From: Klebsormidium nitens
Lineage: Eukaryota; Plantae; Klebsormidiophyceae
Length of the DNA stretch: 58,521 bases
Direction of reading: 5' to 3'
Assembly: GCA_000708835.1 (NCBI GenBank)
Contig: DF237506.1
Location: 1-58,521 of the forward strand
Below the pieces are notes generated by a model. The model saw only the letters and a list, made by a program, of their open reading frames with translations, was not told the origin of the DNA and did no database searches. The translations under genes and the position numbers were made by a program. This document shows, in pieces, positions 1-58,521 of the stretch; the stretch's first letter is position 1; every line of letters begins with the position of its first letter.

Positions 1-69
1 AAAAGCTTCGCATGGTTTCCGCACATGTGAAGTAGACAGGCAGCGTGTGACCCTGTCCAACCGTCACAG

Positions 70-557
70 CGGAGCAGCGTTATGCAGCCGCACAGTATGA
101 GCTGGGCATGCGCTACAATCAAGGCGAGGGCGTGGACGAGGTCTACTCCAAGGCCGTGGAGTGGTACAGGAAGGCCGCCGAGCAGGGATATGTGGTCGCA
201 CAGTACGAGCTGGGCATGCACTACTACAAAGGGGAGGGTATCGGCAGGGATTTCTACAAAGCCGTGGAGTGGTTGAGGACGGCCGCCGAGCAGGGGTATG
301 CGGTCGCACAATACGAGCTGGGCATGCGCTTCTATAAAGGCGAGGGCGTCGGCAAGGACTTCTCGAAGGCCATGGAATGGTACCAGAAGGCCTCCGAGCA
401 GGAGTGCCACAATGCTACAGTTGCAATGGAACTGTTGGCCAAGGTGGTGGTGGCGAATCGAGTGCAGATAAAGATGGGTTTGTTTCGGGGCATTTCCGTT
501 GTTGGGTTGTTCGTCCTTATTTCCCTCATAAAGATGGAATCAGAGCAAGAGAAGTGA
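70..557 (+). CDS. Sel1/TPR-like repeat protein with a C-terminal hydrophobic segment (3' part; 5' end probably upstream or spliced)
   Basis: Sel1 consensus units (AQYELGMxYYKGEGVxxDxxKAVEWYRKAAEQG) recur with a 108-nt period (gcacagta[t/c]gagctgggcatgc near 90, 198, 306). The tail GLFRGISVVGLFVLISLI is hydrophobic. In-frame stops upstream and a cacAG at 65-69 suggest an exon start at 70. Confidence 0.85.
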
Positions 558-587
558 ATCACGGCGGGCGCGGGTTTAGGGCTTTGT

Positions 588-827
588 TTGGGGATTATAA
601 GGTTATTCATAGGAGTAGATGGGTTTTGGGCTAAAGGGTTGTGCGGCCATTTCTTTTTCACGTTGATGTATTTCGGCATGTCTATCGTTCTACTTTTGCC
701 GATTTTGTGTTGTGGACCGTGTGTCATAGGTATCCCCATTGTTCTTATTGCGACAACTTTTCAGAAAATGTATTTAATCATAGTACAGATACTAGTGATA
801 ATCTCAAAGAAACTAAAATTAAGTTAG
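588..827 (+). CDS. Possible small intronless membrane protein (hypothetical)
   Basis: 79-aa ORF, very hydrophobic (FFFTLMYFGMSIVLLLPILCCGPCVIGIPIVLIA), starting 30 nt after the Sel1 stop in AT-richer DNA. No recognisable family. Confidence 0.25.
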   Translation: MGIIRLFIGVDGFWAKGLCGHFFFTLMYFGMSIVLLLPILCCGPCVIGIPIVLIATTFQKMYLIIVQILVIISKKLKLS

Positions 828-1154
828 TGGGGAGGGGTTCATTTCAACATTCGAGCAATGTTGACGTTTGAGGTGCCGTAGCACTTACATCTAACATTGA
901 GTTGGCTTGGACAACGCACTGCATTATTTATCGATGTTGTTGTCTTGTCTCAGAATGGCGATAAGTCATCCAACAGATCAAGATGCCCCAGATCCCCCAC
1001 CCCGTCATCATAATCTAAGAACATATCTGACTTTATCTGTCGTGGCTAACCTGGCAAATCTGAAAGCTCCGCATGTTGAGAGATATGCGCTACAGGAAGA
1101 TGAAGCCGGCAGCCATGAAGGTGCGCCTCTTGGAGCTCGAACGTGATTTGGAAG

Positions 1155-1495
1155 TGTTATTACATGAGTCGGTAGTCTCTCTTAACTATCTATCGAACTA
1201 TCTTGAATATTTTGACACTATGCATCAGGTATGTAGACTACGCTAAGTCACCCTCATATTACTAGTGTCGTCACGATGATTCGGAGGTATCGAGACCCAA
1301 CTCTAACCTCCGAGTCAATAACATGCGCGACGCGTGTGCGCTTAACCCCAAAATACTGCGGTGTACGGTGGACCTTATGTTTTTGACTTCTACTCAACCA
1401 AATCACTCAATTAAACGCTCTTGTGAAGCTCACGCTACATTTGATTGGGGGAGGTATGTTTGGCGTTTAATTAGATTGATTGTCACAATCTAACA
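1155..1495 (-). repeat. Candidate 3' LTR (about 340 bp) of the Copia relic
   Basis: Bounded by TGTTA (1155) and TAACA (1491-1495). On the minus strand it is preceded by a PPT-like gcgtgggcgag directly before TG, about 120 nt after the pol stop. No second LTR is present to confirm the distal boundary. Confidence 0.45.
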
Positions 1496-2812
1496 CTCGC
1501 CCACGCATATGATTTTATTTCTATACATCTGAAATCAGATAACACCACACAACACGTTCGTTTGTATATATGCATATATTTCAGAATGCTGTTCCTCACG
1601 CTACGTTGCAATATCCTATTGCACTGACATCTCCCTACACGTTTTTAAATTCTTCGGCTTGAGCGTCTTTGTCAAAGCGTCCGCCACCATTTGCGCCGCT
1701 GGAATGTAGTCAAAGCGCAATTCGCCTCACGCTCTTCTCTTTTGCAAAAAGTGAGGCATAATGTCAATACATGCTTTGATCGCCGAGAAGCATTAGGATG
1801 CTTCAGCAAACCGAGTGCCCCTTGGTTATCTCCGCACATTTGGACCGCTCATTCCCAAATCTTCGCGTGTACACAATTTGCGCAACCATACGCCTTCTTT
1901 GCGGCACTCGCAGCACTCATATACTCCGCCTCCTCCGTAAATGCCGCCACCGTCAATTGCAGCCGACTCGACCAACTCACTGCGCTCCCGTAAATCAAGA
2001 AGACGTACCCCGTCGTGCTTCGCCTGCTGTCGACGTCTCCCGCATAATCCGCATCACAATAACCAACGAGCGTCTCTTGCTCCCCTCAAAGCTTACTCCG
2101 TCATTCACCCCCCCGCAAGAAAGCGCACCACCCCAAGTGCCGTCCGCCAATGATCTTCCGTTGGGTTAGCCATGTATCGTGCTAGCGCTCCGACGGCTTG
2201 TGGAATGCCCGGCCTCGTGCACACGCTCAAGTAGAGCAAGCTCCCAATCAGCTCGCTATAGGGAAGCTTGTCCGTCTTAAGAGGCTCCCCGTCCCTCATC
2301 AACTTCTCCCCCGCTCCCAGAGGCACACTCCAAGTCCTTGCTTCCGTCATCCCAAAGCTCTCGACAACCTCTCGGGTCAAATTCTTTTGCGTGAGCTTGA
2401 CGGTCCGCGCCATTCGATCTCAGGTCAAGTCCATCCCCAAGAAAAACTCGGCTTCTCCCAAGTCCCGCACGTCGAATTTCGACGCAAGATGCCTCTTCAC
2501 CTTCGCCAAGTGCGGCTACCCCGACGCCGCAATCAAAATGTCATCAACCCACAGGAGAACCCACACCCGCTCTCCGTCCACCACTGCGGAGAACAAAGCG
2601 GCATCACTCTTTGACGCCGTGAAGCCCAACTCACCGAGCACCTCCTTCAGCCGTTGATGCCAAGCGCGTGGTGCTTGCCGCAATCCGTAAAGCGCTTTTG
2701 AAGGCGACATACCGTCTCGGGTCCCCCATGCTCGTACCCCTCCGGTTGTTGCATGTATATCACCTCCTCCAATCCCCATTGAGGAACGCCGTATGTAGCT
2801 CGAGGTCCCGCG
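1155..2812 (-). mobile_element. Degenerate Ty1/Copia LTR retrotransposon, 3' part only (RT, RNase H, probable 3' LTR)
   Basis: Minus-strand fragments in shifting frames: [111 protein letters not shown]. Pol stop at about 1616. Several frameshifts. Confidence 0.92.
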
Positions 2813-3149
2813 CCGCTTAAACACATATCCGGGATCAATCACTTGCAGGAGGTAAGTTATAGCCCGTACCGGATACACCCCAAAGGTATTACATAAGTGC
2901 TGATTGATGCACCGCACGCCATAGAACCTGGCCAAATACACCCTCTCCTCGGGGTATGGGTCCTCATCCATTGCCAGCTCATTCTTGCTTGCTCCTTCTA
3001 TGCTCTCTTCGTTTGCCTCCACCCTGCTCCCGGCCGCAGCATTCAAGAAAAGCAGAATGCCATGCTCCTGAACATACGCTCGCAAACGCTCTGAATGATC
3101 GACCAGCCCTGCAGCCCAGGAGAGGGTGGCATGCATCTCAGGCTTCCGG

Positions 3150-3400
3150 AGGAGGCAGGTCGACAGAGAGCTCTTTGGGTATGAATGACTCGATCCTATG
3201 CCGGCGCATTACAAAATGAACAATCTTCTCAGCATTACGGGCATTGAGACGGCCATAACCGTATCAATCTCGAGGAAACCTTCGAAGCGCTGTACGACGT
3301 ACGTCACGGGGTCACTCCTCGTCGTGAAACCAATCTTACTGACATTGACACAGAACAATGATCGTCCAACATAGATGAATCCACTTATGTCAGCTTCCAT
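3150..3400 (-). pseudogene. T5orf172/MUG113-like (GIY-YIG-related) domain gene relic
   Basis: MEADISGFIYVGRSLFCVNVSKIGFTTRSDP, then after a frameshift NARNAEKIVHFVMRRHRIESFIPKE. This matches the G-x-I-Y...KIG-x-T...AE-x-x-x-H...R...E pattern of the family. Confidence 0.6.
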
Positions 3401-5588
3401 TTCGCAAACCTAACATTCGTAACATAACAATTTTCTTAAGTTCGTCTCACTTGGTAGCCGGACAGTTTGGCCTAGGCCAGAATTCAAGTGTTTCGGGCGT
3501 CGGGGGGACATGGGACTCACTTGAGCTGCAGTGTTCGTTGGGAAATGATGATCATGCAGCTCTGTTCTCGTATGATTTATTCCTGCTCTGTCCCATAAAG
3601 TTGCTTGTTCTGCCTCCTCCTCTTCAGCTCCTGGAGTGTCTGCCCCTCTCTCCTGCAGTGCCAAGGTGCTGGCAACGATTTTGGCATAAGAGCTCCAGTT
3701 GCAGGATGAAGCTTCGTGCCATACCATTACCAGCATGTGGCAATAAGCCGGCTGAAGCAGGGAACCCTTACTATGTCGATCCTGTGTGTCTGTCGGGGCG
3801 CAATCATGCATTTGCTGAAGTCAACAAAGTCTTCCTGGCTATCCCCCTCAAACCCCTGAGCGTTGTCCCAGACTTCATCCCAGTCTTGATCCCCAGAAGA
3901 GGAGTCCTGGTTACACAAAATTTCATGCGTGTGTTTGCCAACCGCTTGGCTGTCCTCAGCCCTGCTTGCGAGTCACGGGGAACATGGTGCTAATAAAAGT
4001 GCTTGTCTTATCTGTGCCTTTTTGTCCACTTTTTTAGCGGGAGGTTCGGGCTCGACTGATATACTCATCACCAGATGTTGCAAACACTCTACACGGGGCA
4101 TTTGGCGCCTTTTATTGCCATAAAGTGCCCAGTGGAACACGGTGCCACCAACTAGATGCGACATTTTCGCATGAAGCTGCGGGTAATTACAAAATGATTG
4201 CACGCGTGCGAACAAAGTATGCGCGCGCACAGCGCGTGGAGGAGGTGCAGCGCAAACCTTCAGGATGACAGGTGAGCAGGCACGTGGCAGCCCTTTGTGA
4301 CCACTTCCGGGAGGGTCGGGACCCAGTTCCGAGTCATTCATGGCCGGTGCGGACCATCCCGGGCAAATGTGCCGCGGGTACGTACCTATTATGAGTAACG
4401 GTCCCGACATGCATGGGGCGCAGGATACTTAGGGATTTGGTGGCCGGGGACGTCACCAAGTCTCTAAAGTTCGACGATAAGCTGCCTTACTTAGGGATAA
4501 GGGTGCGGCGTCGGCCTTCATGTCCCTAAGTTCGGTCGGGGCACCTTCTAGGTCACCGCAGCGACGCCCGGTTTAGGCATTGCTTTCGATTTCGAAAGAA
4601 TTGTTCCTAAGGTCAGCGGTGCCCCCTAAGGTGGTGGCGGATACCCGTTTGGCGCGGGCCGCGAACTTAAAATCACCCCTGAACATTCATACATGCATAG
4701 CGGTTGCAAACGGCCGTTCATTTGATAAGGTGTACGTGGTGACAAGCCTGTTTATCACGAATCTTGACGTGAGCCGTCTTGAAAGCATACAATCCCGTCG
4801 TTTGTGAAAATAATCAAACAAGTGAGAAAGCCAGCCCGCACATGCCCATGTAAAGGCTCGGGAATGCTAGATTCAATGGTGGTGACTAACATTGCGGCCG
4901 GCAACCCTTGATATCCTTCATGCATAAGGAACTCGTCGGCATATGGGATACAATAGAACGTGAGAAAGATGACACATTGCCGGGAGAGGGCGTCCAATTT
5001 TTTTTTGTAGTACCGTCTACATTCATACATTTCTAGTCCGACCTGGGCGCATAGTAATTTTGGTACAAATGGCAAGTGCGACAGTGTGCTCAACTAATAC
5101 CGTGAATCGAAACTCTGCCGGAGCAATACCAATCGCGAAACTCTGCTTGAGCAACTTTTCTCCTTTTTGTGGCATGCCGCGCAGGTTCGACAACCACCGC
5201 TTTTCAAAATGGACGCCACACGAGCAGAATCGTTGCACCACTGAAAATCGCTGTCCGCCGCTGACGTCGCGAGGGACTGGTCTCCCGACGCCAGTGACTC
5301 TCTAAGCCGTTCATTATGTAGCTTGTCAATAATGACTGAAGCATCGACCTCACAGGATCGACCTTGTAGACCAGATCCTCTCTCAGATCACGTTGATTAG
5401 CAAGTACTTCACAGTAAAACTCTTGTGACCTTGTCTCTTGACAATGTAGCCGCTGCCCTACATCTAGACTCGCGCTTGATGCGCTTCTCTTCCCCTCAAA
5501 GTTGGAAAAAATTTTCTCCGTCGCCCTCTCCTCCTACCTTTTCGAGCATGCACCACACAATGCCTACGTTATTTTGAAACAGAGCTTA

Positions 5589-6859
5589 CTATACTCCCCC
5601 TGCCGCCATTACGTGCTGCATGGCTACCTGCATAGGCACGACAGGAAACCATACTATTACGTCAGCAATCCTAGAGAAAGCCAATAACATGATAAAACTT
5701 CCTGTTGAAACGTGAAGGTCTGAGAGTCACAGCAACGGATTTTTGACAACTCCGATCATTACGTAAAACTCCGAAGGCGCCGGGCTACTAGGGGCTACTC
5801 CTACCTTGGCGTCTTCGCGGACGGTTTCGAGGTCCGCTCGCTGGGCTTTGACCGCCAACTCCAGCAGGGCGAGCCGCCACTGCCGCACTTGCCCCTCCAA
5901 AGCCAGTATCTGCAAAAGAGGCAACGGAGGTGAATCTGCTCAACCCTCAGTCTCGGCCCTGTCCTCGCCTCGTTCCACCACGGCAGCACGCCGGCACCGC
6001 ATGTTTCTCCTTCCCCCCTCCCACGCTGCCTCACCTTCCCCTCGGCCTCCGTACACACTGCCTGGAACGCGGCTGCTTGCGCGGGCGTGAATTCGGTGGT
6101 CCTCTCCAGCGCCGCATGCGCGGCCGCCCGCTCGACGGCCTTCTGGCGGCCCTCATCCACGGTGCGCTGCACGCCGGGGGGCAGCCCGTCCGCGCTTAAA
6201 GGGCCGGGGCCCGCCCCGCGCACCGCCATGTTGGCGTCCTGCCACGCACCAGCCGCACGGGTGAACAACCAGGGCGCACCCGCTACCCGCGGAACACCTT
6301 TCTCCGTCAACCAGCGGGGGGCATTTCAAAAATTGGATACGTGGCACTAAGCGGCCGGGGGCTGTCCACGACAATGCTCCGGCTTTCAGGTGCAATGCAT
6401 ACAGATGAACAGGGATTGTCCCCTCCTGAAGACTTTGCCATGGAGACGTTTCAGCCAAAGGATTTTGAACCCATAACGATGCCTGCCGCAAAGATTGAGG
6501 CCCCCAGGACGATGTCAACGAAAGGCCCCCATGTTGATGTCAACGTCACTTCTGTTTTGAGGAGGCGTTTGACGTGTGGTCCCGGCTCACAGACAGTGAT
6601 GCGCTTGACCAAGCACAGGTGCCTTGTCAGCCCTGCTCGAATACTGATTGCACGAGTGTTGACTGCCGACCTGTTCTTTTTCCAGTCGCGAGAGATGATC
6701 TTCGGACGGCATGGACCACGCCACGGTGGCCTCCTGCCGCTCCCACTCGGGCGGCGGGGTGCGGCTGCGCACGCGCATCCCCGCACCATGCCGGCCGCGG
6801 CCGTTGGGGGAGGGGGACGACGCGTCGGGGAAGGCGAGCGAGCGCAGTGGGCGGCGCAT
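5589..6859 (-). CDS. Hypothetical coiled-coil protein, 4 exons (about 178 aa)
   Basis: Exons 6859-6671, 6238-6035, 5909-5805, 5627-5589. All have GT/AG boundaries, all introns are phase 0, and the frame is continuous (..EDHLSRLEKEQ|DANMAV..EAEGK|ILALEGQVRQWRLALLELAVKAQRADLETVREDAK|VAMQHVMAAGGV*). A cAG just before the ATG allows an extra upstream exon. Confidence 0.6.
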
Positions 6860-7319
6860 GGCCTGCGGGCGGGAACACGAGGGAGAGCGGCGTGGGCCGG
6901 ATGTGTTTGCGATGCAAGGCCGTGCACTGTGACGGCGGCACGTCCGTTCGGCAAAGTGGGAGGTATACAAGTCGACTGGCCATATCAACCAGCCGCTCTT
7001 GATAAGACCCGAAATCAAAACTGATCCCAAGGTCCCCTTCTGACGAATCAAAACGTCCAGGACTTCTGGCGACCAAGAGCTCCTTTGGAACCCATGTAAC
7101 AAGCTCTCGTGTCTGTCATCACAAGATCAAGACGAGAGGCAACCCGGCAGAACTTAACACTGAAGTACCTGTTCCTTGTAATCTGGCAGCTCGGGCAGAT
7201 CGTCTATCATTTGCATGAGGAGTAAGTCAAAAAAAAATGTGCACATCAGCTTCGACAATCGCGCATTCATTTGCCGCCACCTCAGGTTGCAAGTCTATCG
7301 TTCACAGAGGACCTTGTTT

Positions 7320-10300
7320 TCAAGACCAGGCCCGGCGCGGCGGGTGTACCGAGGGCGTGACGGGCACGACGGCGTCGAAGGAGCGGAAGTCGACTGCGCG
7401 GCGGCCGGACGGCTGGCGGGTGACCATGGTGGAGAAGCAGCAGTTGAGCTTGATGTCCGACGGCCGGTACGACGCGCGCGCCTGCAGCTTCGCGCTCGTG
7501 CTCGCGTCCACGCCCTGCACACACGCCGCACACACGCACCATGAGGAAAAGGAAGCAGCAGGCGGACGGTGGGCGGCAGGGCACGCTGCACGGTGTCCAA
7601 TCTGCACAGTGGTCCGAGCCCGAGTAATACAGTCGGGGCGGGCGCAATGAGAGTACGGCTTCTGAGACGGGCAGAGGGACCGCAGAGGTGGGGGGGGGGG
7701 CAGTCCTGGAAGTCACGGTGGGGCGGCAGGGCGGGGCGTACCTCGAGGAGGACCAGAATCTCCATGTCGCACTGCTCCATCATCTGGACAGCCGCAGGGC
7801 AGGCGTCAGGCATCGCGGCAATGAGAGCTGGGCAAGGGAGCGGACAGGAGAGCCAGCGCAGCATGCAGGCGGCCGCACGGTAGACCCGCGATGCAGCACA
7901 AGAGGGCCGTGCTGGCGGTCCGGGCGAGTACCTCGAAGGTGAGGCCGTAGAGCGGGGAGGACGGCGTGATGGGGTGCGCCACGATGGCCGGCAGGCCCAG
8001 GAACACCTGCCCGCCGCCCAGCACCTGCGGCACCCCGCACCCAGGGTCACGCGAAGGGGGGCGGAGACGGAACGAGACAGACGCTCAATCCCAGCATCCG
8101 TCGACTGCGCTCCAACGGAACGGCAAGGCTTTGAATTCGTCTATTTTGGATGGATCCTTCATAGGGAGTCCAACAGGCGCTCTCGTGCTGTGTGCAAGTG
8201 GACACGGTCCAAGCAGATAAGAGAAAATGAGACAAGGGCGCTGGCCCGTACCGGCAGGGTGGTGAAGCGGAATACGCTTTCGTCCTCCGCTGCATATGGT
8301 CGGTTGATGGCCACCAGCATGCGCACGTGTGCCTGCGCCAGGCAGGGCCGCACGAGCCGTCAGAAAAGACAAGACGCGTACACAGTACGTTGAAGGGCGT
8401 CAAGGAGCAACAGATGTCACCGCCGAGCAAAGCGTGTAGCAGCGCCGACACCGCAGTCGAGGCGAGCCTCGTGTTCGCCCACCTCGATGATCTGGTGCTT
8501 GCGGATGTTGCCCACGCGCAGCGCCAGGCACGGCACGCCGTCCTCCTGCGGCCAGCCCACGTACAGAGCGGTCAGAAGTGAGGCCTCGCAAATATCGCGT
8601 GTACATGAGAAAGGACTCCCAGCAAAACATCGGGGCCCAGCCAGGCTCTCTACGGAGCCAGCACATCGTGACTCCGAGCACAGGCGTACAAGAAGCATCA
8701 CGCACAACGTAAGGTCTGGCTCGCTGCGGGCGCCCGCTCACCTCGTATAGGACCATGTTGCGGCTGAAGCGGAGCGTCCCTGCGCGCTTGGCGGGGCGGG
8801 AGAAGCGGGCGTACACGACGCCGAGCAGGCTGTAGTTGACCAGCAACGTGATGACGCCCTGGGGAAGCAGCAGCGAGACCAGGCAGGGCGGACTCAGATT
8901 ATCGCAGGATAAGCTAATAACCCCACCTGCCACTTATCAATGACCCGCGCTTCGTCTGAAGCTTACCGCCGTATCTGCCACTACAACCCTTGAAGCCTCT
9001 CCTCCCATCTCACGATTACACGCGGGTTGTCAACCTTTTTCGCATTGATGTTCTTGCCATCACTCACGTTGAGATACAGAAATCCTACAAAACGGTGCAC
9101 GCTCGACAAGACCACTGAAGAGATGGAGGCAAGAGCTTCGAGAGTCCGAGAGAGTTGTCCGACCTCAAGCGCCACCAAGAAGTTGCTCATCCTGCAGCCA
9201 GCACTCCAGTGTCAGCGCCAGGTCTGGCAGCAAGTCCAGGGGGAACGCACTGGCAGGAGGGTCCAGACAGGGTCCCCGCAGGGGGGCAGACTGTGCGATC
9301 AAGGCATGAAATAGAGCAAACGGGCTCGCGACCAGAAGGAACGCAACAGGCCTGGAGGACAGACTGCGGGCTACACGAACTTACTTGCAGTCCGGATTGG
9401 GCACCATCTCGCCTCCAAAACCTGCAAAAATTGCACGATGCCATCAACGAAGTGTTGCAGGGGCAAAAAAACGATGCCTAGTGTAGCTACAGAAGAGGAC
9501 GGTTTGGCGACTACTTGAGATCAGGACGGGCTTGTGATGCGGGACGAGATGGTACCACAGGCGGCGCTGCCACCTCCGGGTGCTCACCGATGGTCAGCGC
9601 AGACTGCACGCTGAACCAGATGGCGTGCAGGAAGGAGCGGACGCCCGGGATGCAGCGGTTGTGACGAGCCTGCACAGTCAGCAGGGCGGGCTGTCAGTGG
9701 CACAGCGCCACGGCACAAGAAAAACGTGGTTGGGACAAGGAAGTGACGAGCAGCTGACAGCCACAGTGTCCAAGGCGGAGGTAGGGTAGTGGCCCTGATG
9801 TTCACGGCAACAACAGGGAGGGTCGATCAGAAGGACGTCCCCGTGAAACAAAGCCTGCCACAGGACGAGGCGTCTCTCCAACAACGTCTTGCATGCCGTC
9901 TAACAGGACACGCCACTGACCCCCAGCAGGAAGTACGGTTGAAACCAACCGGCAAGCTGCGACATCTGATCAACTATGGGACCCGCTATCTTGTGTTGGC
10001 AGGACTACACGACTCAACACGAATATTCAAAGCTCCAGTCACTGTAGAGCAAGGCTGGACCAACAGCTGGCTTCTTGTGTTGGAAAGTACAGACGCGTCC
10101 TGTGACTCATCTTTGATTTTTATTGTTTCCTGCCAGAATCTCATCCCTTCCAACTTTCCCTGTTTGCTTCCTTAAACGGGATCTAAGACTGATAGTCTAC
10201 GAACTTTCCGGACACGGTTGTGCACTTTGTTCTGGGGCCATTCGCTTCTTCCCCTAGAGCGCTCTTCTCTAGGGAATTTAATGCCTTCCCTCATGATGAC

Positions 10301-11135
10301 ATAAGGATTTTTCAGAGCTTTGATTCCATGGCAATGACAGTCTCACAATCCTGCCAGATCAATACCTTACAGGGCTCGCAATTTGGAAGTTGAACGTTGA
10401 ATCTTGCCAAGGAGAGCCAGAGGACAGTTTACAAATCCTCCACAAACGAGGTTTTGGCACTTCTTCCCCTTAGAGACAGTGATCTCAACTTTCTGACTCC
10501 TTAGTAGACTGTGATTGTTGGAAGCTTTCAAATCTTCATTGGAAACTCCAACTTTCGAGCGCCGGCAGGCCCAGCTCACGTCGATGTAGAAGGGGATGGC
10601 GAAGACGACAAAGAGCAGGAAGTAGACGGCAAAGAGGAGTGCGGTGAAGCGCCAGTTCTTGAGGTTGACCAGCGTGTGGAACAGGTCGTTGTAGTACAGG
10701 AAGCCCTTGGGGAAGCCGGTCATCTCCACATTCATGCGGCCCCTGCCACACACCAAGGCACAGTCAACCAGGGGGGCCAGGACAGACAGCGCTGGGCAGC
10801 ACCGCCAGGACAGCGCTGGCGCCACCCCCAGGGCGGATACAGCATCATCGCCCAAACAATTTGCAATGCAGTGGTGGTGGTGGTGGGTTAGGGTCATAAT
10901 GTACAGGCGATCAGCAGCCCCCCCAGGGTGGTGCGCCAGCATGGACAGCGGGGAGCACTGGCGCTGCTCACTTGTGATCCACCAGTGGCAGCTTCTTCCC
11001 CCTGGAGCCGGACGCAACGCCCAGGTTGTTGAAGCTGCCGTAAGGAGTGGGGGAGCTGGACAGCAGGGGCGACTGCAGCTGGCCCCATCGGCTGCGCTCG
11101 CTGGATGAACCCGGGTCTGTAAAGGAGCCAGGCAT
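7320..11135 (-). CDS. Inward-rectifier potassium channel (Kir/IRK family), 11 exons, 354 aa
   Basis: Exons 11135-10972, 10742-10580, 9669-9588, 9421-9385, 9191-9164, 8858-8742, 8545-8483, 8332-8252, 8024-7932, 7783-7742, 7514-7320. All GT-AG and phase-consistent. Motifs: LVDHKGRMNV, DLFHTLVNLKNWRF (slide helix/TM1), SFLHAIWFSVQSALTIGFG (pore), LLGVVYARFSRP..LRFS, DGVPCLALRVGNIRK, HPITPSSPLY, EILVLLEGVD, QARASY, VDFRSF. Confidence 0.93.
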
Positions 11136-11822
11136 GGTGGCGCCACCATACACCCAAAGAAAGCGGCCCCAGCTGGTGGCAGCTCGAAAGACACTTGTCC
11201 TTAAGGTCGACCTGTACAGATGTGATGACGTGCGCAGAAATGGGGGCAAAAAGATTGCTTACAAGAGTATCGGTACGATTCGGTAGCCACCTACTTGTTT
11301 GAGTCAATGTTTGAAAAGGGGGAAGTGTGAGCTAATTTATGGTCTTTTAAAAGACAGCAGAGCCAAAGGCACGCATGGCATTGAAGAAAACACAAGCGCC
11401 TCTAGTCTAGCCCCTCGTTCACAGTGCACATGGAACGCATGGACCAGCACAGACCACGGTCCACAGTACCTACCTAAAAAGCAGCTGTTGACATGATCAG
11501 TGCTTCGGTTTGTCCGACAATACCTACTCGAACCTGTTTTGAGGTGTGGTCCGCGATCTTGTACCGTCGGATGCTGCGGCGTCGTCGATCGGACGATTGA
11601 AAATCAGGAACATGCTCCAGGTGTTTCAAAAACCGGATACAGACCAGTCGACCATTTTGAGCAAGCCCAACTTTGCCCCAACTTCATCATTCATGAGCCA
11701 CAACTTGAAATTGATCGAAGAAGTTAGGCAGGGCCGTAGGCCTGCGCTTCCTGCAAAAGGGACCGTATCTCAAGTGCAACAGCGCCTGATTGCAGCGGGA
11801 ATTGAGAGCCTCTGCGGTTGCC

Positions 11823-14800
11823 ATGCTGCGGGACGCTGCGGAGGCCAATGGCCACCCCAAGCGGCGGAGCGAGCGGAATGTGCAGCGACGGACAGACGCA
11901 ATGGGGCCTTCGTCCGACGCACTACGGGAGGTGGAGGACCAGCTCGCGGACGATGACGCTGACCTCATTGAGCGGCTCAAGGCGTTGAGGGGCAGCGGGA
12001 GAGCTCCCGCACTGGTGGCGCGTGCAGCCCGGCAGGTGGAGAAGGAACAGGATAGCAATGCGGCTGGGCGGGCGGCGGGGCTAGGGCGGGCCGTGGGCTA
12101 TGGGGGACAGGGCAGCAGTGGGCCAAGTCACCGGAAATCACGCTCTGGGCATGCTGAAAGCACGGAGCGGCCAGCACGGGAAGTACGGGAAAAGAAGACG
12201 GAGATGCAAGGGAGTAGGGAAGAGCCAGGGGCTGCAGTGAGTTTCATACTGATGACCACTTCAGGATGCTTGGAGCACAGAAGGCGACATGCCTGCACTG
12301 CGTGTTATGCTCTTGGCTTGCCTGCAATGGTTTGACTGTTGGACTTGCTGGCAATTGCTTGGCAGTGCAGTGCATGCCCTTACATGGTGGAAGAGGATTG
12401 TTCCTGGAAGCTCCTGTGGCTAGTCCTCCTCATCCGCCCTGCTCTCTCCAGCGGAGCCGCCCTTGGGAGCCTCCTGCGCCTCTCTCCGCTGCTTCCCCGC
12501 CTCCGATGCCCCCCGCCTACTCCGAGCAGCGCTCCGGTGCCTACGAGGACGATGAGCTGCCCACGTCCACTGGCCCCCACAGCCCCCCGGTGGTTGGACC
12601 CTCAGCGGTGACTGTGCGGCGCCACGCATCACGCGAGAGTGAGATGCACCGATCGCTGCACAGTGTGTGAGGGCGTACATGAATCCACCGAATTTGCCAC
12701 TGTGTGTGGTGCAAACTCCTTGTTACATACAACGAAGAGATGCGGTGGATTTGCCTGCGTGCACGGATGGGCTCAGGGAAGACTTTCTCATGCCAGGGCT
12801 GCGAGAGTTGCGGGAGCTGGCTCGAGGGGGTTCAGCAGTGCAGGGCCAGGACTTGCCAGCCAGTGAGGACACAAGCAATGAGACAGCGTTTGGAGAAATG
12901 TCATGGGGTGAGATATGTCCCTAAAGTGCAAGCAATGAGTTGCAGGTCAAGTTCTGCCAGCTGATTAATGCGATTGGCAATCTGTGCAGGGCCCACATCT
13001 GCTGCCCATCTTTGTTGGCAATGCGATCTAAGTGGCCTTCAATGACCGACTAACTTGTCAATTACCGACTAAATTGTGAATAACTGAGGTGATTGAATAC
13101 TTGTCAGAAATTGAGTTTTATGTGATGATAGAGGGATTCCTGGTACGTGCCTTGCTAAGTTTGAGTGCCCCTCCCTCTACTAGTTCCCAAGTTGTTTGTA
13201 CTGCTCCCCTGTCTTGCGCAGCCAGCTTCAAGGCTCTGGTGCTGTGGAAGAATGCTTCGCAGTCGAGCCTGGTCTTCGGTGGGGGCACCTTCTTCATCCT
13301 CGCGTCCAGCAACATGCAGGAATGGCAGACCAGGTAAGCTGGCCTGCCTGATTTTGCTGTCGCTTGTCACACGAACTTGTGCGGAGCCAGTTTCCCTGGG
13401 ATCCGGAGAGTACCGTTGTAGCTTGACTATCTGTCGATTGGTCATTTTGAGGACTGACCGAATGATCTAGGTCATTAATGCTACCTGGCTATTTGTCAAC
13501 CAGAGGACTTGCAGTTAGGGGAGCCCCAAGGTTTGCTGCCAGTTATGCTCGAATCCCCAAAAGGCCCCAACTTTCTCTTCGATTATGTTGGATTCGGCCT
13601 GGCTTTTCTCTTGACCAGTTTCCCTTTGCCCCTTCCCTTGCTGCATCACTGAGGTGTTCTCTCTGTTGCCTGTGTAGCCCACTCACTGTCGTGGCCTACT
13701 GCTTCTTGGCCTACACCGCCTTCAACTTCGTCCTCACCTTCTCACGCCGGTCAGAGCAACCCCATCCATCTCCCTGGATGCCGCATGTTCCTGTTCCTGC
13801 TTACTGATTCCCGAACCTTATTCAAGCTTCTCCCCTGCCTGCATGCCCTCTCGGCAGTTCTTGCCCTCTTCCGAAGCCTCAGCTTCTTGTTGCCTCACCT
13901 CGCGGTGCTCCTTGCCTGTCTGCAGCCACGCCCCGTCTCCGGCCCTGGCCCCTGTCACGGAGGCGAGCGTCCTGCCCGCGGTGCGCTTGGCGCTGCCCCT
14001 GTTAACGGCCACCAAGGCGGTGCATGCGCGCCTCTTCAACGGGGACACCACCACCACGCTGCAGGCACGCCTCCCCCGCTCTACGTGCCCCTGTTTCCGT
14101 GCAGCCTCTCTTCTCCCAGGCAAACATCTATTCCTCCTCAAGTCTTACTGCGCATGTCCCGTGCGCTCCCTGTCTCTTGCTGCCCGGGTGCAAGTTGGCT
14201 GCTACCCCATCTGGGTGCCGTCTGACTCCCCTGGTGTATCCGCAGGTGGCGCTGGTGCTGTGGCTGCTGGCGCAGTGCGGGCGCTTCATCACCTTCTGGG
14301 ACGTTGCGCGTATCGGTGAGAAGCACGCACTTATTGGCGCTCCTCCTTGCGCGACCTTGTCCAGGCGCTCGTGCTAACTGCCTGATGCGGGTATACAGCG
14401 TGGGCAGTGTGCTGGGCTGGCGTGCACGGCTTGGCCCCCCTCCGCAGCCGAGCAGGCAAACTGTCCTGGAGCCCCTGCTGTGCTGCCTTGCTCGTGCAGC
14501 CTCCTTGGGCTGGCTGGGGTGCCCCGCTGAGCGACGTGTCGTTTCCTGCAGCCTTCTTTGCTGTCTTCCTCCTGCCACGCGTCTACCTTGCCTATGCGGA
14601 CGTCATCCAGGCGGCAGGTACGCCAAGAGCCGGCTTTGGGTCCGCCTCCAGCTGCTTGCTTGTCTCTTTCTGGTCTTGGGAGTCGCATCTTCCTCGCGGG
14701 ACCAAAAACTTTAGGAATAGCTCAAGTGGTTAGAGCGGCTGTTTTGGCTGACAGTGAAAATTCTGAGTTAAACCGAATGGTCGTGAAATCAATCAGGGGT

Positions 14801-15600
14801 GTAGCACGGTCGACCTTTTCAAAGTGTTGCTGCATATCGCGTAAGCAGTCCTGTCTTCTCAGCTGATGAGGCCGGTATACTCACGGTACTCCGCATCTTC
14901 CTCGCGGGAGCCTTGGCTTCGAGAAGCATCCTTGCTTCTACTCGATCCTGCGACAATGCTCAGATGCATGGCCCTGCGGGTCGACCTGTCGTTCTGACCT
15001 GCCCGTGTGTGTGCGCAGGTCGATCGATGTTCCGGAGGTGCCGGCAGGCGGTGCTCTCGTTCCCGCACAAGCGCAAGCTGGCCGCCGTCTGCGCCCTGGG
15101 CGCGTGGCACTGGCTGGCCCTCCCCACCAAGTGCTTCCTAGGTCAGCCCCGCGGCTCCTCCCCTGCTTTCGACAAGGGCATCGGGCGCGCTGTGACTGAT
15201 GCAACCCACCCTCTTATGCGCCAGTCTCTGTGCTCGTCGGCCGGTTGGCGGCTCCTGATCCGCGCGCCCTCCTTTCGTGCGCAGGGTTCGTGCTGCTGGT
15301 GCTCCTGCGCCGCTACCAGGAAGGCCACTCCCAGCAGGTACGCCGCTCCACTGATCGCCGCGTGTCTCGCCACGAGCCTGGAAGCACCACAGCCTGTGCG
15401 TGCCCCTTGTTCCCGCTGTGGATTCGTCTGTGCTGAACGAGCCCCAGGAGTTCGTTATGCCTCTGTGTGACCCTTGCCGTGGGGTGCAGGTGGATGCGGG
15501 GGTCGACTTCGTGAAGAAGCAAGCGCGGCGGCTGTCCAGCACCACGCCCGGCGGGCGGAAGCCGGTCACACGGCGTGCCACGCTGGAGGAGATCGACTAG
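11823..15600 (+). CDS. Reticulon-like protein, RTNLB17/18/21-type with a long N-terminal region (multi-exon)
   Basis: Reticulon exons: LVLWKNASQSSLVFGGGTFFILASS (13222-13333), PLTVVAYCFLAY, LVLWLLAQCGRFITFWDVARIG, FFAVFLLPRVYLAYADVI, then extra hydrophobic exons to ..TLEEID* (15600). Upstream exons 11823-12236, 12452-about 12666 and about 12777-12907 splice in phase (tgg g|gtgag..cag|cc agc), so they are inferred to be the N-terminus. Confidence 0.8.
14711..14780 (+). other. tRNA-derived relic or SINE-like head in a reticulon intron
   Basis: TAGCTCAAGTGGTTAGAGCG gives an A-box and a perfect D-arm (GCTC/GAGC), followed by a GCTGT/ACAGT stem. The T-arm is degenerate and there is no acceptor-stem partner, so it is not an intact tRNA. 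Confidence 0.4.
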
Positions 15601-17007
15601 TTTCTGTGGACGCGTTGTGGACCCGCAATGGACCGAGTAAGGGCAAAGAGATCATGCGCGCTGCTTTTCATACACGGTTAGCTGTATTTAGTAGAGGGCT
15701 TCTCTCAGTGATTACCACGCGACATCAGGGATTACGTGCTTGCGTCCGAGGTCGATTGTGTTTGAGCATGTTGCGGCCACACCGAGCACCATCATCTAGG
15801 ACCACCCCTGCCCACTCGGACACGCTCAGCTAGGTCGGCCAGAGGAGTTGGGCCAGGCGATTTAAGTTCGGTGGTCAGTCTGCCCTTCTATACTCCAGCA
15901 ATCGTTGAGGTTTCGATGCTTGTATTAAAATTCCCCTACTTGTGCTTATCATGACTACATGTGTTGCTCGGTGGTGGACAGTGCACTGATGATTGGAAGG
16001 TACCTGAAGCGCCATCTGGGCAATTTAGCACCCGTTTCAAATCAAGCAGAACCACTTCATGCCGGACTGTACAATCTCTGACGTGGCGTCAACCGGTTGT
16101 CCTTATGCATGATGGAGTCACGCACCATCCTGGGTCCATATGCACCTTGCAGCTACTAAACTTGCAATGCAGGATCATGATCGCTCTTGATCCTGCAGAC
16201 GCATGCGGGATATCATTCGATCCTGATCGGTCCGATCAGGTGAGACGTCAGTGTACATTGGACATGCGGCTTCAGAAATTATAAGCAGCGCAAAACTCGT
16301 CGCATCGAGTTTGTATCTCATTATGTATGCAGATGACCGGAATTGCGTGCGCAGATCCAACTTATCCGCACCGGTGCAGTGATGCACGGTCCTAGCTGCA
16401 TGGCAAGCAAAATCGCCCCCAGCTGTACAAAATTGCTGGCATGCCACTCAGGCTGCATCATTGATCATGTTAATATGTACCATCACTATAGCATGCTGGA
16501 CGGTGGCGAGTGCAAGTGGTCAGGCAGGCTGATTCTGTACGATCGACAATTTGGCGCGACTGAGCTCAGCTGCAAAGTGCCGTTTCGATCATCGGCAGCT
16601 GCACCGAAGAAGCCAGCTCTTAGCAACTGAGAAACGTTTTGCCAGACCTGCGACTAATAACTTCTCCTGGAGCTGATTTTATTACCGTGCCAGTCAGGCT
16701 AAAGGTATCGCTTCTGCGTGGTCCGAAACGTTCTATTGCGACCTTCATCTGAAGACCTTCCTTCCACCAACACTGCGAAGCTAGCACCAACACATATGCA
16801 CCCACTTCATCCGTCACCACGGGTTTCACCCCTCCGGCGGGCACCCCTTGACACGGAGACGCCCGGATGCATTGTACCACCTGCACCTCATGCAACACCA
16901 TGAATCAATGGACCCTACTACTGTCACGCTTCACCTGCGGAGTGCTGTACAGAACGGCTCCTCCCCCACCCCCCCTCGCCACCCCCGCCCGCTGCTGCGC
17001 GCGCTGG

Positions 17008-19704
17008 CTACCAGATGCCGAGCACCTTCCACCAGACGCCGCCCACGCCGAGCCAGACAACCAGGTTGACCACGCTGCACAGGAAGCCCAGCTTCCACCA
17101 CGTGCCCAGGTCCACGTAGCCCGCGCCGTAGAACACGGGCGCGCTGCCGATGCCGTAGTGCGTGAGGCCGCCCATCAGGTTGCTCGTGAACGCCAGCACG
17201 AGCGCCGCCACCATGGGGGGGGCGCCCAGCGCGGTGGCCACCGAGAGGAAGGCGGTGAACATGGCACCGATGTGCGCGGCGCCGCTGGCAAAGAAGTAGT
17301 GCGAGTAGAAGTAGAGCAGGGTGAGGATCAGGAACGCGGGCTGCCACGCCAAGCCCATCCCACCCACCACCTGCACAGCAACGCAGCGCACGCAGGGGGT
17401 CAGCCATGGCGGCAGAGGGGAGACGGGGGTGCAATAGAGCCCCTGAGGGTGGGGAACCCTTCAGCAGACGCATAAGTGTAGGCCGTCGTAGCACTGTTCA
17501 TGGGAGCCGCAAGGGAGAAGCACAGACTCCGCTTGAAGGCGGACCGCGGCCCAACGACCTAGACAGTCCCTGGGAATAAGTACCAGCTTATAAGCAGGTA
17601 CTTGGTAAGGCATGCCAACCAAGGACTGCCTAGAGCCACCATGTTCCAGGCAAAGTCCAATCTTACTCTGCTTCTCCGCCATGAGTGGCGGCTGAGGCAG
17701 ACCTCAAACAAGAATGAAAGGAGAGTGTGTGCATTGAGGTGCCCACCTTGACGACGGTGTTGGAGAACCAGGCGATGAGGCCGTACTTGTTGAGGTAGCC
17801 CGCCATGGCAATCAGCGCAGCGAACCAGACGAGGGTGTCCCACGCGGTGCCCTCCGCGAGGCACTCCTTCCACGTGACCACGCCGGTGGTCAGCAGCGCA
17901 GTCAGCCCAATGATGGCCGCCGTCACCGCGTCCACCTTGATCGCAGCGCCAAAGATCCACAGCAACACCTGCAATGTGCGCACGCCCCATCAGCGGCCAA
18001 TGTCAGAACTACAGCACAGCTTATGAAGCCAAAAGGCCGTAGCAGCTGGAGAGAGACAGAGGGCAGAAGGCACACGAATTTTGGAGGTGACATCAAGTTT
18101 CAAGTATTACCAGACACAAACAAGCGAGAACATTCGACAGGAGCGCTACTTCAAAATTTACCCACAGTATGCGTCCTATCACAAACGAAATCTTTCTCAT
18201 TGCTGCAATTGTCTACAATGTGGTCAATTTTATTGGTGCTCTTTGAAACAGCATGGCATGCCAGCACAAAGCCACTCTGTCCACCAATGCAGGACAAGAA
18301 GCGATGATCGCTAGCGTTCTCCTGATTCAGATGCGCACCCATGTTCAACGGCCCCACCCCCGCATCCTTCTCTAGATTTGCTACTCTCCATGTTTCCTTC
18401 TGATCTCATGAAGCCCCAGTAAGAACACCAATGCTGCTTTTTACCAGCCCAATCCAGGGTGCCCTGCCACCTGCACTGACTCAGCAACCAGATCCCTGCA
18501 TTTCTGCTCCGTCCCCTGCGCTTGCGGCCGTGGTGCTCACCGTGACGAGCAGCGTCCCCGCCATGATCTGCTCGTTCTGCTTCATGGGCCCCATCTTCTC
18601 CAGGTTCTCCGCCGCCAGCAGCGGCGCGTCGGGGCTCTCCTTGACCTCGGGCGGGTACACCCAGAACAGGATGGCCGGCACCAGTAGCAGGCTGAGCAGG
18701 CCCGGCACGATGGCGGCGCTCGCCCACGTGGTCCAGCTGATGGTCTGCCCGATGACGGACGCGGTGAGGTTGACGGACAGCGGGTTGGCGGCCATGGCGG
18801 TGAGGAACATGGCGGAGCTGATGACGGACGTCTGGAAGCAGGTGGTCATGAGGTACGCGCCCAGGCGGCGCTCGCTGCCGTCGCCCACCTTGCTGCCGCA
18901 CGCAATGCACATGGCCTTCACCAGCGGCAAGAAGATGCCGCCCGCGCGCGCGCTGACCGACGGGATGGCCGGCGCCAGGAGCGCCTCCGCAAAGACCAGG
19001 GAGTAGCTGAGGCCCAGCGTGGTGGAGCCAAACAGCTTCACAAACTGGTACGCCACGCGGTTGCCCAGGCCCGTCTTGATGAAGCCCTTGGCAAAGAAGA
19101 AGGCGAGCGCGATGAGCCACGGGATCTCATTGCCAAACGCACTGAAGGCGGCCGCAAAAGTGAGCGTGCGCGTCAGGATGCTGACGCCCAGCCCGATGAG
19201 CGCCACGGCGCCCAGCGGCAGCGGCTGCGTGATAATGGCGACAACGGTCCCCAGGAAGATGGCCAGCAGCTGCCACGCGTTGCGCGGCACCCCCGCCGGC
19301 GCAGGCAGGAACCACGTGATCACCCCCACCGCCACAGAGATGGCCAGCGGCTGCATCTTGGCGCCCTCCCACTTGGCAGGGGGCGTGCTGGCCGGCCCGC
19401 CAGCAGGAGTAGCTGCCGCAGCCGCCTCAGCGCGGATCCCTGCCCCTGCGCGCCTACGCAGAGCCGGCAGCCGCGGCACAGCCGCCGCTGCCACCTGCGG
19501 GATGGCCTCCCCTGCCAGGCTCTTGCGGCTGCCCAGAGCAGAGGCGCAGGGCTGGCCGCGTCCCAACACCGCTCCCTTGCGTGACACTGGGGCAATAGCC
19601 CGTGTGCTTGTCGCTGAAGCGCCATTGGCCCGCACTGATTGGATGCCACACGCAGTGCTGGCACGGGCCCCTGCAGCACGCTGGACGGCCGCCATGACCG
19701 CCAT
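17008..19704 (-). CDS. DIT1: Plastid dicarboxylate transporter 1 (2-oxoglutarate/malate translocator, DASS family), 3 exons
   Basis: Exons 19704-18541, 17968-17747, 17370-17008. Ala/Arg/Ser-rich transit peptide, then AWQLLAIFLGTVVAIITQPLPLGAVAL, IPSVSARAGGIFLPLVK, SAMFLTAMAANPL, AWDTLVWFAALIAMA, YFYSHYFFASGAAHIGAMF, GLTHYGIGSAPVFYGAGY, WWKVLGIW*. Confidence 0.96.
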
Positions 19705-21850
19705 TGCTGACCAGACCCGACACGGCGACTTCCGCCCTAGGCTGAGTTCTCTGCAAATGGCTGGATCTGGGCAGCTTAAATGCAGCACTGTCGCACATGT
19801 GGGACAGACGCAAAGGTGGCAAGCAACTAGACACGGTCGTCTTTACGTGCCACTGTCATCGATGATTGCACCATCAATGTTCACCCATCCGATCACGACG
19901 TTAGATAATATGGTTAGGTACAGTGGAACCGGCGAGCGTGCATGCCGTACGATGAATGTGATTACCAAGTTGTGACGGCTCGGATTGCTCGATTCTGTTG
20001 CTTTGCACTGTTGCTTCATACCGTACCGTACGACCAACCTTACACGTTAACTTACACTGCCATGCAGGTACTGGGCGCCAAGGATCCTCAGACGAAAGAA
20101 GTGTTATGGCTTCAAGCATGATATGATGAAGCCTTCAATATGTCCTTGCAATATGCAAAGACCACTGGTCACGGATCTCACAGATTCCAGGTCTTAGTAG
20201 TCAAAAGTACCCCCGTCATGAGTTCAAAGCATGAGTTATTTCCAGCATGAGTTGGGGAGTTTTCGCGGATATCTGATTTTCTGCGGAAATAGCCCCTGCT
20301 CCAGAGATCAGTCTGCACGGACTGCTCGTCTTCGGACCATTCTCGGCGCTTGAAGCGTCCTCAATGCAACTTTTTTTCAATGCTATGCTCGTATTGGAGG
20401 GCTTTCAAGTGTGGCCTTTGACTTTGTTAGTAAAGAATGGGCTAAGACTAACAACACTTTGAACATGGCATGCTGGCCGAGGCCACTAAACCGCCACGAT
20501 TTTGACTACTGGAGGTCAGGTCTCTGATAGACAGAGTATTGTTGCGCGTCGATCGTTGCAAGCTTTGTTCAGCGGCGTGCTGAAAAGATTCGACCCTCGA
20601 GATTAGAAGGTTGGGTCCACTATTGTGCACGCTTTTGAAAAGGTACGGCCGGACCATGGTCCCATGCAATTGCTCGCACACATATGTCCACCTCGTTTCA
20701 AACTTGACTTTCCGGCATATGTAGCCACTTATGAACCGATCGTGCTCTCTCAAGCCTTTCCTATTCATTTTCTTCGACCCGTCGACTACAAGTCTGGCGC
20801 GAGGCTCGAGTGCCCAGCGTTGGATTTGGGCCCCTCGTCGCTGTTCTTCAACCGCTTCTACAGTCGGTAGTGCTTCATAATCATGTTCAGAACGTTTACC
20901 TGCACCATACATGCCCCTTCGTGGCGCGTGGCTCCCTTCTCCAACGGATGAATCGGACTCTGAAAAACAGAAAGGCTGAACGGCGCTTTGACGTCCCAAG
21001 TGCAGCATCAACTCATCAACTCATAACTCGCTGCGTGACGAGTACTTCGCCGTTCGAGGCACATTGGTGCAGTTGCTTCGATGATTTTAGAGACAGAGAT
21101 CTTGTGGATTCAGGATCATGCCGAAGTTGAGTGGTCAAACCCATTTTCTCGGAACGGAAAGTCCTCAAAGACAGGAAAGACGGCGAAGGTCAAACCAATG
21201 TGCCCAGTGGGCAAAAGTTTTGAACGTTGGGGATCGGCGCAAGTTGCCGGTGCACTCAGCGGAGTTCATCAGGATCCGAGGCCTGCTTGCTACCAACCAT
21301 CGAGATGGAAGATCGTTTCTAGCTGCCCTGGAAGCGTGACAAACTTTGAAAGTGTCACGTTCTATTCTGCCAAGAGGGGATTTTGACGTTCAGAAATCCA
21401 TAAAACAGCACATTCATTGTTGGTTTTGACTTGAAATCGATTCGTTTAAGCGCGGCAAGGGGTACGCATAGCCACCGAGACGAGGCCAAAGCGCTGATGA
21501 CAGCTGGTAAGCATATCGAGCCCGAACGTCGTCCGAAGTCTTGGCTTGTGAAAAAGGACAATTCTGGACCTTCGGCCGATGGTCCATAAGGGGCTTTCTT
21601 CCCGGCTTCCCAATTTCGGCGGGCAACGAGCCAGTCCATGGGTCATTCAGGTTCGCGAGCAAGGCCAGTGTTCACACGGCGGATCTGCGGCGCGCCGCTT
21701 TGAGCCGTAAGATCAGAAACGTGGCATCATCGGACGGCGAACCATAGGTTTGCTGCAGCTGCCCACCAATTACTGCAGCACACATTAGACGCTTTCACAG
21801 ACAAGGAAGGACCTTTCCTGCAACGTCAGAGACGTAGAACCGGGGTTGAA

Positions 21851-22950
21851 CCCTTAGGTCAGGGCCGCGCCCTGTGTCGGGTCGGTAGCTGTAGGTTCCG
21901 GGCTGTGCCCGATAGTCAGACGCTGTCTGCTCAGGGCAGAGCCCTGCTCACCATACAAACACTTTTGCCCGCTTTTAAACTAGAGCGAACTCCAGACTTG
22001 CTTGATCTAGCCTCATTTGTATCTTCATGTTTCTTCTAGAAGAGCTGCATTCGTCGAGAACGGAAGAATTGCACTTTTGCTAGATGCTAGCGCAAGAATT
22101 GCGTTTCTCTGCGATTTAGCAGAAACATTTCAAGGATGTGCGCTTCATGAAAAGCAGGCCTAGCAGCAATCAGTGTAGCGGCCTTTGCAATCGGCTTGCT
22201 CGCTTCCCATGGTTCGCAGACATGTGTCGCAGTAGACTTACTTCCAAATATACGTGGTTTTGTTCAAAGCTAGACGAATATACACGATGCAAGACGTCAG
22301 GTAATGACTGTTCTGATTCCGTGATGCACGAGTATGCAACAGCGATCTGCCCTGACATTTGTTGGAAAAGGGCAGCTGCAAAGCACCGGCGGGCTGCATT
22401 GGGCTTGTTATGTACTGGGCGCTGCTCATGAGGAGACCCCCTTTGTGCAGAAGGTGACCCAGAAAATGAGCACCTTCTGATCCGGCGTATTTTCTGCGGT
22501 TTGCTGGAGATGCATAAGTTCCTAAAGTCAAGCCCTGAAGATGTTGAGTCCTACTAGTAGTACTCGCGGGGTGCAGTTCACGATTCATGATGTATGCCGT
22601 CGATGAAGCATGCCATCTGTCATATCCGGTGGCTCGTCAGTTCAAGCACTCGCACGGACTGCCAAGTTCATTGGACGTCCGAGCAGTGCATGACTTTTCA
22701 GAAGAAGGCGCTTGCATAAGCCTGTAACAAGTCATGTTAAGGGATACGCTTGAACGATGTAGGGCATGCTCATGAAGTGAGGCGGGTGTATGAGGTATGC
22801 GGGTGAGGGAGGGGTCGAGTGGTAGTGATGTGTGAAAGGTTGTGGACAGGGCTCTGCCCTGGTGAAGGAGGCACTCCTTAAACAGGGCTTTGCCCTGGCG
22901 GCCGGGGCTTCCCCCCTTATATATCTACAGGGCTCAGCCCTGACTTAGGG
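21851..22950. mobile_element. Putative non-autonomous DNA element with imperfect TIRs and three subterminal hairpins per end
   Basis: Left end CCCTTAGGTCAGGGC, right end GCCCTGACTTAGGG (inverted, 12/14 match). CAGGGC-NNN-GCCCTG at 21860, 21932, 22847, 22883, 22928 and a variant CCGGGC-TGT-GCCCGA near 21898. No obvious target-site duplication or transposase. Confidence 0.5.
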
Positions 22951-25761
22951 ACACGTCCCTCATACGCCTCGGGCGTTGGCCTGATCCAGGGAAGCAACGT
23001 CTGCAATTATATCCTCAGAGATTGAGTCACTCCTGTGGGTCAGGTTGTTCCGGGAGAATCTTGCCGTTCCAATGATGCCACGTGACATAATCAACGGCTC
23101 AGAACAAGCGCACCGGAACCCGAGGACCCGCGACCTCGCACCGCCCCGTTGCAAGCGAACTTCGCGACAACGGCAAGCCGTCTATATATGCTGGGAAGGA
23201 GAAGAAGATGCGCTTGTCAATCAACTCAAGGCCAGGGAGTTCTGTCAAAATAGAACTCTGGAGTCAGTTTGAGCAGCGTCTAATGCAAACTTGAACCCGC
23301 GTTCATGTGCAGCGGATACGTCATGCAGGCAGGGCCTGGATGCCACCGGCATGAAGCTTATGCTTGAACTGAGTAAGGTAAGGTCGATGATTTTGCCTTG
23401 TTCAAAGATATTTCTGGGGTTGGCTGAACTTCAACGGACGGTTCAACGGTTGAAACGCAGATTGCGGCCTTCGAGAGATTGATGCACTTGACGGCAGCTA
23501 CACACGTTGACGAGGCACTGTGTGTGGCGCAACACCGCGGAGCACTGGTGCTGAAGCCTGCACTCTTGCAGCTCGACAGAAAGATGCTTCATATTAATGC
23601 TTACGGACGAAGACATGAGGAATGGCCGGAGAAGGGTGTTTCCAAAAGGCGCTGGAACTGCTCCGAATCATGATGCGGTAGCAGCCCAAGGGTTCCACGT
23701 CTGCGAGCCTGCCTGGACAGGAGCTGCGACACGATCACGGAGAACTTTTGGACAAGGCCCACGGCTTGAGCTTGGCCGGTATCAAGCTCCTCTGAAGCGG
23801 GCTCCGTGAGGCGCTACCCAACTTCAACGGCCTATCTCGACATCAGGTTGCTGTCGAAGTTCCAAAGAATTTGAGGTCTATTCTTGCTTCGAAGTCTGCA
23901 GAAGGACCCCAATGTCGCTCTACATTCAATTCCAGCTTTTCCGACTTTGGATTGCATGGCTTTGGGTCAAAATTCGATCGATCTGTCGTTATCGTTGCAC
24001 GTCTCGGCAGATAGGAAGAAGCGACTAAACTCGTTAGTACATACATCAGAGAAACCGTCAAGGAAAAGATCTGCAAAAAGAAGACAAACCAACAACGGAT
24101 TTCAGGAGCATGGAAAAGCTACAGCCTGATCCATTTACCCCAGCTTCGGTGCTCGACCGCGTCTTGTTACGAAGGAGGTTATTACCATAGCAACACGATA
24201 GATGACGCCACACACATTCTGAACCGGCCTACTCCGTTTGCAGCGAGTCTCTGCCGGAACGGTTGCCTTACGTTGTTAATGCACTTGGCCAGTCGAGATC
24301 GGCCAGGACATTAGCTTTGCACCCGGCCACCTTTTCCGGCAAGCAGGGGCCACCCCACAGCACTCTGCCGAAGGGACTGCATAGACACATGCGTGCACAG
24401 GTCCACCGCTGAGTGAGGGTCAAAAGGTACACGGTCGGCTTCGAAGTCCATGGCGGCTCCTCCTTCACGCTTTTGGTAGTGCGCAGCTTGCGGCTCATCG
24501 TACCTTCAGGGCCAGTAGGTCGGGCCACGTCTACTGCAGCAGACGGCCTGTTTGCCATTAGCGCACCCATGATCCCAAGAGGCGCACCGCGGCCGCGCTT
24601 GAGATGGCGTGGCCGCCAGCCCCTCTGCACGCGGGAGCGGCTACGATCTGGCAGGGCGGCGGGCGCGGGCGCCTTGCGCTCGACGTCGTTTCAGGCTGGT
24701 AATTCGAAAGGTCTCACACCAGATTAATTTGTCTATTTGCCTGGCCATGTCGTCACCGACATAAGCAGGTGCAGAGTAGCATCTGTTCACGGGGATCCTG
24801 CCTCCCCCTGGCGGCATGCCCGATGGCGCATGCGAACCCGGCGCCGCCCAGAGGATACTTCAACGGGTAGTGCTTCGCGGAGTTCCTTTCGAGGCAGGCA
24901 GCCGGCATGCGTGATGGGGCCGTTGCGACTTGGACACCTCGATCAGCGCATTGAAAACGACGCGCCTCTTTCGAAGGACGCCCCCATCCGGACAGCCACT
25001 TATGGGGGGGCTGTTGAACCGGCGTCCTCGATGGCGTCACCCTGGGAGGGGCCACTCGGGACCTTCAACTTTGATATTCAAAGCGGCACCAAGCGGAGCT
25101 TTCCTGGTCTTGTTCATTCATAGATCTCACGAGCTCTTCCTTCGGACTTGTTATCCGCTACTTCTGATTGCTTTCCTGCTTCAAGCAGAGTATTATATGC
25201 AAGAGAAATCCATTCTGACTATTAGGGTAGATGGGCTAGCACTGCCTTGCTTGTCTACTTACGTGCTGAAGGCAACTTGGCATACTTCTAGATCTGCCCA
25301 CCTTCTGATACTGGAATAGTGGGCTCACCGGGCCTGTTCCTTACAGAACCCTTTTGGAACAAGACATTCTAAAGGCTTGCAACGATCCGTCCAATCACCG
25401 CCAGGTACTGCAGAGGCGCTAAGCGGCCAGTGAACTTCGGGAACTGGGAGCAATGCGGGCAAGCAGGCAAGCTCTCGAAGGAGTTCAGCTTTTGCAGGTG
25501 CATTGGGCCTTGATGCCGGCTCTCCGAAGGATCTGAGCGGCAGAAGCTTGGCAACTTGACTCCTTAGAAGCCCCTCCAGGGAAGAGCACTTCATCTGCGC
25601 AAACTTCCAGAAAGCGCACCAGGACGAAGGGAAGGGGGCAAATTCTTTTGCAGATTCTTGCTCATTACTCCCACGTTTAGAGACGATTTTGCCACATCCA
25701 GAGCTGCTTTGCCTTCCATCCGGATTTTGCGAGCCCTAGATGCCCCCCGCCGCGCCTGCGC

Positions 25762-28700
25762 ATGGCCCCGGGTGGCGCGGGCGGAGTGGGCGTGCGCGGC
25801 AGCTGGGCGGTGGCGGACGTGGCGGGCCTGCCCGCGCCGGGGCGGTGGGGGCACACCGCGCTGGCCGTGGACGGGCAGATGCTGCTGCTCGGGGGATGCT
25901 TCGGAGGACAGCACCTCACCAATCTCGTCGCATACAACCGGTGAGCGGCCGCAACCACCGCACCATGTGCGTCGTTAAATTTTCTTTATCTCCTCCGAAG
26001 TGATTTTGAAGACGCTTAACCAAAAACAACTGTGCATCCCTAAGATCGTATACCGTTCGTGGAAGAGGACTCGTCGGACTCGTCGTGCGCTTGTGCAGCG
26101 GGGGCAATTACGGCGCAGGCGTCTCTATTTACGCTGGACATGTCCAGCGATGTTTTGTTCAAATTCGCTTGCATCTCAACGAATACAGGTAATGCTGACG
26201 CCATGCTTGCCCCTGTGCAGCGCCACTCGCAGCTGGTCGCAGGTCCGCACAACGGGGGTGCAGCAGGGGCCGCGTGACAGGTCAGCCGCCCGCCGTCCTG
26301 TACTCACGTTTCACGAGCAGAGCCGCGCTGTTGGCGGCATCTCTCATACAGCGGCCTTCCCTCAACATTGTTTCGTGCGTCTAATGGGTTCTTGTCTTCT
26401 CAACTTCCCGTCCTATTCATCTCCCCGTCGTGCATCTCTCGCATTCACGACGCGCGAATATGACAGCGACAGATGCTGCCTGCAAGGACCTCAACTGGCA
26501 GCATTACCGGCACCGAAAAACGCCGCCGCTGCTTATCTCACGGAGATCGAAGTGTGGTCCTTATGCCTGCCTCTTCTACCCGGCCGTGCAACGTCCTGTC
26601 CCTTATTTTCAACCCCTTCATCTGCTGCCTGTGGTGCGCGCGCAGCCACGGCGCGTGCTTGGTGGGGCGGCGCGTGGTGGTGGTGGGTGGCACGGACGGG
26701 CGCGCCAAGCTGGCGGGGGTGGACGTGCTGGGACTGGACACCGCAGAGTGGACGCAGCCGACCTGCTCCGGCACGCCGCCGCAGCCACGGTAAGGGGCCA
26801 CAGCAAGACGGGGACGTTGGCGTTTGTTGAATCTATGTAGAGACTCTGACGGAAGCCTGGCAACAAGCGAGGCGTCTCCTTCGGTTTGAGGTCCAATTCA
26901 CTTGACAAAAAGAACTCCCTTGTATGCATTGTGCTGTGGTTCAAGATTCGATCGCCTGAGACGGACACAGATTCCGCGATTTGAGGCTTAAATTTTGATC
27001 AAGAGACTGGCGCGCTCTTTCTGAGCAGTACGTCGAAAGGGTAGTCTTCATGAATAGATGAATCTTCTAAAAGCTTAGTCTCTTGAATCGACCTGGCGAC
27101 GAGTGGATTCTTAAGAGACAACTTCTATGCTTCTTGAACTCGTCTGTGCAATTTTCACGTCTCTCGTGCGCTTGTCGAGTGAACGTCGTTAAAAGCTGAC
27201 AGTATCCAAACGGCTACGCGGGCCCTCCCCGGCGGCTTCTCGACTCTCTTAAAATTGCTGAACGGCCTCATTATGGCCTGTGCGTTTAGGATGCCTTAAC
27301 GATCAGCAGGCTTTGCGCGCTTGAGGTTTGCACATTTCCCGCACGTTTCCCCTTCTGCCCCTCCGCCAGAGAGAGCCACGTGGCGTGCGCGACCGCGGAG
27401 GGCCACATCGTGGTGGCCTTCGGGAGCGGCGACGGCGCGGCCGCGTACCTGGCGGACGGCGTGTTCGTGCTGGACTGCGCCACGTGGACGTGGCACGCGC
27501 CGCCGCTGACGGGCGACATGCCGCCCGCGCGCGACTCGGCGGCGGCGTGCATGCTGGGGCGGCACATGCTGCTCTTCGGAGGCGACCAGGGCGCCAAGTA
27601 CCTTAGCGACACGTGGCTGCTCGACACGCAAGCCTTTACCTGGGAGCAGGTGACGCGCACCCGGCCGCACGCCGCACTACCCACAAGCAGCGGTTGATTG
27701 CTCGTCTGCCTGCTAGCTTTTCAACGCTGGTCCCACTTTCTATGTGACGTCTATGTTATGGAGGAAACGAAATAACCTTTCTTGCTGGCAGTACCGAGAC
27801 TTCAAGCGATTCGAGATTGTAGTCTTACCTGCAGCTCAACAACGCTTCCAATTTCTCCAAACGTCCATCCCAGTAACAGAGGCTCTTCCTTCTTCCCCGT
27901 GTGTGCAGGTGGAGGTGCCTGGCGCGTGCCCCTCCCCGCGAGCAGGCCAGACGGCAGTGGCTGTCAGCCCAGACCTGGTGGGCAGCCCTGCTCGGTGCCT
28001 TTGATTTGCTCGACGAAGAAATTCGGTTCAGCAGGAAGGGAGCCTAGTAGATCGCAGCATCTGAAATGGTTTTAAAGTGCCACGGTTGTTCGTACGTTTC
28101 CTTGGTGAACGGCATAAGCGCCGTTTCGGGTCCTTCGAGTACCCTTGGAAACTTGATTCAACCGTTCTCGTCATTTCAAAAGCCTGCATGTTGAATATAC
28201 TGAAAGATCAAAGCAGATCCCACAAAGTCCCCATTACTCCAGTCAAGTTTGACACCATGTGAATGTTGATACGGCACCTAGCTGCCGCGGCGGCAATCTC
28301 TCCTTTGGATCCTCGCAGGCACTATTCTTCGGGGGCGTCGGAGACGGCCCCGAGGCGGGCGAGACGGTGTACCACGCCGACGTGTGGGCCTTCAGCCTGC
28401 CCACGCGCACCTGGCACCCCCTTCACACGAGCGGCCAGCCCCCGGCGGGCCGCTTCTCGCACGCGGCGTGCCTGCTGGATGGCGACATGTACGTGCACGG
28501 AGGTGAGCGCCAAAGGGAGCACGGCTCTCTCGAAGCACGACTCTCCCCAAGTCTCTAAAGAAGCTTTCCAGCAATACTAACGGTTAAAATTCAGGAAAAT
28601 TTGTCCCTTCAAGCTATTACCTGAGAGCCCTGCGGTTGAAGCCTTCGAAGTACAAGATTTGTGTGTCCGCTGACTTGTGTCGCTCTTCTGCGCACCATTT

Positions 28701-31700
28701 CAATTTGGTCGCTCCTTCCCCTCTCCCCAGGGTGTGCCAAGGACGAGCTGCCCCTGGACGAGATGGCCATGCTGCGCCTCTCGCCCGCCGACGAGCCGCC
28801 CGCGCCCCCGGACGGGGCCCAGCTGGACAGCGGCGCGGCCGCGGCCGCCGGGGAACGGTCGTCCCCCGGCTTGCTGCGCATCCCGTCCCCAATGGCCGCG
28901 ACGCCCCCGTCCTCCCCGGGCCTACTACTCAGCAGCATTCCGCCGCACCCCTCGGAGCTGCTGCCCGGCCCCGACGGGCCACCCCTCGCGGCCGCGCCGC
29001 CCGCCAGCTACGCCAGCGAGCCGGAGCGGGCGGCCGCCGCATTGTCCCACCCGCCGCCCCCTGTCGCGGGCGGGTTTNNNNNNNNNNNNNNNNNNNNNNN
29101 NNNNNNNNNNNNNNNNNNNNNNNNNNNNNNNNNNNNNNNNNNNNNNNNNNNNNNNNNNNNNNNNNNNNNNNNNNNNNNNNNNNNNNNNNNNNNNNNNNNN
29201 NNNNNNNNNNNNNNNNNNNNNNNNNNNNNNNNCCGGACGCGGGCGGCCGCCGCACTTGTCCCACCGCCGCCCCTCGTCGCGGGCGGGTTGCGCGCGAGCG
29301 GGCGGGCGGCTGGAGCGGCCCAGCTCGGCGCCGGCGGCGTCGCAAGGCATGATGATAGAGCGGCCGCGGGCGGCGCGGCGGGCGGGCCCCGCGGTGATCC
29401 TGGAGGGGCGGCCCATCTCGGGGAACACTGCGTCGCCGGACTCCAGCCTCAGCCTGAGCGCGGGGGCGGCCGCCATGGAAACCGGGCAGAAGCGGGGGCG
29501 GGCGGTGCGCACCGGGAAGAGCGTGCTCAGCTTCCTGGAGAGTCTGCCGCCCGCACCAGGTGAGCAGGCGCAGACTTCGGATCAAAGTTGTGCGGCCGTG
29601 GCTTGAAGGTTGTAGATGACTTTGGCGGAAAGTCCACCACAGACTGTCGCCTGGTGTAGGGCCAAAATCTGTCCTTCTTTGAGACTGCAGGAGTCACGTG
29701 AAAGGAACTCAAAAGGCACTTCTGTCACAATTGCCGATGCCTTTGCAAACAAGCGTAGATAGTGAAATAGGTGCTTCTTGCCTACTTTTTTGATGCGTCT
29801 TGGCACGTCGAAATCATTTCTAAACACTCCGGAAAACGACAGAACAGACGTTGAACCTCATGCACTTCGGTCCAAAGCCCACCCGTCGTTTGTAACTTTT
29901 GTGTGGATTGTTGGATTTTCATGACATGTGAAGGACATTAGGAGGTCAGGGATGATTTGATTCTGGAGCTGTCAATTCTTGGAGTGTCGGCGGTTGAAGA
30001 TCGGGTTGTTTGCAAGTTTGCATCGCCTCGGGACACATTGAGAAACTTGCAGGCAATCCCGGACACACTCTCCCGCATGCTTCGGTGATTTTAAAGACCG
30101 CGTGCCCCGTTGTCAATCGCATCATTTCAGAACGGAGTCTAGTATTAAAACCATTCGTGAAACCTGCCGCTTGCAGGTGATGAGTCGGTTGCAATGACTT
30201 GAAAAGACCTGCCAAGCTTTCGATTCTTAACACCTTCTGAGTCCATTTCTGTGTTTGTAGGAGTCCCCATCAAGCGTGTTCACTTGTGTTTCCCACTGTC
30301 TCGCAGACCCCGAGTCGCCGCCTCGTCGTCGTCGCGGCCGCACCCGCCCGCCGTCGTCCCCTGGTGCTCTAAGCGGCGGCGGCGCGTCCTTCCCGGGCGG
30401 GGTGCTGGGGCGGGCCTCGTCGGGCGGTGACGGCGAGGCGGGCCCGTTCTCTGCCAGCAAGGACCAGAAGCTGGCCATGCAGCGCTTCCTGCAGCAGCGC
30501 AAAGCGGACAAGGACGCCGCGCGCGCGCGCGCGGCGGAGCAGGCGGAGCACCCGCACGACCTGCGGCCCGACCTGGCGCCGCTGCACATGCCCGCGCGCA
30601 GGATGGTGCACTACGGCGCGCCCTTCGCGGGGGGCGCGCCCGCGGCCGCGGCGGCCGAGTTCCCGACGGGCCCGTTCACACAGCTGCTGCTGCACGAGGG
30701 CAGCCCGATGGACGTGCGACACGAGGGGGGGGGGGCCGACAGCCGCGACGCCGCGCTCGCGGGAGGCATGGTGAGAGAAACAGGACAGGCGACGGTAGTA
30801 GATCTCGCCGTTCAAACAACCAAAACCTACAGTATCCGCAAGAACGGCATGCTTGGCGTACCCCCGGCGTACCGTTGATCCTTGAGATAGAGTAGTGGCT
30901 TCGTCCTCTGGCTGCTGCGTGTCTTCCTGACGAGGCACGCTCGCGGCGCGTGTGCAGCTGGGCGCGGCGGTGCAGGGCGTGGTGGACGGCGTGCTGGACA
31001 TGGGCTACCGCATCACAGCGCACGCGGGGGGGCACGTCTTCCGGGGCTGCCTCTTCGCGAACGTGAGGCCCGCCGCTACGCCGGGCCGTCCCCCAAAGTC
31101 TGGGCACCCACGACCTTGTTTCAAATGTTTCCTTTAGCGCCAAGCGGACTTCGTCTCGTTCTGCGTTTCATGCTTGCCGCTGTGTGTGTATCCTGCCGCC
31201 GCCGTGGCCTCTGAGCCCCGCTCTCCGCAGGTCCTGCCTGGCGCCCCCAAGGACCCTTCCGATGCCCCGATGTACGCTCCCGCGGGCCACGCNNNNNNNN
31301 NNNNNNNNNNNNGAGCCCCGCCTCTCCGCAGGTCCTGCCTGGCGCCCCCAAGGACCCTTCCGACTGCCCCGACTGTACGCTCCCGCGGGCCACGCGCCGG
31401 TGCCCCTGCCTGGCTGGCCAGTCCCCCCGCAGCCCCGACCCACCGGTGGCGACTTCGACAACCCGGTGGCCGGCCGGCGGGTCGCCAGCGTGGGCGGTCG
31501 GTTCTACCCCCCCGCCCAACCACGCGCGGGCGCATACTTCAGCCGCGCGGCGGTGGGCGGGATCGGGGAGCACAAGGCGCGGGGCGGGGGAGAGCCGATG
31601 TCGGTGGAGGCGGTGGAAGCGATGGAGGGGATCATCCACGACCTGCAGAGCACGCACCAGGCGCGGCAGAGCAAGGGCCAGCCCGGCGCGCGGCAAGGGG

Positions 31701-31738
31701 GGGGGCAGCTCGGAGGCCAACAGTGGCCCCCCAAATAA
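25762..31738 (+). CDS. Kelch-repeat (beta-propeller) protein with a low-complexity C-terminal half and a conserved VxGxxDGxxDxGY motif
   Basis: Spliced kelch units: GRWGHTALAVDGQMLLLGG, SHGACLVGRRVVVVGG, ESHVAC..VVAFG, PPARDSAAACMLGRHMLLFGG, PSPRAGQTA..ALFFGG, PAGRFSHAACLLDGDMYVHGG. Exon near 30958-31062 reads LGAAVQGVVDGVLDMGYRITAHAGGHVFRGCLF. Last exon ends QQWPPK* at 31738. Two N gaps lie inside the gene. Confidence 0.88.
29078..29232. other. Assembly gap (N run)
   Basis: Run of N. The sequences on each side are near-duplicates of one another. Confidence 0.98.
31293..31312. other. Assembly gap (20 N)
   Basis: Run of 20 N, flanked by an approximately 80-bp near-duplicate with small indels. 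Confidence 0.98.
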
Positions 31739-33429
31739 GCAAACCTGGACGCCCATACAGGTACAATCTGACACGTGGGCAACGGCTGGCAAGGGACCTC
31801 GATTGAATAGCTGACACCTGACAAGGTCGTTGCATTTGGTCTGCATAGTCGACTACGGTGTTAATCAGGTTCAGCGCAAACTGCAGACGGACGTGCTTTC
31901 TGCTCACCGCTAATATACAATCCCCAGTTGCCTAGCAAGAGATCGCGCTTGCGCTGCCAGTCGCAGCTGCTTCGGCCGCCTTCAAGGCTGCGCCTTTGCG
32001 CTTTAGAAAAGGATAGGGAGGTGGCGCCACGTCAATCTGAGGCTGGAGCCTTGCTCTACCAGTTGGAGAGTCGGTGTAACGTGTAGCGTGCATGTGCTCC
32101 AGATACTTTTGAAGTTGCAAGTTTGTAATTCGCATGTGTCAAGCATGAGAGAAGTACAGCCGTCATGTCGTTGTACTTTTACAGATGTAAGTAGGTCGGC
32201 GATGTGCAGTCTTATCAAAGAACTGTGGGAAAGCATCTTTGACGGATTCGTTTTTAGCGAGTGGCCGGCAGGACTTGAATTCAAATGAAGGAAGCAAGCC
32301 TTTGGATGAATTCTCCTTGATTGTGGGACGCTACCAGGGGCACCATACAAAGTCTAAGAACAGCACCGTTGCGCATCGCGGCCGCCGAAGATACACAATC
32401 GCATTGGCTAAGGTTTCAGAGCCCTCCAAAGAGTCCCGAGCTGCATGCGTCGCGCTCTTCTAGTACTTGTTCCCTCTTAATTACGTTACATACGTACCAT
32501 CTACTCGATACGAAATCAGCCTCCTTCATGGTGCCCTTCGGCAGACGGGTTGACGCAATGACGTACGGAAGCTCCGATTTGAGATTGTGATTGTTAGCCG
32601 TATAAAAGATCATGGAACAAGTGTCGTGCTAGCAAGTAAAGCTAGTTCCGCAACGAACATGGCTTGAAGACCGAGGATCCTCATATGCACCGGCCCGATT
32701 GGCCGGGTCTCTCGGAGCGCCTAGCCGGCATCTTTGACCAGTTGGATGTATACGTGGCACTGCGTCTGTGGCGATCCACGATCAAGGAGATGGCGCATAT
32801 GCGAACCGTCTCTTAGTTTCATGGCATGGCCCTTTCTTAGTTTCAGAAGGGGAAAAGCATTCACAGTGTGTAGGAAGTAATCAAGATACATGGAAAGCGA
32901 AACGGTATAGTCGGCATTGTTCTTGATATCGAGCTGGAGCTCTAGCCGTAGTAAGTAACGGCGCGGGTAGAGCTTCTAATGCCGATTGATGACGGTGATC
33001 GATATCAAGAAGTGCGAATGCACCCATGGTTATCCAACATTGAGAGATGTGATTGCGTATTTCATCACAATAGGCCCCAAACTCATTCGTGAAAGCAGCA
33101 GCATTGGCACACCGATTGATAAAATATGCACAACAAAACATACACGATCAGCAGCACAGACTGAAATCCTCGGTGGAGACCCAAATACTCTGCTCTGCAG
33201 AGGATCCACTTATTAAAGAGGCAGACACCCCTTTCAGTATTTACTGCAAAGCATGCCTCAGGCACAGACCAACTTGATCGTGTTGGAGGCATCACCGTTA
33301 CGACCTCCTCGGGCGGACGAGACGACTGTTCCTTGACCCTAACCCTACTTCTAACGTTGAGAATTGATGACGCACTCGATCAATCACAACGGCTGGAGGC
33401 AGACACGTCAATCTTTTCAATAGCGCCCG

Positions 33430-36400
33430 CTAACTGGATTTGGTGGGTGTTGGTACAAAGGACCAAGTTCGGGTCAGAAAGCTCAGAGCTCCTGAGTCAA
33501 CAGCATCATTTTGAGCTGTGGCAGGCGAGCTGCCTTCATAAGCAGCACGCACTCGTGTTACCTGCACAACGCATCGAGTGTTACTTTGCCAGTCCGACGA
33601 CCAAAATCTACATGCACATCGATAAGCGGGTCGCAAAGTCTATGAGGTCACATCTTCTGGCTATCTCAAGTAGTCAGAAGTATGGGACCTGATTCCGATC
33701 CTTGCTCACCTCTTCTGGACTTAGCTGGAGCAGCATTTGCAACACCGGAAGGAGAGCATTCACCTCCCCTGCAGCATCAACGCAGACAGTCAACTCGGGT
33801 TGGTGCAGACTTGGCGGGTTTTTCGTCCGAGGTGGACTTCACACTACCCAAGGGACGTGGAAAAGAACGCTTCCGTACAGAGTGCTTCCATTACTGTCTA
33901 CAGCGCAACACACGGCTCAACTTATAGAACTGGCCCAGCTCAGGCTGGTCCGGGTGATAGGTAGATGGCTCCCTCCTGGCCTCAGCTTGGCTGCCAGGGG
34001 ACAGAGGCGGGCAGCGGTAGGCGGCGCACCTGTTTCCAGCAGTTTGAGCACGACGTTCTTGAGGTACGTCATGTCCACGCTCTCGCGCTTCTCGTTGCGG
34101 TCCAGCCGCCGCAGCTCCTCCTTCAGCACCGCCTCCTGCGCCAGCCACAAAGAGACGACGTGAACCGGCCTGCAGTCCCGCCAAGCCTTGGACACCGCGG
34201 CTCCCAGAGTGGCATTGAATTTTTACTTAAGAGTCTCAGTGACTGACGCAAGATGCGGCCGTCGCCCTCAGATTCGCCGCTTAATTGGTCCACGCTAAAA
34301 TCATCAGGAACGCAGAAACAAGCTAAACACAGGCTCCGTCTGTGCCCCCCGTATGTCACTTACTTTGCTTGAGACTAAAGCACTCGAGATGGTGATATCA
34401 ATCGGAAAGCGGCCGTTTTGACGGGATGTGGCTAGAGTTAATCTCCTATCAGCACGGTAGTGCCCAGGTAAGGATGCTAGAGTACGATCCGTGGCGCAGC
34501 GCTGACCTGCTGGCTGCGCAGCCGGTTCTCGTGCTCCAGCTCCGCAACCTCCTCCTCCAGCAGCTGAATGTTGCGCCGACACTTGGCAATCTCCTCGTCG
34601 CGCTGCGCCTGCTGCCGCGCAAACACCTGCAGGGTCACTCCGGAAATTGGGATCCAGTGGATGCATCAATCGCCGGTGCATTCATTCCTCCGGCGTTGCT
34701 TGTGTACAGTACGTTACAAGCTCGCTAAAGTGACCTGTGCGGCGCAAAGCAACGACTGTAACACTAGCTGAAAGATCCGCACCCGCTTCCTTCGTGAAAT
34801 GGCTACTGCTTACCCCGCAGCATATCGAGATGTTTGGGCAAAGGGAGGCAGCATGTCGCGCTCTGGTCGGACGGCTCACCATGATCTGTTGTTCCGTGGG
34901 CAGGCCGGCAAAGGACGAACGGCGGGGCGAGAACGCCTCGTTATACGCTGCACGCAAATACGACCGTTGAAGCTGAGCGCATAGGCGGGGCTTGCACACG
35001 TGATCCAGCGTGACCTGCCTGCCTAAGCATGGCCAAGTCATCAAGTACGCAAAAGCTCAAGTGGAATCGGGAAAGACCCACTGCGCAAAGCTGCATGCTC
35101 ACCGCTCCGGCCCGTGGGCGCTCCCCCATTGGCGCTGCCGTAGCTGCTCTCGACCTCCTCCTCGTCCTGCATAAGGAGAAGGCACAGCGATCGGTGAGCA
35201 TACCACCGCAGCACGATAGCAGCCGGTTCAGAGGTACGGGGCCGCGACTATAGACCCTTGACCAGCAGCCATTGGACAGAAGAGCTGGGCAAATGACTCA
35301 TGGTACTCCACTACTTTCATTGTCTGCATCACAACTCTTCGGAAGCGGGTACATGTTTACTCCTCAGCCCACAAGTCGCCCTCTATCTTGTTGAGCAACA
35401 ATCATCGTTGACATCGAAGACCACGCGAGCCAGCCGGGCCCTCCTTAGACGAAAGCACTGCTCTTGTTGGTTTATCCTTTCTGCCAGCGTACACCTCTCA
35501 TCGCCTGTCTCTTGCGTTGCTGCCCGTGCTCTGGCTGCTGCCCCGTGCGGCCTCACCTGGTCGTGCTGCCTGTCCGGGTGCTGCATCCTGGGCCCGTCGG
35601 CTTGGGAGACGCGGCGTTGCGCCTTGCTGCTTTCGTCCCTCAGCCGCTCAATCTGCTTGTCCTTGGCCTCCAGCATCTCGTGCGTCATTGCCTTGTACGA
35701 CTCGAAGTCCGCCTGCGAGTTGAAGACGTGCTTGGTTATGATCAAAACTGACACAGCTTCTGTGTCCTTCCCATATCTCTCCCATCTCGCAATCTAGGGT
35801 CTTCTGGTCGATGGAGGCACCTTCCTCCTCCTTCCCTGCATTGGTGGCCCACGCCCTGTCCGACCGATTGCCCGAGCTCATGGCTGTGTCGCGTCTTCCT
35901 CTGCCCGAGCTACAACGAACACCGTTTCGTTGGCCGTGTTTGCAGTTCCTTGGCTATAACTACTTCCAGATTGTAGCACGAACGGCGACTCAGGGCTCTT
36001 CAACAACTTCTTTTACCAAAGTTTGTCGTGCAGATTTCGAGTAGCTGCCACCACAATTTAAAGTCACTAGTCGCACCAGAGACAAATGAGGGCACAGAGG
36101 CCTCACCTTTAGCGTCTGGTAGGCTGTCTGTATGCCGGCCAGCTTCTCCGTACTCTCCCCGTGCACCTGGCCCTGCGCCGCCTCGAGCTGTTGGATGCGT
36201 TCCTTCAGCGCACCCACGCGCTCTGCACACAACACCCCAAAACCTCTCAGCCTCCTCGTCCAGGACGCACCATGCTGATCCGGAACCAGATAGTCGTGAC
36301 AGTGGCATAAGCTGCCATGGCAGCAAGCAATCTGCACGCATCGCCTTTCGGAGCCTCCTGTGGCTCAATTTCATCGACTAGGTGGGCAGCAGCTTTTTCT

Positions 36401-39400
36401 GGTCGACACATGGGAGAGATTCCGTAGAACCCTGCTCAGAAGACGCTGTGCGCTTGCACGATGCCTCCGCCCCGGCCTTACCTTTCCACTCCGCCTCGAC
36501 CGCCCGCAGGCGGACCTGCGCCTCCTCTTTTTGTCCCACCAGTTCCTGCCGCAACGCCTCGCTGCTGGCCGCCAGCGACCGGATCCGCGCCTCCGCGTCC
36601 TCCAGCGTGCGACTCCTGGAGACGGGGTGGAGCAGGCAGGCTCAGGACGAGAATGCACGAGCTTATGAAGAGATTGAACGGCAAATTCTACCTTCCCTAA
36701 ATTTAGAGCTCCGTTCAAAGGAGCTGGAACTCTGGAAACGCGACGGTGAGCAGTTGGGAGGGTCGAGTTGTAGCGGACAATGAGTGGACAGAAGGCCACG
36801 GGATCGGAGGCTTGCCTGGCTGCTAGCACCGCTGCATGGTCGTCTCGGGTCTGTGCGAGTTCCGCCGCTGCGTCATCTCGCTCAGCAAGCGCCCTAGAGA
36901 GCTCTTCTTGTGCCGTCTGCAGGGTACCCAAGCCCGTCAGCAAAGGGGTCGTTCAGACTCGCTTTTCCCTTGGTACGCAAAGTTACTTGCACTCGTTCTA
37001 GAGGTAGTACAGAGTAGCCGAAGCTTTCTTGCAGAGCTGGATACGCCGTCCTTGTGCTCAGCTCCAAAAACGTCCGAAAAGCCCGGCAGGTATAGGAAGA
37101 TCGACTCAGTCTTGGTGTAGTCAAGCCCACGACGAGCCCTGATCAGCGCATCGCTCCTGTTTGTTGGCTTACCGCGAGCGCCTCCTCTGCGTGGGTCAGC
37201 CTGGCGCTATCCTGTGCTGCAGCCAGCTCCTGATCTTTCTTCTTGAGCAGCGCGTGAGCGCGCACCTTGTACGCAGACAGCTCCGCCTCCAACCACGTGT
37301 GCTGCGCACAAACAAGCGACACTTGGTCAGCAACCCGAATCAGCACAGGGGTCCATGCGGACGAAGAGACTCGGAGATGCACTATGGCGGATCTTCGCAC
37401 CTTCGGAAGCTGATGTTGCAAGAGTTCCTCGATACATTTTGCGCTGCTTTGTTCGGCACCGAACTTGCTCGAAGTTGAAAGCTTTGGCATGAACTCTGGC
37501 ACGCTCTTCTGAAGCAGCCCGTCCTCTCTCACCTTTTCTGCGAGACTCGCCAGCTCCTTCTGCAGGTCGTCGATGGTCTGCTTCTGCCCCGAGACCTGCC
37601 CCTCCAGCCCTCCCCGCACCTCCGCTGCCTCCGCCTCCGCGTGCTGCCGCTGCGCTTCCGCTTTGGTCAGCCTCCGCTTCATCTCCCCTGCCGCTGCCCG
37701 CCACCGGTCCTTTTCTCCGGCCTGTGCACACACACGCACCGTCAGACTCGCAGCGGGGGCTTCTGGGGGAGGGCTGGAGGAGGGGGCTAGAGGGGGGGGT
37801 GCAGGGACGCCTCAGCGTGGGTCTGGGCGGTTTTGAGCATGGCAGTCATGGCCTGCGTGTACCACTCCTTGTCGCGGGCCTGGACAAAGGGGGAAGATGC
37901 CGGGTCAACAGTCAGGGGGCTGGCGGAGCCGCAGAAGATGACAGGCAGATAGGTCCGTCCAGAAGAGAGACACTCAATTAATCAAAAACATGGCAGAGAC
38001 ACACCAAAAGGGCCACGAAGCTTCCAGGAAGCTTGCAAAAACGAGGGAGGCCGCCTGTTTCCTCCCGTTGTCTCTGCCAAATCAAAGAAAACAGTGGCTC
38101 CAACTTGTTCCTACGGTGTCCTCAAGCACCTCCGCACTAATCCCATATATCTGAATGCATCCACCATTGACAGCGGGTGCTTCGACGGCTCACGTGCTCC
38201 TCTTCAATGCGCTTCAGTCGTGTCTTTGCCTCATCCAAGGCTGCCGAGAGCCGGGCCGACTCTCCCGACGCCGCCGCCTCAATCTCCGTCAGCCGCCGCT
38301 GCGCATCGGCCAGCTTGGCGTCCGCCGCAGCCGCATCGTTCTCCGCCTTTTTCCGTGCCGCCACTGCCTCTTCCACCCTCTCCTCGAGCGCTGCCTCGTG
38401 CTCCTTGATGGCGGCTTTGGACGCACTGTCCGCCGTCTCGTACTTCAGCTGCGCCTCACGCAAGGCCTCCTCCAGCTCCATGATCATCTGCAAGAAAGCA
38501 TGGGGGCAAAGCAGCAACGTTCAGCGATGGAGACCAACGGAAGGTGGGGTGTCCCCGAGGTTTCGTTTGAGTTTACGAGGGGGCACTAAAGAAGAACTCT
38601 CATCTGACAAAGTAGAGAGGAATAGATTCGCATGTTCACACTAGAATTGAGAACAAACTTTACTTTGACTTGTTCTTGCTGTGAGAATATCTGCAATCCG
38701 TCGTAGATGTTAGTTCCTTCTGACAACAAGTCTTCCCTGGTCGACATCGAAAGACGAGGGTTTCCTGGCCCCCCCACCTGCTCCTTTGCTGTGGCCAGCC
38801 TGCGCGACTCTTGCAATGCCGTCTCCTTCTGGTCCACTTGCCGCTGCACGCGGGCCAGCTCCTGGCGCAGCCCTTCCGCTGCCTCCCCGTGCTGCACCCC
38901 GGCAGCCTCGGCGGCACTGCTGCGCGCCGCGCTCGCCTCGGCAGCGGACTTCATGGCCTCGGCCAGCTGGCACGAAGAAGGGGGGAGGCTAAGATGTCAG
39001 CACAAGGACAGGCAGTGCAAATGACTACTTAAGGCACGGAGTAGACTGCAGATGCAAAGGAGATTTTGGATTTCACTATTTTGACTGCCCTCTATTCGTC
39101 CACTTCGTTGTCGATATGACGACTCGTCTGATTGATTGACGGATCCGCCGTGCGACTGACAGAATGGCACCCGGCCAGTAGACACCACCTGCAATCATCA
39201 CCTTACCTGGTGATCAAAGCCCAGCAAACTTTCGCACCTAATCAAGATTCCAGGGCAGCCTGACAGGTCAGATACTTCTGAGAGTTGAAAGGCGTGCAAG
39301 TAGCCCCGAAACAACAAGGAACATCCATCAAGGCTGACAGCCATGGCTGGGATACAGAACCGTTGCCTATTTCTTGCGACTTGCTTGCCCCCGTTCTTCA

Positions 39401-42400
39401 GACGAAGTTTTCTCCTTCCACCCAATACGTTTCTGACCCCATATATCATCGCGTTTCACCCCTGCAAACCCCCTCACCTGCTGTTCTGCGGCTTCCTTCT
39501 CCTGAGTGAGCTGCTGGATGCGCGCCTTGGCCCTCTTCTGTAGTAGGGCCAGGTTCTTCTCCAGCCCCGCCACCTTCTCATCCCGCTCCCGCAGGCCAGC
39601 CTCTAGAGCCGCCAGGGCTGCAGAACGGAAGAGGCAACGGAAGATGAGACACTCACTGGACAGTATGTACCTTCATCTCAGCACATCCATTAATGGAAAG
39701 ACAGCGCGAAGCACAACGTTCCATAGCTTTTTGAATGCCCAGGCACTTAAGTGAGTACACATACTGAAAGCAAGACAGCCAATGCTAGGAGGGATTCCCC
39801 CTCTGAGCTGTTCACAGAATGGCCACACCACAGCCCCATTCGTGTGAGACCGCCTACGACAGATGTACCTTCAGCATGCTTTGCCTGATCCTCTTGGCTC
39901 ATCGCCGCCTCTGCTGCGGATCCCGGGGCAGGCGCTGTCCCTGCGGGCTCCGTGGCCGCCAGCTGCTCCTGCAGCTCCGCATTGGCCTGCTGCGCCTCCC
40001 TCAGCTGCTGGGATGCCGTCTGCAGCTCCTCCTGTGCCATCTGCAGCTTCCGCTGCAAATGAGCCACAGCCGTCCCCACATCGCTGCTCTGCGCTTTCTC
40101 CTCCTCCAGTCTTTCCAGCTGGGCGCTGAGACCCTCAAACTCCCTGGCACTGTCAGATGGCGCCTGGCCAGTCTCCGCTCTCCCCCCCTCATGCTCTTCA
40201 AGTTGCGCTTTCAGGTTAGCAACTTCCGCGCTCAACTCAATGGCTCTAGCGGACTGTGCGCTAGCCTCATTTTGTGCCTCTTCCAACATGGCACGAGCAG
40301 CTGCAAGCTCCGTCCGCATCTCGGACAAACCGGACTCAACCTTGGACTTTGCGAGTTCCGCCTCCTTTCTTGTTTCCGCAATCTGTGACATCTCTGACTG
40401 GGCTGCTTCCAGTTCCTCTCGCATCCCCGCAAGTTGCGCCTCCAGTTCCACTCTAGCTTGTTCCCCCTCTTTCTTCGCTGCTTCAGACCTCTCCGTCTCA
40501 GTCACGAGCATCCCCTCCAGTTCCTTCGCCCTCTTTTCTGCCCCCTCCACATCAAGGAGGGCAGATGTCAGCTCTGCCCTCACCTTTTCTAGCTCCTCAC
40601 TGACAGCCCCTCTCTCCGCAGCACCCCGCCGCGCCGCCTCCAGTTCAGCAACAGTCTGCTCTTGCGCACGAACTGCCGCCTCCACCCTCTCCTCGGAAGC
40701 TTCAAGTGCTGCCTTTGCTGACCCTACTTCCGTTTGCAGCTCCGCCACCTTCCGCTCTAACTCTGCCCTCTTAGAGACCCCTTCTTCTGCAGCCAACTTT
40801 GCTGCGTCTTTCTCCCCCTCAATTGCTGCCTTTGCAGCCTGAAGGCTCGCCAGTTCTGCTTGAAGCTGCTCCTCCCCTCTGTTCTTGGCTGCTACAGTCT
40901 CTGCTAGTTTCTCCTCGGTAGTCTTCAGCTTCGATTCTAGGTCCACCACCTTGCCCTTGGCCTCGGCAGCAGCCTGGTCCATCTGTGCCAAGGTCTTCTT
41001 CGCATCGCTTGCTTCTCCCTCTGCTCTCCCTCTCCCCTCTTGAGCATCTCGCAGCTCCTTTTGCAGCTCTTGCACCTTAGCCTCCAGGCTTCCCGCCGAC
41101 GCCTGGACTGCCTCCTGCATGTCCAGACTCTCTTTCCGCGCCCTCTCCAGCTCCCCCTGCGCCGCCTCCAGTTTCGCCTGCAGGTCACTCACGGCCGCCT
41201 TCAGACTTTCCTGGGCCTCCAAATGGCCCTCCTTTGTCTTTTCCAAGTCCTTCTGAGCATCTGCCAGTGCAGACTTCTGAGCGGCCAATTCTTCCCCAAC
41301 CTCAGTGCTCCTCCTTACATGTTCGTCGATCTGCACTTCCGCCTCTGACAATTCCCCCTTCAACCTTTCAATGTCGCTCTCCTTCGCTGCCATTTCTTGT
41401 TTCTGTGCTAATTGCTTGGCTTCCATCTCAACTATCTCGGATTCCCGTTCCTTCCGAAGCTGCCCCAGTTCTAGCTCCATCTCCTTGCTCTTCTCTACTT
41501 GTGCCCGCAGCTCATTCACTTCCGTCAGCAGCACAGCCTTCTCCTCAGCCAGGCTTCGCCCCTCTTGCTTTGCCCCCTCAATCATGCTCTTTGCCTTGGC
41601 TTTCAAGTCCCCAAGCTGCTTCCGTAGGGTGTCCTCCACTTCCCCCTTTGCCGCTACTTCCTTCTCCGCCGCCTCTAGACGCACCCTCACAGCCTGCACC
41701 TCCAGCAGGCTCTTCTGCTCCGTGTCAGCATTCTCCTTCTCCCAAGTGGCCCCCGCCTCCTTTGCTGTCTCCAGGGCTGCAGCCAATTGTGCCTTTTCTT
41801 CCTCCAGCGCGCGCAACAGAGCCTCAGCGGCTCCGTGCTCCTCTGTGCCTCTAGCTTGCATCTTCGCCAGGTCCGCCTGCAACTTAGATTGCTCCTCTTC
41901 CGCCGCCTGCACCTCCGTCTTCAGTTGTGCCACTTCCGCTCTCGCTGTTTCAAGCTGGCCCTCCAGCTCCGCATTTGCCTTCGCTGCCCCTTCGGCCTCC
42001 CTCAGCACAGTCTCCAGTCTTTCCACTTCGTTCTTTGCCTTCTCATGCTCGCTCGAAAGAGCCCCGTACTTCTCCGCCGACGCCGCCATATTCCCCTGCA
42101 GCCCTTCGTACTTCTCCTTCAGCTCCACCATCTGACTCAGTGCTTCCTCTTGCTTTGCAGCAGCCCCAGTCTCCAACTCAGCCAGAGCCCTCTGCGCACT
42201 GTCCAATGCGGCCTTCAATGCCAGCGCCTCTTCCTTGGCCCTCGCTCCTTCCTGTTTCACCCGCTCCAACTCCTCCGTTTTCTGACCCGCTGCTTCTGAG
42301 CTGCTCTTCAAGTCCCGAAGTTGGGTGCTTGCTTCTTCCAAAGACTTCCTCGCCCCCTCCAACTCTGCCCTCAGTTCATTCACCTCTTTGCTTGCAGCCT

Positions 42401-45400
42401 CGCTTTCCTTTGCCTTCACCCCCGTCTCCTTCAGACGCCGTTGCAGTTCCTGAAGCTGGGCACCGGCGCCCTCTGAAGCTCTCCGAGCCTCCTCCAAGTC
42501 CGCTTTGAGATCAGCCACCTCCTTGGCCGCGGCTTCAGCGCTCACATTCCTCTCTTCTACCAACTTCTTCGCCTTCTGTCTCTCTGCCTCCAAGTCAGCC
42601 ACCACCTTCCCCAGCTCAGCCTCCTTGGCTTGGAGTTGCTCTTCCAGGGCTGCCACCTCACTGCCCCGTCTTGACTCCATCTCTTTCTGCGCCTCCGTCC
42701 GCTCGTTAGCTACATCTTCCTGCTCCCTCCTCAGCCTCTCACACTCCCCTCGTGCGTGCTGCAGCTGCTTCTCCAGCCCCTCAACCACCGTCTCCAGGCT
42801 CTCTTTCTCCGCCACTTGGCACAGCGCGTCCCTCAGCTGCTGCTCCAATTCCTCCAGCCGCCCCCGTCCTTGGCCAATCTCCTCATCCCGCTTCTTCAGC
42901 TCTGCCGACAGCGCCGCTCGCGCATCGTCTGCCTCCTTGACTGCCTGCCGGTTCTCCTCCTCAAGCTTCTGGACGATGACGCTCAGCTGTCCAATGCGCG
43001 TGTTGGATTCAGCCAGTGCAGCCATGCTGCTCCCGACCTGGCCCTGCAGCTCCGCTTTAGACGCCTCCAGCGAGCTCACGGCGCCCGCCGCCTCCTCTGC
43101 GGTTCGGCGGGCCTGCTCCAGGTGCCTCACCTGCAGAAACCATTGAAAGGGTCAATGCCGCGTTGCAGAGATGCACTTGGCCAGAAGAACTTAAGGTCAT
43201 CAATCGACAAAGCTCATTGCCTCATTGTGACGATGTCATCATGTCGCAAGGACGGGGAAAAAGATCCTCGTAAAATTGACTCCAGGATGCCCATATATTC
43301 GCGTCGTTGAGGGACGATCGACGCATTTGTGTGGACAAAGAACCTGCTTGTATGCCAGCTCACTCAGACTTCCTCACCATCTTCTCTGACCTGAGCCCCA
43401 AAAGCACAAAAAGGAACCGATGAGGTGGCAAAACAGTGACTGTGTCAAGGAGTCACGCAACCTCTTGCTGCGTTTGTAATGTCACCCAGACAGACCTTTC
43501 CACATGCTCAAGTTTCCGTGTACCTTGTCCTTCCTTAAGAACTTGGTTCGCATCTATGCCCATAGCAAACTGTGCGGAAAACACAAGTTCTGCAGCTATG
43601 CCCAGTGCCTACCTGCTCCTCCAGGACTGCCAACTTGTTCTCAGCGTCCGCCTTCGCCCGAGCACTGCGTGCCGCTAGGTCCTGGGCTTCAGCAAGCCCC
43701 TTTTTCAGAACCTCGTCCTCGTGTGCTGCCACCTTGTGTTCTGCCAGTACCTCCTCAGCCTGCTCTTTGGCCTTCGTCAGATCTTGCACCTGGACGAGGA
43801 TAGGCTCGTCACTCGCTGAAGCCCTGGACTTTGGAAGTGGGGCAAACAAACAGCTGGATGATGGCACTACAAATGTTATTTACAGTAACTGAAATGGCGG
43901 GTTATGTGGCATCCCTGCTTTGCGTCAATCCTCACCTGCCTCTCTAGCTGCATCAACCGGGATTGCGCTTGTTTCTGGACTTCATTGACTTGCCCAGCCA
44001 TCAAGTCACGTCCTTGTTCCAGGTTTTCAATGTCAGCAAGCAGCCGTTGATTGGCTGCCTTCAGATCTGCAACCTGATCGGAGACGTCCTGGCCCTGAAG
44101 GCAGGATAAGACAAGTGCGTAAGTTCTAGGAGCCTACAGTGCAAGATCTGACGACCGCTGAGCCGGTGCTGGACGTAAGCCCCTCTGCAATATGAGGATA
44201 CTGCTTCTCTCGAGCAAACAAAACGGTTTGTCTTCAATGTGGACAGAAGATCAATGCAGTAACAACTGCCCTTGTGTCCCCTAACCTGAGTCTTCTTCTC
44301 CAGTTCCGCCACTCTGCCCAGCAACTCCTGCTCCTTTGCTGCTCTTGCCTCCAGTTCCGCCCTGGCCTGCGAAAGCCGCTGCCTGGCTTTTTCCTGCAAC
44401 CAGTGAAGAACACGCTCCACATGATCATAAATTAAGCGAAAGGTAGAGTATGCCCCGACTCAAAGAACAATAAAACAGACGATGTCAGGTATTAACCTCC
44501 GCAAGGGCTTGTGTCACGAAAGGCACAGCATTGCAACCAGAGCTAGCAGATATGAGATAATAGCAGTCCAGACAGCACCACGTACCTTTATGCTGTTTGC
44601 ATAATCCTCTGCCGTGCTTCTCTGAGCACTGGCCTCCTGCAACTGCTGTTGCAACCCCTCAAGCATCTGCATGATGCAGTACAGTACCGGAGATCAGAAA
44701 TACGACTTGTCCAACAATTATGCAATAAGCTTGCATACAAAAATGCGGAATGCGGACAACATGGTCGTAGAGAAGACCCACATACCGTCACAAAGTGCTT
44801 TAAAAGACCCCTGACTCTGACCCCTTCAATGCAGTGGTTGCTGACACTTGCACAGTTGAAGCACAGGTCAAAAGCATGAACGGGCATCTTTGACAGGCCC
44901 ACCTTAAAGTGGGCATCTTTGTCTTGCGTGACCTCGCTCAGCTTCTTCCGAAGGCGCTCCCCCTCTTCCTGCGCAGCTGTAGCCACAGTCTGGCTCTCCG
45001 ATATCTTGGCGGCAGCGGTGAGCAATTGCGCCTCAAGCGCCTCACATTTCTACAAAAACCACCATGGAACTGTCATTAACACGGTGGTGCACATTACTGA
45101 CTACTCCACAACCTGAATAGCAACCCACAATCACATAGAGAGGCTACAACAATCTAGAAAGCAGCTTGGGACAAAAGTTCTCCGTCAAATGAACAGAAAG
45201 ACAAGGAAGCAGAATTCTTGGTTGCCACCAGCATGTCAATGCATCACATGCTGCAAAACTCACAACCTCTTCTACCTGTCTGCACGCTCACCTTCGACAG
45301 ATCCTCGATTTGGTTGTTGTCAGGGCCCCTTGTCCCTGCCTGAGCCTGAGCCAAAGCAGCTTCGGCTGTGGTGGCTCGGAGCTCGGCTGCTTCAAGCTTT

Positions 45401-45768
45401 GCGGCAAGATCTGCTTGCTGCTTCTTGAGAGCAGCCATGATCTGAATGGTGGATAGAGTTGACTTGAGGAGTCGGATATACTGATGGGGTTTGTCGCCGG
45501 GATGGATCACATTCTTCCGTCCAGCCACAATGACATGACTACACGAAGGAGCAACTTACACCCGTCGAGTCTTTTGCACCGCACAGTCTCAGGTGCGAAT
45601 TGCAAAGCTTCTTTAAGGTGCTCGCATGATCCAGGCAAGAATGCTGATCTGCAAACTTCTCCCAGCATGCTTGCAGCAGCCTATCAAGAAGCTCACCTTC
45701 TTTTTCATGGCCGACATCTCCGTTTGCAGCCGGGCATTTTCAGCACGCAACTCTTCAGGGCTTTCCAT
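33430..45768 (-). CDS. GRIP: GRIP-domain trans-Golgi golgin (AtGRIP-like) with a very long N-terminal coiled-coil extension
   Basis: C-terminal exons give ARQQAQRDEEIAKCRRNIQLLEEEVAELEHENRLRSQQ|EAVLKEELRRLDRNEKRESVDMTYLKNVVLKLLETG|EVNALLPVLQMLLQLSPEE|VTRVRAAY..TKSS* (33430). Internal ELSAYKVRAHALLKKKDQELAAAQDS and QKRAKARIQQLTQEK match AtGRIP as remembered. One 3262-nt exon (43130-39869) plus many small exons up to MESPEELRAEN (45768). Confidence 0.9.
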
Positions 45769-46478
45769 CGTTGAGATCTGCGCAACTATTCAGGGACGGT
45801 GTTTGCTGAGCCTGGATGATCAGTGCAAACGCCGACCTCAATCGGCTGCAGCATATAGATGAAGATCATGGACCTGGGCAGCAAAGTTACCTTCGCCTGG
45901 TTGCCTGAAAGAAGAGCTCACACACGGCATGATCTATAGGAGCGCCCAGCTAGAGAGGGCTTTGGATTGCCAATGCCAATGCCAATGGCGAACATGGCGG
46001 CCCCAACTTGTGCACGCTCGATCAGCTGAAGAAGGCAAGCTACGGTAGTGCTGATCGGCACGTACCGTATGCCGCAAATGGCGAAAAGGCCGTTAGCAGC
46101 TCGTATAAGCCTTCGTAAATGAGCAACTTGTGTCCGTATAAGGAAGCTAACGTGGACAACTTTGCGCCGACTTGCCTGCTACCTTTAAGGTTACTGAGAT
46201 TCTTCCCCTCAAACGTAAATTGGGGCCAGGACGATCTTCATACGGCCCAGACTGGCTGGAAACGCCTCTATATACGCCTCCGTACACTGGTATAAGCTGC
46301 CGGCTACAGTTCTGGGCTGTCCACATGATCGTCTCAGCCTTGGGCTTCCACACGACCGCTTCCTTGCATGAGAACGAGAAAGCGGGCTCCACTTCTCCCT
46401 CACCCAGTCAATGTCATTGTGCTGTGACGTGCGACGTGAAGTACGGATTGCAGCACTGGGGATGCGCCACCAAGGACC

Positions 46479-49400
46479 ATGGGGGACAAAAATGGGGTCC
46501 ACGCTGTCTTCAATCTGAATCCAAAGGGCGCTGGGACCCTGAAGCTCCAGTCGGTGGTGCAGGAGAAGTTGCTGAGCTTCTTGGAGGCAGACTACACTGA
46601 CAAAGTCCTGGCGGAGTACATTGTTGTGTTGGTGGCCCACGGGAAGACCCAGAGCCAGGCCGCAGGGGAGCTGGAGGCCTTCCTGGGGCCAGAGAGGTCC
46701 AACTCCTTCACCGAATGGTGCGTGCCGTGTCAGGGCTGCCAAAGTGAACGTACTGTGTACATTGCAGACAGTGGTGGTACAGTTTGCAATTTGTGCACCT
46801 TGTTGCGTTGCATCCAATCACCCGGACGTGTGCGTCATTCTTTGCTTTTAGTCTTACCTCCTTTTGGCTGGCGCCTGCAAAGAAGGAAAGGCGCTTAATT
46901 CTGATTGCTGTGCAGGTTGTGGGACCATGTGTCTGCAAATCTGAGCATCTACTCAAACGCCAGCGAACCCGACCCTGATGCTGGCACCGAGGTCAGCCCG
47001 CGGCAGAGCGAGGCCAGCTCGGAATCAGAGGCCAGCGAGGGTCCCGAGTCGGGGGATGAGGAGCAGCTTGGAACTAGCTTCGAGAGGGCAGCTCGTTCCA
47101 ATCGGGGAGAGGACGAGAGATACCATGAAACATCGCAAGATCAGCGTGCACGGGTGGATGATAGGGATGATCAAAGAGGGGCCTTGCGGCACCGGAAGGA
47201 GCACGATGGCAGGAGTGGTCACCATCGGCATGAGAGGGAAAAAGAGGAGAGAGACTCAGGAGAGAGACGGCGCGGTGAGGAGCGAAGACGCAGCAGCCCC
47301 CCAGAAAGAGTTGAGCGTGAGGAGAGGCGGTCGCACCAGAGGCGCAAGTCGAGGGAAGACTGGCACAGGGAACGGAAGGGGAGGGGGTTTGGAGAAGATG
47401 ACCGGCATGAGAGAGACAGCAGGCATGGAGAGAGGGAGCACTACGGACGGGACCACCCGCTGCCCCCTCCCCCGCCACCACCGCCGCGAGGGGAGCCCTT
47501 TCTGGAGGAGAGGAGAGGGGACTGGGGTGGAGGTCGCAGGGACGAGCAGCGGTCCATGGCGGAGGAAGGGGCTCGAGTCCAGCGGCAAAATAGCACTCGG
47601 ATGGAAGGGGGAATGCTGGGGCAGAAACGGCCGTGGCAGGTGGCGCAGGCGAATATGGGTGAGGGGCGCATTTTCCACCGGTGTGCGTCCCAGTTCCAGG
47701 ACGCCATGCTTTCGCCGGGAACCAAGAGGGAATGTCTGGATTGTTAGCTCTGCTGATTCATCAAATGCGTTCCCTGCTTTAGTGCCAGCCATCCTGCTTG
47801 TCCCTGCGCTCATTGTCCCAATGCTCTTTCACCGGCGTATCTCCGTTGTTGCCAGTAGGGTGACAGGAATTGGTTTCCCTCTCTTTGCTGACGAAGAGCC
47901 CATGCCACTTTCTGATACAACTTTGTGTGACATCCCCTGGAATTACTTGGATTTGAATCATACCCGTTGTTTTGGCAGATGCTCATTCGAGCGACCCTCC
48001 CCCGCCGCCGCGGTCTCGGCCGCGCCTGGCTGGCATCCCCGACTATGCCCGCATCATGGGCATAGCGCTGAAAGCTGTTGCAGAAGCAGCCGATGAGGCT
48101 GCACAAGCGGCCAAAGGTGGGCCAGCGGCTCCCCCTGCACCTGCTCCTGCAACCCGAGTTGCGGGGGGCGATGTCTGGCAGCGCTTGAGCGCGGAAGCGA
48201 CATGGAAGAGCGGCAGGGCAGAACATCCCCGGGAAGAGGAGCCCCTTGTAGCACAGCAGGAGCTGGAGCAGCCCGGCCGGGATGCGGAGCGGCGTCGGAT
48301 GAATGCGAAGCTGCGGGAGAGGCTCACCAAGGCGGCAGACGTTACGAAGAAGATGGTGCGGGAGGGCCCGGCAGGCCCATCGGTGACGGTCACTTTCAGG
48401 GCGAGAGAGCGGGCATCCCGAGGGCCGAGGCTGCACCGGAGGCAGTTCGACGCCCAAGAGCAGCCCCCGCAGGAGGCCGCCTGGCAGGAGGAGTCGGTGG
48501 ATCGAAACGGAGACCGGCGGGTCGAGCGGGAGAGCAGGAGGTGGGGGGAGGCGGAGGCCACCGAGGTGGAGCCAGAGGCTGAAGAGGTGGCGCCAGAAGA
48601 AGAGCAGCCAGAAGAGGTGCAGTGGCAAGAAGTAGAGGAGGGGGAGGAACAAGAAGAGGCGGCCTTTGAGGAGGGAATGGAGGCCGCAGAAGAGGAGCCG
48701 GGGACAAGCGTGGATGTTGACGTGGCAGAGATGAAGCGGCGCATGCGAGCGGTGCAGCTGGAGATGATCAAGCTGCGGGCCAAGCAGAGGGAAGGCGAGC
48801 GGACCCAGGCGGCACTGCCAGGTGAGCCGCACGCGCAAGCAAACCTGATGGACGTAACTGCTTCGATCGATCGAGAATATTAGAAGAACCCCTGGGTAAA
48901 AGGGTACAGAATAGCTAAGGCAGAAGCGACCAAGTGTATTAAGTTGCAAAGCCGTTCTTTGTCCACTTATGAAGCTGACTGTCCACATCTGGAGCTGACT
49001 TCGAAGACATGCTATTGCTTCTGCTCTCGATCGATTGTGAAGGACTTAGAGCCACTAGTTTCACCCGTCGAAGTATTGACAACACTGATCTTGGAGAGCA
49101 ATCGGTCATGGTCTTATTGTGTGGGCAAATCAAACATGTCCATGCGTTACATTCCCGTGTTCTTGATTGAGAAAGGACTCGTTGCTTCCACACTTCACCT
49201 GGAGAGAACACCCTACTCCTTAACAGGTTGATCCGTACGGCTTTCGTATGGTCTCGACCTTCACGGCATGATTGTACAATACGGTCTTTTCTGGGTTTGA
49301 CATGCGGCTCTCACCTACTTGAAAGAGAAGGCTGGTTGGGTTCCTCATATCAAGAAACTACTCAAGAGATAATGGCGACGTCGGCCAGCAGGAAGCCCGG

Positions 49401-50791
49401 ACGATGCTATCTGAACTGAGGAGGTTCTCGAAGAGATTAGGTCGAGCCTTCTTTAATTGGCTTCGAACATCCGTATTGTGGTGCTCTTGTTATGCAGGTC
49501 CCCTGCCCGTGGTAAAGCCGCCCACCCCGCAGGAGCTCGACGCCCGCACCGTCGTTGTGTCTAACGTAAGCCACAGACCTGTGCTTGAGCCTAGAGCCAG
49601 CTGCGCCTTTTTGATCTCGGGTTGTCCGGTATACGAGCGGCTTGCTTCGATGCTTCATGCGGTCAGACATCCGTGATTGATGCGCGGTGTCTTCATAGTG
49701 CAAGCGCTGCGACTCTTGGTTGCCAACGCCTTCCCGTAGGCTCCTACCCGGCCTGCTGGCATGCTCTTTCCTTGCCCTCGATCTGTGGTGCTCACGTTCC
49801 ATCCGTCACCCTGCAGGTTCACTTCGCTGCCACCAAGGAGGTGCTCGCGGCCCACTTCAGTCAGGCGGGCGCTGTCACGGACGTCCGTATCCTGCTGGAC
49901 CCAGGCACCGGCAGGCCCCGAGGGTGAGACGCACCGTCGGCCCTACACCAAACGGAGATCCCTTGCTTTGCCGCCTAGATAGATTGAAGCACCGCGCCCT
50001 GTCACCCTACCTTTCACCAGGAGTAAGGAGTGGGTAGAACCACGCGCGCACTTCCAACATCAAGGGCGTCCGGTGGGAACCACTTCTAGGAACTCTTACG
50101 TTGGGCTAACTCGACGGCCGCTCTTTGCTGCAGTTGTGCGTTCATCACGTTCGACTCCGAGGATGCTAAGGAGCAAGCTCTTGGCTTGGACGGCACGTCC
50201 ATCCTGTCCAGGCAGCTCAAGGTAAGCCGGGCAGCACCCGCAAACAGAGACCGCACCCGCAAATATTGACGGAGCATAGGGCATATGCTCCGTCAATATT
50301 TTCAATTCAGAGCTTTGTCCTTCCTGCCTCGTATCTTTCCAGTCAACCTCACTCCCACCTCTGACCTGAATGAAAGCTCCTGATTCTACGTGCGTCGCCG
50401 AATAATTTCGCACTTTTGGTTCAAAAGGGTACATAACGAGTCCCCGGTCCCTCGCTCCTCGCAGGTCGCCCCCAAGTCCAGTGCTTTGGCCATCTTGAAG
50501 TCGCTGCCCACCTTCGTGCCACGCCCTGTGCCTGCTCCCCTGGTCGCGAGGGGACCCCGGCAACCCCTCCGGCGAGGCGCAGTGAGGGGGGCCAGCACCA
50601 AATGGGTGCGCCCAGGTGCTATGATGCCCCCCCCCGCCAAGTCGCCCCGGTCGCCCCCCATTCCGCAGAACCTGACCTGGCGGCGGTCGGCCAGCACGGG
50701 AACCCCGCCTGCCGTTGTCAACCAGAGCCAGCCTGCGAACAGCGTGGCAGACCATGCCGATGCGGACAATGGAGGAGCTAGGGAAGCATAG
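46479..50791 (+). CDS. PWI-like (Nab2/ZC3H14-type N-terminus) plus PABPN1-like RRM RNA-binding protein
   Basis: Exon 1 has KLLSFLEADYTDKVLAEYIVVLVAHGKTQSQAAGELEAFLG..SFTEW|LWDH. An Arg/Glu-rich middle follows. Spliced RRM: DARTVVVSN|VHFAATKEVLAAHFSQAGAVTDVRILLDPGTGRPRG|CAFITF..ALGLDGTSILSRQLK|VAPK. Tail has KWVRPG and NLTWRR, stop at 50791. Confidence 0.88.
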
Positions 50792-52284
50792 CGTAAAGGC
50801 TGTCCCTGCCCGTGGTCCGGATGTCCAGCGGCCAGAAACCCCGTTCAGGCATCCAATTCAGCATCGGGCAACCATTGAAAAGATCGCAGATGCAGATGCC
50901 AGCCAGGTTAGTTAACACCCGCACCTGCTGGAGTAATATCTGGCCTGGGTCCAAGATATTCCTCAAGGTATTTGCAGTTACAGCGGCATTAACGAGAACG
51001 GAGTAGAAGACCTTGACTTCATTCTCCGCTGCTGTGTCGTGCATATGTAGTCTGGCATGGAACAGTCATGTGTTCTTGTCATTAGATAACACGGTGATAG
51101 CGGGCTCCGGTCAGGTTCCTTGCAAGCTAGACACCACTTGCCAACTGTTCACGTGAGCCCATGGCTCATTTCATGAGATTGGCAACTTTCTCCCAGTAAA
51201 GTCCTCAATCGTAAGCTTTGGATATGTCAGTCCAAGAGAGTCGCGGTGAGTCATCGCAGATTTAGCCGCTCATTGCGGCAAGTTGCGCATGAGGTATGAG
51301 GGCGTTGCTGCAACACGAGGCGTTGGCAAGTGGCAGGCATCTACGCCCAAAAGCCCATGCGAGACCAGTAGGCGAGACCCAAAGTGAACCCTTGTTGTTA
51401 TTGTAGAACAGTCATGAATTTCTGTCCCCTTGTTGCAATAAATTGCATCACATGATGGGCCATAGGCTTCCATGGCATACAATGTTTCAATGACTTTCAA
51501 TGATGATCACTGCAACGAAAGCCGTCCGAAGCCAGAGGCTTTGAAGCCGCATTAGATTGCGTCGTCTTGCTGTTTCAATGATAAAGAGCTCGATGTCACC
51601 AGCTATATATAAATTTCGCTTAGAAGTCACTGAGCGCACAACCGTCACGTGTCGGACGTACGCGTGACTCAAACCACTGGCTTAACTTTAAGTTCGTGGC
51701 AAATCATTGAATGATGCATGCTCAGTAGCGCCGCGCGGTCTCAAAGCCGCAACCGCGAGGGTTTTGAAGAGGTTTGCGCTAGTCCAGTCGAAGCCGCGCA
51801 ACCTGGACCGCGGCCGCGACCTGCTCGACATCGGCCGGCCCGCGGCCGCGCCAAACGCTGGCATGTATGGCCGGACTCAGCACTGAAATTCCCTGCATAT
51901 GGACCTATATACTAGGTGCCTAGCTGAAGCAGAGAAGGCTATTGCCAGCCGCGGATAACAGACGGCATCGATGCGAGCAGACCACAAAACGACAAGAGAA
52001 GAGGCGGTTGCTTTCCTTTGTTTCTTGTCTTGACATAGCCGGGGAACCTGCCATGAAGACCCCTGTGGCGGTTTGCCTGAAGAGAATGTGCCTTCTGGTA
52101 GGAATCCTCATGACTGAGGCTCAATTGAACTTTTTGAGCTGGAAATGCAGGGGACGACTCGCAAAACTTTGTCTCGTATATTTGAGCTCCACGCAGGTCC
52201 ATTTTGAACACTTTGTAGTGGCGAAGAAGATCCTGAAAGGAAGCTCCAAGAGGATCAACCGTGCAGCTCTCAGCTGCAGCTCAA

Positions 52285-55200
52285 ATGGCAGCCAAGCAAG
52301 CTGTTGCATCATGTGGTCTCGTCCTACTTTTGCTGGTAGGCAGCACCTATGGCGCGTTTGAGATGGTGAATACGCCATTTGGGGTGGTGTCCACAGGAGA
52401 TGCCACGTTTTACGGGGATCCGCAGGGGGGTGGCGTAGATGGTGAGGTCAATCAGCTGGAGCCCTGCATGTTAGAGTGTGCTGAGCAGCTTCAGTTGGAA
52501 CCGATGCCTCATCCAGCTGGCCCTTATCTATGCAGCAGCTAGAGAGCTGGAATTTTCCTCTCTACCTTAGGCCTTTGAGCTTCTGACTTGGTCTTGAAGC
52601 TAACAAGTGGTCTAACAAGCAGGTTTCAGATGGCAGCCTCCCCTTTCTTTGGTCACCTGAAAAGGACGACACGGGTGAATGCATTTGAGCCAGCTCAAAG
52701 GGTGTGGTCAACATCTATTTTGCTTACAATGGTTTTTCAGTCCTTCAAGGACCAGGTTCAGAGAACCAGGCAATTTAGCAGATCTTTTTTTGAGATTCAG
52801 CTCAGCGTATTGCACTGCGGATTTTGATTGCTTTCAACATATTCTGCAGGGGGAAATTGTGGCTACTTGGGACTGAGGCGGAATCTTGGTAGTCTGAAAC
52901 ACCAGACATATGGCCTCCAGATCAGCGCTGCCAGCTATCCTCTGTGGCAGGATGGAGCTGGCTGCGGAGCTTGCTACAAGGTAGGAGCCGCACTGATCAC
53001 GGCACCTCAAAACTTTCCAGTGCAGTTGAGAATCTGAGTTCAGTTTGTTTTGAGTACATGTTTTGAGCATGTGTTCACGTACTACAAAAGAGTGGGCTCT
53101 TTCCCGTTGTTTCCAGCTCAGCTCAGTGTTGGCTTGAATCCCTCTCCTTTAAACCAGACTCTAAGCTTGACACAGTCTGCATTCAACCCGCGTATCCTGT
53201 GAGGGTCATGTGCGCAGCCTCTTCGCATGATGCAAGTGTGATTACGACCCATACTGTTCCGTTGAATGCCCCAGTAACCCATAAGCAACTGTCACAAACA
53301 CCCACATCGTAACCATGCAGCTCAACCACCTCCAGACTCGTGGCAGTTCCTGGTTATTTAAGTCCACAAGACTTCCTGTTTAGGCGACCAATCAGCTGTC
53401 AGCTGTAGTGTTATTGGTCGCTTATTGGAAGTCCGGCAAGTCATACACCCAGGCGTGTGCTGGACACTTCCATCTGACATCATGGTGACCGTTACTACCG
53501 GTTCAGTACTTACCTTCTATCCCCATGTGAGTGCAACCCATAAGCAGCTGGGGCTAACCAATAAGCTATCGTCCTCTTGTTGCAGGTCAAGTGCGTCGAC
53601 TCCAAGTTCTGCCTGGACACTGAGCTGGTGGTCACCATCACTGACTTCTGCCCCGACGAGGGCTGGTGCGACGCCTGGAAGTTCCACTTCGACCTGGGCG
53701 GCGCGGCATTCCCCCAGCTCGCGCAGGTCCAGGCAGGCCACTTCCCCCTCACCTATGAGAGGTGCGTTCTTCTCCTCGCTGACTTGTGCTCCTGCTAATT
53801 TCGGGATGGCTTTCGAAACTCTGTGCACGCGTTTTTTGTGCACCACTGCTTACTCTTCCCTAATGAAAATGTTCTGTCTTCTGCCCTTTTTCCGTTTCTA
53901 GACGTCAGCTTCCTTCCTAGACGTCAGCTTCATGCTCACAGCCGACTGGTCCGCTTATCCCGACCGCACTGATCCAAAAGGGTCGCCCTTCCGAGGAAAG
54001 TCTCAGCCCAAGTATGATCCCATTGTCCTCCGGGCGCTGTTCGCTTGTACTGAGTGTCAAAATGGTTCAAATCATAAGCAACACTGGCACACCAGAATCC
54101 CCAAGCCCTGAAAGCCACGAACACTTCGACAACCAAAACCTCGAACCTTTTTGTTCTTCCCGCCACAGAGTCCCCTGCCCCCGCCAAGGCCCCATCGTGC
54201 TCCGGGTTATGGGTAACCCCTTCTGGTTATCCGTCCTCTCCGAGAACGTGGGCGGCGCGGGCACGACTGATGCCATCGAGATTCAGACCCCCGAAAACCC
54301 GGACTGGATCAGCATGACGCACGACTGGGGGGGCTTCTTCAAGGTCTCCGGGCAGAGCTTCCCGGGGCCACTCTCTGTGCGGCTGACGCAGAAACTGACC
54401 GGGGAACAGGTGAGGACGGCCCGGGGAAAGGGGTGTGTCGGCCGTGCGATCAGCGCTGACGAAGGGCCTCGACTTGAGGGCTTTCGCTGCATGTATGTGG
54501 ATCTCGTGTGAAGGAGAGATGCGGGCTTGTCAGTCCCAACCGTTGTCAATCTGAGAAACTTCCAAAAGCAGCACATCAACGTGGATGCTTGGCGCATCCA
54601 TCTGTTTCATCTTCGCACTTAGAGTGGCTTCTGTAGGCTTTTCGAAGCCTGGAATTGGGAGTGTCTGATAATTATGGCGTTGGACCGACGCTGCACGACG
54701 TCTTGTTCTTTCATCGGCAGCTCAGGGAAGCTCGACCGGTTACTTTGACTGGTCGACTAGGACGAACCCCGATCATGAGACCTTTGTACCACCGATGCTA
54801 CATACCTTTCCGCTGTCCGTTTATCCCTTTCCTTATCTCCCTTTCCACCTTCTGTCAGGTCGTTCTCAAGAACTGCATTCCAGCCAACTGGGTCCCCAAC
54901 ACGGAGTACACCTGCGACGCCAACTTCGGCGACGGCTCCTCCTCCGCTATCCAAGCCCCTATCCCGACCGATCCCCAGACTCCCGCCCCGACCCCTATCC
55001 CGACCACTCCCGCCCCGACCTGATCCCCAGACTCCCGCCCCGACTGATCCCCAGACTCCCGCCCCGACCATTCCCGAGACTCCCGCCCCAACCGATCCTC
55101 AGACTCCAGCCCCGACCGATCCCCAGACCCCTTTGCCAACAGCCGCGCAAACCCCCGCCCCGCAAAACACAGAGGCGCATATATCTTCCCCGACGTCGGT

Positions 55201-56048
55201 TGCGGGCACCGGCTCTCCAACCGATGCGCCCGTCTCGACCCCCACGCCTGTCAAGACAACGATCTTGGAGGACCCCACTGAAGCCGCGGACGTCAGCGGA
55301 GCAAGCTGCATGTCGTGGCCGCAGGGGCAGAGCCACCGGCGGCTGTTGGACGCATCGACGGTTCAGCTGTGCACCAAGGTGGGTGGGAGGGCGGATACTT
55401 TTGTGCTGACTGCTTTACTTGAACCTTGAATCTGCAAGTGGTGGTGTCGGTTCCTCTGGCTGAGCTTTGAAGCTGTTCAATATGTTTGCACAGTTTGCAA
55501 CAGTATGATCAGCTTTCACTTGGTTCCCTTGGTTCTAGGTGGGCGGCTTTTCCAGGTGACTCCTGAACGTGAAAGTTATGGTATAAAGGTCGAAGCTCAT
55601 CCTTTCAACTCGGTGGACTGGCATCGAACAACCGTTCCGTATCCTTCGCAAAGAACGCGTCATAACCACTGTTCAGACGGGATAAGGTGACTACATAAAC
55701 AAAGCACTGACTCAGTCCGGCGCCCATTCTCACCAGGTGATCAGCGAGTGGACTGAAGGCATTGACGCCACCCAGATTGCGCAGTACCAGCTGAACCTGA
55801 TCAACAATGGGAAAGCGCCCTTAACCGGCATCACGATGAGCCTGACCAACTTCAAGCCGTGGTATGACCAGTACTGGAAATTTAACTACAACAACGACAC
55901 GCAAACCGCAACTCTGCCTGGCTGGCGAGTGCCGCTTGTGAGCGGCCAGACCTTCGAGTTTGGGTACATCCAGGCGGGGGCGAACGGGGCGACTTTCTTG
56001 ATCCAAGACGTGCAGTTTGCGGCGGTGGCAAAGAGGCGGTCCAACTAG
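52285..56048 (+). CDS. Secreted expansin-like protein (DPBB + CBM63) fused via a Pro/Thr linker to a C-terminal CBM49-like domain; +1 frameshift in the linker as assembled
   Basis: Exons 52285-52441, 52850-52980, 53586-53761, 54169-54409, 54859-55378, 55737-56048. Signal peptide (LVLLLLVGSTYGA), ATFYG, GGNCGY, GAGCGACYKVKC, TITDFCP, HFDLGGAAF, NPFWLSV..NVGGAG, HDWGG, IPANWVPNTEY. Last exon SEWTEG..QYQLNLINNG..YW..TLPGW..LVSGQTFEFGYI. Confidence 0.9.
54964..55128 (+). repeat. Coding minisatellite, 24-nt unit (ccgaccgatccccagactcccgcc = PTDPQTPA)
   Basis: About six degenerate units. One unit near 55015-55039 is 25 nt (ccgacCtgat), which brings TGA 55021-55023 into frame. Confidence 0.9.
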
Positions 56049-57129
56049 AGCTGGGCGAATGCAGTCGGCCGGCAAAGGAGTTGGTTAGGATAGAGAGCTT
56101 TCGCAGATCACTTAGTTCACCAGCAAAATTTGTATATTATGCCCAGAAAAGCAGGCAGCTGTACTATCTATACCAATTGAACATCACCTCAGTCACGTAG
56201 AACCAGTATGTGTCAGGTTGGAGCTTTCAAGAACCTGGCCCAGATCATTAGAGCCAAATTTAATCAGCCCAGATAAGCGTTCAGACACTTTAAATTCAAT
56301 CACGCGTGTACCGTCATTAGTTTTTTATTTTATGCCAAGCAAGGTCGGTGCATGGGACATTTCAACTGGAGCTTATATCAGTCGAGTATGAAAGGAGAGA
56401 CTGATCAGATGCAGCATAAGCGCCATGGTCAGAATCATTTCCCCCTGTCACTCCGGGGATTCAGCGTGCACGCATGGTGGAGTGCTCCCACTCCGACCGT
56501 CCATTGAATCCTATGCTCACAGTAGTCACAAAGTGTTATATACCAGTTCCAGATCGTTCTGTCCTATCCCGTCCTGATCGAGCTCAAACTTGAAACGAAC
56601 TGAGCACCTCTCTTTCGTACGCCGGGCCCCATACATAGGCGCCACGGCCACAACGTCGTAGAAACGAGTGCGGATATTCGGGAGCCGACCCAGTCGCCCA
56701 CGTGTGTGTGCAGACTCATTCCATGCAGGCTTGTCCACTCATGAGCGTGCGTTTGATATATACCCTGTCACAAAGCCTGAATGAATATAACTAATTGCCG
56801 AAGCTACCCATGGCCTAAGAAGTTTAGCTAAGACGCCACCGCTCCCATCTTGCCACGGTAACGAGGGCCGCCTCCGACGCCCATGTTTGGTCCCCGCGCG
56901 TGGAAATAGTCAATTGTGTTCACTGTCCGATCGATAGGATCCGATCGGCCGAAGCCCTGCTCTTTCAGGTTGCATGATTGCTAGTTCACCACGTCTATCT
57001 TATCACTCATATATATTTATAGGTATAATTCCGCGCTTACACACAACTTGAAGCGACGGCCAGGCATGTCCCAGGCAAGTCATGTACGTGCTCAATATAT
57101 GCCACGCGTCTCGACGTATCTCAATTTTC

Positions 57130-57824
57130 TTTGGAAGCATCGATATCGTTTTAGGGCTGTTGCGGGCATGGATTGACGCGGTACACGTGACTGATGATAC
57201 CGTACCGCGCATCCCGTCCACACAGGACGCAGCTCTCGCTAGTCCCGGTGCTTATGCATCAGTTGCACTCTTTAATGCATCTAGCTAGCTTAGAGCCTAT
57301 CAGTATGGTGCCGACTACGTTCAAGTTGGTGAAAATGGGGTTATCTTGGGCTATAACCAAAATGATTACTGTCAGGCTCACTAGACAGATACCTATTGAC
57401 ACAGAATGCATTCGAAAACTTCGCTATGTGCGCGCCGGGCGAGCGTGGCAAATCAATCCGAAGGTTCTTTGTCGCTGTCAAGCAAGCGTATTTCTAGATG
57501 CTGGAGGAAAGCGAGGCATCGGATGTAATGCAACGTGCGGCTAAAAGGCACAAGAAGCTATTTTTTGAGCACTACCCCGAACTAACGAAGGCCCTGAAGT
57601 CCGAGGTTCTAGGAGAGCACGCAATACGCGATTGATTGGCGTCAAGATCACCTGGGTCTTGGGTAGAGGTGCCGTGTGCACACGGGAGGATCGACATCCT
57701 GACCGACACATTTGTGATCGAGGTTAAGCATCGTTCGAAGTGGAAGGAGGCACTTGGACAGTGCTTGGCCTATCGCAAGTCTTTTCCTCGACATAGAGCG
57801 AAGATGGCCCTTTTGGCTTCGTAG
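57130..57824 (+). pseudogene. Decayed virus-type gene: AntA/MSV199-like DNA-binding domain plus PD-(D/E)XK nuclease-like domain
   Basis: Fragments LRAYQYGADYV, SGSLDRYLLTQNAFENFAMCAPGERGKSIRRFFVAVKQAYF*, then VEVPCAHGRIDILTDTFVIEVKHRSKWKEALGQCLAY. Multiple stops and frameshifts, no introns. Confidence 0.7.
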
Positions 57825-58079
57825 ACGAGGTCAAGCGCGTAAATGTGGATGAGGTTGGAGACTCTGTGCATCGTACCAAGTTGGAGTAGACGTCGTTGTA
57901 GAGAGATAGAGCGAAGGGAAGAAAGCAATACGAAAACTCCCAACAATTACATTAGCCACCAAGTGAAGATATTGTGAAACGACCACTAACACAGGAGTAA
58001 AGCATCTTGGAGCTGACTCACTTACAAAAACCTGTAAACTTGAAGCACTAGTAGTTGCCGTGTGCCTTACAAGACTCTG

Positions 58080-58521
58080 TTGTGTGGATATAATGCATGC
58101 CATGTCAATAACCTGGAAATATACAAAATTTCCGACCAGCATTACTTTGTGAGATCATCTACATTTGTGCCTGCACGGTTTGTCGCAAGTTTCTGGCCGG
58201 TGGTTTGCAGGATGACCCAAGTGATAACCCATCAGGCGCACTGGACAAGTACATGCTAACACAAAATGCATTCGAAAACTTCGCTATGTGCGCGCCGGGC
58301 GAGCGTGGCAGATCCGTTTGAGGTTTCTTCATCGCCATCCGCGATGCGCACATCGCCCTCACGCGTGACCAAGACCCCATTGGCCCGCAAGAGAATGCCA
58401 TGCTGCTCCTGTACAAGAACAAAAAATGTATCTACATAGGCGCTGTCTAGCAGCGGCCGACCAAGCTTTTCAAGTTCGGGCGCACGACCAATCTTGTGAC
58501 GATTCGAGTCTATGAATCTTC
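58080..58521 (+). pseudogene. Second decayed paralogue: AntA/MSV199-like domain plus start of a T5orf172-like domain (runs off the window)
   Basis: SGALDKYMLTQNAFENFAMCAPGERGRSV*GFFIAIRDAH..LLLYKNKKCIYIGAV*QRPTKLFKFGRTTNL. Bases 58261-58310 match 57401-57450 at 49 of 50 nt. Confidence 0.7.

What the first reader, a model, noticed from the sequence alone, without database searches (positions are those of the whole stretch)
52285..56048. Expansin-like protein fused to a CBM49-type cellulose-binding module
Seen: a complete signal peptide, DPBB domain (GGNCGY, CGACY, HFDL) and CBM63 domain, then a long PT-rich linker and a separate last exon with the CBM49 pattern (W-x-EG..QY-x-L-x-L-x-NNG..W..LP-x-W..L-x-x-GQTF-x-FGYI). 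Established: land-plant expansins (EXPA/EXPB/EXLA/EXLB) are two-domain proteins; plant CBM49 is known on class C GH9 endoglucanases; extra CBM or GH modules on expansins are mainly a microbial feature. Inference: this alga may have a tethered, cellulase-style wall-loosening protein built by exon shuffling, since the CBM sits on its own phase-0 exon. I do not know of this architecture being described, but I could not search.
Basis: partly seen in the sequence, partly recalled or inferred. Interest (0 to 1): 0.8.

Follow-up and report, generated by a model that had tools for sequence, protein, structure and literature searches.

The report
Algal expansin tethered to cellulose-binding module
The alga Klebsormidium nitens transcribes one gene that joins a cell-wall-loosening expansin, through a long flexible stalk, to a cellulose-binding module (CBM49); I found this build described only for microbial expansins, and a one-letter assembly error had hidden it in the published annotation.

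Summary
Window 52285-56048 (+) is a six-exon gene of Klebsormidium nitens NIES-2285 (scaffold DF237506.1 / kfl00557). It encodes a signal peptide, an expansin (DPBB_1 and Expansin_C), a roughly 140-residue Pro/Thr-rich linker and a C-terminal CBM49. Each domain passes Pfam's cut-off when scanned exon by exon.

Spliced RNA contigs from three studies show four of the five GT..AG joints directly, including 55378>55737, which attaches the CBM49 exon. The fifth joint appears as loose ends.

The "frameshift" is an extra T at 55021, inside a 24-bp tandem repeat. The RNA contigs that cross it lack the T, and no DNA contig laid covers it. Two related Klebsormidium-like loci have exon 5 in one open frame.

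Because of that T, published annotations split the gene into a 290-aa "EXPA" and a 126-aa CBM49 piece.

The CBM49 exon is under purifying selection (dN/dS 0.13). It folds as a CBM2-like sandwich and keeps the three cellulose-stacking tryptophans.

Most likely function: a wall-loosening protein anchored to cellulose, analogous to bacterial expansin-CBM2 fusions and fungal swollenin. Exon shuffling is not shown. How widely the architecture occurs outside Klebsormidium could not be settled.

The scan's first readers flagged two more such loci in this genome.

The parts
52285..52441 (+). Exon 1: start codon, 23-residue signal peptide (52285-52353), and the start of expansin domain 1 (GDATFYGD...GGG). 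Ends in phase 1.
   Evidence: Sequence read. Joint 52440>52849 seen in RNA contigs of X5 and X12. The signal peptide was judged by eye (K4, hydrophobic core GLVLLLLV, TYG|A); no predictor was run.
52850..52980 (+). Exon 2: GGNCGY ... CGACYK, the first half of the DPBB domain.
   Evidence: Weak DPBB_1 hit at profile positions 2-20. Joints on both sides are seen. 95% identical to L001 with dN/dS 0.08.
53586..53761 (+). Exon 3: the second half of the DPBB domain, with TITDFCP and the HFDL motif. Ends in phase 2.
   Evidence: DPBB_1 34.2 bits, E 3e-8, profile positions 37-83 of 83. The joint to exon 4 is shown by loose ends at 53761 and 54167.
54169..54409 (+). Exon 4: RVPC... and most of expansin domain 2 (CBM63 / Expansin_C).
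   Evidence: Expansin_C 52.3 bits, E 6e-14. Aligns to domain 2 of Phl p 1 (1n10) and maize EXPB1 (2hcz), E about 1e-4. dN/dS 0.13.
54859..55378 (+). Exon 5: the end of domain 2 (54859-54936, VVLKNCIPANWVPNTEYTCDANFGDG), the Pro/Thr-rich linker, a conserved C-x19-C segment, and the first 6 codons of the CBM49 fold (55361-55378).
   Evidence: Joints 54406>54856 and 55376>55735 are seen in X5, X10 and X12. The linker is 42% P+T with net charge -10. The orthologous exon in L001 is a single open frame of 237 codons.
54963..55128 (+). 24-bp tandem repeat, 6.8 copies, encoding the octapeptide (D/I)P(Q/E)TPAPT. This is the core of the linker.
   Evidence: Tandem Repeats Finder: period 24, 81% matches, score 226.
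55021..55021 (+). Extra T in the assembly. It creates a false TGA at 55021-55023 and a +1 shift. Most likely an assembly error.
   Evidence: Reported as 'left out 1' at 55021 in RNA contigs of X5 (depth 30) and X12 (record 16, 54964-55044, no other difference). DNA run X1 has depth 0 at this place, because its contigs stop at 55020. L001 and L003 keep one frame. The published model kfl00557_g9 ends at 55023.
55737..56048 (+). Exon 6: CBM49 module (fold ends near 56018), a basic tail AKRRSN, and the stop codon.
   Evidence: CBM49 42.4 bits, E 9e-11. AlphaFold model pLDDT 84.9. Structural match to CBM2 with Z 9.4 for 3ndy_E and 8.9 for 6qfs. dN/dS 0.13 against L001.
56049..56200 (+). 3' UTR, at least this far. 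RNA contigs run on beyond the stretch that was laid.
   Evidence: RNA contigs of X5, X10 and X12 cover 55735-56200 and continue (table 8).

Best explanation
This is one nuclear gene of Klebsormidium nitens for a secreted protein of about 511 residues with three modules. The first is a canonical two-domain expansin: D1 is a DPBB domain with the HFD aspartate, and D2 is a CBM63 domain. The second is an acidic Pro/Thr-rich stalk of about 140 residues built on an octapeptide repeat. The third is a C-terminal CBM49, a CBM2-fold, type-A-like module that keeps three surface tryptophans.

Shown here: the gene structure, its splicing, its transcription, the three domains, the fold of the third module, and purifying selection on it.

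Inferred: after secretion, the CBM49 binds the flat face of cellulose microfibrils. This holds the otherwise acidic, freely diffusible expansin in the alga's own wall. The extended stalk, probably O-glycosylated, lets the expansin head reach load-bearing junctions nearby and loosen them without hydrolysis. In effect it is a cellulose-anchored wall-loosening agent for cell growth or filament remodelling. It is the eukaryotic, endogenous counterpart of bacterial expansin-CBM2 fusions and fungal swollenin.

The split in the published annotation (a 290-aa expansin plus a 126-aa CBM49 piece) is an artefact of one extra T in the assembly.
For: - Domains: Pfam scores above cut-off for DPBB_1, Expansin_C and CBM49, scanned exon by exon. 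Exon 4 aligns to domain 2 of EXPB1 and Phl p 1.
- One mRNA: four GT..AG joints plus loose ends for the fifth, in RNA contigs of three studies and absent from the DNA run. NCBI's own 126-aa model uses the same 55378>55737 splice.
- In frame: the RNA contigs lack the T at 55021. Orthologous exon 5 is one open frame in L001 and stays in one frame in L003.
- Selection: dN/dS is 0.13 on the CBM49 exon and 0.08-0.13 on the expansin exons, while introns are only 55-61% identical.
- Fold: AlphaFold pLDDT 84.9. The best solved matches are cellulose- and chitin-binding CBM2 modules (Z 9.4, 8.9, 8.1, 7.8).
- Binding residues: a profile of the module hits CBM2 chains by sequence (E 1.5e-4 to 1.4e-3). It aligns W47 and W63 (exon-6 numbering) with the CBM2 tryptophans in 'QAW' and 'APW' of the C. 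fimi Cex CBD (1exg); I recall these as W54 and W72. It aligns W5 with the first CBM2 Trp of 3ndy. All three are invariant in the three algal copies.
- Literature: linear arrays of three aromatics bind cellulose in CBM2, CBM49 and CBM63 (PMC11423589). Tomato CBM49 binds crystalline cellulose (cited in PMC3500288).
- Charge: the expansin part has net charge -11, the linker -10 and the CBM49 +1.
- Precedent: expansin-CBM2, CBM2-expansin and CBM1-expansin fusions occur in microbes (10.1101/637728).
Against: - No biochemical data exist for this protein. Neither cellulose binding by the CBM49 nor wall loosening by an algal expansin of this clade has been measured.
- The T at 55021 could not be checked in DNA reads. 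The only DNA run laid has no contig across it.
- The RNA evidence is from assembled contigs, not single long reads, so no single molecule spanning all six exons was seen.
- Acanthamoeba CBM49 protein also binds beta-1,3-glucans (PMC10880599), so the ligand need not be cellulose.
- Plant CBM49 modules were not recovered as sequence relatives. The nearest are dictyostelid CBM49 repeats at about 30% identity.
Confidence: 0.7

Rival explanations
1. The architecture is the same, but the CBM49 targets a different ligand. It would anchor the expansin to callose or another beta-glucan that is abundant in Klebsormidium walls, rather than to crystalline cellulose. The protein would then act at callose-rich cross walls or in desiccation-related wall flexibility.
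For: - A recombinant Acanthamoeba CBM49 protein bound curdlan and laminarin (PMC10880599).
- AtGH9C1's CBM49 was proposed to recognise a special form of glucan (PMC3500288).
- A paper on callose in Klebsormidium walls and its link to desiccation tolerance appears (PMC4650865, title and abstract only).
- The nearest sequence relatives are amoebozoan CBM49s, not plant ones.
Against: - All three planar tryptophans typical of type-A, crystalline-surface-binding CBM2a are kept.
- The best structural matches are cellulose- and chitin-binding CBM2 modules.
Confidence: 0.15
2. The CBM49 is only a temporary appendage. After secretion the linker, or the conserved HRR-containing segment before the module, is cleaved. 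This would release an ordinary two-domain expansin and a free cellulose-binding protein, so the fusion would serve co-secretion or delivery rather than permanent tethering.
For: - Pro/Thr-rich linkers are commonly sensitive to proteases (general knowledge).
- A conserved basic motif, QSHRRLL, lies just upstream of the module in all three algal copies, with low model confidence there.
Against: No evidence of processing exists. Linker length varies (173 codons in exon 5 here against 237 in L001), yet the fusion is kept in three genomes.
Confidence: 0.08
3. The frameshift is real in strain NIES-2285. The locus would then make a 290-aa expansin ending at TGA 55021-55023 and, at best, a separate 126-aa CBM49 peptide without a signal peptide, as the public annotations have it.
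For: - The reference assembly carries the T.
- Both public annotations split the locus.
- No DNA contig laid crosses the site.
Against: - RNA contigs from two studies of the same organism label lack the T and otherwise match perfectly.
- The site lies in a 24-bp tandem repeat where the short-read contigs break.
- The downstream frame stays open and conserved with dN/dS 0.13-0.17.
- Two related loci have no shift.
Confidence: 0.04

Closest known systems
Bacterial expansin-CBM2 fusions (EXLX fused to CBM2 in some Actinobacteria, Cyanobacteria and beta/gamma-proteobacteria; Nikolaidis et al. 2014; Chase et al., 10.1101/637728)
   Same: A two-domain expansin is followed by, or follows, a CBM2-fold module of about 100 residues that binds cellulose through three surface aromatics. 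The order expansin-CBM2 exists in bacteria.
   Different: Here the module scores as CBM49 rather than CBM2. The gene is nuclear, has five introns, and belongs to a wall-bearing alga that presumably uses the protein on its own wall rather than a host's. The linker is a long octapeptide repeat.
Fungal swollenin (CBM1 - Ser/Thr linker - expansin-like domains, Trichoderma reesei)
   Same: An expansin-type head is tethered to a cellulose-binding module by a long hydroxy-amino-acid-rich linker.
   Different: Swollenin has its CBM at the N-terminus, and the CBM is of the unrelated small CBM1 fold. It acts on foreign plant walls. Its expansin part is divergent.
Plant class C GH9 endoglucanases (SlCel9C1/SlGH9C1, AtGH9C1)
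   Same: A secreted wall-modifying protein carries a linker and a C-terminal CBM49.
   Different: The partner there is a hydrolytic GH9 catalytic domain, not an expansin. The plant CBM49 modules were too distant to be found with this module as a single-sequence query.
Land-plant and other algal expansins (EXPA/EXPB; algal 'EXP' of Chara, Spirogloea, Micrasterias)
   Same: Signal peptide, domain-1 cysteine motifs (GGxCGY, CGxCY), HFD motif and Expansin_C domain 2.
   Different: Those proteins are described as two-domain proteins of about 250-270 aa. Long C-terminal extensions are noted for MdEXP2 and PpEXPA20, but I found no named content for them in the passages I opened. This protein adds a linker and a CBM49 and is acidic.
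Amoebozoan CBM49 wall lectins (Acanthamoeba Luke; Dictyostelium CBM49 matrix and spore-coat proteins)
   Same: These are the nearest sequence relatives of the module (P0008-P0010 and P0013-P0017, about 30% identity) and share the pattern W..G...TQ(Y/F)...I.N.G..P...W....LP.W...G....FGYI.
   Different: They are tandem CBM49 lectins without an expansin. In Dictyostelium, the expansin-like protein expl7 and the CBM49 proteins are listed as separate genes.

Membership tests
Expansin superfamily | N-terminal signal peptide for secretion | tested here: inconclusive
   Judged by eye only: MAAKQAVASCGLVLLLLVGSTYG|AF. No signal-peptide predictor was available. It is conserved in L001 and L003.
Expansin superfamily | Domain 1: DPBB fold with conserved Cys motifs and the HFD aspartate | tested here: met
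   Pfam DPBB_1 34.2 bits, above the 28.8 cut-off, on exon 3. GGNCGY, CGACY and HFDL were read directly. The expansin part holds 10 Cys.
Expansin superfamily | Domain 2: CBM63 / Expansin_C with conserved aromatics | tested here: met
   Pfam Expansin_C 52.3 bits, above the 24.6 cut-off. Aligns to domain 2 of 2hcz and 1n10, including NP(F/N)(W/Y)L and the two W positions.
Expansin superfamily | Non-hydrolytic wall-loosening (creep or stress-relaxation) activity | not testable with these tools
   Requires protein and wall assays.
EXPA (alpha-expansin) family in the strict sense | EXPA-specific signatures (HATFYG, the alpha-insertion with GWCN) and placement inside the land-plant EXPA clade | not tested
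   Wang et al. 2024 label the truncated model 'EXPA' and place K. nitens expansins in the early-diverging clade 'EXPA I'. A 2026 study argues that algal expansins are neither EXPA nor EXPB. Here only GDATFYG was read in place of HATFYG. No tree was built, because the joined protein was not assembled.
CBM49 (Pfam PF09478; CAZy family 49) | Sequence match to the family profile above the curated threshold | tested here: met
   42.4 bits on exon 6 and 43.4 bits on P0001, against a cut-off of 23.4, covering profile positions 5-79 of 80.
CBM49 (Pfam PF09478; CAZy family 49) | CBM2-like beta-sandwich fold | tested here: met
   AlphaFold model pLDDT 84.9 with 8 strands. Top solved matches are CBM2 modules: 3ndy_E Z 9.4 with rmsd 2.4 over 92 residues, 6qfs Z 8.9, 2rtt 8.1, 1exg 7.8.
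CBM49 (Pfam PF09478; CAZy family 49) | Linear array of three surface aromatic residues | tested here: met
   W5, W47 and W63 of exon 6 align with the three CBM2 tryptophans. They are invariant in three algal copies and aromatic in the amoebozoan repeats. Coplanarity in the model was not measured, because no coordinates were available to scripts.
CBM49 (Pfam PF09478; CAZy family 49) | Binding to crystalline cellulose | not testable with these tools
   Requires pull-down or isotherm assays with Avicel or bacterial cellulose.

The most novel reading that the evidence does not exclude
Early-diverging streptophyte algae may possess a family of endogenous modular expansins (expansin - glycosylated stalk - CBM49). 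If so, the 'two-domain only' rule for plant-lineage expansins would be a land-plant simplification. CBM49 would have been a mobile wall-targeting module in the green lineage, attached to expansins in Klebsormidiophyceae and to GH9 cellulases in land plants. Tethering would be a natural experiment showing how anchoring to cellulose changes expansin action.
Probability: 0.25. Interest if true: 0.65.

Novelty: new variant of a known kind. Interest (0 to 1): 0.5.

Why it matters
Expansins of the plant lineage are described as compact two-domain proteins. Extra carbohydrate-binding or catalytic modules are treated as a microbial speciality, linked to attack on foreign walls. The main survey of such fusions excluded green plants.

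A transcribed, conserved expansin-CBM49 gene in a streptophyte alga shows that an organism can use the same design on its own wall. This has four consequences:
- It provides a natural construct, with and without the tether, for asking how residence on cellulose affects loosening.
- It bears on the open question of what expansins do in green algae, which a recent review lists as outstanding.
- It places CBM49 in the green lineage in a context other than GH9.
- It corrects the record. The published K. nitens gene set, and a 2024 family census built on it, list this locus as a 290-aa EXPA. NCBI lists only a 126-aa 'alpha-expansin' that contains no expansin domain.

Tried and rejected
- **Paralogs in the window.** tblastn of all exon peptides found none.
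- **Single-sequence phmmer of exon 6 against 1.84 billion representatives.** It gave only 8 hits at E <= 1e-3: one ortholog fragment, three multi-CBM49 proteins (one from Dictyostelium purpureum; the others look amoebozoan), and four long repetitive or unrelated proteins. None has an expansin domain. Plant GH9C modules and the K. nitens paralogs were not recovered, so this search cannot tell how common the architecture is.
- **Word searches.** Exon 6, exon 4 and an alignment led by a 372-aa dictyostelid protein found only fragments of the same gene in three genomes, plus dictyostelid CBM49 proteins. No full-length algal fusion protein came back.
- **Two metagenome scans** with alignments of exon 6 and exon 4 found nothing.
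- **ESM Atlas**, by features and by shape, gave only bacterial CBM2-type clusters and no cluster combining expansin and CBM49.
- **Scan findings searched by sequence** were blank.
- **Carey & Cosgrove 2007** (PpEXPA20's extension) is not held.
- **An intron inside the linker** as an explanation of the frameshift was rejected. There is no GT in the region, and the RNA contigs show a 1-nt difference, not a splice.
- **Synteny.** L001 shares the 5' flank (67% identity over 266 nt), so it is an ortholog. L003 shares no flank, so it may be an ortholog or a paralog.
Full report
**Where the window comes from.** A word search with the last exon returned a 126-aa NCBI/UniProt protein called 'alpha-expansin [Klebsormidium nitens]' on a contig of exactly 58521 bases. 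Looking it up placed it on DF237506.1 of assembly GCA_000708835.1. The window is therefore a whole scaffold of K. nitens NIES-2285. The same locus appears as scaffold kfl00557 in a published table.

**The observation.** Reading 51800-56600 and translating each exon gave six exons on the + strand:
- 52285-52441
- 52850-52980
- 53586-53761
- 54169-54409
- 54859-55378
- 55737-56048

All five introns begin GT and end AG. Pfam, scanned exon by exon, gave DPBB_1 at 34.2 bits on exon 3, Expansin_C at 52.3 bits on exon 4 and CBM49 at 42.4 bits on exon 6. All three are above the curated cut-offs. Exon 4 also aligns to domain 2 of maize EXPB1 and Phl p 1.

**Is it one transcript?** Contigs of four public runs were laid on 52200-56200.
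- Runs X5, X10 and X12, from three studies, carry contigs that skip exactly 52442-52849, 52981-53585, 54410-54858 and 55379-55736, each with GT..AG ends.
- The exon 3/4 joint shows as loose ends that read the first bases of exon 4 and the last bases of exon 3.
- DNA run X1 covers the introns and has none of these joints.

NCBI's own 126-aa model uses the same splice.

**The frameshift.** In the window, exon 5 reads into TGA at 55021-55023, and the rest of the exon is open in the +1 frame. The site lies in a 24-bp tandem repeat of 6.8 copies that encodes (D/I)P(Q/E)TPAPT.
- Table 4 reports one letter left out at 55021 in an X5 contig (depth 30) and in an X12 contig (54964-55044, no other difference).
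- The DNA run has depth 0 there, because its contigs stop at 55020.
- In two related loci found through fragments of the same gene, exon 5 keeps one frame. These are L001 from a Logan assembly and L003 from a JGI metagenome contig of 293 kb. In L001 it is a single open frame of 237 codons.

The extra T is therefore most likely an assembly error. Without it the coding length is 1536 nt, or 511 residues.

This one letter explains the public annotation. Table S2 of Wang et al. 2024 lists kfl00557_g9_v1.1 at 52282-55023 as a 290-aa, 5-exon 'EXPA'. NCBI annotates only the 126-aa tail and no gene over the expansin domains.

**The third module.** A Pfam scan of the 126-aa natural fragment starts the CBM49 match two residues before the exon junction. 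An AlphaFold model of that fragment was built with an alignment of the three algal copies and seven amoebozoan CBM49 repeats. Its mean pLDDT is 84.9, and its first strand covers residues 18-30, so the strand starts six codons before the junction. The module is therefore nearly, but not exactly, one exon.

The best solved matches are CBM2 modules:
- EngD 3ndy_E: Z 9.4, rmsd 2.4 over 92 residues
- C. fimi CBM2a variant 6qfs: Z 8.9
- 2rtt: Z 8.1
- 1exg: Z 7.8

. A profile of the alignment also finds these chains by sequence, at E 1.5e-4 to 1.4e-3. It aligns W47 and W63 of exon 6 with the tryptophans in 'QAW' and 'APW' of C. fimi Cex (W54 and W72 from my memory of that structure). It aligns W5 with the first CBM2 tryptophan of 3ndy. 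All three are invariant in the algal copies. A linear array of three aromatics is the established cellulose-binding device of CBM2, CBM49 and CBM63 (PMC11423589).

**Selection.** Against L001, which shares the 5' flank and is therefore an ortholog, dN/dS by region is:
- exons 2-4: 0.08-0.13
- the conserved end of exon 5: 0.17
- the CBM49 exon: 0.13

dS is 0.28-0.78 across the compared segments, and introns are only 55-61% identical. The CBM49 is as constrained as the expansin domains. L003 is a third, more distant copy with all six exons and a CBM49 that is 76% identical.

**Paralogs.** The reads also show a close paralog:
- contigs with 12 differences over 54166-54335, in both DNA and RNA runs;
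- a contig with six differences and a shorter linker;
- a loose end after 55380 that reads VTEWTEGD, the start of another CBM49-like exon.

I could not fetch that gene. Table S2 of Wang et al. lists a 527-aa, 6-exon K. nitens expansin (kfl00857_0040) and an 885-aa one. First readers of this scan flagged two more 'expansin-CBM49' loci on other pieces of this genome (s1-327025 and s1-305671). These notes are unchecked leads.

**How it probably works.** The expansin part is acidic (net charge -11), the linker is 42% Pro+Thr with charge -10, and the CBM49 is about neutral. The linker carries 11 TP, 9 AP and 2 SP dipeptides and no PP. From what I know of plant hydroxyproline glycosylation, that pattern favours arabinogalactan-type O-glycans and an extended stalk; this is inference.

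My reading is that the CBM49 docks on the flat face of cellulose microfibrils and keeps an otherwise diffusible, acidic expansin in the wall. The stalk then lets the expansin head work on nearby junctions. Retention may matter more for an alga bathed in water films than for a land plant. This too is inference.

**Rival readings.**
- The ligand may be another beta-glucan, such as callose. An Acanthamoeba CBM49 protein bound curdlan and laminarin, and a paper on callose in Klebsormidium walls is listed.
- The module may be cleaved off after secretion.
- The frameshift may be real.

**Comparison with what is known.**
- Microbial expansins are known to be fused to CBM1 (swollenin), CBM2, CBM32 and GH5. 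That survey excluded Viridiplantae by design.
- In the literature I could search, plant CBM49 appears only on class C GH9 endoglucanases.
- The algal and plant expansin papers I could search mention no CBM49 on an expansin. Those that state a structure describe two domains. Long C-terminal extensions of Micrasterias MdEXP2 and moss PpEXPA20 are noted, but I found no named content for them in the passages I opened.
- In Dictyostelium, the expansin-like protein expl7 and the CBM49 proteins are listed as separate genes.

This is therefore a new variant of a known kind: an expansin plus a cellulose-binding module, in a new lineage, with a different CBM family and, presumably, a self-directed role.

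**Limits.**
- No whole-protein scan, fold or tree was made.
- Searches meant to reveal the architecture elsewhere were uninformative. I cannot say whether it is confined to Klebsormidium.
- 'Exon shuffling' was not tested.

Noticed in passing
window 55310-56048: NCBI and UniProt name the 126-aa product of this stretch 'alpha-expansin', although it contains only the linker tail and a CBM49 and no expansin domain. The expansin domains upstream lie in no NCBI gene model.
   Followed up: yes
window 55307-55378: A conserved C-x19-C segment (…C MSWPQGQSHRRLLDASTVQLC…) lies just before the CBM49 fold. It is kept in L001 and L003 with dN/dS 0.17, but its first part is modelled with low confidence. It could be a disulfide loop or a processing site.
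   Followed up: partly
window 54166-55380 (seen only in reads): Contigs of a close, expressed paralog appear in the reads. One has 12 differences over 54166-54335 in both DNA and RNA runs. One has 6 differences and a shorter linker. A loose end after 55380 reads VTEWTEGD. The paralog is not in this window.
   Followed up: partly
window 47310-50791 (+): The upstream neighbour is annotated by NCBI as an 804-aa RRM_1 (RNA-recognition motif) protein.
   Followed up: no
window 18484-19788 (-): A long open frame matches Na_sulph_symp (sodium:sulfate symporter family) at 289 bits. It is probably a large exon of a transporter gene.
   Followed up: no
window 39750-43130 (-): An open frame of 1127 codons has no Pfam family above threshold; the only hit is a weak ADIP match. 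It could be a large exon of an unknown, possibly coiled-coil, protein.
   Followed up: no
L003 2291-2401 and 3293-3346: Just upstream of exons 3 and 4 of the L003 copy there are degenerate, stop-containing duplicates of those exons (46% and 56% identity). They suggest old partial exon duplications inside the introns.
   Followed up: no
Wang et al. 2024, Table S2 (not in the window): Chlorophyte 'EXPA' entries are also far longer than 250 aa: Volvox 551 aa, and Coccomyxa 873, 507 and 446 aa. Their extra regions are not described and might hold further modules.
   Followed up: no
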